A stretch of DNA of 63,982 nucleotides, counting the filler, from Sphacelaria rigidula (lineage: Eukaryota): the NCBI GenBank assembly GCA_964200075.2. It is 9 parts of 9 records of this genome, joined end to end, with 100 filler letters (N's around TTAATTAATTAA, not from the genome) between each part and the next. Parts side by side here need not be neighbours in the genome. Positions count along the whole stretch, not along the records: positions 49,845 to 56,863 come from CAXNAA020016927.1; positions 56,964 to 63,982 come from CAXNAA020016928.1; 7 more parts are not named here. One strand, given 5' to 3'. Below, piece after piece: positions 1 through 63,982 of the stretch. The translations under genes were made by a program, and so were the position numbers. A model generated the notes under the pieces. It did not search any database, had not been told where the DNA came from, and saw only the letters and a program-made list of their open reading frames with translations. Within the stretch, counting starts at the first letter, position 1. Every line of letters starts with the position of its first letter.

Positions 1-483
1 TCCTCCCTTTCGGGCAATCAGGCAGAAAAAATCGTGAATTTAGTGATTTTGAGTCGTGATGATTTGTCCTAACCATGAAATATAACAAAACCGATTCGAA
101 TGAGGAGCGGCCTGCGTCCACAATTTCTGCGCCGCTGTCTCCAATAGGAAATCGAGATGTCTCAGTTTTCCGATTGTGGAGATTTCGGTCTCTCCCCATA
201 GTTTCTCCGATTGACCGATGCAACCCCAGTTTTTCCCCGAACAGAAAGCAGTAAAAACCAGGAAACTCGGTAAACAAACGCGTGGGAGGGGGGAAGCGTG
301 AGAGAGATGAGCATTCGACTCCCGGGTAATCAGCGCCATGCGTTCAAAACGGAAGATGGCGTGTGGAACGCTTCTCGATATGCAAGCAACAGGAATCCTT
401 ACGCTTTCGCAAAGCATACGAGTTACCATTGCGATTTTGCTCGTTGTGGGACATGATGTTGCTCGACAGCTGACCTACGTGCT

Positions 484-780
484 TCAGACTACCCGCTGTA
501 TCTGCCGAATGAACCAGTGGATGCTCCCCTCGTCTGTGTTCATGTCCATCTCGTTGAGCGTCAGCGGTGGCCCACGACGGTATGCTAGGTGACTATTGTG
601 AACAGCACGATATTTCATTTCACGCCAAACGCTCTCAATGCCCTGTGAAGTACATGCTGTGCGCCAAGACGAGGGCAGGTTCACTGCTTGCGATCCTCAA
701 CCATGGGCAGCACTTGTGAAATCAGTATGTACCCGTGATTGCGTCATTTTACTGTACATCCCTGGGGAACACCGAGATCG
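484..780 (-). pseudogene. Degenerate Merlin (IS1595/ISXO2-like) DDE transposase fragment
   Basis: Minus strand reads RVHTDFTSAAHG*GSQAVNLPSSWRTACTSQGIESVWREMK, resembling the Merlin/ISXO2 pattern IHTD...VNH...HTQxIESxWxxxK. Contains an in-frame stop. Confidence 0.5.
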
Positions 781-2101
781 ATGTTGCTTCACGTATCCTT
801 GAAGTACGAGAGACAAATCAGTACGCTGGACGTTTTCGCTTTGAATGAACAGCACATCCATGGCCTAACTGCGCTGGTCGATCACAGTGGACAGATGTTG
901 TGCCGGAAAGTGCAATTGCTGATGCGACCACACAATACTGTGGGGTGTTATTGCATGGCACGGCACTCGTCATCGCTGTCGGGTACCATACATCCACAGT
1001 TTATCCTCAGCCAATCAGGCCGCGGCTGCGACAATATTGTACGTTCAACACTCCGAAACAGAATGCTCGGACTCTTTGCATCATGCACCCCATGCGAACA
1101 TTGCCACCCCACCGCCACCACTACCACCACCACCACCAACAACAACAACAGCATCCAACCAGCACGTTGAACAAACGTTCAAAGAGCGATTCCATGTTAC
1201 TCAAGTATGCAGGCAGACTTGAGTAACACATTGTACTCTACTCACCAGAAGCTAAAATACACAAAAGTAAGTCTGCCATATACAAAGTACATACTTCGTA
1301 CACTACATGCAGATGCGCAGAAGATACGTGGATGTTAGAGCACCGCGAAAGACCCGTTGGCCTGTAAACGCACGAACTCCATCTCCGTCTTTGCCTCGCC
1401 ACCGCGGGCGTTGGCACGAGCAGTTGGAATCTGCAGCTGCTGGGCCGGTGCCGTGCCCAAGCCGGGGTCCGCGCGGACCGAAAAACGGTCCGGCCCCGTG
1501 GTGTTCTGCACCCTCGCGACCACGTGCATAAATCTGTTCACGAAAACAGTATCGTTTCGGTTGGAGAGGGTAAGCGGTAGCAAATAACTTAACAGTATGA
1601 GGCGGTCGGGCGCGCGAGCGCGGGGAGTGAAGGTGGTGGGATGTCAACATCTACGAAAACGGTAGGGAAATTGCGCGGAGTCAAGTACTGGACAACATCT
1701 GCGCTCGGACGGGAGAGACGGAAGTGGTCCCTCTTGACGGTATACGAGCTCGCGCTTTGCACGTCACACCGCCGAGCGCTTGTCCAGGAGGCACGCGTTA
1801 CTGTGCCGCCGTATCACAAGATCGTGCCGTGCGAATGGTCGATGGGGAAAATGTGCGCAGTAGTCGTGGTTCATGAACCGCAGGTGGGAAACGTGTGCTT
1901 TCGAAGTAGACCGCACACATCATCAGTACAAAACAAGTGTGAATGACGAACCTTCTACGGATCACATGGTTAATTCATGCAAAGCTGAATATGGACGGAT
2001 TGTTTTTCATGCCATCCTACGTGTGAAACTATCAGCCAAATTCAACAAACGATACCGGACTGCAGTTGCGCGAACAAACGCAATCAACGCTTTTCACGTG
2101 A

Positions 2102-2520
2102 AACACGGGATTTCACGAATTTGGGATGGATTTGTTTTTGAGGATGAGAAACTCGGAGAATGAAAATATTCGTATCCATACCAATTCTTCGAAATAAGGT
2201 TCAGTTCCTTCACTTGCTGGTAGCTATTGACAACCACTTCACGCCATACAAATTCGGGATCCCGATAACCGACATTTTGGGGTCCTAGGTGAAGAGACAA
2301 ATTCGTGGAATTTAGATGGATGGGATCAGATCGTCGAAATTCCGCAAAATCTTGGGTATCGGGATCCAATTTTGTATGGCGTCTAGTGGTCGTCAATACC
2401 TACCAGTAGGTGAACGAACTATATCTCGAAGATTTGGTGTGGATACTGTACAAATATTTGAATTTTCCGGGTTCTCATCCTGAATAACACACCCATCCCC
2501 AATTTGTAAAATCCCGTGTC
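2102..2520. mobile_element. MITE with ~90-bp imperfect terminal inverted repeats
   Basis: Left end acacgggatttcacgaatttgggatgg... is the reverse complement of the right end ...ccatccccaatttgtaaaatcccgtgt. Flanks gtga/atga are a possible 4-bp TSD. A partial copy lies at ~47985-48068. Confidence 0.75.
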
Positions 2521-3022
2521 ATGACCGGTGTTACGCGTGTCTTGCCTACGTGTCCCACTTCCTGCAGCGATTCAAATATGACTACGAGAGATTCCCTTCA
2601 CTCGAGCCGTCCTGTTCAAGGATGATTATGCTAGAGTATTTCCCGGGTCGAAGCCGAGCATGTGAGGTTTCCGATGTTACCGTCTTGTTCGACGAGGGGC
2701 ACATGATATTTTCCCGGCAAAGCCAATCATGTATTATCCGTTTCGACAGAGCTGAATACGCCGAACAGGGTCGCCATTTCATGAGTCTACATTCAACACG
2801 ATGCGTGCCGTTTCGCAGGGGGAAAGTGAGTGCAGTTTTATCTATTTTTTGTGGCGGTTGCAAACATGTTGCGATTCGGGAAAGGTATGTCTCGGTTCCT
2901 GATACTTTACAGATATCCAGCAGTGTACGTAGTACCCACCAGGACTGCATACTCGTCGTTTCCCGGCTAATTCGAACATGGCTGTGCGAGGATATCGATT
3001 CAAAGATGGCCGTGTGGGCTCT

Positions 3023-3186
3023 TGACGTTTCTCGTCCGGTTCAACGATGGTCATGTGAGAGTCGTGCCTTTCGAAGATGGTTACATGAGAGCTTGCCTTG
3101 CACGTGACGTTTCTCGTCCGGTTCAACGATGGTCATGTGAGAGTCGTGCCTTTCGAAGATGGTTACATGAGAGCTTGCCTTGCACG
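3023..3186. repeat. Perfect 82-bp tandem duplication
   Basis: tgacgtttctcgtccgg...gcttgccttgcacg occurs at 3023-3104 and 3105-3186. Confidence 0.95.
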
Positions 3187-4656
3187 CACACAGCCGTGGT
3201 AAAATCAAGGCAACGGTATATGCGGAAGGAGATAAACTCACTCGAGGCCTTCGCGATACCCATGCCTTCCGCTGAGGATGAGTAAGGGCCACAAAGTGCT
3301 CGTCCAAAATTAAGAACCATGCAAAACATCTCGACAACAACGATCACGATGAGGGCGAGATGGGTGCGCACAACACCCCTTCCATAAAAAACTATACTCT
3401 GACGTCAAGTCGTAAGTAACACTCTTCAGTCTTGCAAAATTGACGACAAGCGAGGGTACGTATGAACGACATAGACAAGGGCATAGCACCAGCGCATAGA
3501 CAAGTGTTTACATGCGCTAGAGTATACCCTGTGCACATGAAACTTGAGAAAGCTCAACAAGAGGAATCCGAATTGTCCACAATACGTCCGTAAGGTGAGA
3601 CCATCAAACACATGCCGTATTAAGTATTACGACAAAGGACAATTCTCAGTGACTCTGAAGGTCAAACAACAGGAATAAAACGCCCCCCCTACCCGTAGTA
3701 CCTGCCGTACAGCGCCAGAAGACTCCTATCCGAAATGGAGCACGTGGCGACCACACGAACCGCCTCTGCGACGCGGAAATTTTGGCGGCTGGAGTAGTCT
3801 GCACTACACCTCGCCGTCGCTGTCATTTCCACCCCATGATCCACAACAGCCCCCACAGTGCTTTCTCGGTGTTGTCCAGGGAGGGAATTAGTGTCATCAG
3901 TTGGATCCCCTTTGGTGGGAGTCGAAACTGTGGCGGCCAATGGTGGAACCGCTACGGTTGCTGCGGAAACTGAAGCTGTTGTGCCGGCGGCACAGACACC
4001 TATTGCAGGCCTCGAGCGGTCGAAATATTCTGCCGTGTCCTGTTCGGGAGATAAGGTATAGCATTGTCATTTGGTTGAACTCTGTTTGGCAAAGTGAAAC
4101 CATCAAATTGCCAATTGCTGCATGTGCGAGGAACCCACAAGTGTCTCGTCGAGAATCGAGCACACGACCTAGAGGGCAGGAATACCACGAATAACGTAAG
4201 CTCACTTGTAGTAGCGCGAGAATCCGAAGCGCTGCAGCCACCCCCCCGCCGGAGGCGGTCACGCCACCGGAGGATGCGTTGCTGGCATGGCCGCCGCCTG
4301 CCGACGTGTCCACTATCCTATCCAAGTCGTCCACTGTAGGGAGGGAAAGCGGTGCGCCCGGGCGGGCGGAAGGGGGAGGGTGAAGGGGAGTGATCGACGG
4401 GTGCTGCTACGCTGAGCGCTCTCGAAACTGTGAATTTTCGTCTCTCCACAAAGAGTTAATGTCTTCGCGCTGGTGTACGTATGTCCGTTCTCAGGACATG
4501 CGCGGACCATGCATAAGGAGCTGGAGATGTGTCCAACTCTCACTTGAGAAGAAGCAACCAAACCGGGGGGCGCTCCGACTCACAGACCACAGCCGAGGCT
4601 TAGCTCAACGGCCAGCCAAACATTGTGACAAGAAGTAGTAGACTTTCGACACATTT

Positions 4657-5333
4657 CAAAACATTTCACTCGTCGGACAGATCAGCTTCCTGTAGCTCGA
4701 GCTAGCTCTTTTTTAGCGTAGCTCCCTAGTGAGCTATGAGAGCTACGCACGTTTGCCCTAGGTGAGCAACCAACTCGTAGCTCATCAGCTCAAATTTGCC
4801 CTGGGTGAGCTATGAGAGCTGCATGGGCTACGCACGTTTATCCTGGATGAGCTATGAGAGCTACATGAGCTACGCATGTTTGCCCTCGATGAGCTATTAG
4901 AGCCAGGTGAGCTACGCCGGGTTTGCCAGCGGCAAGCTAGGCACATGACGTGAGTGAGCTATGAGCATTTGTTCCCGGGGTGAGCTTTCGAGTGATGCTT
5001 ATCCGTATAGTTTTCCTTGGGTGAGCAATAAATGCTGCGTGGGCTACACGTGATTTTCCTGGGTGGGCTATGAGAGCTACATGAGCTACACATGTTTGGC
5101 CTTGGTGAGCTACCAACCCGTGGCTCATCAGCTCATATTCGCCGTGGGTGAGCTAAGAGAGCGACAGGAGCTACGCATTTTGATCCTGGGTGAGCTACCA
5201 ACCCGTAGCTTATCGGCGCATGTTTACCTTGGGTGAGCTATCGGGCGTAGCTCGCGTGTACATGTTTGCTACAAGTAACCTACAGCTCGCAGATGAGCTA
5301 GCTCATGAGTTGCCCGACGTGTGAAACATTTTG
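4657..5333. mobile_element. MITE-like element filled with a degenerate GAGCT-rich minisatellite
   Basis: Imperfect ~23-bp inverted ends (aaaacatttcactcgtcggaca / tgcccgacgtgtgaaacatttt) enclose many copies of gggtgagctatgagagctac...gtttgccc. Confidence 0.7.
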
Positions 5334-6689
5334 TAGCGTGCGTGTTGTCGGGTTATTTTTGATGAATATATCCGACGTAAGTGTCGAGAGGAACGGCCGA
5401 AACATGAAACCTTGGACCAGCTTCACGTGGAATTTCAAGGCATATCCAGAGGTCGCAATCTTCGACTTCTGGATGACAGAAACGGGAAAGATCAGACGTC
5501 ACAAGTGGGAAAGGGGCAGGGGGGGCACGTTAATGTAATCCGTTCCAGGTGTTGGAATCGCCAAGTATAAGGTAGTATTTTGAGAGCCGAATGGTACCCC
5601 GAAAATAGTACCATGAGTATGTCTGGACATACGCACCCGACTCCAAGTAGTGAGCATTCAAGCGGCTAATTCTCATGCCGCAAAACACACCTATTCCGCC
5701 TTCATGATAAATTTGCAGCGATGATGGACGAGGGAATCGCGAGGGGGGGGGGGACTCAGTAATACCGATCAGTCCACGAACGCGTCCGACACCTGCGATT
5801 AATGTCGGTCGCTGTTCCACTGGTAGAGTGTGCAGGCTGCCCAAATACCACGCTAAGTCATCTCGCGAGCGGACGTACTTGAGTCCTATTCGGCCGAGTG
5901 CAGACGCTTCCCACCCTCGAAGTTCGTCATGCTGACCTGTTCCAGCGATGACCAGCACGAACAAACTTTCGATTTCAAATGTCGGTTGGGGGGGAACGTG
6001 CTCTTATTTTGCAAGCCAGTTGTTGCGACATTTGACAACGCGTCCTCGAGGCAACGCAGCATTGTTGTCATTAGAACAACCTCCCGTGGTTATACCTATC
6101 CTTCCTATTCAAATATCACCCGTAGCTCATGACCACCACTCCTACCCTCACCTATGGCAAACTCCCCTGTCTTCTCAGACCGATTGGTTAATAGCGCCTG
6201 CAAAGTTGACACGATTTCGTGTCTCCAGAGACTCCGGGCAGTGCGTAGGTCGGCCCATATGTTGTCTTCGATATCGATCGATCACTTCACTTGCGTTTAC
6301 ATTGTTCAGGACGATCGCTGTGTCGTCCCTCACCCAGCCAAGTGCTGACTCAACTGTTATGCTCGTACGCGTCGAGGGCCCTAGTAGTACAGCTTCTACT
6401 TGCACTGCTCCCACGTGGATCACGCTACTAGCCCTCTCGGAACACTCACCCCCCCTGTGTACGTTACTAGCCTTCTCCGCAGTCTCGTAGCAGGGAAAAA
6501 CAAATCGTCGAAATGGCTGTCCTGATGCGCGTGTCGAATTGTCGTCGAACAATATCGGATAAAGCGTTCTCACTCTGTCTCATGTACCGCGGTCAATTAC
6601 TTTCTGGGTGTTTGCGTTTTACTTTCAGAGCTTCGAGAACCCTACGCCACGATACGTACACGGGTCACCCCGCGCCCCCCGCCCCCCCT

Positions 6690-6793
6690 GGCCTGGTCCG
6701 TCGAAGGCCCGGCGTGCTCCGTCCAGGCATCGTAGGGATGCGAGGTCAATGGTCCTATGACTATGGCATGCATGATTATGAGTACACCCCCCC
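6690..6793 (+). mobile_element. Non-LTR retrotransposon 3' fragment, family A (C-tract associated)
   Basis: gcctggtccgtcgaaggcccggcgtgc...gggatgcgaggtcaatggtcctatgactatggcatgcatgattatgagtacacccccc, preceded by a C-rich tract. Homologous to the other family A copies. Confidence 0.8.
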
Positions 6794-7022
6794 GCAAATT
6801 TTACGCGCGTTCGGCCCATGTATCAGATGTGGTATGCTCGCACTTCGAATGGTTTTACATATCTGAGTGACTGTCAACAACACGTCTAGTTATCGTGTAG
6901 ACGAGCACGACAAGCGCAACCGTTTTGGGCGGGGGGGGGGGGGGGGGGGGGGCTACCCATTTGTTTCTTGCTTTTGTCATTCTACCCTTTAGCACCCTTC
7001 CCTTTGCAGGAGGGGGACTTGT

Positions 7023-7122
7023 NNNNNNNNNNNNNNNNNNNNNNNNNNNNNNNNNNNNNNNNNNNNTTAATTAATTAANNNNNNNNNNNNNNNNNNNNNN
7101 NNNNNNNNNNNNNNNNNNNNNN
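7023..7122. other. Artificial contig spacer (44N-TTAATTAATTAA-44N)
   Basis: Exactly 100 bp with a six-frame stop linker. Identical spacers at 14144-14243, 21265-21364, 28385-28484, 35505-35604, 42625-42724, 49745-49844 and 56864-56963. Contig lengths descend 7022, 7021, 7021, 7020 (x4), 7019, 7019. Confidence 0.98.
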
Positions 7123-7664
7123 ATTCCCTCTCTCAACCACCCGTATATCTCCAGGTGTTCTTCCTCGTCTACTTTGCGTCTGAGCGCTCCTTTTTCCCTT
7201 TCCATTCGACCCAGGGGTCGGCGATAAGCCCTTGTGAACTTCAAGGGCTCGCACGAGTTTCACACGGTGAGCATGACATCTTGCCAAGGAGCCAACTGAT
7301 TCAAAGTATGTTATGTGAGGATGCTTATTTGGTGGTCCGTGTTGCGCCCATCCTCGGTACATCTGCGCATGCCTTACCGTCATGAAACACAAGTGCAGCA
7401 GCGCTGATCCTTTCAGCAGGATAAGCGCAACATTACACGTTAGCGAACTGAACGACTGGCCATCATCTTGTTTTAAATGACGTTCTCGAAGTTTTCCAAA
7501 AACTGTGCACTCGTTGTAGAAGCAGATTCGGCACCTGACGAAAACCCCATATCAACACCTGCCAAATAATGCATGACTCAGTCCGTACGCACCACAGTGT
7601 ACTGCACTATACTGCACAATACAATACTATACTACACTACACTACACAAAAGCACTCTTCTTAC

Positions 7665-7842
7665 CTAACCAAAATTGTTTTGCTGGTCCAGATTGCACGA
7701 GGTCTGCGCCTTGCTGTCTAAGAGGATAGCAACAACCCGCAGCGTACTCGACAATCTGCGCGGGGAACTCGCGTTGAAGATACACCGTGTCGGACACCGT
7801 CATTTCGAGCCAATGATCAAATTTGTGGATGCACGCCGTCAC
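7665..7842 (-). CDS. TPR-glycosyltransferase, downstream exon (3' end of gene unresolved)
   Basis: tag|VTACIHKFDHWLEMTVSDTVYLQREFPAQIVEY...; phase-0 acceptor. Possible donor gtaaga below 7665, otherwise the frame reads through to a stop at 7642. Confidence 0.72.
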
Positions 7843-8871
7843 CTAGTGAAAACAAACACGAGAGGTTGAGGGCTATCAGGGGGGTGTACCTGAATATTAT
7901 CAACTCCACCCTGCGACTAGCATGAAGCCATCAATCCCAGCCCCGCTTACGGTGATCAGCAGTCCGGCAGCAGCTGCAGCAGGGATTGAGGTGAAAGATG
8001 GCATGGTGGAGTACTGCAATATGGCGATTGAAGGGGAAAAGACATACTTCACATTCTAACTAGACGCCCGGAATACACTCGAGCCGGATGAGTATTCAAG
8101 GTAACAGAAATATAATAGTAACATTCGGGTGATTTTTCGTCGATGATATCGACTCAGTTGGCCTCCTTCAACCCGCGACCAACAGTCAGCATCTGCAGCA
8201 GCGGAACACGACGTTGCGCTCTTCTTGGCAACTGGGGTTTTGCACGAAAATCAAGACAACGAGAAACTGCCCTGAAATCACCGGTGTTTACCCTATGATC
8301 GAGAGACAGCAAGGATTTGAAACTTGTTCCGAGATTCACACCGGTCGAGTCAATCACCAAGGCAAGACACGCTCTCTCCTTCGGAGAGCGGGGTACGCTC
8401 GTTCTTGTGAACCCCCCCCCCCTATGCACGGTCCGATGTACACTACAGTGCATGCAAAGTACTTGGCAGATCAAACTAGGGGTTTGAAGCCATCTACACG
8501 GCGGTATGTATCATGCTTGAGCTAGACTTTTCGGGTTAATTGGACATCAGTCATGTCGTCTGGCGCAAACTCTAACGGTCACAGGTGGTATCGTCATTTG
8601 TCACAGATACGACTGCAGGCAGACTGTGTACGCGTCCGCAGGTGGGCAGCAAATGTGTTGGCTGCTATTTACGAAGTAGACACGGTGCAGATTCCAAACG
8701 TGGCAAGACACCCGAGATGCTTGGGAGCGCGAAAATAGTTCCACACTCGTATGGCGTTTTTTTTGTTCCATCTCACAGGCGTGCTTCTCTACGGTTGACG
8801 GGGGGGGAAACGCCCTTACTTCCCACGTACCACATGAAAACACTAATGAAAGCGATATGATCATCACTTAC

Positions 8872-9109
8872 TGTGGTATACATATCGTGCAGCAGCTCGT
8901 ATATCGCCCCAACAGTCATAGATTGTCCGTCTTCCGCGGCGTCCCAGGACATGATGCTGCTGTTGATCCCTGCAGATCGGCACTCGTTGCTCATGCCCGC
9001 CACGGAAAGGGCAGCGAACGGTCCCGAATATGCGGCGATATCGTCCAAACGTCCCGAGATTACGGTATCTAGGTCGATGTAGAGCACGCGGCCCGTGAGT
9101 CCCGCTTCC
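8872..9109 (-). CDS. TPR-glycosyltransferase, DxD-motif exon
   Basis: cag|G-EAGLTGRVLYIDLDTVISGRLDDI...GINSSIMSW...MYTT|gtaagt. Splice phases match both neighbouring exons; carries the DLD metal-binding motif. Confidence 0.88.
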
Positions 9110-9470
9110 CTGGTTTCCGTGGAGAGGAGATTTTTAGTACGTGTTGTGGGGGACAAAAAACGGTCGAACACCAACTTTCGGATTGTGTTCCTTTGATGTA
9201 CACTGTGGATCATACTACTTTTCCGAAAAGAAGCAAGGGTCAACACCAGTTTCAACTGCACATCTAATTTAATTCAATGCATATACACGTACACACATGA
9301 CGAGGACACTTGAAAACATACCGACAACACCGCTCTCTACACGCCTCAATTATGCGTACTCCTGTTATAGCACAGCCTGCCCCCAAACCGATACGACGAA
9401 GACAGCGGATAAACATGTTGTGCGGCAGCGGCTACAAGTCACCCTCGCGCGCAGGACGCCGCGGCTTCAC

Positions 9471-10240
9471 CTGGAGAAAAGAAACGCCTTGTTCCACCAG
9501 CCGGACCACTCGCGACATCGTTGCCCCAGCAGTCTGGGCTCGACCCCCTCGATGCTCCGCAGCGATTCCACATCGTCCGTGAAACACACGAACCCGTGGC
9601 GCCATTTCCGAAGATTTCTGCTCACTCCCTTCGCCAGTCTCTCCACGTACTCCACTCCGTACTTATCGCCCCATCGCACACACACCACCGTCAAGTCAAC
9701 CTCGTGGTTGCATGTCCCTCCCGGCGCATCATCACGAGGAGCATCGACGGTTGCTCCTGCCGCTCCTGCTGCTCGTCTTGTGGTTGTTGTTGCTGCGTCA
9801 AAGGGTTTGGGTTCTTCGATGACTGCTGCGACGGAAACAGTAACACGGTCGATGGAGCCTGTACAACCGCTGGTCTCGGTGTTGTTGTTATCGTTATCGT
9901 TGTTGTTGGTGGTGGTGGTGGTTTTGCTGTTGCTGCCTTTGTTTCTGTCGCTCTCGTCTGTACTGATAGCCGCGGTATAAGGGGTGCAAACACTAGCAAC
10001 GGCAGGGACAGAGGAAGGGTTTCGACGTCGGCTGGTGTCGGCCGCCGTCGCTGCTTCTGCAGCAGCAGTACACAGTGCAGCGCACGTGTGGTACGATGAC
10101 GCACGGATGCCGGTCGAGGGTAACCGCTTCAGTATCCACTGCCAAGAAAACGCAACAGCCTCGCCCTGCCTCCCAGCCATCCTCAGGGCCGTATTCAGGT
10201 TGTACAAGGCCGCAGAGCATTGGGGGTTCTGCTTGAGTGC
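9471..10240 (-). CDS. TPR-glycosyltransferase, exon with last TPR, low-complexity linker and start of the GT-A domain
   Basis: cag|ALKQNPQCSAALYNLNTALR...VDLTVVCVRWGDKYGVEYVERLAKGVSRNL...FVCFTDD...GWWNKAFLFS-AG|gtgaag. The WGxKY...CxTDD...GWWxK pattern is typical of a bacterial/phage GT-A family. Confidence 0.88.
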
Positions 10241-11269
10241 CTGCACCGCCCCCCCGTCCCCGCCCCCCGGGCCGAAATGCGCACCAGTTGTGGGAAGCAG
10301 TGAGTATAATAGCTCACAAGTTGGCGTGAATCGTGAAAAATGGCGCCAAAGAGGAATCACTACATACTGCTACTTGTCTTCTGGCTGTGTTACGGTGTAT
10401 CGCGAAATGGGGAAGAGAGATGGGGAGAATACAACAATCAGCGTGTACGAGACACGCCATACGAAATCGTTCAGAAAAACCTCGAGGCAATCATGCATGA
10501 TGTGCTGGTCGAGCGTTCGGTAGCTGTGAAAAAAATGTCTCATACGATCCTGATCTCGCTTCACATGCATCGATCCTTGGTCCTTCGCAGCACAATAGCA
10601 TTACGTGAAGGTGTGCAAATGGGTGGGTTGTGCGGTTGTGTATCAACGGCGTGATGGGAAAAGCGCGGCTAGAAGTCGATTCTCACCCCCATCTCCACTC
10701 CATACATCCGAAACCTTTCCTCTGCTGTGCAATGAGGCACTTACATTCCGTGCAGGTGATGTCATTGACAAACTGGAATACGAGCGACGGCCCCAGATTG
10801 TGTCACTACCAGGAGGCGTTTTCTTGTTTTTTGGCCTGCCAGTGCCTAGCCCAAAATCGTACTTTCAGTGCAGAAATGGGGCTCTCAGTCGCCCCATACC
10901 CACTCTTGTATTGATATCAGCACTAGAAGGTGAATCATTCATATGGAGCGAATTGAGTATGCTATCCATCCTAGCAGACTAATCGACGATAATGTGTACT
11001 CCTTAGACAGCGTGGGATGGGCGATACTCGATAATGTGTTATTGGCTTACCTCCTTCGGTATCCAGGTACGACCCAAGCCCCCATGCGTGGCAATTTTGC
11101 AAATATAAGAGCACGCAACAGCGTCTGGCTGACCTTGGATCTTCCTGAACTACACGTGAAATGGAGGGAAGGAATAAAGAAATCAAGACAGTACTTGATG
11201 AATCGTAAATCTGGTCGTGGCCACTTTCAGCGGCATCTCCCAACAAAACCCATCGCTCAAATTTATCTA

Positions 11270-12012
11270 CTAAATATGACGTATATATGATGGTTGAAGG
11301 AAAGAGGAGGGCAGGCCGACCCGCAAGGCGCCTACAACATTGTATCACCGACTACTGCTCATACTTCGGGATACACGAAACATCGTGGACGCAGGTTGCC
11401 CAAGATGTGTCCGAATGGTCTCGAGTTGTAGAGGAGGGGGATAGTTTGTGTATGACAACGTGGACCAAAGCACGCCAAGCTAAGGAGTTGTTTGACGTAC
11501 TGCCTCTAGAGTTCCCCCGGCGCCGACCGAGGACCTCCAAAAAGTAACCTGTAGTCCATTCGGGCAGTACTCGCTGCCGCCGTTCTCCGAACAGCTGTGG
11601 TAGTCGTATATAAGGGTGCCTGGAGTTGTTTTTTTGTTTTTTGAGTTGATCCCGAGCATGTTGGCCATACTAATCTCCTTGTGTCATCTGTCTTTCCCTG
11701 TTTTGTCTTTTATTATCTTCTCTCGTCTTTTCTTTCGGTGTACACTTTTGACAGATCTGACGTTTGTTGTTTGCGTGTTTGTTGTTTGCGTGTTTGTTTG
11801 TTTGTTTTTCTTCCTTTTCTCTCCCCGTTGAATTCGGGGGAGCTACTTCTCACCGATTTTCGTGGCGTCTCTCTTCTTTTTTTTATTTTTGGTAATATGT
11901 CTTGTAAGGAATAGCAGGAAATGGTATTGGAAAGGCGAGCCTACGTCGGTGACCACGGGTTCGCGAGATCGGACAAATGTGCGGAAATAATATTAGTAAT
12001 AATAATAATAAT
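11270..12012 (+). mobile_element. RTE-clade LINE 3' fragment with (TAA)n tail, intronic
   Basis: MVEGKRRAGRPARRLQHCITDY...GIHETSWTQVAQDVSEWSRVVEEG matches the RTE ORF C-terminus (GxRxxGRP...W..AxDRxxWR). Followed by a T-rich 3' UTR and taataataataataat at ~11997-12012. Confidence 0.75.
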
Positions 12013-12044
12013 GCTTACGCCATTTCCATTCATGACTCACTCAC

Positions 12045-12237
12045 GCTGTAACAGAGACTAATCGCACGCTCTGCTTCTCCTGAGCGCATGAGTAAGCCAG
12101 CACCATTCGCCGCGGCCTCACCCATAGCCGGCTCCAGGGCAAAAGCTCTCGAGAAGCAAGCCAGCGCCGTGGCGGGGTCCTGCTTCAGGGCTTCCAGACA
12201 CACACCGAGATTATGGTGACCCCGCGGATCTTCGGGT
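12045..12237 (-). CDS. TPR-glycosyltransferase, TPR exon (further upstream exons not resolved)
   Basis: cag|A CCC GAA...TAC AGC|gtgagt. Translates PEDPRGHHNLGVCLEALKQDPATALACFSRAFALEPAMGEAAANGAGLLMRSGEAERAISLCYS (TPR consensus) and joins in phase 0 to the exon starting at 10240. Confidence 0.85.
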
Positions 12238-12489
12238 CTGCAGTAGTGATGGAATGAACAAATGGGATCCGACCATTCATCAGATCACATCTGGTGTACA
12301 TGGGGCAATGATTTGCAGTGATACCTGGGACTTTTGTTGCTTGTTTGTCAGATTGAGGCTGAATTGGGTTATTTTTGCATTCATTCTCGGTTGTATTACA
12401 AGCAGATACGATTGTTGTATGATTGGATAAAATCAGCAATGCCGCCCCTTAATGTCCAACATCTCGGAGGAAAAATAGCCCTCGTTTTC

Positions 12490-12565
12490 GCGGTGCTCCG
12501 CCTCGAAAGGGATGCGTGGTCCATGACCAAACGACTGAGGCAAGCGATAAATGAGTACACACCCG
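12490..12565 (+). mobile_element. Non-LTR retrotransposon 3' fragment, family B
   Basis: cggtgctccgcctcgaaagggatgcgtggtccatgaccaaacgactgaggcaagcgataaatgagtacac matches the 3' end of the long copy at 56255-56720. Confidence 0.8.
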
Positions 12566-13868
12566 TGAAAACAGACCACAGGCACACAGACAGACAGACA
12601 GACAGACAGACAGGATGTCGTGGCCTTCCTGTATGTGCCCGAGGCAACGCTGAGAGTGACAACATCGGAAGGTGGCCATGAACAGCGCACTTTCTGACGA
12701 GCAAGGAGACGGGGGGGGGGGGGGGGCTACAGTACACCATCAGTCATCCTACGCCACTTTTTTACGACAACGAACACCGAAGTACGCATTGATCAGGTGA
12801 TCGGGTGATGAAGGAGCTATGCTATTTTCGAAATGGGTTCTCCCGTTTCGTCCAAGTTTCTTCGCGAGAAACATCCATGATTGCACACTCGAGTTGCTGT
12901 GGCGAAAGAGACAGACCAGAGATTAGCTGTAAGCTTTGACCCTACCCGAGAACCCTCACCATACCGCATTGCACTTTCGCGGCTTCGCGGTGTGAATTGC
13001 GGAATCGAGGCCCAGTTGTTTCTGAGATCAGACTCATGCTGCCGCACTAGGAAATGAGATGCCTCGTGTGTGTATACTTGCGGGATAAGGCAAAATGAAC
13101 ACCTGTTCATGGTCGTGGGTCAGAGCTTCTCGAGGGGAAACAAACATCAAGGAAACTTTCGTGGAACAGGGCGGCAACCCCCGCCCAGTCCCGTCCCGTC
13201 TTTCCTTATTCCGTTTTCCCATTCTTGTACCGTCCTTCCGGGCCCCCGTGGCTATTTTCCAGTCATTGTCCGTGGCTATTTGGGTGCTGATTTCTCGCTT
13301 GTTGAGAAATAAAGCTGTGCGACTTACGTCGTTCGACGCATCGTAACACGGTGTAAAGTGCAAGGTCAGGGTGATCGTACAACAGCACCTATGGATAGCA
13401 GAAGTAGAGTACAAACATCGCAGATATATCTAGTCTCGAGATTGTCAGGGCCATCAGAGACAGTCTCTGCCAGTCGTTACCTCTGTCATACTTTTTCAGC
13501 CACTTCGTATTGTATTCCACCTCTACTTGCGCCAGCGTTTCTGCTCGATCAGCTCTACCGCCACAAGCGTCGGCATATGCAGCTAGCCGCCTGTAGGCGC
13601 ATCTCACCGCATTTCCAACATTGCTGCATGGGGGTGACTGTGACAAGCAGCAAAACGTAATAATGAGCAAAAAAAATCGCATGTCATGCAAGACGAACCG
13701 CTATCACGATACGGTATACAGTATGCAAGATAACCTTGGATTGTGCCACTGCAAGCTCGTCAGCATGCACACACCGTAACGCAAACATGCACCATGTCTC
13801 GTCGGGGAGCAGTTACGCTACGAGCACCGCGTGGTAACCGTCCAGCCAGGTTACCCTGAGTCATGCCA

Positions 13869-14101
13869 CGATAGGGGGGGGGGGGTTCGATTCCACGAAA
13901 AAATGGGCTCATAAATGCTTCAGACGACGAACCACACTCGCGGTGTGCTCGTATTTGGGTAAAAGCGGTGTCAAGCAGTGTGAATGAGCGTTATTTATCG
14001 AAAGCAAGCGCGTTTGAAGAACCTTTGTTGCCTTTAACGACGATTTAAAGTGGAATTTCGTGGGGGAAAACGGCCCAAAATACCCCCCCCCCCCCCTATC
14101 G
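13869..14101 (+). mobile_element. ~230-bp element bounded by poly(G) and poly(C) inverted termini
   Basis: cgata(G)12 ... (C)14tatcg. The internal core cactcgcggtgtgctcgtatttgggtaaaagcggtgtcaagcag is shared with copies at 35986-36267 (+) and 39416-39675 (-). Confidence 0.7.
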
Positions 14102-14243
14102 GCGCGCTGGCGTTTTTTCTTTCCCGGTAACCATGGTGGTAGTNNNNNNNNNNNNNNNNNNNNNNNNNNNNNNNNNNNNNNNNNNNNTTAATTAATTAAN
14201 NNNNNNNNNNNNNNNNNNNNNNNNNNNNNNNNNNNNNNNNNNN

Positions 14244-14279
14244 TACCGCGCAGATATCGGAACGGCTTTTAATGTGGAG

Positions 14280-14315
<36 letters not shown>

Positions 14316-14320
14316 TAACA
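14244..14320 (+). mobile_element. Retroelement 3' end with (CAA)n tail
   Basis: atcggaacggcttttaatgtggagacaacaacaac...; nearly the same sequence starts contig 8 (49845-49911). Confidence 0.7.
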
Positions 14321-17300
14321 ACTGCACTACTTCGGTTATTCCGACGATCTTCATTCTAACGATGAACCGTAACTAGTTCAACCCCTGATTCGAGTATGTA
14401 TATTCGGAACTGTTATTTCTCAACTTCCAACAGAAGGTGTCCTGGGCATAGTACAGTGTTGACAGACCTACAGGCGCCGATTTGGACAAGAAGCCTTCTG
14501 CGCACGCCAGCAAGCACGCAGGACCGGCAGCCTATTCAAGATGCGAATCTCGAATCTCCGTCACCTCTGTAGAGTAGTACCGTATCAACCATGAACGGTG
14601 AACGAAACCAAACAGGGACAAACTCCACTGCCAGATCCAAAGGGTATGACATGCTAGAATGTCATACCCTTTGGCCAGATCTTGGCCGTTCCAGCTCGTT
14701 GTTTCCGACTGCTTCTTTTTTCCCGTGACGGAAAGAAGAAAACTAATCCAACACCTACGCCACAAGTATGAAGCTGGGGGCAGGCCGAGGAAATTTCGAC
14801 TCGAAGCAAGCACTTGGGTGTGTCAGTCTCACGCAAGATGCGAGTGTCGGTATCACACTGGGTGATCCTGTTAGGCGAACTGTTGTAAATGCTACTGTTC
14901 TACTCGTAGGATCGCAGCCTCTTAATGTTCCGTGTTCGTAACTTCACAACCCGCCTGTCTCTGTGTTGCCGAGACTTTTGTCGGTATGCTGTACTTGTAG
15001 CGCGGCGAACAAATGACGTGAAAGAGAATTGGAAGTGACAACAGTGCCAACGACAATTCATCGCTGATGCTGCCGCTGTCCTGGCGACGACAATAACCGT
15101 GTGTCCGCCAGAGCATGACAAACATCAGACACACCACACGATACTTGTGCAACACAACTGGCAGCGATTACGCACGGCAGCTTCTTCGGAACAAGTTATC
15201 AGTACTGCTGCGAAAGCTGCGTCAGATCAACCACCTGTCGGGCACTGTGGCATCCCACAACTATCAGGCAGCTATCTAGACGCAAGCAACACCATGTGGT
15301 GAGTGCTATATAAACGCACGGACGGATTAACCCACCGGTGAACGTGTGCAAACTGTAGAAATCACGTACAGGCGGAGGGCGTATCACACGACCCCGCCCC
15401 CCTTCGGTGCAGAGACAAGTACCGTTCCCGCACCTCCTCTCCTCTCTCGAGGACGCGTGCTGCCGGGAAGTTACAGTTTTTCGTTATTCATCGAGACCCC
15501 TCCGGAACCTATTCTGTTCTTTTTGTCTTCAGGCATGGTCCAGGTTCAACTCTTCGTCACACTCTTGTCGGTTTTGACATGGATTGCCTGGCGTATCGCG
15601 TCCGCGATCAAATGTTAATCTCCTCGAACTTGGCCGTGAGGGAAACCAGTCTATTACTCTATATGGGCGTGTTTTGATGAGCTTTTTTATGTCTTCTATG
15701 CAGAGTGTGTGCCATCGCCAACCTTTCATATTGCACGAATATTGCTGAAGGGTGTGCGGTCAGGAACCTTCGAAATTGGATGTCTAGAGGATGAGCGAGC
15801 TCATGTAGGGTGTTCATTCCGTATACCAAAAGAGTAGTATAACCTATACGCGATGTCAGCTGCTGCTGTAAAGTTCGTTGTGCGTACACTCCTCGCAGGA
15901 GTGCGATCTACTTTAGTACGGCACTCTACACAGACAGAACGCAAACAGTACCATACCATAACATACAGCAGTGGCGAACAGCTTTTTCACGTTTGTCTTG
16001 ACAGAGCTGTACAATTCTCTTTTCTACGCTGTAGTGCGCAACTCTCGCAAACCAGAAGACAACACTGTATTGGCCTGCTATCGAAAAGAAAGTGCGGTGA
16101 AGTGCCGTCTGCACCTCTTCACTCTGAAAACCGTGGTGCCCCTCAAAGTTCATAGCGGAACGAAAAAGCACCGCGCCCACCTTCAAATAATCATGGTCAC
16201 GGCCAGCTCCAAATCAATACACCTTAACAAGCCAAGTAGGACATCCATCACAACTGCCATGCCCATCAGAATGGGTCATTCACGAGGTAGAAACGCTTGG
16301 CATCGCAATCAGAAGATCCGTATCAGCATCCGCTTGGTTGTGTTCCGTTAAAATTCAAATACAGGTACTCGGCGGGTACACGACATTGCCTTGGGTGCAG
16401 TTCCCCACCCTTGCCAGCTTCAGCTGGAAGAAGATGGGTTGAACGCTTCGTAGTCTACAGCGCACAAGCAGTACTGCACCTGGCTGCATTGCCATTCCGT
16501 TAGAGATCATGATGTCTTGCACCACGGTCATGGGTGGCATGTTGAAAAACTATTACAGTGCGGCCTTGTTTGTTGTTCGGAAGTGCGACGTACTGGACTA
16601 GCTACTGTATCGCTGTGGGTTCACCGTACCGCAATCCACTGTTGTAGGGTTCTGCATTGCACTATCTGCACTGCACTGTCTGTACTCCACGCTGCACAGC
16701 ACTACAGCACTACAACAGTGCACTGTAGTGTGCTGCAGTAGATTGAAGTATTGCAGGTGCAGTGGAGCGTATAGTGCACGGTACGTACGGTACAGCAGGG
16801 TACGTTATAGCTGTGCGGACTTGCTTATGCATTTTTGAACTGGGCGCTGGTCGATCGCACATTTGCCAGGGCAACCTGGGTTCAAACACTGCGACAAGAA
16901 AAAATCACGTCAAGCCACGTCACATTAGCTTCCGCAATGAACCTTTTAGCGTCCACTCTGAAGTTTCGACGCTTCCAGTCTGGACTCCGACTCTATGATG
17001 GGGAATTCCCCCCCCCCCGAAACTCTCTAATATGCCCTATTCTTTGTCCATACAAAAGTTGAGGGTCCAACTCTAAATATTTGCCGGAGAATAAGCCCCT
17101 CAGTAACCGGGTCGCTACAAATTCGAAACAGTACTTTGCAGGCCACTTACCGGCCCATCTTTGGTGTTCGTGTATTGAAATTTTGTGTGTGACCTCGCTA
17201 GGGCATAATGAACAAGTAAAAGTGGGTCAGGTTGGCATTCATGGATCGAATTTCACTGGTTTATGGCGTTTTAGGATAGTAACAACCATCTTTTTCTGAG

Positions 17301-19053
17301 AGTGCCCGAACCCCTCCCCTCCTTCCCCCCGCAAAAAGTTGAAGGCCCGTTTTTTCTTATTCAGCATACAGGCTGGGCCAGCCTACAAGCGGATTTGTAC
17401 TTTGCAGGCGAGTTCGCAATTTTTTTCTTGGAGTTGGAAAGTGAAATTTGGTATGGACATGAAAAGCTGTCTGTGAGGTCCCAACGATTTTTTTCTTAAG
17501 GGCATTTTACTAAAACCTCAAAACCGATTTTTACCTTTGATTCACGAAAAAAAATAAATCGCCGGGACCTCACAGACAGCTTTTCTTCATGCCCTGTTGA
17601 TTGTCCATACGAAATTTCACTTTCCTACTCTAAGAAAAAAATTGCGAATTTACCTTTGAAAAACCGAGGCGGCGGAAATTCGGAACAGTATTTTGACGGC
17701 CATTTATCGGCCCACGTTTGGTGTTTGTGGGTTGAAACTTTGTGTGGGATCTTACTAGGTCGTGATGAACCAAGAAAAATGGGTGATGTTGGGTTTTATT
17801 ATTTTTCTCACTGATTGAGGGCGTTTTAGTATGGTAGCGATGAATTTTTTACGAGAACGCCCGAACCTCTCATGAAAAGAAACAAAATGAAGGCCCATTT
17901 TGTTTACTCGGCATATCTCTGCCGTTTTCCATGCCAAGTTTCAAATCACAATTATAAAAATTGAGCTGAAAAATTGAGATAAGGCCCAAGAGCAATGTTC
18001 ATTTCTCCTCAAAACCTCCCTAAAAACACGAAAAAATATGAGAAAAAACGAAGAAAAACCCCGAAACAGCTGTATTTCTTATTTCATTATGTACTGGCTG
18101 TTCTCCGTACCAAATTTCATAGCACAACTGTCAAAAACTGACACGCGATATTCAGATTTAGGTCATCTAGTGCCTCTGCTCGTAATATGCTGATTTTCGT
18201 ATAGAACATTATGTGCGCTATTTCTCGAGATAGATGACGAATTAGGTTGAGGTGAGGGTACCTATCGTCTCCCCGTGCTCCAGGGAAGGTCCACACCAAC
18301 ATCAGGGTACCTATCGTCTCCCCGTGCTCCAGGGAAGGTCCACACCACCATCATCCGCTCGATCGATCGTTCGAGGTTTCATATAGATTTTAATGTGGAC
18401 GCTATCTCCGCTAGGTATAAGAATTACTATACATGGGGTTTCCTCGACGAGAAAGAATTGGCCCAGATTTTTTAGCAGATGGGCACGTTCCCCTTGATTA
18501 GATGATTAATACGATATGCGGATCACGGCCCAACTCGTCTGTGTCGTTGAGATATCGCTTTGAGGGCTTAAATCCGTTTTTAGGCTGGCCCAGCCCGTAC
18601 CTCTGTGGTTCTTCATGTTAGATTTCAAATCACAATTCCGACAATGGAGCTAAAGAAATATGATGAAGGCCCAAGAGCAACATCCATTTCCCCTCAAAAC
18701 TCCCCTGAAAAACCAAAAATTAAAAATGTTGTTTCATTTTTTACTATTTTCATTTTATCCTATTATGCACAAACGGTTCTTTGTTCGAAATTTCACCGCA
18801 CAAGTCTCAAAAACTGAGACGTGATATCCAGGTTTGAGGCATGTAATGCCTCTGCTCGTAAGATGTTGATTTTGATATGAAACCTTATGTGCGCTGTATT
18901 TCGGGATAGATTACGAATTAGGCGGAGGTGAGGGTATCTATCGTCTCCCCGTGCTCGAGGGAATGTCCACACCAAAAATCGTTGTCATCCGGTCAATGTA
19001 TCTTTCGGGTTTTGATATAGATTTCAGTACGGACGCTGTCTTCGTACGGTATA

Positions 19054-19810
19054 AACAGCGGATTCTAAAAAATGAGGTTGAACAAAAAGTGAGGTTCAAC
19101 TCAAAAGCAGTGCTTCCTTCACCCAAAATCATAACAAATTACTATCATATGAACGACCTCATCCCTCCCGACCTCCCTGGAACTATTTCGGGAGTTTTCT
19201 AGCCGTCCGTTCTCTCAAAGGGTATGTACGAAAGCATATTTTTGCCTCGACATGGGGGTGAAAATAGGGACGCTGTTTGGTCTCAAAATCGTGCTTTCGC
19301 CCATACCCTTCGGGGGAATGGAAGGCTAGAAATCCCCCGAAATAGTTATAGGGAGGTCGGAAGGGATGCACACGCGGCCATTTGGCTATCTCCCAAAATC
19401 CCTCCAGAGGGATGCGCGGCTCTCCAGAGGCGAAACAAGCCTCCGGAGGCCTCCAATCCCTCTGAAGGAAACCAAACACTACCGACCCGGAGGGCCGAGC
19501 ACCCCTCCGGAGGAATTTGGGGGTGTGCGCGGCCCTCCAGAGGCAAAAACAAGCCTCCGGAGGCGTTTAATCCCTCTGGGAGGAAACAAAGAATCTCCTC
19601 TGGAGGGCCGCGCATCTCCCCGGAGGCGTTTAATTCCTCTGGAGGCTTGAAAAGTTTGCCAACCTGCAGGAATTTGGGGGGCAGCCAAATGGCCGCGTGT
19701 GTGAGGTCGTGCATAAGACAGTCATTCGTCATGACTTGAGGCCAGGGAAAGCACTGCTTTTGAGTTGAACCCCACTTTTTGTCAAAACCCATTTTTGAGA
19801 ACCCGCTGTT
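19054..19810. mobile_element. Fold-back MITE (AACAG...CTGTT termini, 4-bp TSD) with a nested insertion
   Basis: Long inverted arms, flanks tata/cata. It interrupts host sequence that is contiguous at ~18415 and ~22452. Same family as 60819-61240. Confidence 0.85.
19369..19701. mobile_element. CACTA/CMC-like MITE with 2-bp TSD, nested in the fold-back MITE
   Basis: Perfect 19-bp TIR cacacgcggccatttggct / agccaaatggccgcgtgtg, TG duplicated on both sides, many internal cctccggagg palindromes. Confidence 0.85.
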
Positions 19811-19909
19811 CATAGGAATTACTAGATATGGGGTTTTATCGATGAGACAATATTGGCCTAGACTATTGGGCAGATGTGCACCTCCCCCTTGATTACACGA
19901 TTAATACGA

Positions 19910-20600
19910 CACTAGTGGTGAGCCACGGCTCCACGCGTGTGGCAGCAGTGCCGCGGGTATGAACACCACGGGTCTTAAACACCCGGAGGTCTGAACAAAA
20001 ATGGCCGAGAGGGAAGAGCGACCCTAATCTTAACCGTAATTTATTGGTATTAGCAGATGAGGACTTTCATCCCCATCAAGGGGTGCTAGTCGGGGGGATC
20101 CTGAACTCCGAAGAGTGTCCGGGCTGTTCGAGGACATTTTATCGACCATCAACCATATTTCTTCCTTTCTTTGGATACGCTTGATTTAAACTACATGCTT
20201 GACACGGAGAAACTGTGCGTTCAAGTCACGCCCTCCCAATTCAAACGCCACCTCCACCTCCACGCAGCTGATACATCCCGGGAGCTAACCCTTCTTTCAA
20301 GTGCTTTTCAAGCTCACCCTTAAATCCCCGCGAAAAAGTACTTTCCGGACTTTTTCGTCGGACGCGGGACGTGCCCTGGAAAAGGTTACAGCCCGTCGCC
20401 TTCAATTGAAATAAAGCAAATGGAAAATAAGCACGGGCGGAAGGAACTGTGGAGAGAACGTCGAACGGGAGATCTCAGCAGAAGCTACGCAACCACTACG
20501 AAAGGAGAGAGTAAGCGTGACCGCTAGGGATGCTAAACTGGGGGGAAGTGTTCGCCCCCGAAAAGTGTCCGAGCTGTTCGACGACACCTCACCGCCTACA
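19910..20600 (+). mobile_element. Probable CACTA element left end (right boundary not seen)
   Basis: The host repeat (ttaatacga|tatgcgg at ~18510) breaks exactly at CACTAGTGGTG. Confidence 0.5.
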
Positions 20601-20611
20601 GACCACTCTGG

Positions 20612-21020
20612 ACGGAGGATCCTGAGAAATGAGGTTGAACGTAAGAATGAGGTCCAACTTCAGAACAATGCTTTTCTGACCTCAAGTAGTGACATATGAC
20701 TTTCATACATGGACGGCCTCATCCCCCCCCCGATCTCCCCGAAACCATTTTGAGGGGTTTCCACGACTCCGTTCCCCCACAGGATATGACTATGTGCGAA
20801 AAACCATTATCGGGCTGAAAAGCGTCTCCTTTTTTACCCCTGAATCGAGGCAAAAGTGCGTTCTCGCACATATCCTCTGGTACAACCAACGGAACGCTGG
20901 AAACCCCCCCCAACATAGTTTCAGGGAGATGTGGGGAGATGAGGTCGTCCATATATGAAAGTCATACGTCACTACTCTTCTGTAGGTCAGGAAAGCACCG
21001 TTCTGGAGTTGAACGTCATT
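20612..21020. mobile_element. Diverged copy of the fold-back MITE
   Basis: gagaaatgaggttgaacgtaagaatgagg...tggagttgaacgtcatt with inverted arms; the right arm is interrupted at TTAA. Confidence 0.75.
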
Positions 21021-21024
21021 TTAA

Positions 21025-21264
21025 CCCTTTTGGGACCGGGCCCCCAGAACGACCAATGAGGCTAGTCAGGAATGACGTGTCTGGCGTCTGCACGAAACAG
21101 TGCCGTTTTGCTGAAAATCCGCGTACGTAACCGCAGGGTTGTTATGACGAAGACCGAAAGTTTCATCCAATCTCTTTTCAGGTGCAGGGTGCGCATGAGG
21201 TGGTATGCATCTGATGTAGCAAGCAGTATGAGTCGTCGTAAAAGGCTTCCAACAGGATGCGGCG
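21025..21264. mobile_element. piggyBac-like element end
   Basis: TTAA|cccttttgggaccgggc...; a second copy TTAA|ctcttttgggaccgggc... starts at 63091, and similarity begins exactly after TTAA. Confidence 0.75.
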
Positions 21265-21749
21265 NNNNNNNNNNNNNNNNNNNNNNNNNNNNNNNNNNNN
21301 NNNNNNNNTTAATTAATTAANNNNNNNNNNNNNNNNNNNNNNNNNNNNNNNNNNNNNNNNNNNNAAAAAAAAAAAGAAAAAAAAAACGAAAAAAAAAAAA
21401 AAAAAAAAAAAAAAAATGCTACGAGCTGGGCCAGTCTGAGGCGGATTTAAAGTTTGAAGGCCCATGCACCGGCCAATATGTAAAGTTGGAGCATAAAATT
21501 TTGTATGGACACAAAAGCATGGGACATGAAACAAAATGAGGAGTGCGTCAATTTTTTTTTCCCTCTGTTCATGTGTTGAGGGATTTTTGCTGGTACCTGA
21601 CAGCTGAAAACTGATTGTTGACCTTGACTCAGGGAGATTTTTTTTTGGCACGAGCGTGATTTTTTTTTTTGCCCCACGCATCGTCCGAAGCAAATTTACG
21701 CTGCGACTCTAAATATTGGCCGGCGAATTCGCCTTCTTAAAACCGGGTC

Positions 21750-22640
21750 GGTAGAAATTCGGAACAGTTTTTCGCAGGCCACTCACCGGCCCACGTGTGG
21801 TTTTTGTGTTTTGAAATTTTGTGTGGGCCCTCGCTAGGGCATAATTAACGAACTCAGTGGGTCAGGTCCATTTTCTTTCGATTTTCTTCACTGGTTTTGG
21901 GCGTTTTAGTATGGTAAAGACCATTTTTTTCACGAGAACGCCTCAACCTCTTATTAAAAAAATATGAAGGTCCATTTTTTTTCGGCACACCTTCGTGGTT
22001 ATCCATGCTAAGTTTCGTATCAAAATTCTGAAAAATGAGCTAAAATATTGAGATAGGGCCTAAGAGCAATGTTCATTTATCCTCAAAACTCCACAAAAAC
22101 ACGAACAAAATAAAGGCAAATGAAAAAATACGAAAAATGGTAATATTCTGTTCAGTTTATTTCACTATGCTCTAGCGGTTCTCCATACCAAATTTCATAG
22201 CACAACCCTCGTAAACCAAGACACGATATCCAGATCAAGGGCATTCAGCACTTCTGGCCGTGATATTTGGATTTTGGTATAAAAACTTATGTGCGTCATA
22301 TCTCGAGATAGACTACGAATTAGGTGGAGGTGAGGCTATCTATCGTCTCCCCGTGATCCAGGGATGGTCCACACCAGAACTCGTCATCATGCGCTGAATG
22401 TATCGTTCGGGATTCCATATAACTCGTAGTGTGGACGCCATCGCCGTGCGGTATAGGAATCACTATATATGAAGTTTACTCAACGAGGAAACATTGGCCA
22501 AGAGTTTTGAGCAGATGGGCACCTTTCCCTTGGTTAGACGATTAAAACGATATGCGGATCGCGGCCCAACTCGGCTGTGTCGACGAGATATGGCTTTGAG
22601 AGCATAAATCAATTTTTAGGCTAGCCCAGCTCGTACAAGC
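21750..22640. repeat. Copy of the large non-autonomous repeat of contig 3
   Basis: Colinear similarity with ~17670-18600, without the nested insertions. Confidence 0.8.
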
Positions 22641-23514
22641 GGACTGGAATGTTGGAAACGACCAATAACAAATGTTTACGGTTCGTGCTTGTTACTCCGC
22701 ATCATCAGACCAATACGACAGCGGTGGCCATCATCGAAATCCCCTACACTCCCCATTGCAGTGGCACTGCGCACAACAATAGTGCGCTTATACCGGACTG
22801 GTAGCCAGCACACCGCAATGGTGACACCCCCCCTGTTCCTGCAATTTTGCGAGTCGTAGTGTATCCCCAAAACAAGGGGAAAAATGAAAAAACCCACCAG
22901 TGCGAAATACGTCAGTGGAATCTAGACTGAACGTGGTGAAAGAATAAAAATTGAACATGTTTCGCACCTCTTGGGGGAAACAAATCCTGGAAAATCTACT
23001 ACAGCAGCGAGTCAGCACGGTAGCACGCCAACGTGATTTGAATCTTCGGGCTGAACCACAGACCACCTTTTTTACTTTCACATCGTGTCTTCTCGCACAG
23101 AGCTCACCGTGAGCTCCATCGCCGGACCTCAGTCCATCGGACACTCATGTCTCCTTCAAAAATCGTACACATGGGGGGTCCCACCCCAGCGCGGTCAAAA
23201 TCAAACAGGATCTATCTGCTTTACTAATATCGAAAAAACGCCCCAACCAGTGTAGTGGGGGGTTCCGGCATTGTGCAGTTATGCTGGGCTGGCGAACAAA
23301 CGCGTTGCTACTACTCTTGGACCTCCACTGTATCTCGGAAGAGGTACGACTTTCACAGCCAAGTGCTTTTTTTGTAGGATACGTTCGTGTACTCATATCG
23401 AGGTCCGGGACTCATAGCTTCCTCCCAGCTTCACGCGAGAAATATGATTTCTCAGAAACGTTCTTCGTTTGCGTCAAACTGTCACCCCCCCCCCCCCCAA
23501 CAGACCTATCTTTC

Positions 23515-23809
23515 CCCCCGTACACGCCTTACATGTCAGTCTCGCGGATTAGATCAGCCCCGCCGCACCGCGTCGACTCTCTTGACATGAAATGTTCTTC
23601 ACTACACGCATTCTCAAGTTTTCAACTGACGCTCGGGAGACCACGCAATGGTCACAAGATGGGCATCCCTATGGTAAACAAGACGAGAACGCGCGCTAAT
23701 GGAAAAATGAACGACTTCTTCAGGAAACGGCCAAGGGCATCTACTACCGAGATTCGAACCCTGAATCCCTTCGCCCCAACAGGTTCCAGCTACCAGTAAG
23801 AACCCCGCG
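23515..23809 (-). mobile_element. tRNA-derived SINE, family S1 (diverged)
   Basis: B-box GGTTCGAATC on the minus strand (~23750-23760). Body tctcgcggattagatcagccccgccgcaccgcgtc is shared with ~34797-34835. Confidence 0.6.
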
Positions 23810-23811
23810 CT

Positions 23812-23990
23812 AGTGCAGAAGCTCAGAAGAGTTGGGCGGGGCTTGCACTGCGCCAACGTTGAGAGGGGGTTATGGTGGGTTCGACTCCCACACTGCCTTG
23901 AGCGAAGCTTTCCGAACGCTCCAGTCGCCTACCCCACATGGATACCGCGAGGCGATCCATCCGAGCCTCCGGGTAAATGTTGGGTAAGAT
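23812..23990 (+). mobile_element. tRNA-derived SINE, family S2
   Basis: A-box-like gaagctcagaag and B-box ggttcgactccc. Body gctttccgaacgct...gcctaccccacatg is shared with 61925-62131 (-). Confidence 0.65.
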
Positions 23991-25691
23991 TTCTCCCTTC
24001 ATTCCAGGGAGGAAAAAAAAGTGCCGGGGCGCGACGAGTCAAATGTATCAAGTGTTTTGCGCGGCCCGGTCCCCTGACGCAATGGTCTGCCGAGTGCTGG
24101 ATTATCAAAGCAGCCCGCCCACCAAAATACGTCACCATCGCAGCGGTGAGAATACAAACTAACTTGAATGCCCCCAAACACAAGTGTAAAGGGAGATTAT
24201 TTATAGGCTGAATCTTGTGGGGGCGATCGTTGACAATAGTCCTGAGAAGACGCCGTTCGCGTCGCTGTTGGTACACAGCAACTGCTAAAAGACACCCCAC
24301 GCGGAAAAATCGAACCTTTTCAGTCGAGATCCTGGACAAAAAAACAAGGGATGAATGTACGTCGTTTTGGACCTTTTTGGCAAGACATTGAGCTCTTTTT
24401 TGAACGACAGACAAACCAGGAAAAAGTGATAAACGTACGGTACTTTGGACCGTGACGCATGCTGATTATTGAACTTCTTTCTTCTTTTCATGTCTGTTTC
24501 CATCCCACTTTTGTACAAACATTCGCTTCCCTAGGACGAGCCGGTAGTCTTCACTGACCAGCGCATGCCTCCTCTGGTGCGTACATGCCTGACATTCTGG
24601 GTATCGTGGATTTTTGGGTCAGCACCGCGTCGACATCCAGCAGCTTTTCATTGCTAATCACGCCCTCAAGACTTCAACGACCGGGATCAGATACTCCTCA
24701 GAACATATATACATATCTATATGTGTGTGTACACATCAACCGGGATTCGAAGCCTCAACTTCGCCGTACCCGTTTTCGGAAGGTACAAGCTACAACACAG
24801 GGGCGCTGCCGCATACCTGTACTGCGCAAAAGGAACTCCTGCACCGGTCGCTGCAGAGGTGCCGTGACAACGACCTGTACCTTGATATGCCCCGAACAAC
24901 GGAATGCCGCGCCTCAGCGGGGTAACACTGACACATCGAAGAGCTGGTGAGGCCAGAAGGTTACGGAATCGAATTTCGATAGACGCGCATCCTCTCTTCG
25001 AAATATGTGAGGCCGTGAGTAGCGAAACAGCTTTGCTCCACGGGAGTCGACGGGGTGCGCGGGAGTGACTACCGACCCAATTGGCGATACCAAAGAGTGC
25101 TGGGCAAGTACAGAAGAAGCGAGGGGCTGATCCATTGAGACCATGGATTTGTACCGGGGAGTCGTAAGGTTAACAAAGCATGATGAGAAACGAAGGGGGA
25201 GGACATCCTGTAGCACAGGAACAACGGGCTGGGCCATGTACCTCCCGTCCCCCAAGCAACAACACGACAGCCTCACATCTCATTCCTCGAAGAATGGTAA
25301 GCCATGGCACCTACAAACGCGTCCCACTCATCTCACATTCCCACTTTCACGCGAAGACGCTTTACGGGGTTCCAGCTAGAACAGTTGGAAGAAAGAATTT
25401 TCGAACTGATGTAGACAAAATCTTGCGGCAACGATGACGCTCATGATTCAAAACGTGCCTCCTTCGGTTCGTCGGCATTGCAGAGGATTTTGTGATGCAT
25501 GCCGTTTCACGTCCGGTCGGAAAAACAAACAAACAAACAAACGAGTGATCATGTCAAGCCGAGTCATAACTTGGAAAAACCGAACTTGTCCCTCGCAGAC
25601 AAAAGAAAAAAAACGACCCCTATCACACAATCTTTCACACCAGGCGCGCACACCATTCGCGTACTTGCCCTCCCCCGGAACGTGTACATAC

Positions 25692-27388
25692 CGCAGCATC
25701 GTTGTCATGAAAAACTCACCGGGTCCCCCGCCCTCCCGGCGGCGGCGGAAACATCTCCAGGGAATCAGCGTTTTCTTGCCCGCACCTCCATGCCCCGCGT
25801 TCCTGTCGCTTCCACCGCCACCGCCGCCATCGTTCATCCTCATTGTGTCGCCCTTCGTCGAGTTCGTCGACCACAGCCACAAACGGGCGCGGAACGCTAG
25901 TCCCCGGGCGAGCAAGTATCGCATCCTCATATCTTGAGAAGGATTGTTTTCTGCCCACTTCCGATCGATAAGGCAAGCGGGGCGGCAGCCCTCGCTGTCC
26001 CTGGCCATCTCGAGCCCGCCTCCCTGCAGCAAGACCTGAGCCGAGCCCACGTGGCCGGCGCCAACGGCATCGTGCAGTGCGGTCTGGCTGTCCTTGATCA
26101 CGTAAGGTTTCTTCGCCAAGTTCAAAATCCACGCAGGACTCGTTCCCATGGGACGGTAGCTCACGTCAGCTCCTGCGGCCACAAGCTCGTGCACGAGCTC
26201 CGTGCAGCTTTCCACGCCACGAGTTTCAGCGCCGAGAGTCCGTTCAAGTTTTGCAGAATGGACGGGCATGCCCCCGCCTTCAGCACAAGTTGTACCATTT
26301 GGAGGCTTTCAAGGTGGCAGGCGAAATTCAAGGGCTTGAAGCACGTCGGTCCCCCATTGACTTTCGCTCCGGCTCTCAAGAGAATGTGTACCATTTCGGC
26401 GTCTTTACGTCGGACCGCAAGGCAAAGAACCGTCAAGTCGCCAAACATGGCGCCTACAACGGTACTCCCCAAGGCCTCGCAAAAAAACCGCACGATTTCC
26501 GTGTGCCCCTGGTCAACAGCGGCCACCAAGGCCGTGTGACCTTCAACCGTTTCACAATGAGGGTCTGCTCTGGCATTGCACAGCAGCCGCACGGTTTCCA
26601 AGTGCCCCATTCCCGCTGCATACATCAAGGCCGTGCTGCAGTTAAATGTGCGCCTCGACAAGTCTGCCCTTGCATCGCACAGGATCCGTACTATTTCGGT
26701 TGACTCCTTCGCACATGCCATTGTCAAGGCTGTCATCCCATCTTCGGTTGCCTCGATACGCGCGTCCGCCCCGGCTTCGCACAGAAAGCGCACCACGGGA
26801 AGTTGCCCTTCGTTGGCGGCGAGCAGCAGTGCCGTCCAACCGCGGTCTGCACGACGAGACAAGTCCGCCCCGGCACGGTGCAGATACCGCACAATCTCCA
26901 AGTGCCCGTTCTTTGCCGCCATCATCAGGGATGTGTGACCAGAGGCATTGCGAGAAGACACGCTTACCCCCTCGTCGCACAGGAACCGCACTATCTCCAG
27001 GTGTCCGTTCTGACCAGCGATGATCAAGGCCAACCCGCCATCATGTACGCTACGCACTTGGTTCTTCCGAGTCTCATACAGGTGCTTTACGACCTCCAAT
27101 TGCCCGTTTTGAGAGGCGAGAATCAAAGGCGTCGAATTCCCATCAGAGCCGTCGAATTCCCATCAGAGCGATCATGCAATCTTGCGCCGGAGTCACACAG
27201 AAGCTTTGTAACTTCCAGGTGGCCACCTGCAGCCGCCAACATCAATACCGTCCAGCCTTGAACGGAGCGCTGACTGAGGCTCGCACCTGCGTCCAGCAAC
27301 AGCCGAACGACAGCGACATGACCTTCCGATGCCGCGATTTGGATTGGCGTGCTCTTCAGCTGTCCGCATTTACGGTTGAGATCGGCAC
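25692..27388 (-). pseudogene. Ankyrin-repeat protein (long single exon) with two frameshifts
   Basis: About a dozen ankyrin repeats (GWTVLMLAAAGGHLEV, GHTSLMMAAKNGHLEIV, TALHDAVGAGHV). Broken by a 20-bp tandem duplication at 27130-27169 and a ~1-nt loss near 26209. C-terminal LLARGLAFRARLWLW tail. Acceptor cag at 27389, donor gtatgt at 25691. Confidence 0.85.
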
Positions 27389-27702
27389 CTGTTCGATTCG
27401 TTGAGTCGCGAAATTATCGAAGCGTCCCTTCCTCTTGATATTTCTGGTAAGTCGGGGAGGCGTTTTGCATGCTTCCGGCAGGTTCGTCTCAAGCGAGGCA
27501 GATTTCAAATCTTGTGCAAAAAAAAGAGGGTTTGTGATACTCATTTCAAGACCGAAACGTATATCCCCTGTCAAGCTGTTTTACGCCATCTATCCATGGC
27601 TCCGTCGGGAACACTGCCGCCGCGAGCGAATGGGGGGTGGATTCCGCCCAGGCCATCGCGGGAAGGCGAACAATACAGACCGTTTCAGCGGGGGGAAGGG
27701 GG

Positions 27703-28102
27703 AGATTTACTCATGATTCTGCATGTTGTGGTCGGAGACCTTCGACCTCGCATTCCTACAAATCCCGGACGGAGCACGCCGGATTTTCGCCGGACCAGGC
27801 TCGTAGTCATCAGGCGCGAAGCGCCGTGATGTAATGTGCGAGTCGCATGAAGGGGTGAGCTGCATCCTACCAAGATTATTCAGCCCGAAGCGTACTAATT
27901 ATCTTGCACACGGATGGCAGCCTACAATGAGTTGATTGATTTTCTGGTGTCGCGACTTCCAGAGACGGTCATAGGTCACACTGCCTCATGGCTGTCTCAC
28001 ATGTCAACATTTCGTATTATTACGGTTACCCCCTTTGCGCGGAGTCGAGGTTCTCCACCCCGCACGATATGATTTCACTGGACCACCATTATGGTTACCG
28101 CG
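27703..28102 (-). mobile_element. Non-LTR retrotransposon 3' part, family A (~400 bp)
   Basis: Colinear with 31830-32240 (+) and 37208-37605 (-). The 3' end abuts ggggaaggggg, a C-tract on the element strand. Confidence 0.85.
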
Positions 28103-28925
28103 AAAAAAAAGAGCGAGCGACAAAATAAACGGTAGTGGCGTAAGCCAACCGACGCTAATCCTCAGGGGGGAGAGTGTGGCGACGATACGCCGTAGACTGG
28201 AGACCCATGCCCAACGCACGCGAAGCTGACTATAGTTCCGACTTGTATTCTTCGTGCGAGCAAATAACTATACGCAGCCATTTTTGTCGACAGCTGGAAT
28301 ATGACTCACCCACCGGTGCGCGACCTGGATGATCGCACACGTCAATTTCGGCGCATTACGGGAGGCTCATCGAGGATTTCTGCTNNNNNNNNNNNNNNNN
28401 NNNNNNNNNNNNNNNNNNNNNNNNNNNNTTAATTAATTAANNNNNNNNNNNNNNNNNNNNNNNNNNNNNNNNNNNNNNNNNNNNTCTTTCCGATTCATTT
28501 GTACAGTTTGGGGGGGGGGGGAATATTCTCCGGAGAAGAATTGCTACTATGGTATGGCTTTGTGAAAAATGCTCTCCGTGAGAGGAGAGGAACGGCAGTG
28601 GCACTTGATTATTATTTTTCAAAATGAGCTTTTTTGACTGATGAGACGGAAAAAATGCAAAAGTAGCCCGACCCAATTTTGTCATATATCCATAAATGTT
28701 TACATGTATGTGTACGTTTTTCGCATGTATATTTATATAAACACACATATGACAATACCAACCGGTTCCGGTCTGAAGCAACGGAATCAGAAATTACCAG
28801 AAAACCTTCAACTAGCGTCTATCCGGTTTTACTGAGAGGTGGGCTCACCTTGTTCGAGATGATGGTAACGCTCGCTTGCCTTTTCCATGAACACATACGC
28901 ACACACATATATATATATATATATA

Positions 28926-28995
28926 TACCAGAGTTCGGCGAATCACATCGCCACGCTCAAAGGTTCGACAGCCGAGATACGTACGAGCCGGTTAT
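28926..28995 (-). mobile_element. Helitron-like 3' terminus at (TA)n
   Basis: Minus strand: hairpin ggcga...tcgcc, then aactCTGG|tatata. Related ends at ~33421 and ~35443. Confidence 0.55.
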
Positions 28996-30941
28996 ACTAT
29001 GATGTGTTGGGTGATATCATATGTCATAGCTTGAAGAAAATGCCTCAGCTGGTCATCAGCCGAGCGCGTTGGTCGTGATCTTGCACAAATCTCTCCGAAA
29101 TTTCACGATGAACTGTGTTTCGTGTGAGACGCGCGCGCACAGGACACGCACACGAAGAGTCAGCACCCGTCAAAACGATGCCGATATAGATTCGACACAG
29201 GAGTATCAACCCGCCACTCATGATGAAATAAACAAAACCCACGAGCACCAAAAAGTAGCAGCGGCCGCAGTGAAGAAGAAAGTACAGTCGAGACGATGCC
29301 ACATGCGTGCAAGATCAAAACATGCTCCAGGTGCCCGAAACTGTGTGGAGTGTTGCCACCGGCGTCAGGCCTCGCTCATATCGAGGAGTGTTCGGAGCCG
29401 AAGATATGATTCGGAGACATTTTTGAAAATGGAGAGAAAAGAAATGGACTCTAGGTTACGGTTGTGAATCACAAGTCATGATAAATTGGCGCAAAAAACC
29501 GTCATCATTATCCGTCAAAAATCGTCGACGAGAAGACCCCACAGAAGGAAAAAAAATACCCGATTGCGCACAAGTAATCAGGTTCGATTAAAAATAAAAA
29601 TAAAAAGTCGCCCATGCGACGACCTGATGGAAGGCACCTCTATCCTGTACAACACCAAAAACACTCCAAAAAAATCATCGTAGCAAGGACTGGACTGCAA
29701 CAGCTGTTTATGCGATAGCCAACACCGCACCAAGTGCCCTTCATCACTTCCTCCAGTCGATGGGGATGAGAGGATGCGACAGTCTTTTCTTCATCCTGAC
29801 ACTTGGGCGAAACTACACCGAACTGCGAACAATGGAAAAAGCGGACGAACCTTGCAGGCTCCGAATGATGCTGCAAACTTCACACTTTACGCTGAGCTTT
29901 CGACGGCCTCTCGTTTCGTTCGATAGCGAATTATTGCCTGCCGCTGATGACCCCGGCAACAGCAAGGATTCTAGAGTGCAACAAATCTGAGCAACTTTTC
30001 GAGACAAAAAAAACATGGTAATCCCCCGCAGATACAACCCAAGAGGGCATCATCACAAGACAGGCAGTTACTCGTGACAACTGACCGTGTAGCTGCGACG
30101 AAGACTGCGCATCGTGATGAAGCCATGCGTCGAACAGCCCCTTCGTCTGTTTCCTGCTTGAGCGTTTCAACCATCGGTATTCGCATTTGATCAAACTATT
30201 ACCGACCTTTCGTGCGCCCAGTTCGACCTTTGGCGGGACAAACGGAATGTCAAGCAGCCTCAAGAATAAATGCTGCCGTGTTTCTTCGAGACAAGATAAT
30301 AATTCTAATGACGTGTTTTTCTGAGATTGTCAGCGCGAGATTTTTTGGAAGATACCCCGAAGGTCTCGCGTGCCTTCCGACCATTTTTTTCGGATGGCCA
30401 AAAATCAATGTGGGCGTACGAAGAGATCGGCAAGGGCGCTGGAATCCACACTTTTCCGAGGAGGCACAATCCGGAAAGCCTCGTACTACCAGTACTTAGC
30501 ATGGCGGCCGTACATGCGTATCACTGCAATAGTGCCAGCTCGGTAACAACCGGTCTTGCAAAAGCCAGCGGGACTCCACGTTCATTATCCAGTGATCGCC
30601 GCGACTCAAAAGTCATTTTCCAGCCGGCATGATTGCTCCCCGATCGCCATAAGAACAAATGACACACCAAAACTCCTCGGTTTTGGGCTGCTGACGTTGA
30701 GGAGAACCCGGAGATATCTGAATGATCGTTCAATTCCGTATACTAGTGGAGAAATAGGAGGAATAAGGTTTTCCCTAATTGAGTCGGCATTTTCCTCATT
30801 CTCGACCGCGAGTAGCGGTAGTGCATGGATTTCCCGATTTGGGGCCCCTCGTCGGTAATGGAAGTATATCATACATATTTTATCATTAGTAAAGGCCCAC
30901 CTCTCCACCTTCATCCCTTCCCCCGCCGCCCCTTGAAGCAG

Positions 30942-31193
30942 GCCGCTACGAGAGAGAAGGCGGGACTGAACGAGGAGCTGGACCGCTTGCAACATCAGCT
31001 GAAAGTTGCGACCGCTTCCAACCCACGGCCCATTACCGCTGCTGCGAGTGCTACCGGCAGCATGGACGGTAATAAGGGTGCGGTTGTCGGCAGTCCCCTG
31101 TTTTCGGGTGACCAGGGGATGCCGTCTCCGCTCTCGCCTCCTCCGGGAATGCCGGGATCGCTTGGCTTGGGAGATGGTGCTGCCGGGACACAG
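30942..31193 (+). CDS. Coiled-coil protein internal exon (possibly CCDC57-like)
   Basis: Pyrimidine tract, then cag|AATREKAGLNEELDRLQHQLKV...SPLFSGDQGMPSPLSP...GTQ|gtacgt; 252 nt, phase 0-0. Confidence 0.7.
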
Positions 31194-31231
31194 GTACGTG
31201 CGTGGTCATGGGTTCCTCTATGCCAACAGCG

Positions 31232-31334
31232 TTCTCATGTGTTGCTTGCCTTAGTCGTCTGACCATTGACCACACATCCCTTTCGAGACGGAGCACCGTT
31301 CCTACTCCTAATAGAGACACCTCCAACATTCTCG
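31232..31334 (-). mobile_element. Family B retrotransposon 3' fragment with 16-bp TSD
   Basis: Flanked by ctctatg(c/g)caacagcg at 31216-31231 and 31335-31350, next to a G-rich tract. Confidence 0.88.
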
Positions 31335-31429
31335 CTCTATGGCAACAGCGGGTGGGGCTCGGTGGGGGGTTTGAAAGAGTGAAGACTGAAAAATACAAGG
31401 AATGCTACTGATGTAGTGCGTACAGTTCA

Positions 31430-31508
31430 GGTTGGTTCGGTTTCGGTTTCAGTGTCGGTTCCGGTTCCGGTTCCGGTTCCGGTTCCGGTTCGGTTCGGTT
31501 CGGTTCGA
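31430..31508. repeat. (GGTTCC)n/(GGTTC)n microsatellite
   Basis: Visible directly in the sequence. Confidence 0.9.
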
Positions 31509-31829
31509 TTGGGTTCGTGAGGTGTGATGAGTTGCGGTGGGGTGGGGTGCGGGGAAGAGAATCCCAATGAGATGAGTTGATCATTTCGTTTACGAGCGCG
31601 ACCAAAAAACATGAAGATGTGACGTTTTTTCTTCCAAAGCCTAATGTTGTTCGTTGGTGCCATGTCAAACGAAAGACCAAACGTTAATAAGATGCGTCCC
31701 GTTTGAGTCAGGATCTCCCACCTCCCCATGGGGTTGCCGTCGGTTGGCGATGACGCTGTAGAACATGCCACTCACTGCGCAAGCTAGGCAACCAGGTCAC
31801 CGGTTTTTTTTTTACGCTTGCATTTCTAT

Positions 31830-32245
31830 TGTGGTAACCATGGTGGTGGTCGAGCTAGATCATGTTGTGCGGCGTGGAAGAAACTCAACTCCGCACGAAG
31901 GAGATGATCGCACCACGTAGTGTTGCAATCGTGAGACACCCGTGAGGCAGTGTGTAACTTGTAGCTATCTCTGGAAGTGGCTATACCAGAACATAAAGCT
32001 ACTCGATCGAGGCTGTCATCCATATGCAAGATAATCAGTAGGCTTCGGGCCGAGCAATCTTCGTAGGATGCAGCTCGCCCTTCATGCGACTCGCCGAACA
32101 CATCACAGCGCTTCGCGCTTGGTGATTGACTTCGAGCCTGGTCCGGCGAAAGCCCGGCGTGCACCATCCCGGCTTTGCATGGATGCGAGGCCAATGGTCA
32201 TATGACTGCGGCATGCAAGATCATGAATGCACTCCTTCCCCCCCG
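31830..32245 (+). mobile_element. Non-LTR retrotransposon 3' part, family A
   Basis: gtggtaaccatggtggt...ggatgcgaggccaatggtcatatgactgcggcatgcaagatcatgaatgcactccttcccccc. Confidence 0.85.
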
Positions 32246-32979
32246 CGCGCGCGCTCCTCCCCTTCGAGAAGCACAGTCTCTATTTTTCCTCCATGCTTCC
32301 CCCTGTTGAGGTTCATTTCGGGGGCTGACCCGTGCACAGCGGTTACGCTAGGAATGTGCGACAGTCGAAATTCTCGCGCTTGTTTATTTGGTTCCCTTTT
32401 TTCATCTATTTGGGCCTTGCTTCGGTCATTCTCCAGGGATGGAAATGTTTATTTTACTCGCCGCTGAACCGTATAATAACTCTGAGCCTCTCCCAATATT
32501 AGCCTCCTAATGTCTAGGCGGAGTAGCAGGAGAGCTGGCACTGCTTTTGCCGTATTTATTTGGTGCTGTCTCGTCCATGTCTTGGTTTACATTTTCACCG
32601 TCACCTTCACCTTTCCCTCCTCGGGACGAGTCGGCGGTCTCAACGTATCGGTCCATCTCGTCCCACTTGTTCTTATGTCTAACGTAACGGCAGGGCACGG
32701 CTGAGACAAAAAAAAACCCAAAAACGGCTCATTTCCCAACTCCCTCATCTTGTCTCTGAGTGGAATGATCGTGTTGCAATAGAGAGATACAAGTATCATC
32801 TAGGGGTAAAGGGAACAAATTAAGTCTGTCTTTTTGCTGATTTATTCATCTTTTTATTGATTTCATGCATGAATAGCCAGATTATAGAAGAAAGCAAGAC
32901 AAAACGCGTTCATTTTTCCGAGGGAATTGTACATACAACAGAGCTGCCATATGCGCGCCGGCACGGAGACGTAATAAAC

Positions 32980-33027
32980 TATGTATGTATGTATGTATGT
33001 ATGTATGTATGTATGTATGTATGTATG
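32980..33027. repeat. (ATGT)n microsatellite
   Basis: Visible directly in the sequence. Confidence 0.95.
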
Positions 33028-33109
33028 CATGCATGTTGTATTGCTTTGGCCATTGATCTTATCGAACGCCTTTATCCATGTTATGTTCCCTAATCCTTTT
33101 CCATGACAG

Positions 33110-33277
33110 CAGGAGACAATAGCAGAACTCCAAGCGGCCAACGCTCGTCTACGCGGTGCGGTTGCCGACATGCGTAGAGAAATGGAAGGCCTGCGCGATC
33201 CATCTGTGGGTGACGGAGAATGGCGAACTGCTGGGGGTGCATCTCGAGAAACGGAGGACCAGATTTCAGCCCTCGAG
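33110..33277 (+). CDS. Coiled-coil protein next exon (possibly CCDC57-like)
   Basis: cag|QETIAELQAANARLRGAVADMRREMEGLR...EDQISALE|gtgcga; 168 nt, phase 0-0. The NxxLRxxxAxMRxEME segment recalls CCDC57 (from memory, unverified). Confidence 0.7.
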
Positions 33278-33420
33278 GTGCGATGATGGCCAAAGCCAAA
33301 AACATATGACTGATGGTACGAATTGCCAACAACCTCATGCCAAGAGGACGCACTACTATAGTTGCTCTCACGCACCACACCAACTGCCATCAGACTTTTT
33401 TCATATATTTATATATATAT

Positions 33421-33987
33421 ACAAGGAGTTCGGCGGCTTACGCCGCCACGGTCAATGAGACGGACAGCCAAGGTACATGAGGACCGGTCATCGTTGCTCG
33501 CATTGCGTAACGGCACAGGTAATGGATTTTAGTGGAGTATTTTCCGCTCTGTGCGTATGGTGACACATGTCTCCGCAGCACGATATGAAGAGGAGGCTTC
33601 ATCAAGTTTGATAATCGTACCTACAGGAACAGGTAAATGATAATCTCCACCGTCGAAGAACACACACGGCGACACTCATTCATGTTTTTCGCACACAGCA
33701 ACGAATAGGAAACATCGACCACCGTCGACGAACACACACCCGGGGACACTCGTACCATTAGCCAAAATATTGTTGCGCCGCCCAGTCACCCGAGGTCAAA
33801 AAGACTTGTGACGGACACACGCCGGTGTTCGCAACTATGAGTACAATACTATTGCACCGCAAAAACGCCCGTAACCGCAGTGACCATCGACTTTTCCAAT
33901 CCCACATCACAGTGCGTACGGCATGATGAGCTCTTTGCCCCTATTTTGTTGGGCAGCAAACTAAGCAGGCAATATCCGCAACGTAAT
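33421..33987 (-). mobile_element. Helitron-like non-autonomous element between two (TA)n tracts
   Basis: Minus-strand 3' end ggcggcgtaagccgccgaactcCTTG|tatata; another (TA)n tract at ~33988-34001. Confidence 0.55.
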
Positions 33988-34699
33988 ATATATATATATA
34001 TGTATGAGAAACGGAACATGTGATGCATACAACCGATTAATAGTAGGAAACGTTTTCCCCCGAAACACGCTCAATCACGGATCCCACATCACAGACATTA
34101 CCCATCGTACGGAACAGGGTCCAGAAACAGCAACGAAAAAAGCATACATGCCTGCGAAGATATATCGAAGCCCGAAGCATAATACAAAGTGGCATCGGAA
34201 AGTGCGCGGCTCATGATGAAAAATGTTCTGACAAAAAAAACGGTAGCAAACGGATATGTTCGGGAGAAAGTGCTGGCGGCTCATGAAAAGTGGCATCGGA
34301 AACTTCGCGGCTCATGATGAAAAGTGTCTTGCGTGCAGGAACGACCCGGAAGTCCGCATCTCATGATAAAAAAGCGTTCTGACGAGAAAACAGTAGCAAA
34401 CGGAACCCCCGATGCCACTCCACACAGCGCGGAAAGCAAAGCACAATGAAATGTGGCATCGAGGAGAAGTATGATTGTCAGATAAAAAATGATGTCAATT
34501 TAACAGAAAAGAGAGTGCAGCCCTGACTGAAGACAGAAAACGCGTCATGTTTAGCTGTGCAGTAGATAGTCCTAGGCTTCAGCATGGAAAAAAAAGATGA
34601 ATAAGAGATGATGATTTGCGCGCGAACCGATGATAATTGCGTGCGTTGGTACTTCGAAGAAACGCCATAGCTGCTCATCAGCTGTGCACGTTTTCTTTT

Positions 34700-34997
34700 T
34701 TTTTCTTCACACTTTGAACCCCTACCCTTTCGCGGGATGAGTCCGTGGTCTCAAGGGATCAACCCATTTCTCCCCCGGTACGTGCCTTTCATTTTGATCT
34801 CGCGGATTGGATCAGCACTCCCGCACCGCGTCAACTCACGTCACACAAACCCAGTCGACTACTTTTGTTTACTTACGTTCTCACGCTTTTCACGGCGGGA
34901 ATCATACATTACGAAGAAAAAGCCCAACGCATCGGGAATCGAACCCCCGTTCTATCCACCCTGATGGCGACAGTCGGACCATTACAGCACCGGGGCG
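34700..34997 (-). mobile_element. tRNA-derived SINE, family S1
   Basis: Head cgccccggtgctgtaatggtcc...gggggttcgattcccg carries A- and B-boxes, and the element ends in an A-rich run on its own strand. Confidence 0.7.
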
Positions 34998-35442
34998 CGG
35001 CACGTATCCAAATCGACACGTTGTTGTCCCTTAGAGCTAGACCACGAGGGTAGGTCATCTGACCATGCAGTGATTTTTTTAGTAAGACTGATGCTGATTC
35101 CGAAAGGTGAACGGAGTTCCACGAGTGAATATGGCTGTGTGCGGTCGAGAGGTGGGATCTCAGACGCCCAAAGGATCCATCGAAACACCAGCGAGGAAAT
35201 CCATCAAACGGAACGCATCGTAACGTCAAAACACAACGCAGAACACAGCCCGGATATGCACTCGGAACCCAAGCAGAACCGGAAGGCACCGTAATGTCTA
35301 GCGAAATGAAAGCGAAGAGGCTGATCAGCGGGAACGTGTACTCTAGAATCAAGTGAGGAGAAACGCTGGCTTCCTAGAGGTTCAGAGAAGGAAATGACCC
35401 CGAAAGATATGTACTCTAAAATCAAGTGAAAATATATATATA

Positions 35443-35504
35443 TACAAGGGGTTCGGCGGCTTCCGCCGCCACGCTCAATGAGATCGATAGCCAAGATACG
35501 TGAG
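35443..35504 (-). mobile_element. Helitron-like 3' terminus at (TA)n
   Basis: cggcggaagccgccg hairpin followed by aacccCTTG|tatatat. Confidence 0.6.
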
Positions 35505-35985
35505 NNNNNNNNNNNNNNNNNNNNNNNNNNNNNNNNNNNNNNNNNNNNTTAATTAATTAANNNNNNNNNNNNNNNNNNNNNNNNNNNNNNNNNNNNNNNN
35601 NNNNTTGGGTGTTTGTGGGTTTGTGTGTTGTTTGGGTTCATAGGGTCCCGGAGTTTTATTTTGGGCACCCCTCCTTTTGACAAATATTATTGGTACCGTG
35701 AAAAATGTCCTCGCCAAATTTTGGCGTAGATCCCCTCAGAGCGGGCGATTCGTTCCATTTTTGTCAGAGCGGGCGTCACCAGGGTTTGCGGCTAGCCGAG
35801 CCGATCGTAATAAATTGTTTTACTTCACCGCCTGTGCACGGCTGACTTTGAGGGATCATGGCCTGGAACGTCGGCACAAGGTTTTCATCGTGTAAATCGC
35901 GGAAAGTGGCCGAACACCCAACGAACGAAATATATCTCCAGCACAGTGCAGCAAAATAAAAAAGAAGTGTTCCTACGAAAGGCGC

Positions 35986-36220
35986 GGGGGGGGGGTTGAT
36001 AACTTGCCAGAAAATCAGGGGCTCGCAGGTAGTTCGTTGTGTCAGAGGACTTGCAACGCTCGCGGTGCGCCTTGTTCGGGTGAACACGGTGTCAAGGAGT
36101 ATGAAAAACTGTGTCTTATTGGTACCAAGCGCTGACGAGCAAAAGTTGCTGCTTTGAACGACGATATTATGGCGTGGCATTTTCGTGCAAAAATAAATAA
36201 ATATCCCGCTCCCTACCCCG

Positions 36221-36267
<47 letters not shown>
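35986..36267 (+). mobile_element. Poly(G)/poly(C)-bounded element, copy 2
   Basis: Core ctcgcggtgcgccttgttcgggtgaacacggtgtcaagg; ends in a long C-run. Confidence 0.65.
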
Positions 36268-36268
<1 letters not shown>

Positions 36269-36345
36269 TCCTCCGTCTCGAAAGGGATGCGTGCGTGGTC
36301 AATGGTCAAACGACTAAGGCAAGCAACAAATGAGTACGCCCCCCT
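36268..36345 (+). mobile_element. Family B retrotransposon 3' fragment inserted after a poly(C) run
   Basis: ctccgtctcgaaagggatgcg...aacgactaaggcaagcaacaaatgagtacgcccccc. Confidence 0.85.
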
Positions 36346-37207
36346 TCCACAGCGCGCCCTCTTCACAAAGGACATGAAAAGACATTATTCAAATATCTGA
36401 CTACCCAAATCACAACAGCTGTAATATTTCGAACATCAACTCAGCGATTACTTGCTGCATTCTATAAAGTCCTACTGAACGTTTGTCTGTTGATTCGGGT
36501 ACGTGAGCTGTGCAAACCATTTCTTGACTTTTCCCACGAAATATGATTTTCGACTGCGGGTACAGAAGTATGTGGCTTGCAGTAGTTTAAACCAAAGGGA
36601 TAACACTGTCGGTTTCAAACGCCCTGCACGTACGGGTACTGCCGCGCAAAGGCGTCATCGCGACAGCTCCGCCGATCGAATGTCCATGGAGAAACTGACG
36701 AGCATTTTTGTCTGCAACTAACAGTTATAGGTTTCCGTTGAGATATATCAATGAACATGAGATGAAAAAGTTGTCGTTTGACAAGCATCGTGAGCGTCAC
36801 CCTACCCGACTCCACAAAATACAGCTATACAGTACAGGCCGTATTCAAGCTGCTGTTTAACGCGGCAACATCTGGGGAAATCCACCACAGATTGTGCATG
36901 TGTGTGATTGAGAGAGAAAGAGATAGAAGAGAGGGCCAAGAGAAGGAGGTTGTGTGTAAAGCTGTGTGTGAGCGTGTGCTGAAAAGCGGTGCAGTTCATG
37001 CGGGACTGTCAATTACGAACAGAGGGGACGGGCAGCTGTCACGTGTGTGGTTCCAGATGTGCTCGTGTGCACGATCAACGATCGCCTGGCTGGGTTGTGC
37101 CAAAAGAACCATTATAAACTATCTTCACCTGTTCCCATACCATGAATTTTCCGAGAACAATCTTCACCATCCCAAGTGGTAAACTCTGCTGGGTGGGGAG
37201 GGGGGGG

Positions 37208-37605
37208 TTGCACTCATGACCATGCATGACACATATAGTCATATGACCATTGTCTTCGCAACTGTGCACGCCGGGTTTTCATCGGACCAGGCTCGCAATC
37301 AATCACCAAGTGCGAAGCGCCGTAGCGTGTTCGGCGAGTCGGATGAAGGGGGGGCTGTATCCTGCTAATAATATTGTTCAAGCCGAAGCGTACCGATCAT
37401 CGCGTGCATTTGGATGACAGCCTCCAGTGACTTCCTTCATTTTCTGGTATTATTATTGCCACTTCCAGAGACAGCCACGGGTTCTACACTGCCTCATGGG
37501 TGTCTCACCATTTAAACACTACGTTGTACGATCATCCCCCTTGCGGGGAGTTGGAGTTCTCCTACCCCTCATAATATGATCTAGCTTGGCCATCACGGCT
37601 ACAGC
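37208..37605 (-). mobile_element. Non-LTR retrotransposon 3' part, family A
   Basis: Colinear with the other family A copies; the 3' end abuts a G-run on the plus strand. Confidence 0.8.
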
Positions 37606-39232
37606 AAAAAGACCGCAAGTGCGCAAAAATAAGCGGTAACCTGGTTGCCTAGCTTACGCAGTGAGTGGTGTGTTTTACCGTCATCGCCAACCGACGCCAG
37701 CCCCATCGGGGTTCCCCCCCCACAAAGCCGGGGCGGAGCACGCCGGGTTTTCGTGGGACGAGGCTCAGGCTCGGGGTGTTGGGTCGGGGGGAAGCACTTA
37801 CGTGTACGGGAAATTATTTCTCGTGCACCCTTGTTGTTGTGTCTACAGATATTTCCACGTAAAAAATACGCCGCCCCCAAACTGTCACGAAGAAAATGTT
37901 CATACACAGCGCATGATAATAGTTGATTTCAGACTGACTGAACGAAATGCCTCATCATCTGGGCAACACGGACCAAAATTACCCGAAGGGAGGGTGTTAT
38001 TCTCTTCTGATCGATATGCTCGGCTTTCGTTATTTTGATTTGCATGTAGATTTTACCTACTCAACCAGTTACTATAATAATAGCTGTTTTAGCGGAGGCT
38101 ATCGCGACACGACCGTTTACGGTGTTTTTAACCCTTTGACAACCACCCCCCCGCAGGAAGACTGGATAAGACTATCCACATTTGGGGTTCGGAATCATTC
38201 CTTTGTCACAACACAAAACGCCTACTCGACAGACCGAAGGATGCAGGGGTGCATATGAGGCACATGGTTGTGATGGTCATAACACAGGCGCCTGCGCACA
38301 GTGCATTAGTAGTGTGGAATCTGAAGTTACGAGCAGACCTGCACCGAGTATATCTTGCAACGCCTCTGAGCTTCATCACAATGCCATGATAATGACTGGG
38401 GATGAGTATGTTACCAATCCCCACACGCGCCTTCAGCCGTCACCCAAGCATATCTCCAATCTGGACCACCACACGAGATGCCTTCTGCCCGAAATTGTCT
38501 GAGTGAAGGATCACCGGAGAGCTCCTGGCGTCTCCGTGAAATGCTGGGAACTTCGGTACGATTAACGACTGTAGTGTTTGGCATCAAACGATTATATATA
38601 TATATATATATAAAGATCCCGACCTCTGCAGTTCATTGTACATTTCGGGGGGATACTGATGATTTGGGGCGTAGCCGTATAGCTGCAGGCTCACAGCGCT
38701 GTTCTGGTTGTATGAAATCTTCTGCTAGCCTGCCCTTGTGCCCCATACCCCGATGCTGACTGATGACAGTACACAGAGGCCTCTAGTGTATGATGCAAAG
38801 AGAGAAACGGCCCCCGTCTCTCTCTCTTGGTTTGGCACCGCCGCTAATGCCGATCGCCGTTGGAACAAAATCATCTCTCCCTCTTCTGTTCGCAAGCTTT
38901 CAATAAAAAAATGACATAGATCTTCAACCAAAATTTGGATCGACCCAGAGCTACCTGCCTGAAATTTATCAACGGCCATACGCCCCAAATCAACTTCAAA
39001 CCCTTTCCTAAAACGACCATTTGTTCCGTATCTAAAGAAGTTGCGTATTGCTATTGCAACATACGCCGTCCATTGCCCAGGGTGTGCAAAACGCTGGCCT
39101 CGGCTCGGCTATCCGTTCTTCAACGGTTGTTTCCGTCTCCTACAGTCGTTTTTATTCTAGTCAGGGCAACAAATCGAATTACTTGCGCGGCTACGGGCGA
39201 TTTGATTAGTCATCTTACGATTGGGTGGGTGG

Positions 39233-39266
39233 AGGTGTACTCATGATCATGCATGCCATAGTCATA
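39233..39266 (-). mobile_element. 34-bp family A 3' fragment with 14-bp TSD
   Basis: gattgggtgggtgg at 39219-39232 and 39267-39280 flanks aggtgtactcatgatcatgcatgccatagtcata. Confidence 0.85.
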
Positions 39267-39415
39267 GATTGGGTGGGTGGTGGAGGGGGGGGGGGGGGGG
39301 GATTTTTGGCCCCCTCTTTTACGACGATGCCCCTTGGAATTTTTTTTGGAGGCGGCAACCGCTGTTTGACCGCACTTTNNNNNNNNNNGGAGTTTGGGGG
39401 GGATAGGGTGGGTGT

Positions 39416-39451
<36 letters not shown>

Positions 39452-39675
39452 CGGCGTGTTATTTTTGGCCACCTCTTATACGACGATGCCACTTCGAATT
39501 GTCTTTGCAGGCAGCAACCGCTGTTTGAACGCACTTACTTGCCGCCAATACGACACACTCGTATATACTGCTTGACACGGTCCTCGCCCGAATACAAGCG
39601 CACCGCGAGTGTGTTGGGTCGTTCGACATATCCGTAACAATACTATTTCTCGTGCAATCACCCCCCCCCCTCCCC
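39416..39675 (-). mobile_element. Poly(G)/poly(C)-bounded element, copy 3
   Basis: Reverse-complement core gcttgacacggtcctcgcccgaatacaagcgcaccgcgagtg. A partial duplicate lies at ~39285-39377. Confidence 0.65.
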
Positions 39676-40987
39676 CTCACCATCATGGGATTGCTCTGAC
39701 TTGTTCTTGTCGATCCCACGGTAGATCTTGAACGCTTTCTACGATTAAAGACTTCGAGGAACATTTCTGGTGCTGGACAGCCGTGCTCGCACCCTGCATC
39801 CCCTAGCAGATATATTCATATGCCATATACCCGCACTATATTTTTGCATGTGTGTCAGTTTTCTATTTCAAGCGTTTCAGGGGAGCTCTGCGTCGTTTGC
39901 TGTACTGACTCGCTCGTGCCTTGCTGCTAGCGGTTTCAGTGTGTTCTGTAGGGGCATACATACGTTGTTCGAGCGTTTGTAGCTCCGTGACCCGGTGAGA
40001 GGATGGGGTGCAGACTCGACTGAGATAGTCGATCAATCGACACGGCTGGCAGCCGATCAAGATGAGGTAGAGATGTATTGAAAGTTTTGTTGGATGAAGA
40101 GGGAAGAAGGGAGAGTGACCCCAGTAGGGGCCAAGATCTCAAGATGCGTCAAGCACCACTCCTGTATGTCCAGTCACTACCATCACGATATAAAGTCATC
40201 CCGCGTAGTACCCGGAACTCAAAATAGGCATGTCACTAGACGTTTGTACCTTATCCTGACAAGGTGTATCTTACTGACTACCCCAGGCCATCGTACGAAC
40301 ACCCCCCCCCCCATTGACTGGGTGTCAACGGTAAGATTCAAGGACCATACTCAGTGAACAGAGGTATCCACCACCATAAAAGGACTCTTCCGCTCACAGC
40401 GCATTCGACAGATGTATCCTTTCAGAAATGAATTTCATCAGCAACCGCAAAAACACCGTAATATCCCGAAACTCCGTCACTTGTTCCAACAACTTTAGGA
40501 TCACCGAAGAACCAATACCTCGGTATCTTTCTTTCAACACCAAGACGAAAAAACAGGGATGCATGAGCTGTGTGTTCACCACACTGCAGCTTCTGATGGT
40601 CAATCCAGGCAAAACGCAAGTCAAATTTTGCAACTGTACTAGCCCATGCCCCTTACCACAGCGTGGGTGGTTTGTACTTGGCATTCGAGTACTTGCACTA
40701 CGCATGCGAGACCAAGCTCATAGATAATATATGAACCCACACAGTACAGTAGACCATTTTTGAAACTCGGATCACATGTTCCAAAATCCACTGCACAGTC
40801 AGTCAGTTCTCTACAATACAATGATTAAAATTCAAAATTCAAATTCAGTAATACATATTACGGTAGTGCTTACGTTATCAAGCCAAACTAGACACTCACT
40901 ACATCCACTTGATCCCTTATTCCCCCTCAGCGACCGGCGGAGCAAAGCAGCTCAACGCCTCCAGACAAAACACTCGACCAGCATCAG

Positions 40988-41021
<34 letters not shown>

Positions 41022-41319
41022 CCACCCCCCCCCCCCCCCCCCCCCCATTCTTCCGATCGATGTCTCCCCCCCGCTTCTAGGCCACGGGGAAGGAGTGCTG
41101 CATTCATCATCATATGTTTCTCATAGTGGGGAGGTTTGCAGCAAGGGGGCTGATCTTGATCCTGGTCCGTCACCCTCCTCCAAAAACATTCGTCATCTCG
41201 TGCTCGTCTCTGCCGTACAGACAGCACCTGTGTCGGACAAAATGTTTTTTGGAGGCTCAACGCCTCACACATCGTGTAGACCCGAGGGGGGTGGGCAGTG
41301 GGGCAACAGAAAGGAAAAG

Positions 41320-42260
41320 TATTAATATCCGTGTTACTCGGGGGCGTCAATCACCAACCGATGAACATACTACTGTTACCACGTACTGTACTGTGGTGTC
41401 GCATTACGGCATCCACGAGCGCACACCCACAAACCATACCCGGATCCAGCAAAATCATCATTTCAACTCTTGACCTCTTGTTCACATATCGCACCTGGAT
41501 CAAACAGCAATTCGGCCGCTAGCATCACGGGTGCATAAAGCAGCACACTTTTACTTTTACATGCCGTGCCAACATGTGTAAACCCGTATGGATTTCCCCT
41601 GGCCAGCAACTTCGAGCAACGACCAGCTCCCATATGGTGATACAATGCACTCTTCGTTTAGAATGCTGTGCACATGCACCGTATCTCGCACATAGTTTCA
41701 GCTCTATCTATCAACCATCAAATATGGGTAATATGCGTTCTGCTGATCTGTAGCACAGGAATTTCACCTGTGCCCACAATCACTCTTCCTAAATTATCAT
41801 GATCAGGTCAAGCGGCTAGTTTTGCGCTGCTCAGTCGTTGCTCCTACCATAACAAAGGAGTCTTATGAACCAATCCAGTCAAGAAACCGATGCCTCGTGA
41901 ATCCTGCACCTCTCGGAATAATAACAACTTTTTCATTTAGATGTCGAGTTTCGGAACCCACCTCAAATTTTGTGGTCTCAACCATCATTCATCCGCATAC
42001 GCCTCTGCGGAACATTTTACCGACACTACCCTCTAGTCTAGTCAAACCATGGTTCCCCATGTGCCTGTACTCACCAAGGCGACGAACAAGGTTCCACCTC
42101 AACCAATCGAGTGAGGATGCGGTGTTCAGCAGTCCTGCGCTCATTGAGGTGGCAAAAATATTATACATAGATAGGCGTTGGGTTTCGGCATCCATGTCAA
42201 AACATGCCCTCAAGACCCTCCACGCACCTCCATTCCGTGCAATTTCACCGACACCGTTCC
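41320..42260 (-). pseudogene. Possible highly degenerate Helitron Rep domain
   Basis: Motif-like remnants appear in the expected order across frames: EVRGGS*GHVLTW (HUH-like), HVGTACK..CCFMHP, SNTDI. Confidence 0.3.
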
Positions 42261-42945
42261 CCAGTCAAATCAAGACGCGGTGCCCCGCTTTTCTCACACG
42301 TATAAAAACGGCAGACGATCTTCTATTCACCAATCGAGTCAAACAAACGCGCAAATTAAGTCCGCACTCATTGAGACAGAAACATTCGTCAAACATCAAC
42401 ACTGAGTTTCGGTCTCCATATAACAAATATGGTCTTGGCATCGTCCAGAGATGTCCAACATCTCGGTCGACCTGGGCATCAACCTTTGCTTGGGTACATG
42501 AATCGTTATCTGCATGATGGCCAAAAACACTAAAAAGATAGAACATCAAAGCACAAGAAATTGTGCGAATTGAGGTTTAACTCCGAGATGAGGTTCAAGC
42601 CTAAAACAGTGCTTTCCCCACGCTNNNNNNNNNNNNNNNNNNNNNNNNNNNNNNNNNNNNNNNNNNNNTTAATTAATTAANNNNNNNNNNNNNNNNNNNN
42701 NNNNNNNNNNNNNNNNNNNNNNNNCATACAGCGCCTGATGTTCGGGTTCAGGCTGCATGAAGCGCCTCATATTTGCGACATTGGCTGGAACGGACCCCAG
42801 CGCTGAAATTTCCAGCTTCTCGTTTTACTCGGCTTTTCCCCTTTCGATTCACGTGAAGATTTTGCCTCCCAAAACTATGCACTTTTGGGGGGGGGGCTAT
42901 CGTAGAAAGTGTTGATATAATAATCGCAAGCAGCGGGTGCTATTG

Positions 42946-44618
42946 TTATCGCAGATTCCGCCACACGTCTGCCAAACAACAACAGTCCGCCACATCCCAG
43001 TTTGGAGGATGTATAGGAGATCAAGCACTCGTGCAGTCCCTGTGGGCATGCGGAGTGAAAAAAAGAGATACTCCTGGGGGTGACTTACCTCTTGCTGGCG
43101 TGACCCATGGCATCCTCTAATCTGGGCTTTTCTGTGTACAAACGGTCCTGTGTTCAGCAGGGTGTGTTTGTTGTGTGGGTGTCTGTCGCAGGAAATGGTC
43201 ATCTGAGGAGAGTCATCCCAAGCTGAGGCGAGAGATGGTTAAGAACAAGGGTGTTCTATGATTAACCACCTGTCATTGCATTCGTGACCCCCGCCTTTAA
43301 GCGCTGACCAGGAAGGACCCTTTCTACGATAGCCCCCCTCAAAACGTGCACGGTTTTGGGAGGTAAAACCTACACGTAAATCGAAATGGGAGAAGCCGAG
43401 CACAACGAGAAGCTGGGGATTCCCATGCTTGGGTTCGTTCTAGCCAATCTTGCCATTATGAGGCTCTTTATGCAGCCTGAACCCAAACATCAGGCGCTAT
43501 GTGGCCATTTTTTTCGTGACACGTTTGAGCTGGTTTTGGGGAGGGGCTATTGTAGAAAGTATCGAAGGTCTTCCCTGAGAATACTGTAGCTTCCGAGCAA
43601 CGTACCGGCAGTATTCAGCAACATGCCAAGCCCGGATGATCACTATTAAATTTCTTTGCTTCATATACTCACTGCCGGTAGCAACTCGATTGTACAAGCT
43701 TTGTAAGGGAGAAGGGTAATAATATTAGAATCTTCATCCGTTAAGTCAAACCGGCTTTCGCAAGCTGCCGGAATGCGCTTTTCCCCCTTCCCGCCAGTTA
43801 TCGACAAACGATGCTGCAATATTTGCAAGCTCTTAGAAACATCGCCGGGCCCTGAAGGGTTTCTTCTCATGATATTCCCCTTTTCAATTCGTGAAGAACC
43901 TTCTAGGAGAAACATTATCGAACATGAACACGCCCAGCTCAGCCCGGTTCTATACTGTTCGCTCTACGCAAATTGCACAAACGTTTGGTGAAACTATTCG
44001 AGCATATCCTCGGACGCCTGGCCAATCCCACATCTTGCGCTTTCCCCGAGCTTGCGAGATCCAGTTTGACTTGACGGATGAAGATTCTAATATTTTCACC
44101 TCTCTCCCTTACAAAGCTTGTACAATCGAATTGCTACAGGCAGTAAGTATATGCAGCAAAACGACTTCAGTAGTCATCCGGGCTTGACATGTTGCTACCT
44201 ACTGTCGGTACGTTGCTCGGAAGCTACTGTATTCTCAAGGAAGACGTTCCTGGCCAGCGCTTAAAGGCGGGGGTCACGAATGCAATGACAGGTGGTTAAT
44301 CATAGAACACCCTTGTTCCTAACCATCTCTCGCCTCAGCTTGGGATGACTCTCCTCAGATGACCATTTCCTGCGACAGACACCCACACAACGAACACACC
44401 CTGCTGAACACACGACCGCTTGTACACAGAAAAGCTCAGATTAGAGGATGCCATGGGTCACGCCAGCAAAAGGTGGGTCGCCTCCAGGGGTATCTCCTTT
44501 TTTCACTCCGAATGCCCAGAGGGACTACACGAGTGCTTGATCTCCTAAACATCCTCCAAAGTGGGATGTGGCGGACTGTTGTCGTTGTTTGGCAGACGTG
44601 TGGCGGAATCTGCGATAA
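42946..44618. mobile_element. Large fold-back element with ~570-bp inverted arms
   Basis: 42946-43315 inverts to ~44248-44618, and ~43570-43770 inverts to ~44050-44245. The left arm carries an extra MITE. Confidence 0.85.
43321..43558. mobile_element. MITE inserted in the left arm of the fold-back element
   Basis: TIR tttctacgatagcccc / ggggctattgtagaaa. An inverted partial copy lies at 42725-42908. Confidence 0.8.
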
Positions 44619-45500
44619 TTATATCTTGGCGAAACGGCACTACCGCCCCTGCTCGCATGTGTGTATTTAAGTACAGTAGCGGTTACGGGAATATCGCCCC
44701 GTGTTTCGACGACGTGTTCTACGTCGCACAGAGGCACGTCCTGTCCAAGAAGAGAGGAGCCGATCTTTGCATTGGTCAGTGCCACAGACAGGAAACGACA
44801 ACCCTGGACATCGCGATCTTGTTTTCGGGGCTATGCTACAATAACCCGCCTGCCGACACATGACAACTTGAGCATGCGATGTTGACATTATGTCAATCTC
44901 TCGAGCGATTGGGAATCTCCGAACGAGGACACACAAAGGACACCGGCGAGGAGCTTCCTCTCCACCGTTGCTCCTCTCTCTGGTGATGTCGTCATCGACA
45001 CGCGTGTACACCGCATTCGTCCGTGGCACCTAGTTACATCTACCTAATGACTGCTACAGAATGGTTTGGGGAAAAGTATTTTTTTTCTTGGTGTGAGTGT
45101 TTCGCACTATTCCTGTAAACTAGTCATGCCATTTGAACCCCATTTTAGTGTTCAACCTCACTTTTGATAATCGGTTGTTAGCTGCTGACGAACTTGGAGC
45201 CACTTGGGAACATCACCCAGTGCGCTTTTGACTGTGCACATGGGGCTGTCACGTGCCCGTGCGGTTTTGTAAAACACAACGTCCATAACGACCTAACAGC
45301 GCCACAATGTGAGACATTGTCGTTACTCAATGCAGTACAATAAATTCATCGCCTTAGCTGCACCAATCAAGCAGAGGCGGAGCTGTATGTTACCAGGTAG
45401 GTCTGCAGCTGACTGCGATATGCCTCAACCGCGTGTTTGGTTCATACAACAAGCTTCAGTCGTCGTACTTCTAGCAATATTGCATTTGCGCTTCACCAAC

Positions 45501-45585
45501 CTGTCGGCTGCAGCTTGGAAAACTTCCTCGCGGGAGGCGGTCCACGTTCCGATGAACTCCACCTCAATGTAGAACGAGCCGAGGG
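45501..45585 (-). CDS. Next exon; start of a probable leishmanolysin-like (M8) metallopeptidase domain
   Basis: tag|SLGSFYIEVEFIGTWTASREEVFQAAADR|gttggt; phase matches the EGF exon. Resembles the FxIxxxF...FxxAAxRW start of bacterial-type M8-like peptidases. Confidence 0.6.
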
Positions 45586-45927
45586 CTACGAAGAGGAAGC
45601 AGCGTCGCCAACGTTTGTTGAGGTATGCCAATATAGTGGTTCACGTCGCAAACGATCGATGTGCGTGTGAACGAGTGGAGGTAAAATATCCAGAATCGGA
45701 AAATCAAACCACAAAACGACCCTCTTCTACGATCAATCGGGCGGTCTTATTGCGGAGGATCTTTAAGTGCTGCTTCGTTTGCGGTTGTTCGTAGTTGTTG
45801 GAGCTGTACTGCCGCACAAACGTACTTTGCTTGCAAGCAGCATCGTCTTCAAGGCGAACTTCTCCTTATGGGGACAATGGATCTTGATATTTCTCAATGC
45901 GATGGGTGTGTTCGGAAGGGAACCCAC

Positions 45928-46047
45928 ATGAGGTTTCTGTCTGGCATCTCATGCCTCCATAGCCCGAAGTACAAGAGCACACATGCCCACCGCCTAGGTC
46001 CACAGCGCAGCTCCCTCCGTTCTCGCAAGGGTTCGGGTCACAGGGAT
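45928..46047 (-). CDS. EGF-like domain exon of the mucin gene
   Basis: cag|DPCDPNPCENGGSCAVDLGGGHVCSCTSGYGGMRCQTETS|gtgggt; six Cys, 120 nt, phase 1-1. Confidence 0.88.
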
Positions 46048-46409
46048 CTGGTACGAGCACGAAGTCGCCATGAATATGATTTAACCATTGGGGGCGGGAG
46101 AACACGCAGCTGACGCAAGAACATATGACGGGGAACACAACACTGCCTGCTTCTACAACAGTGAGGTCGCTCGAAAGCAACCACAGGCCACACTCGGAAC
46201 AAACTGGACACTAGGTTATGCGCCCACTCTCTAACCACCACGCGTGAATACCAGCTTACTGTCTGGCAGTATCCTTCAAATACACGTAATATCTACAGAA
46301 CCTTACTTTGGCACAATACGTTCCATCGGGAATGACAAGAAGACACTATCTGCCTGACGCGAATCGAGATACCCCCAAACGCGGAATTCTCACGTCTCGG
46401 TATACCTAC

Positions 46410-47529
46410 CTTTCTCCGTAGGAGATGGTGTGGGCACGGGTGTAGGTGATGGTGATTCCGTGGAAGGAGCAGGCGTGGTTGGTGTGGGCGTTGTGGGCGT
46501 CACGGTGGTGGGTGCGACAGTGGTGGGCGATGGTGTGGTTGGCGTGGCCGTGGTCGGCGTAGGGGTGGCGGGCGCAGGCGTGGTGGGCGCCGGCGTGGTG
46601 GGCGCCGGCGTGGTGGGCGCCGGCGTGGTGGGCGTTGACGTGGTGGGCGTTGACGTGGTAGGCACGGCCGTGGTCGGCGATGGTGTGGTAGGCGACGGTG
46701 TGACGGGCACAGCAGTGGTGGGGGACGGCGTAGTGGGCGACGGTGTGACGGGCCCGACAGTGGTGGGCAAAGACGTAGTTGGCGTGGCCGTGGTCGGCGT
46801 AGGGGTGGTGGGTGCAGGCGAAGTGGGCGCCGGCGTGGTGGGCGTTGACGTGGTGGGCGCGGTCGTGGTCGGCGACGACGTGGTGGGCACCGGTGTGACG
46901 GGTAAAGCAGTGGTGGGGGGCGGCGTAGTGGGCGAGGATGTGATGGGCGTGATGGTGGTGGGCCTAGACGTAGTTGGCGTGGTCGTGGTCGGCGTAGGAG
47001 TGGCGGGCGCCGGCGTAGTGGGCGCCGGCGAAGTGGGCGACGGCGTGGTGGGCGTTGACGTGGTGGGCGTGATGGTGGTGGGCACGGCTGTGGTCGGCGA
47101 TGGCGTAGTGGGCGACGGTGTGACGGGCACAGCAGTGGTGGGAGAGGACCTAGTAGGCGACGGCGTGGTAGGCGTTGATGTGGTTGACGTGATGGTGGTC
47201 GGCGATGGCGTGGTTGGCGCGGCCGTGCTTGGCGACCCTGTGGTGGGTGACGGTGTGACGGGGACATCGGTGGTGCGGGGCGGCGTGGTTGGCGAGGGCG
47301 TTTCGGGCGCGACTGTTGTAGGTGCAGGCGTGGTTGGCGTGTGCGTGGAAGGCGTCGGAGTTGTGGACATTGGCGGAGTGGGCGACAGCGTGGTAGGCAG
47401 CATGACGGATCGCACCGTTGTGGGTGTAGTGGGAGAAGTTGCCTTGAGTGGCGGGGTGATGGGTGTAGGCGTGGGCACCGTGACTCCGAGTACAGGGGTG
47501 GCGATCGAGAGAGTGATAGCAAAGAACAA
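46410..47529 (-). CDS. Mucin-like Thr/Pro/Ser-rich exon with signal-peptide-like N-terminus (start codon unresolved)
   Basis: LFFAITLSIATPVLG, then ~350 aa of 5-residue TTPSP/TTAVP/VTPSP repeats (15-bp units); donor G|gtaggt in phase 1. Confidence 0.85.
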
Positions 47530-48400
47530 CCCCCGGGAGTGCCAGCATCACAACCCGGTGATAACTTCAGAATGGGACACTTGGTAAATATCCAACCTTT
47601 TATTTTGGCAATAGTGAAAATGAAGACACGTTTTTGCCGGTATGGCTTTTCATCAAACACCCGACGGCAAGGACGAACGTCGGTGGTGAAAAGCGATTCT
47701 CGCTCGCCCCTTCAGAGCTCCTCACAGTCATGGAGCTTCTCCTATTGCGGGGGATTGCACAAAATCAGTATGAAGAGCGATTAACTTCACCAAAACGTCC
47801 GGGTGCCCAACCGCTCGACTTGCAGCACCGAGACCAAGCGACGACGGTACTGGAGGGAATGCTCACATATCAAACGAGAACAATACTTCCTACTTGTGTA
47901 CAATCCAGCACACAAAGGATAGTCACAAGTGTGTGGGATATTGAGCCCTAGGCATCCTGACTGCACTTCCTTAGTATGTGTACTTTGGTGTGGATACGAA
48001 TATTTTTATTCTCCGGGTTTCTTGTCCCCAATACAAGATCCATCCCCAATTCGTAAGATCCCATGTCTTAAGCCCCATCATGAAGCAGCTTAGCCGTCTT
48101 CGTGAGATAAATGCTTTCATACTTTGCAAGTGATGGAAGATCGCAGACACTGCTTCTGCTTCGGGATGTTCAAACGACATACATCCTCTCTTCCTTTGCT
48201 TTCGTTGATTTGGAACATTCGGGACAATACTGGCACACCTCGTGCATGTTTTCTTTATGTTAAACGCATATCATATTGTTTCAAGTAAACTTGTTTTTAC
48301 GATCTATACTCTGGCTGTAACGTAATCCAAACTTTATTCATCTGTTGCTAAATACCACGACACAAACCACTCAGGGTGCCATCTTTATCTAATGCGCAGA

Positions 48401-48930
48401 GTATTCTACACACGACTCCCAGCTCAACCTTGTCGTTCACAATAATACCACAGCGTGCAGCTCTAGTGACATAATGAGGAGCTACGCCGAGGGCGAATAT
48501 TTCCGACGGAATACCGTCCATCTCCTGTTTGTGTATTCTACACACTACTCCCAGCTCAACCTAGTCTTCTACAATAATACCACAGCGTGCAGCTCTAGTG
48601 ACATAATGAGGAGCTACGCCGAGGGCGAATACTTCCGACAGAATACCGTCCATCTCCTGTTTGTGTATTCTACACACTACTCCCAGCTCAACCTAGTCTT
48701 CCACAATAATACCACAGCGGGCAGCTCTAGTGACATAATGAGGAGCTACGCCGAGGGCGAACACTTCCGACAGAATACCGTCCATCTCCTGTTTGTGTAT
48801 TCTACACACTACTTCCAGCTCAACCTAGTCTTCTACAATAATACCACAGCGTGCAGCTCTAGTGGCATCATGAGGAGCTACGCCGAGGGCGAACACTTCC
48901 GATAGAATACCGTTCATCTCATATTTGTTT
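48401..48930. repeat. 132-bp tandem repeat, ~4 copies
   Basis: Units start at 48401, 48533, 48665 and 48797 and are highly similar. Confidence 0.95.
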
Positions 48931-49146
48931 ATGCTCCTTATGGTCAACTCTGGCGGTACCCAAATGGTCAAATACGGCTAGGACGCGAAGAAAATGTTAT
49001 TGAGTGTTCTGTTGGGGAACGTAAGAACCAAGGGGACCAATCACGAGATCAGATATACTCGCTCCCCATTTTTTAACTTGGTTCCTGTAATGTGTGGGAG
49101 GACCGCGTGCTTGTTAGACCGCATCGGCGTTCAAATACTTCCTATG

Positions 49147-49184
49147 GTTAGGGTTAGGGTGAGGCTTAGTGTTAGGGCTAGGGT
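49147..49184 (+). repeat. Short degenerate interstitial TTAGGG tract
   Basis: ggttagggttagggtgaggcttagtgttagggctagggtt. Confidence 0.7.
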
Positions 49185-49868
49185 TCGCGGCGCGATCCCT
49201 GCAGGTATAGGCCCGAGCGGACTTGAAGAACATCGATCCTCCGGTGTTCCAACTTCGATGCGGGTCAAAATTCACGCGGCCCTCCCACGCATTACATTCC
49301 GAGTAGGAAGGTTTCTCCTGAAATGTCAAACACGCGTGGTCGACTTCGTAGGCATTTCGGTTGTTCTTGGGATATTTTAGACACCTTGCGCCCCTCACAA
49401 ACCGCACCCCCACCAACTGGAAGCCCCTTGATGCCCCTGGACTGTCGCCCTGCTAAACGTATCCGAGGCGAGGCACACAATCTAAGGGTCAATGCGCATA
49501 GTTTACTCATCTGGTCTCCGGTATTCATTCATGTACTGCTTAGCTTGTGAGATCGGCTCTTACATGGAGTGAAGAAAAGCTGGACCACGATAACGCACAC
49601 CCGACGGGCGGAACACCTCACAAAGATGGCGAATGGCGGGGACCATAACGGGGTTGAAGTTGCAGGCGCGGTCGGAGTGTTACCAGCGAAGATAGCGTTG
49701 ACAAACACGCCAATCCAGTAGTACCCGAACCGGTTGAACCCCACNNNNNNNNNNNNNNNNNNNNNNNNNNNNNNNNNNNNNNNNNNNNTTAATTAATTAA
49801 NNNNNNNNNNNNNNNNNNNNNNNNNNNNNNNNNNNNNNNNNNNNATCGGAACGGCTTTTAATGTGAAG

Positions 49869-49912
<44 letters not shown>

Positions 49913-51304
49913 TTATATGGGCGAAAAACGGATCTATTTTGAATAGGTTCTCCTGCTGTTCGAAATATATCCTTTTTTTGGCCCAAATAAATTGGGCCAA
50001 AAATGGATCTGTTTTGAGTAGCTTCTCCTGCTGTCCGAAATAAGGTAGTTTTTGCCTGATTGAAATCGGGCAAAAATCGGGCAAAAAGGAATTATCTCGC
50101 TCAGCAAGAGAAGCTATTCCTAAAAAATAATTTTACAGATTTTGTGCCAAAATAATTTGGAATTTTCGAAACTGGGAAGGCCTCTCCACAGGGTTGCTTG
50201 CAGGGTTTCGACAAAAACGCTATGCAAAATGCTACACAGGGGTTTTCACAAAGACTGTGGAGAACCGTGTGCAGCTCGTCTCACAGGGTGCTATTTGTCC
50301 ACGTGTGGAGCCTAGCCCACTTTTCAGATCAGCTTGGCTCCAAGGTTTCGAGAGCGGCCGCTGAACAAAAACCGTGTGCAACAAAATCTACGGCGATCTC
50401 CACAGATTATCGAGCAAACTGGCGGGGGTCGGCAAGCATAGATTTTTGCGCACGAATTTTTTTCAGCGGCCGGCTCGAAACCTCGGAGCCAAGTGAATCT
50501 AAAAAGCAGACTAGGCTCCTCTTTGTGGGGTGATGCAAAGTGTCCAAGAAGACGTGTGTTGGCGATTCTCCCTGTTTGGGGTTCAAAAGGGGGGTCAAAC
50601 GTCCCAACAGTGAACAACCCGTGGGCCAAAAATCTGTGTGCCATAATGTCCGGCCTAAACCATCGAAATATTTCGAAAAATAGCAAGTGGGCTCTCCGGC
50701 CGTGATGTACGGCGTCGCTCATCTCAAAAATATCAATCAATCCGTGATTCGTTAAATCTCTTGTCATGTAGTATGTGGAGATGAGGAAAAAACTGGGCTG
50801 AGAATTCGTATTTTTCTTGTCAGAGAAAATTAAGGTCGTTGATCGGTCGAGGTAACTCTCCGCCCTCAGCACCACCCTCATAGCCTTGAACATAAACCCG
50901 ATTAAGTCACCCTCTTCCGTTGTCCATGGCGGTCAGTATCATACCATGTATGCAACTAGTGGGTAAATATTGCCGAAGGCAATTGCTGAGACCCACGTTT
51001 GGGTGAGAGTCGTGAACCATCTAGTAAGTCGGGCTGAAGCTAGCGGCACGTGTTGAATGCGATCGAAGCTCATGCTCTAATACTCCACCTCCACGAATTT
51101 GATTGCTTGCGCTGGGCGCTGCTTATGTGGGGAACGTGCAGAACACAACCCGGTTATCTGCGTATTATGTCGTGGGGCGAGGGAGGCAGCTGCGGCACCC
51201 GCAGCGTTGACTTCGAGTCTGAATATCTGTATATTTGGCGAAAATTCTGTCTTGTAAAGAAACGGCGTGCCTAAGGGTTACGTCGTTCACGTTTCATAGC
51301 ACCC

Positions 51305-51680
51305 ATGAGACCGAGAGCAATACTGACGGGTCTACTGGCCTGCAGCCTCTTCAGGGATAACAACAATAGCAACGCTAGCGCTTTTGTGTACACATCCACA
51401 TCTTCATGTCTCCACAGTTTCTACAGCAATACCTGCAAAAGGCAGCAATGCGTGGGCAGTTGTCCCACGTCACCATCCCAATTTGAAGATCATGTCACCA
51501 CTGCAACATGCCGTGCTGCCGCTAGGTCGCACACACGGCGGCGGCGACCACGTTCCACTGCCCTTTCTTCTACCGCAGGCTCCGCAGGAGAATCTATTAG
51601 AGAGGGTGGGGATGATGGGGAAGATGCAACGAGTGCTGCATCAACGCCGAATATGTCGTCTGGAAGCGGTGGATCAGCAG
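51305..51680 (+). CDS. DUF179/UPF0301 (AlgH-like) protein, exon 1: bipartite plastid-targeting presequence
   Basis: MRPRAILTGLLACSLF...NASAFV (heterokont ASAF cleavage motif), then an S/T/R-rich transit peptide; donor G|gtgaag in phase 1. Confidence 0.75.
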
Positions 51681-51699
51681 GTGAAGTAGGATAGGTGAC

Positions 51700-53450
51700 G
51701 GAGGATAACACCCCTAGTGACGAATTTTCAAACTTGAATTTCTTTAGGTCTGTGTATGCTATGCGGCCGAACGTTGTCGCATTTGAAATATCATGTCTGA
51801 AGTTCTTGTGCGAGGTGTTCTTCGGGAGTCTAGGGTGTGGGGCCTCGATAATGTCGCGGTGTATAATCGATCCGCGGACTGTGTTACGCTGACACCAAAG
51901 CTCTGGACACCTTAGTAAGGCATGTCGAGGGCTGAATCCTACCCCGACCACGGTTGCGGTTTTTCCATGGAAGGGTCGCAGTAGGAGTCAGTGCCAACTG
52001 ATTCCCTGTTGTCGCAGGATAGCTATCATGCTTTTATCACGATGTGCGCGGACGGGGCTCTTCAAGCTTTCCGTGCATGCTGCCACATGTTGATCAATTT
52101 CGTCAAACACACATCACTTATTGTGTTGAGGTCTTCATTCACAGCGCAAAAGTTATACCGCAAGCCTCATCCAAAACGCGGATGAGGTTCACCCTTAGCC
52201 GGCGAGAGTAGGTCCTCTGTGGAATCGGCATCAATTTCACTTGAAAAAATATTTTTGATCCAGATGGACTACCCTCGTGGTCCAAAGATCAACACTTTAA
52301 TGCATTTTGGGTACGTGGGTGCCAATGCGAACTTTGCATCTTGATTCATTAAATACGAATACGGGTACAGTATTCAGGAGGAAGATCCTAGAGCTTCGCA
52401 ATCGACTGCGAGCCTCTTCTCAGAACAGTATTTTCCACGACAACCCGGCGGGTGAGCCGAGCAAGGGTGTACTTTTTCGGGGAAGGGAGGGAGGCCGTCT
52501 TCGAGAACTCGTGGAGCATCTAAAGCACGATTGGAGCAATCGCAGACCTATGAAATGCATTATCATCACCGTGCTGTACCAGTTGGCACACGCGGCCTCT
52601 GCCGTAGCTTTTGGGAAAAGTTCTTGAAAATATTTACGACGCGAGACACACGCACTCGTAAGAAGCATGTCTTGGCTCGAGGAGTGGTCCTCAAGCAGTG
52701 ACAGGGTTTCGCGGTGCCCTGACTTTTCTACGCACGTCCCAATACCCTTGTGTCGGTGCAACCAGGCGTTTTGTGTCCGATCAATTGTGGACTAGAAAGT
52801 CGATATCCATTGCTGTCGATATAAGCCTCCACCCTCCCTGCGAGATGGTATTGAAACGCTGGTTGAAGTTCACTTGGAACTTGGGTAATGTCGATAATGT
52901 TCATCACAGAGTTCGGAATAGCTTACCTGACCCGCAGTTCAGTGTTTGAAATACCGATACGCCCGATGACGAGCGAATACAGCCGATATCATTGTTTTTT
53001 CTGAATCTGATTCGCCCGTAAATTATTATCGTATGCACCGCGCCCCGCTTGTTTAATCGTACAGTTGGTACCATTAGGGCGGAAAAGAACGCCGATTTGA
53101 TTCCATGCTGATGCATTTGGAATTTTTCTTTGAAGTGTCTAATTTCTGTCGTTGAAAGCGTGAAGACGTGAGGAGCAACAAGGTTATGTTTTACTGACTT
53201 CGTCCAAGGAGACTCGATGCGGTGAAGGAGTGTTAGTCAGTATTCAGTCCCCGAGCCAACAGGGAAGGCGTACACCGGAGGAGAAATGAGTTCGTCTCTT
53301 GTGACCGCAAACTCCTCCGGAGGGAGAGGGGGGAAGATGAAAGGGCGATGAATCAATATGTACAAAGCGTCCATGCCCGATAAAGATGAATTTACGATAT
53401 TGATGCCTTGGAGGCGCTTATTGGAATATGGATGTGTCCATGTTTTCTTG
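51700..53450 (-). mobile_element. Possible highly decayed LINE reverse transcriptase in the intron
   Basis: Only remnants: QHGIKS near 53100 and HGDDNA near 52570, in the expected RT order; many stops. Confidence 0.3.
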
Positions 53451-55218
53451 TCGGGGTGTTTGCTCAGTTCGCTCGCTCGCTTCTAGCCCCCCACCCCCCT
53501 TTCTCTCACACGTTTCTCTTCTGCACTTTTGGACAAATACGGTGAAAAGGTAAGGATGGTAATCATAGAGAGAAAGGTTAACGTAGGCTTCCCAGCTTGC
53601 TTCTTCGATTTTCCGTGATCACATTTTCATCTAGTATAGTGGAAAGTGTCCTCAACTCAACGCCGAGGTGTTTTTTTGCGCCATTGCTCCAGTATCTAAA
53701 CACTGAGCACTGCCCGAAAGCAACCCAAAGGCGAACTATTCGCTATGGCAGAGCCAAAGCAGTAGCCATTCATGACTGTCGCGGTTGTGGGGTGTGTGGT
53801 GGTATGTATGACAGAACCGTTCTGTTCCCCGTCGGAAGGTCACAAGTTTGAACCTCGGCCCCAGCAGAAAAAAAACGGTTCCTCAGAGACACGGAGACGG
53901 ACTCTGTTCTCTCCTTCGAAGGTGTCACTAACTTTTTTTTTCTTACCCCGTAACCACGGGTGTGGGTAGTTCTCGACGTCAAGGGTACATTTCCTTCTAA
54001 GGAAGCGCACCAGCTGCATTCGTGGACAACACTTTTTTTCTGTGCACCCTCACCATTTGTGAACCCCCGTTCCGTGGTTCTTGTTTCTCACCTTACCCGT
54101 TCTCCTCTCACCTTACCCGTGCTCCACGAGGTTCATGATTCACGTCGATTTTGAACCTAACGCCACGGGGTACACAGTGCAGCAACCCATCCGACAGCGA
54201 GTACCCGATGCGGTGGACCGCCCCGAAGAGGATTCCACACAAAAGCCGTAGAGCTGGAATTTTTTGCATCATTCTATTTCGTCACTCTAAGAAATCCGTC
54301 GTCACAATTTTCGTTCCAGTTGCCACGGCACACGTCAGCTTGGTTAAATCTTTAGGTCCATGACATTTCCGTGTCACGCACAGCGTTTACGGTTCTCACG
54401 TTGTTCGGCCGTTCACCGTTGCTGTTTCTTTCTAGGCTGCTAGCTTTTCCTTTTATTGTTCGGTGGTTTGTTATCTTGTCACCCATGATGACCTGTATTT
54501 TTGTAGTGAACCTGCTTGTTTCTCATTTTGTTTTTGCGGTAAAACCAACCTCTACTTTTTACCCGGATGTGTTTTACACTGACAGTGGTCTCGGCGCTAC
54601 AGTATAGGGCGTGCTAAATACGTGTCTGCACAAGCGTCTTCGTCCAGCACAGCATTCTTGAGTTGGTACCTTTCGGCAAAACTCGATCCCCGAAGTTTGG
54701 AGAGGGTGCTGTGTAAATCGCCCCGGTGATATCTACGCATGTAGACACAGGAGGACGTTTTTGTTTCGGTGGCAGGACTGACTGTACGTCGCCTGCGTCC
54801 CTTGGCAATGACTATGGGTATTCGGGATAGATTGACCTTGATGTTGCTCCCGGAAGCCTCGTGGTGTGCTCGCCACTGATGCTCTTCGGAACGCAACGAG
54901 TCGAGATGCCGAGGAATGCCACCGCATCCAGACTGTGCATAAATCGTACGGTAATATCCTTTGAGCTATAGAGTGGTTCCGGTCGCACAACCGCATATTT
55001 TGGGTCCAAGCTGCTGTGTCGCCTGTGACACATGGAACACATGCACGTGAGTAGAAATGCTGAAACGTACAGCTGCAGTAGCCCGGTGCAGCTGCTTATT
55101 CCGAGGTTTTGCGGACATATTCAATACCACGGTTCCTCCCCATCGCTTCCTCTTGTCACACACACACACACACACACAAGTAAACCCATTTTGCCCAGAA
55201 TGCTCCTGTACATTACAG

Positions 55219-55547
55219 GTGGCGAAGTACCCATCGGTGAAAATAAAAATGACGAGCAGGAGAAAAAAGATGCGACAAATGACGAGAGTGCTGACGAAGG
55301 TGAAGACGGAGAGGATGCGGAACAACTCTTTGTCCCCGCCGGGGACATAAGCGACCGGCGCCTGTACCGAGCCAAACTGCTTGCCGGTTCTGACAAGAAA
55401 TGGAGAGAGCAACTGAAGAGGAACATCAACACTGGGCAGTTGGGTGGGCAGGATGCGTGGGCGCATGAGCTGAGCTCCCCGGAGCAAGGGTGCTTGATCG
55501 TGGCCAAGTCTCGCGAGTTCAGCCTGTCGCAGCACTACTTCAATGAG
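55219..55547 (+). CDS. DUF179/UPF0301 (AlgH-like) protein, exon 2
   Basis: cag|GT GGC... (phase 1). SDRRLYRAKLL...WAHELSSPEQGCLIVAK...QHYFNE|gttagt matches the plant/algal DUF179 pattern DWRxFRAxL...WAHxIxxPExGCxLxA. Confidence 0.82.
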
Positions 55548-56254
55548 GTTAGTGAGGCTCTCTTGCATCCTAAAATTATTCAAATGATCGAGGGACTGGA
55601 AAAGGTGACGCAGTTGCGGTGTCTGAACACTTTCAGATACATTGTGGCCAAATTCTAGTTGGAAAGCGCAGTTTAGATCTTGGCATGAAGTCCAACGCCG
55701 TGCGTGTGTCTCAGCAGTACTGTGGAGATTGGCAGCATTGAGGTTCCGACGTGAGACGGTCTCATTTGTTGTCTCATATTTCTGCAACTCATTTGCTATA
55801 CTCCAGCTGACATGACAATGCGGGAGGCACCAAGGGTGTATGCGTGGAAACGCTCGCGAAAGTAGATGGAAAATATTGAAGTGCGTGAACGCAACCGTGC
55901 AGTTCGCGTCGTTCTCCACCAGCATCCCAAGCAACATCCGCAAAAACATTTTTGGTGGTCATTCAAACGCATTGTGTATTGAAAACTTCGCTGACTAGGT
56001 GCAGGGCTTGGCGGTCGAACCCACAGGGTAACGGCCGACCGGGCGTTTTGACTGCTACCTGTAGCCGCTACGTGTCATTCTATGTCACTCGCTTGTGCCT
56101 GGCGCATGTCTAACAAAAAGACAAGTATGAGAAATGTATCGCAAACCAACGAGGTTTAGAACGCTGTCCCCACGAGCTTCCCCCCCCCCTCCCTGCGATG
56201 GTCAAATGACTAAGGCAAGCAACAAATGAGTACGTCCCCCCCTCCTCCCTGCGA

Positions 56255-56720
56255 AAAATATGAAACTGCGATTTCGGGTGGGGGACCTGTACCTGCCAGA
56301 AAGAAGAAAGATATATACCGGTAGCCGAGAGGAGGAGGAAGTAGATGCACAGAACTGCCTCTGTGGCGAAGGAATAAAGAGCAGAAGTCATATAGTGGCA
56401 GAATGCGAACTATACAAGGAGGAACGGGATGTGCTAGCGGAGGAAATGCGGGACGTGAACGAAGGTGGCATGAAGTCATTTGATCCATCAGACAGTAGGG
56501 AGAAAACGATGGCTATTCTAGGCGATAGATGGTGGCCACAGACGGCGAAACAAGACACGGGGATAAGATATGTAAAATGTGTTTGTGTTATGTGTGAGAG
56601 AAACGTAGTGAGCGCCGGAATGTTGGAGGTGTCTCTATTAGGAGTAGGAACGGTGCTCGGTCTCGAAAGGGACACGTGGTCAATGGTCGAACGACTAAGG
56701 CAAGCTACAAATGAGTACGC
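56255..56720 (+). mobile_element. Family B LINE 3' region encoding the C-terminal CCHC zinc knuckle
   Basis: KLRFRVGDL...NCLCGEGIKSRSHIVAECELYKEER (CxC..H...C motif of non-LTR ORF2), ending ...aaatgagtacgccccc. Stacked with short family B copies at 56199-56236 and 56740-56802 and a family A copy at 56817-56863. Confidence 0.85.
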
Positions 56721-56966
56721 CCCCGCCCCCCCCCCTCAGCTCCGTCTCAAAAGGGATGCGTGGTCAATGGTCACACGACTAAGGCACGCAACAAATGAGT
56801 ACCCCCCCCCCCCTCAAGAGCCTGGTCCGGCAAAAACCCGGCGTGCTCCCTTCCGGCATTGTANNNNNNNNNNNNNNNNNNNNNNNNNNNNNNNNNNNNN
56901 NNNNNNNTTAATTAATTAANNNNNNNNNNNNNNNNNNNNNNNNNNNNNNNNNNNNNNNNNNNNTTT

Positions 56967-57022
56967 TGTGGTCAACGGTCAAACGACTAAGGCAAGCAAC
57001 GAATGAGAACCCCCCCCCCCCC
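56967..57022 (+). mobile_element. Family B 3' end followed by a C-run
   Basis: gtggtcaacggtcaaacgactaaggcaagcaacgaatgagaa followed by poly(C). Confidence 0.8.
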
Positions 57023-59371
57023 CTCCTCCCCTCTCTCACACACACACACAATATTTCGTTTGCAACGACCACTAGTGAGCGAACACTGTCGGACCCTTAT
57101 GTCCTGACAACATCTGACACGTCCGCATCAAAAGTTCGATTCAAGAACAAAAACATACCTGAAACAAAAAAATGACGAGACAAATTTTATTTACGTTCGC
57201 GTGAAATAGCCCATCCATCCATCTTTCTTTTTTTCAAGGATATCGTGGTTGATTGTCTTCGAGAGAGAGGGAGAGAGACAGGAGTCAATTCTTCGGGAAC
57301 CAGACAGCTACAACAGAAAGCTGGTGGACATGGTAAGAAATGATTATCGCGGGTGTTGTCTAGGGGACGAAAATTACGAAACACCATGGACGGTGAAGAA
57401 CGTGCTCTTCGCATTTGCAGCGTGAAAAAACAACAAACCCACCAGACGTAGAACTGTGTCATGAACGTATGATTCCAGATAAGTACCAGTGCTTCCCGCG
57501 CCCCGGTCTTCGCCGCCGATGCTATGGAAAATGACACCAAAAGCGCCAGCACCGTGGTCGTCACGGGATGCTCCATCGGCCGTAACGTCTGACCGAAGCA
57601 CGAACCGAAAGTCATTGTGCCGCACACACCCGCGCGGGCTCACTTTCGTCCCTCCTCTTCCTGGCCTCTTTTCTCCGCTTGCTTGCCTCGCCAGGTGTTA
57701 CGGCAGAGGTGGTGCGCCTTCTGAGGCAGCAGCTAGGAAGCACCCAGCGTATGTGTGCTATGTACAGATCAGATCTTCCGTCGCGCTCAGTGGAAGTTGA
57801 GATTTGAAGAAAAAATACGTTATTTCGGCTTCTCCGCTCCCTGCGTTCTGTCTCGAGCGCAAGCCGTCCTGCAACAACCTGCCGTTGGAGTATGACTTGG
57901 GCGTTACTTTTTTTTCCTTGTGTCGAAAGTCAAATCGGTGGAATGCGAGTGGAGGCATTTGTCGTGCGCGCACCCGAGGAAGTTATATGCACCATGACCT
58001 ACTGCATTTTTTACCTAATAGGGGAAGGATAGAAAGTTGCGTAGGACCGATTATTCGTGGGTCTGTATTGTGGGGAGTCAGCGCGGCAGCAAGAAAAACG
58101 AAAACCGGTGTGTCGGGTGCATCAGCCACGCGTAACAACAACTGATATTTGGGATAGCAGGTAGACAACTCAATGCCGGTCCCACCTACTCGATGCTCTC
58201 TCTCTCGATCAAGGAACAAGGAACACCCAGCATTTGATCATTTGGAAAGAGTATTGGACGAACACTACAAAGTATATCAGCCATGACTGTAAATATGTCT
58301 GCTGCAGTCTGCACCGAACGATTGTCGGCAAAACAACGACGACAACGAAATCTGAGGGATGGGAATTGACGGGACCCACATGTCCCAAAGATATCTCAGG
58401 TCCGCGCTACAATGCACTTCCCTGCCCCGAACCCTGCCCCCCAACGCGGTGCTGCCACTTTGGAACAAACCGAAAGGTGCAGCTGCCCGCGTACAGCAGA
58501 ACAGTACAACATACGGTACACTCAAAGCTGTGAGATTTCAGGGATACGGCACAATAATGTCTCTGCAGCAGCTTTGATACTTAAGTGCACATCGGCACAC
58601 ATAAAGTTGCCGCGGAGATCGAGACAGATCATGGATATACACCACAGCTCACCTCTTCAACCTGTCGCTACGCCGCGCTGCCGTTGCGTGTTGCCCCGCA
58701 TCGGTATGGGGGTATTGGATAATGACCATCAATCTAATAGTATAAATAGCGGCGTGTTCTGGCGGGTTACTCTGACAACACAAGATACTTGATACTGTGC
58801 TGAGGGCAAACAACAATGTTTAGAGCTGGTAAACGCATCGCCGTGGTGGCCTCTCCCATAATCGGCCTCGGAGCATGGTCTGCATTCGTTTTTCAGGAGA
58901 GGAGCAGGGAGCCGAGAGATATTCGGTTTGAAATTGGATCCCCAGGTGCAGTTTGGTTTGACATATGATCATTCGTTGCACAAGGCGACGCGGTATAACA
59001 CCCCCCGTTGCTGCAAGCTGCTACCACCTCTCATCTCGTGTAGAGGGACAACTGGATATTGTCAAGATGACATGTGCCATGGAATATCTCGAAAAAATGG
59101 TTTTAATGACAACTCGAATGTCACTGTGACCGGCACATAGTCTTTGAGAGAGTCGAGAGACTGAATAATTGATATCGGGGGTGCTACAGCGAGACCCTGC
59201 CCGACTACCGTAGATGATGGTATACAACACCCCCTATGACAACGTTTTCGGCTCCGCCCCCATGGGGTAACTTTTGTATCCTAAGTGCATAGCCCGATCA
59301 AAGTATAGGACTCTGCTTTTTTTCTGTGCTATGACATGTATTCAGACGTGTCTTATCGAGCTGAAAAATAG

Positions 59372-59473
59372 CAGCGAAGAGCAAAGCAAGCGTCCAAGAG
59401 CAGCATATTGATTGGTCATCCAACCGTGGCGACCAACCAACATGCTTTGGGACGCTTGCTTTGCTCTTCGCTG
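59372..59473. other. ~100-nt hairpin with a 24-bp perfect outer stem (MITE or miRNA-like)
   Basis: cagcgaagagcaaagcaagcgtcc ... ggacgcttgctttgctcttcgctg, with further imperfect inner pairing. Confidence 0.8.
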
Positions 59474-59704
59474 TTTCACTGCAGTCGGTTTAGATGGGCC
59501 ATGACGTCTCGCAACTAAAAAATTAAATGAGGTATGGATTAGTAAACAGCATTAGAATACCGCCAGAGGGTTATGAGCCCTCGTCTCTCTGGGACAGCAG
59601 AGCGCTCTGTCGATTAAGCTATGACGGTGCGTTGAGGACAGGACAATCCCCACGAGAGGTGACAGGGAAGATCCCAGAAGTGAGCTGAAGATGTTCAGGA
59701 AGCC

Positions 59705-60092
59705 AACAGTTTACCCATTGAACAAGTGAGCGCTCACGCTCACTGATTGAATGGGTAAACTGTTGGCCCCTCTGAACAAAATATATGCTGTGTGATCCAT
59801 CCCGGCATGACACATCAGAGATCTCCGGGGCCCCTGCCCCTCGCAAGCCTCACTGTTCACACGTCGAACTAATTCCTTCCACAATCGATCATGCCGGGAC
59901 TCGAACCGCAAATATTTTGTCCAGGAAGCGAACTGTTTACCGATTGAACCAGATCTCCGGGGGCCCTTGCCCCTCGCAAGCCTCACTGTTCACATGTCAA
60001 ACTCGTTCCTTGCACAATCAACCATGCCGAGACTCGAACCGCATATCCTTTGTTCAGGAAGCGAACAGTTTACCCATTGATTGAATCAGTGA
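59705..60092 (-). repeat. Tandem tRNA-derived units (~132 bp x2) plus an adjacent inverted repeat
   Basis: agatctccggg...ctcgaaccgca...gtttacc(g/c)attga occurs twice. Minus strand shows A-box tggttcaatcgg and B-box ggttcgagtcc. Hairpin at 59705-59764. Confidence 0.65.
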
Positions 60093-60818
60093 GACCTATG
60101 TTTCTGCCAAAACAGTAGGAGTACAAAGGAAGAGGTCACCATATCAATAGAAAAACTCTCATGACCCACCGACGCATGAATCTGCAGTAGTGTATAAACA
60201 CAAGCATTGTGGCTGAAGCGTCCTTCTTCATTCTCTCCTCTCCCGTGTAGAGTGCATATCCAGCAGATGGATTATCAAGCAGCGGCCTCTTTTGCATACG
60301 TTGCACAGCTCATGAGCTACCGAAAACAACGCATTAAAAGAGGAATCTCAGATCGGTTGGGCCAAAAACACGAAATTCGTGACCGCGGGGTCAGCGAAGC
60401 CATAGCGCAACCTTCGTGCTTCTCAGCGTGCTCGGCATCCAGCGTCGTGCGGAGAAAATACGGAAACACGGGCCGAACGAGCACGTTCATGATCCGGATC
60501 AGTACACCAACAAGAAGTAAAATTTAGGTAGCTTACCAGCTGTCCGATGTGTGCACTTTTGCGTTCAACGAGTAGTACAGATGTTCTACGGCAAAACAGC
60601 AAGGTCGCCCCCCCCCCCCCCCTCCCAGCCTACGGGATGAAGGCTAGGTACGAGAGGAGTGACACTAACCGGAGTCATAATCCAAATTACAGTCTCGGGG
60701 GGGACAGGGGGGGTCGGTGAAGAAGTCACAGTAAACCTCCCTTTCCTCGCGACGAGTCCGCAGTGTCGAAGGGATCAAGTCCATCCCTCCCCCGGGACGC
60801 ACGTACCTTACAATATGG

Positions 60819-61240
60819 AACAGTGGATTCTCGAAAACGAGGTTGGAAAAAAAAATGAGATTCAACTCGAAAGCCGTGCTTTCCCTGACCTAAGTTCATG
60901 ACAAATGACTTTCATACGAACGACCTCATCCCTCCCGACCTCCCTGAAACTATTTCGGGGGATTTCTAGCCTGCCGTTCCCCCAAGGGGTTTGTGCGAAA
61001 GCACGATTTTAGGATCTAAAAAGCGTCTTTTTTACACTCCGAAACCGAGGCAAAAGTGTGCTTTCGCACATACGCTTTGGGGGAACAGAAGGCTAGAAAT
61101 CCCCCGAAATAGTTTTAGGGAGGTCAGGCGGGATGAGGTCGTCCGTACGAAAGTCATTTATCATTAAATTAGGTCAGGCGAGCACGGATTTTGAGTTGAA
61201 CTTCATTTTTTTTCAACCCCATTTCCGAGAATCCACTGTT
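60819..61240. mobile_element. Intact fold-back MITE, 422 bp, 4-bp TSD ATGG
   Basis: atgg|aacagtggattctcg...cgagaatccactgtt|atgg; nearly the whole element is palindromic. Confidence 0.9.
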
Positions 61241-61713
61241 ATGGGTGCTACGAATGGAAAAAAAAATCGTTGAAGAATATTTCAAGGTATATCCACTCTT
61301 TGCCGGCTTCCGGGGTCCCAGCGTGAAGACCCCCAAAAGCCAGTACAGATTGATTAAAAAATAAATACTAAAAATGGACTTTTCCGGAGGTAGTCCAAGG
61401 AATGTACAAAGTTTCTTTGCGTACTCGAACAGCTATTCCCAAACCGCTGATGTAAGCTAAAGCGCACAAGGGAAACGTTGGTAGCATACTATAATCAAGT
61501 AGTCAGGGGATTCCGCGCACATTTGTATTATTTGCGGAGTGATTTGGGTCAGCAAGCAAGCTCGCACCTCGTCGATTGCTCGTCGAGTTCCCTTAGCTCT
61601 ACCCTCGTACTCGCGCTTTCAAAGAACACGGAAATAAGATTCTGCTTTAATAAGAAGGAAAAAAAAAGAAGCGCACGTGTCGAGATTGGAAGTCGTAACC
61701 CTCGTAACTTTTT

Positions 61714-61889
61714 CACGCCATGGGCAATATACGGTCAATAGATGCAATAGACGAGAAATGTACTGCATAAAGTGTAGGCCTATTGCAACTATTGTGCCGG
61801 TCCACAATAGTCGCAATAGGCCTACACTTTATGCAGTACACTTCTCGTCTATTGCAACTATTTATTGACCATATATTGTCCAAGGTGTG
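61714..61889. mobile_element. Near-perfect 176-bp palindrome (CAC...GTG ends)
   Basis: tgcaatagacgagaaatgtactgcataaagtgtaggcctattgc / gcaataggcctacactttatgcagtacacttctcgtctattgca around a very short loop. Confidence 0.8.
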
Positions 61890-61924
61890 GACTTGTTCTT
61901 CTTCTCGTTCAAGAAAGGAGGAAA

Positions 61925-62131
61925 ACCTCACCCGACACTTACCCCGCAAGCGGATTCGTGTGCCGATTACGAGGAGGCTCGGCCAGACCGCCTCGCGGCA
62001 GTCATGTGGGGTAGGCGCCTCAAGCGTTCGGAAAGCTTTGCTTAAGGCACTCTGGGGGTCGAACCCACTATACCCCCCCCCCGTCAACTAGACGCAGTGC
62101 ACGCACCGTCTTACTCGTCTGAGCTTCGGTC
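61925..62131 (-). mobile_element. tRNA-derived SINE, family S2
   Basis: Reverse-complement homolog of 23812-23990, with gaagctcagacg and ggttcgacccc boxes. Confidence 0.65.
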
Positions 62132-63090
62132 CTAGGATTTTGATCTACTGTATCTATTTACACTACCTTGGAGTGATGCTACGGTAGGGGGGCACAGATA
62201 TTTCCTGAGGTTAGAATTGTCAGGAGCCCTTTATCTCATCCACAACACGACTTATGAAATATGTGAGACTTCGCTAGGGTTACCATTCCAATGGGCTAGG
62301 GATATCCCGAACCAATTTGCAAACGGGTATACCTTTACCCATATTCTTGTGCATCTAGAATTGTTAGGAGCACGTGACACCAGACAAGATTTTGCGCAAA
62401 AAGTGCACCCCTACCGTAGCATTGGTCCTTGGGTACTTACTGATATTTTCATACCAGAAATAGATGATCGGTAAACGAACGTCTGTTCCTGGCAAAATGT
62501 CGATCGGCCTCGAACGAATTCCTACATACAGTAACAGATAAAAAGTACAAGATAGTAACATCTCGGGTGAGGCTGAGGAAGTAAGAGTTGGGCCTTTAGC
62601 ACATGAAAACAGCACGCTTCACTTTACGTTTGAGCCGGTTCTGTATACCGACCCCGCTACTGCTGATTATTTGATTGGCTGATCGATTGATTGGTAGATT
62701 GATTGATTGGTCGTCGCGCAGTACTGGTGTCCGAGATATTCAGCCATAGTGACGAGATGATGGACCTACCCAAAAAGGAGTGTAAAACATCACGGAAACA
62801 CTCGCTGGAGGGTACTCGAGGAAGGGGAAAAAGACGAGGAAAAAAAAAACAAAATATAACAGAATGGACAAAGTAAAGTGAACAAAAACGAGAGGAAAAC
62901 AAAAGTGTGATATTCTCTTCTTCTTCGTCTTCCTTATCATCATTTGTAGTAGTAGTAGTAGTAGTAGTAGTAGTATTTTCATGAGTGTTAGTATTGCCAT
63001 GAGAGTTATTATTGTCATGATAATATAATGATTAGTCGCTAGTGTTAATATTATTCCGCACTTTAGCCTGATCTCTCGAACCCGCGTTAA

Positions 63091-63330
63091 CTCTTTTGGG
63101 ACCGGGCCTCCAGACCGACCAAGTAGGCTGGTCAAGAATGACGTGTCTGGCGTCTGCACAAAACAGTGGTCTGTTGCTGAAAATCCGCGTATGTAACCGC
63201 AGGGTTATGACGAAGACCGAAAGTTTCATCCGAACTATTTTCAGGTGCAGGGTGCGCATTAGGTGGTGTGCATCTGACGTAGCAAGCAGTATGAGTCGTG
63301 GTAAAGAGCTAGCTTCCAACAGGATGCGGC
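63091..63330. mobile_element. piggyBac-like element end (probably extends further right)
   Basis: Begins after TTAA (63087-63090) and is colinear with 21025-21264. Confidence 0.75.
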
Positions 63331-63982
63331 GACCGGCGGGCCGCCCGCCACTTGTGGCTTTGGATGGTACTATTGTCCCCATCACCTTGCCACACAGCCC
63401 TTCGTTGTCGGGGTGGGCCGCCATTTCCCCCCTCGTTGCATGCGGCAAATTATCTTCGAAGGGAATCAACGTTGCAGCGCTCATGCATACAACAGTAAAG
63501 TATACAGTACAGTGTAGTACCCCTCTCCGACTGCAGCAGCAGCTGCCGCTGCATACACCCTTTCACGTTCTGGGCAGTTTTCGGCTACCGTGATCAACTG
63601 CCTACATACAGCTTCTTGATCCCCATCCACTACGTAGTTGTTCACTGCACCCTGCAAGTCATCGCCAGAGGGATAAGCAAAACTCATGACAGTAGATCCT
63701 TTTGTTTTTCCACAGCCCACCTGGTTTTAGGGCGTGGTGAAAATGACCACATGGTAGCATGTACACTCCTTCCCGAGTTTTTCTGGCCCATCCTGTGTTG
63801 GCGTAAATTACTACGTTTCAGTATAGATCTGGGACCTAAAGAGCGCTCCGGAGAAACTCGGAAACGGTATACTGAGTGCAAGTAATACCATAAAACCAAG
63901 CTGCGACCGCCCTGCACTTGGAATCTCGGAAGGTTTATCTGGGCCAGGGATAGGGCCCCGCACGATATTTGCAGTGGCATCG

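Follow-up and report, generated by a model that had tools for sequence, protein, structure and literature searches.

L1 and Alu carry a poly(A) tail that anneals to a T-rich primer at TTTT/AA nicks. R2 combines a restriction-like endonuclease with one target site in the rDNA, and its exact, tail-less 3' junction is set when downstream target sequence on the co-transcript anneals. Stringent LINE–SINE pairs, such as UnaL2 and UnaSINE1 of eel, have a common 3' tail, and Zepp of Chlorella and GilM and GilT of Giardia form head-to-tail or nested arrays at chromosome ends, where either poly(A) or the element itself serves as target. Microsatellite-specific LINEs of the APE type are also described, including Waldo in (ACAY)n, Mino in (AC)n, Kibi in (TC)n, Koshi in (TTC)n and Dong in (TAA)n (families as given in an excerpt of PMC3812793).

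We analysed a window of 63,982 nt from Sphacelaria rigidula (assembly GCA_964200075.2), built of nine pieces of ~7,020 nt joined by N44-TTAATTAATTAA-N44 linkers. Positions 56180–56863 hold three 5'-truncated copies of a LINE 3' end (B1, B2 and B3) and one fragment of a shorter family (A), arranged head to tail with C-runs between all of them and no poly(A) (Table 1). The initial annotation had placed four such insertions at 56199–56236, 56255–56720, 56740–56802 and 56817–56863, each separated by a C-run; all four are present, with the limits given in Table 1, and the separating runs are now located as C7, C5-G-C10 and C12. The 5' limit of B2 was set with the help of other genomic copies, whose sequence continues ahead of 56249/56251; there, contig loose ends read ...CATGGCCCAATGGACG. 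The direct repeat proposed round the short copy, B1, was recovered as well: TCCCTGCGA is exact on both sides and a C-run precedes each repeat copy, giving a target-site duplication (TSD) of C7-10 TCC CTGCGA in which the nine non-homopolymer letters are exact. Two corrections follow from the build of the window: the A copy is truncated at 56863, where its piece ends, and the copy at 56967 belongs to another piece, outside the stack. For A, contig loose ends before 56818 and behind 56857 supply A sequence on both sides. To the left of the stack, the flank up to 56177–56225 has single-copy depth in contigs of public runs X1, X3 and X4. Because the C10 run at 56180 adjoins this single-copy DNA, it is not the tail of another A or B family copy; we read it as the probable ancestral target tract, and as the TSD copy to the left of both B1 and B2.

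Table 1. Positions of the stack at 56180–56863 and of the other family A and B copies in the window.
Feature	Position	Strand	Remarks
A copy	6691–6793	+	5'-truncated at GCCTGG; C-rich DNA before, C7 after
B', diverged LINE 3' end ...AAATGGGTAG	6931–7018	-	C22 after, own strand; 5' side cut by piece end
B copy, 3' module only	12491–12558	+	C-rich flanks absent; older, 56/64 identical to L001
A copy, full-length-like	27707–28164	-	TCTCCCCC on both sides
B copy	31231–31337	-	TSD GCTGTTG[C/G]CATAGAG, 14/15; no C's behind 3' end
A copy, full-length-like	31728–32231	+	C-rich flank on each side
C46 run, then B copy 36268–36338, then C6	36222–36344	+	
A copy, full-length-like	37209–37707	-	Own strand: G8 + AACCCC before, AA + C8 after
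A 3' end, 31 nt	39236–39266	-	TSD CCTCCACC[AC]CCACCCAATC, 17–19 nt; directly after C17/C36 run
C10 run	56180–56189	+	Directly joined to single-copy DNA on left
B1, final 37 nt of LINE	56198–56234	+	Youngest copy
C7 run	56236–56242	+	Between B1 and B2
B1 right TSD copy	56236–56254	+	C7 TCC TCC CTGCGA; final 6 nt are first 6 nt of B2
B2, 471-nt 3' part of LINE	56249–56719	+	C-terminal region with CCHC finger, frameshifted
C5-G-C10	56720–56735	+	Between B2 and B3
CCCCCG, then C10 TCA	56720–56738	+	Between B2 and B3
B3, final 64 nt of LINE (3' module alone)	56739–56802	+	60/64 identical to L001
C12 run	56802–56813	+	Between B3 and A
B3 right TSD copy, C11 TCA(A)	56803–56816	+	
Family A fragment	56817–56863	+	5'-truncated at GAGCCTGG; cut by end of piece 8
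Artificial linker, pieces 8/9	56864–56963	.	N44 TTAATTAATTAA N44; not genomic
B copy, start of piece 9	56967–57023	+	5' side cut by piece end; C13 after

That these are non-LTR retrotransposons, as the initial annotation held, is borne out by protein homology. The window fragment 56257–56718 is 68–76% identical to the C-termini of six proteins, and relatives of the encoded protein, the named ones being from Ectocarpus sp. and Sphacelaria rigidula, combine an APE endonuclease, a reverse transcriptase (RT) and a CCHC finger. In one relative of 1,360 aa (P0006) the APE domain spans residues 170–414 (PF03372, E = 3.4e-12; PF14529, E = 3.3e-07) and RVT_1 residues 740–989, which types the endonuclease, raised earlier as a point to check, as APE and not restriction-like. 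Both domains were read in the relatives and not in the window copies, and an RT domain was absent from the 40 scanned of 43 window ORFs of at least 150 aa. The best solved relatives were human L1 ORF2p (6.6e-21) and R2 (8.8e-20), with scores too close to separate clades. B2 is 390/474 identical to L001, a copy from an outside public record. Family B is best classed as a very high-copy APE-type LINE of brown-alga type.

Searching with the 26-mer of the 3' end gave seven window matches at up to three mismatches against none expected (100 shuffles), and a profile of the 3' module found 13 window copies, 12 at E <= 1e-5 and one at E = 0.06. The seven B copies range from 37 to 471 nt and have one common 3' end; a constant 3' end, variable 5' truncation and three clear TSDs of 15–19 nt, all hallmarks of LINEs, are thus present. 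Both families terminate at a fixed nucleotide without poly(A): every B copy ends ...ATGAGTAC(G), family A has an A in place of the G, and no run of A's stands behind the 3' end in any of the 13 window copies or the three outside copies. In the window copies and in outside copies L001, L002 and L004 the last codon of the ORF, AAA, is followed by the stop TGA (56712–56714 in B2, then GTACG) and GTAC(G), which places the stop codon of the LINE 4 nt before the element end. A '(C)VVNG' C-terminus is retained in subfamilies with only 26–42% identity. RNAalifold, run on nine of 16 module copies, predicted a closing stem GUGCUC/GAGUAC; compensatory pairs numbered 0/19, and the predicted structure of the 3' module is therefore unproven.

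Family A is the short non-autonomous partner of LINE B. The two have their last ~75 nt in common (81.7% identity over 60 nt), a module that includes the core GGTCAATGGTC and the end ATGAGTAC, and the full-length-like A copies are ~460–500 nt, short and non-coding. No pol III head (tRNA, 5S, 7SL or snRNA) was recognisable in family A; Rfam gave no gathering-threshold match over the whole window and none at E <= 1 on the A copy at 31650–32300, and no tRNA genes were found in the window. An A copy holds an internal T10 run, and such a run would stop pol III. A hammerhead-like CTGATGA...GAAA seen in one A copy was rejected, being absent from the other A copies.

The flanks of the copies are rich in C-runs. 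Behind the 3' end, 10/13 flanks have a C-run of at least 5 within 20 nt (8/11 with the stack counted once), and on the 5' side 8/13 have one (5/10 with the stack counted once), against a background of 2.2% of 125,952 positions; the idea that C-rich DNA is the target had been staked on just such an enrichment. The C's lie on the sense strand at the window copies, and G-runs are no substitute, except for G8 before one A copy. The earlier statement that most copies abut C-tracts agrees with the 3' ends, although two of the 13 copies, both missing from its list (12491–12558 and 31231–31337), have no C-run behind them; at 12491 there is no C-rich DNA on either side, and at 31231–31337 the sequence immediately upstream of the left TSD copy is a C-rich block, CCCCCCACCGAGCCCCACCC. 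The C-runs are internal, with unique DNA on either side. Of 24 C/G runs of at least 9 in the window, 16 have no adjoining A or B copy, so these tracts are of other origin or are tails of unrecognised families. An unrelated repeat of ~200 nt, present in three copies without the LINE 3' module, has C14–C46 at its end and G10–12 at the other, and all three of these long C-runs carry an A or B insertion just behind. Rfam kept nothing for this repeat; the only row across the Rfam searches, a Streptomyces sRNA at E = 0.29, was dismissed.

A DNA pattern search of public contigs returned one locus in genome contigs, four in metagenome contigs and none in viral contigs; two of the metagenome loci (L003 and L005) were chance matches. 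In a protein-pattern scan of metagenome contigs, none of 593 pattern matches was confirmed as a relative. The three true LINE ends (L001, L002 and L004), all with intact reading frames, read GTACG followed by C13, C8 or C10 and then by unrelated DNA. Genome-wide evidence came from contigs of four public sequencing runs (of 11 listed) from three studies. Summed depth on the elements was 0.7–5.7 million in the three DNA runs, compared with 12–83 on the single-copy flank. The best-supported loose ends lay behind 56242 and 56735, in 179–293 contigs per DNA run, and in X5 behind 56242 only (20 contigs); they start with 12–21 further C's in the DNA runs and 8 in X5, after which the consensus is lost. 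Loose ends before 56739 (252–260 contigs in X1 and X4, 40 in X5, and no row for X3) read (C)n and then GGAACGGT, GAACGGT or AACGGT. The C-runs behind many genomic copies appear longer than TSDs of 12–19 nt, which points to C's brought by the element or to later expansion.

We consider it rather probable that these elements insert by orientation-specific target-primed reverse transcription (TPRT) at C/G homopolymer tracts, with the TSD copying the tract and re-creating the target. The endonuclease would nick the G-strand of a C/G homopolymer tract, so that the sense strand of the element would always be the one with the C's. Read-through C's carried by the template RNA would pair with the G-rich primer and fix the exact junction, and the conserved 3' module may be the recognition site of the RT. 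As a TSD of 12–19 nt would usually take in the C-run, each insertion would leave a C-run on both sides and the target would be re-created, which would account for how head-to-tail stacks and many C-runs can arise. The TSDs found contain or abut a C-run, and most are of low complexity; the state of filled loci before insertion is reconstructed from the TSDs alone. Among contig joints no empty allele was found, the candidate joints having sides of <31 nt at paralogous ends. Joints across B1-B2-B3 (e.g. 56232 to 56729) were considered as empty alleles and, with sides of 23–30 nt at paralogous ends, were taken as other copies.

Under this proposal, 56180–56863 would be a nested stack from successive TPRT events. 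An A copy would have stood behind a C10-TCA tract, into which B2 would have inserted; B3 would have followed into the right-hand copy of the tract and B1 into the left-hand copy. B2 inserted before B1, since the opening 6 nt of B2 form part of the TSD of B1. Compared with an outside copy whose frame is intact, B1 is identical at 36/36 positions (to the end of that copy), B3 at 60/64 and B2 at 58/64. The repeated C10-12 TCA suggests that the C10 TCA before B3 serves twice, as the TSD copy to the right of B2 and as the one to the left of B3, and the CCCCCG after B2 is possibly a short tail.

One alternative is that the C-run is borne by the element as a poly(C) tail, the homopolymer equivalent of poly(A) or of the microsatellite tails found in other LINEs. 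Such a tail would be present on the template or added to it and be copied with every insertion, targets would lack a C-tract of their own, and stacks would form solely through priming of new copies on old tails. The idea gains from the C8–C13 behind GTACG in all three outside copies with intact frames, from the long C-runs behind 3' ends in hundreds of contigs, from the additional CCCCCG that B2 has ahead of its TSD and from the ~200-nt repeat, which likewise ends in C14–C46 without the LINE module; free poly(C) tracts such as 40988–41046 could be tail-only insertions. It fits poorly with the C-enrichment of the 5' flanks as well, with the C10 at 56180, which follows single-copy DNA and lies partly within the TSD of B1, and with 31231–31337 and 39236–39266, which have clear TSDs, no tail and a C-rich block directly upstream of the TSD, and we regard it as unlikely. 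The earlier remark that the copies have no tail holds for poly(A), but whether they lack a simple-repeat tail may come down to terminology, given the outside copies, the longer runs in contigs and the CCCCCG of B2. C-rich DNA as target is partly supported: the copies are associated with C-tracts on both flanks, and TSDs that contain or abut a C-run are expected from target use. The C-run may be target alone or target together with an element-borne (C)n tail.

Other explanations concern the stack itself. The RT could have jumped between templates in a single insertion, laying down tandem 3' modules with untemplated C's between them: three of the seven B copies begin within 5 nt of one another, 64–68 nt from the end, contigs elsewhere run from a C-run back into a new 3' module (joints that go back 66/75, up to seven contigs in X1), and loose ends read (C)n and GGAACGGT. 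However, the TSD of B1 takes in 6 nt of B2 and B1 is therefore later, B2 and B3 agree at only 1/9 differing positions, a subfamily variant present in other copies, and the copies are not equally distant from the outside copy whose frame is intact, all of which makes a single event highly improbable. It is also very unlikely that B3 is a local duplicate of the end of B2, made by slippage or unequal exchange between C-runs. Tandem Repeats Finder does report 56655–56813 as 1.9 copies of an 84-nt unit with 87% matches, but B2 and B3 have no private mutation in common, the C10-12 TCA on either side of B3 fits a TSD, and B1, the A copy and the genome-wide pattern would be left unexplained. We give practically no credence to the C-runs being an artefact of sequencing or assembly: homopolymer lengths are unreliable in any assembly, and a low-quality duplicated stretch at 39271–39536 surrounds an N10 gap beside a poly(C) tract, but the same junctions occur in contigs of the four runs from three studies and in three unrelated public assemblies, and the runs lie internally, between stretches of unique DNA.

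If insertion at C/G tracts is correct, the C/G homopolymer joins the short list of simple repeats sought by LINEs, in a lineage, the brown algae, whose mobile elements are hardly described, and stack formation would affect how these algal genomes are structured and where their assemblies break. A 3' end 4 nt past the stop codon, a 3' module in the coding region and the retained '(C)VVNG' make this a compact setting in which to study how the RT of a LINE locates template and primer. Perhaps, though we think it doubtful, the retrotransposition machinery of these algae uses poly(C)/poly(G) as L1 uses poly(A)/poly(T), with templates chosen and primed via a 3' C-run. Retroposition would then extend to unrelated RNAs, the ~200-nt repeat would be a full-length retrocopy with untemplated 5' G's, and the many long poly(C) tracts of the genome would be products of the machinery itself.

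No report of a poly(C)-linked LINE was found in the literature, Repbase and Dfam lying outside the search, and no mention of LINE families was found in passages of a brown-alga genomics preprint, a sex-chromosome paper and the Saccharina genome paper. Among the closest parallels are Waldo, Mino, Kibi, Koshi and Dong, which, as excerpted in PMC3812793, are also of the APE type and lie in a simple repeat in a single orientation with the repeat behind the 3' end; there, as here, 'tail' and 'target' are indistinguishable by eye. The present families differ from the microsatellite LINEs listed in that excerpt in the C/G homopolymer, in a host of brown-alga type rather than an animal and in their very high copy number. 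As with L1 and Alu, the homopolymer is partly target (the TSD starts with it), old tails can receive new copies and a short partner is mobilised, but the homopolymer is C and not A, and the 3' end is at a fixed nucleotide with a conserved 3' module; no route is known by which an RNA would acquire a poly(C) tail. The common last ~75 nt of A and B recall UnaL2 and UnaSINE1, although here the common module lies inside the LINE coding region, the 3' UTR is only 4–5 nt and A is without a recognisable pol III head. Zepp, GilM and GilT also form head-to-tail piles in which each copy offers the target of the next; in contrast, the loci here are interstitial, and the common target would be a C-run that is duplicated in the TSD. 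An exact 3' end without poly(A) is found in R2, and the role proposed for read-through C's is the same idea, whereas relatives of this element carry APE. The habit of targeting C-runs seems to be undescribed, and yet a variation on known target-specific LINEs.

The stack at 56180-56863 consists of three LINE 3' ends (B1, B2 and B3) and a family A fragment, which stand head to tail in that order with C-runs between them, as the initial annotation had described, and the direct repeat that it had noted around the short copy, B1, is confirmed as a target-site duplication (TSD). Every B copy terminates in ...AAATGAGTAC(G), and the terminal 26-mer, with up to three mismatches allowed, was found seven times across the window vs none expected. 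A profile of the 3' module, the terminal stretch common to families B and A, was built on 12 sequences (five B, four A and three from outside records) and found 13 copies in the window: seven B, five A and one diverged LINE end, with E-values of at most 1e-5 for 12 and of 0.06 for the other. Eight more profile rows were noise (E > 1). The start points of three of the seven B copies lie within 5 nt of one another, three A copies start at GAGCCTGG, and the only LINE material found in the window besides 3' ends is a 42-nt fragment (7123-7164). The window has a G+C of ~50% all along and comprises nine regularly spaced pieces of ~7,020 nt each; as these were joined artificially, features at piece ends are artificially cut (e.g. 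at 56863/56964) and adjacent pieces may not be genomic neighbours. The copy at 56967 belongs to piece 9 and is not genomically adjacent to the stack.

Positions of the stack, related copies, TSDs, repeats and linkers in the window
Feature	Position	Strand	Detail
Linkers, 1st to 4th	7023-7122, 14144-14243, 21265-21364, 28385-28484		N44-TTAATTAATTAA-N44
Linkers, 5th to 8th	35505-35604, 42625-42724, 49745-49844, 56864-56963		N44-TTAATTAATTAA-N44
Piece 8	49845-56863
Piece 9	from 56964
Left side of stack	from 56170		unique DNA, then C10, then TCCCTGCGA, then B1
B1	56198-56234		then T C7 TCC TCC
B2	56249-56719		then CCCCC G C10 TCA
B3	56739-56802		then C11 TCAA
Family A fragment	56817-56863		cut by piece end
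Family A, full-length-like	27707-28164	-
Family A, full-length-like	31728-32231	+
Family A, full-length-like	37209-37707	-
Diverged LINE end	6954-7018	-	from profile
~200-nt repeat	13874-14096	+
~200-nt repeat	35986-36267	+
~200-nt repeat	39416-39670	-
TSD of B1			C7-10 TCC CTGCGA; nine non-homopolymer letters exact
TSD of copy	31231-31337		GCTGTTG[C/G]CATAGAG; 14/15 matching
TSD of copy	39236-39266		CCTCCACC[AC]CCACCCAATC; directly after C17/C36 run

Translation of B2 gives a LINE C-terminal region that contains a C-x-C-x8-H-x4-C finger and that matched six longer proteins at 68-76% identity, one of them from Sphacelaria rigidula. Another point raised in the initial annotation, the endonuclease type, is APE in one of these six, a protein of 1,360 aa with APE at 170-414 and RVT_1 at 740-989. 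A second search gave 161 relatives at E <= 1e-20, the sole organism named being Ectocarpus sp. CCAP 1310/34. The runs in which piece 8 occurs bear the labels of a single coded organism and of 'algae metagenome', and a brown alga is therefore the most likely host. No RT or APE coding was found in the window among the 40 of 43 ORFs of at least 150 aa that were scanned. The relatives end in ...NGQMTKASNK (...AAT GGT CAA ATG ACT AAG GCA AGC AAC AAA), the stop TGA comes right after the AAA codon and the element ends 4-5 nt beyond it; therefore the element has practically no 3' UTR, and its 3' module falls within the coding region. In the protein relatives P0008-P0060 the '(C)VVNG' end, with ~7 residues before the stop, follows a highly variable stretch and is kept in subfamilies with an RT identity of only 26-42%. 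At the nucleotide level it corresponds to the core GTGGTCAATGG, which family A retains too, and its conservation probably reflects an RNA signal rather than protein function. RNAalifold on nine of 16 module copies paired GUGCUC, at the start of the shared module, with GAGUAC at the very end, with no compensatory changes among these copies.

Family A is non-coding and ~460-500 nt long, with truncated shorter copies also present, and over its final ~75 nt it is similar to B (81.7% identity over 60 nt). It is called SINE-like rather than SINE because no pol III head was recognisable in it. An internal family A piece of ~50 nt (GAGCCTG...GGCTTTGT; 37722-37772, minus strand) has C-rich DNA before it and G8 after it, followed by a full-length-like A copy, a junction that simple insertion does not explain.

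C enrichment over background, which the initial annotation had anticipated, was seen on both sides of the 13 window copies. A C-run of at least 5 lay within 20 nt in 10/13 3' flanks and 8/13 5' flanks, against 2.2% of 125,952 background positions (8/11 and 5/10, against 2.2%, with the stack counted once), and at least 8 C in the nearest 15 nt in 11/13 and 10/13 respectively, against 3.6%. The 3'-side exceptions were 12491-12558, 31231-31337 and 39236-39266, the last being C-rich yet without a run. Outside the window, public contigs supplied three true LINE ends, and in all three GTACG is followed by C13, C8 or C10 and then by unrelated DNA. In one of these records, L001, the C13 (95-107) directly adjoins G-rich DNA (GTTGGGGGTGGGGTGGCGGGG) within the ~25 nt downstream of the element, towards lower L001 coordinates. 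Logan contigs of four runs (of 11 listed) were aligned to piece 8 (85% likeness). In the three DNA runs, the summed depth of the element bins was 0.7-5.7 million vs 12-83 on the flank, which shows that the family is very abundant, such depth not being a copy number. The best-supported loose ends lay behind 56242 and 56735 (179-293 contigs per DNA run; 20 contigs in the fourth run, X5, behind 56242 only) and began with 12-21 further C's in the DNA runs and 8 in X5, after which the consensus was lost. Ahead of 56739, the loose ends (X1 and X4, 252-260 contigs; X5, 40; X3 gave no row) show (C)n and then GGAACGGT, GAACGGT or AACGGT, from which it follows that many copies elsewhere are 3' modules of ~70-78 nt with C-runs on both sides.

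The order of insertion can be read in part from the TSDs. Upstream of 56249/56251 other genomic copies go on as ...CATGGCCCAATGGACG in contig loose ends, and 56249 is therefore the start of B2, whose first 6 nt are CTGCGA. The TSD of B1 contains these 6 nt; thus B1 came later than B2, into the tract at the 5' junction of B2. B3 is flanked on both sides by C10-12 TCA and B2 by C10 TC, matches that are weaker evidence because they are of low complexity. Given the TSD matches round B1, B2 and B3, one run can, through one TSD after another, be the ancestor of all four C-runs in the stack. When compared with an outside copy of intact frame, identity was 36/36 for B1, 60/64 for B3 and 58/64 for B2 (390/474 overall), and this sequence ranking fits the insertion order. 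At 31231-31337 there are no C's between element and TSD, and the left TSD copy is immediately preceded by the block CCCCCCACCGAGCCCCACCC.

By the geometry established in L1 and R2, the first nick of target-primed reverse transcription is made in the strand that lies opposite the element, at the position of the left TSD edge. For all three clear TSDs this edge is inside a C-run or at the 3' edge of one, and therefore the nick would have been in or beside the G-run. A nick at this position would fix the orientation of the element and, if inside the run, would leave the new copy bordered by C-runs at both ends; in a read-through template RNA, the C's behind the source copy may anneal to the G-rich primer and so set the exact junction. 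We lean towards C-tract targeting with runs copied as part of the TSD. The C-rich targeting originally suggested is supported by C's on both flanks and TSDs in or at the run, but the data are also compatible with a genuine (C)n tail in addition: B2 has an extra CCCCCG, genomic runs in Logan contigs seem longer than the TSDs, and all three outside copies uniformly show GTACG-(C)n. A pure poly(C) tail seems unlikely to us. What probability these two readings leave is shared by one-step arrays, local duplication and artefact. B2 and B3 have one of nine differing positions in common, a subfamily variant present in other copies, and this speaks against local duplication, although TRF gives an 84-nt repeat at 56655-56813.

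C/G runs of at least 10 number 24 in the window, vs six A/T runs, and 16 of 24 distinct C/G runs of at least 9 have no adjoining A or B copy. Runs C14, C46 and C36 are ends of the ~200-nt repeat, each with an A or B insertion directly behind it (3/3). This repeat, which had no Rfam match, has inverted homopolymer ends (G10-12 at one, C14-46 at the other); the outer flanks of copy 1 pair as well (CGATA...TATCG), and one full-length-like A copy has a like layout (G8 before, C8 after). The inverted G/C pair would agree with retrocopies of full length that carry untemplated 5' G's, and this underlies the boldest reading. The C-run/G-run pair in L001 has the opposite order to that of the ~200-nt repeat. 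At 40988-41046 a poly(C) tract (C31 T C4 A C22) stands free, flanked by no recognised element. Around an N10 gap (39379-39388) beside a poly(C) tract, the same locus appears on both sides at 84% identity; this duplication (39271-39536) is probably an assembly artefact of poor reads through the homopolymer. Two further very high-copy repeats in piece 8, 50079-51014 and 52185-52418, reach X1 summed depths of 382,000 and 243,000 vs ~70 on the flank, and no C-run was found at their edges. Just upstream of the stack, one contig of X5, a supposed RNA run, links 51677 with 55216 at a high depth (348), leaving out 3,538 nt bounded by GT..AG, and is likely a spliced plus-strand transcript. Elsewhere, a 333-aa open frame with ankyrin repeats (26161-27162, minus strand; Ank_2, E 3.6e-56) holds the sole clear cellular protein domain among the long ORFs scanned, 46358-47587 is a 15-nt/195-nt tandem array (G+C 60%) with several frames open on both strands, and 48401-48932 holds four copies of a 132-nt tandem repeat at 95% identity.

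The nearest known kind to the C-tract-linked family B are the simple-repeat-specific APE LINEs. Their targets, as given in passages of the review PMC3812793, are ACAY, AC, TC, TTC and TAA, with no homopolymer among them, whereas here the associated sequence is a C-run. A poly(C)-linked LINE was not reported in the literature searched, and a term search of the main text of three brown-alga genome papers returned nothing on LINE families. In R2, the junction is set by the downstream rDNA sequence, and read-through C's may play the same part here.
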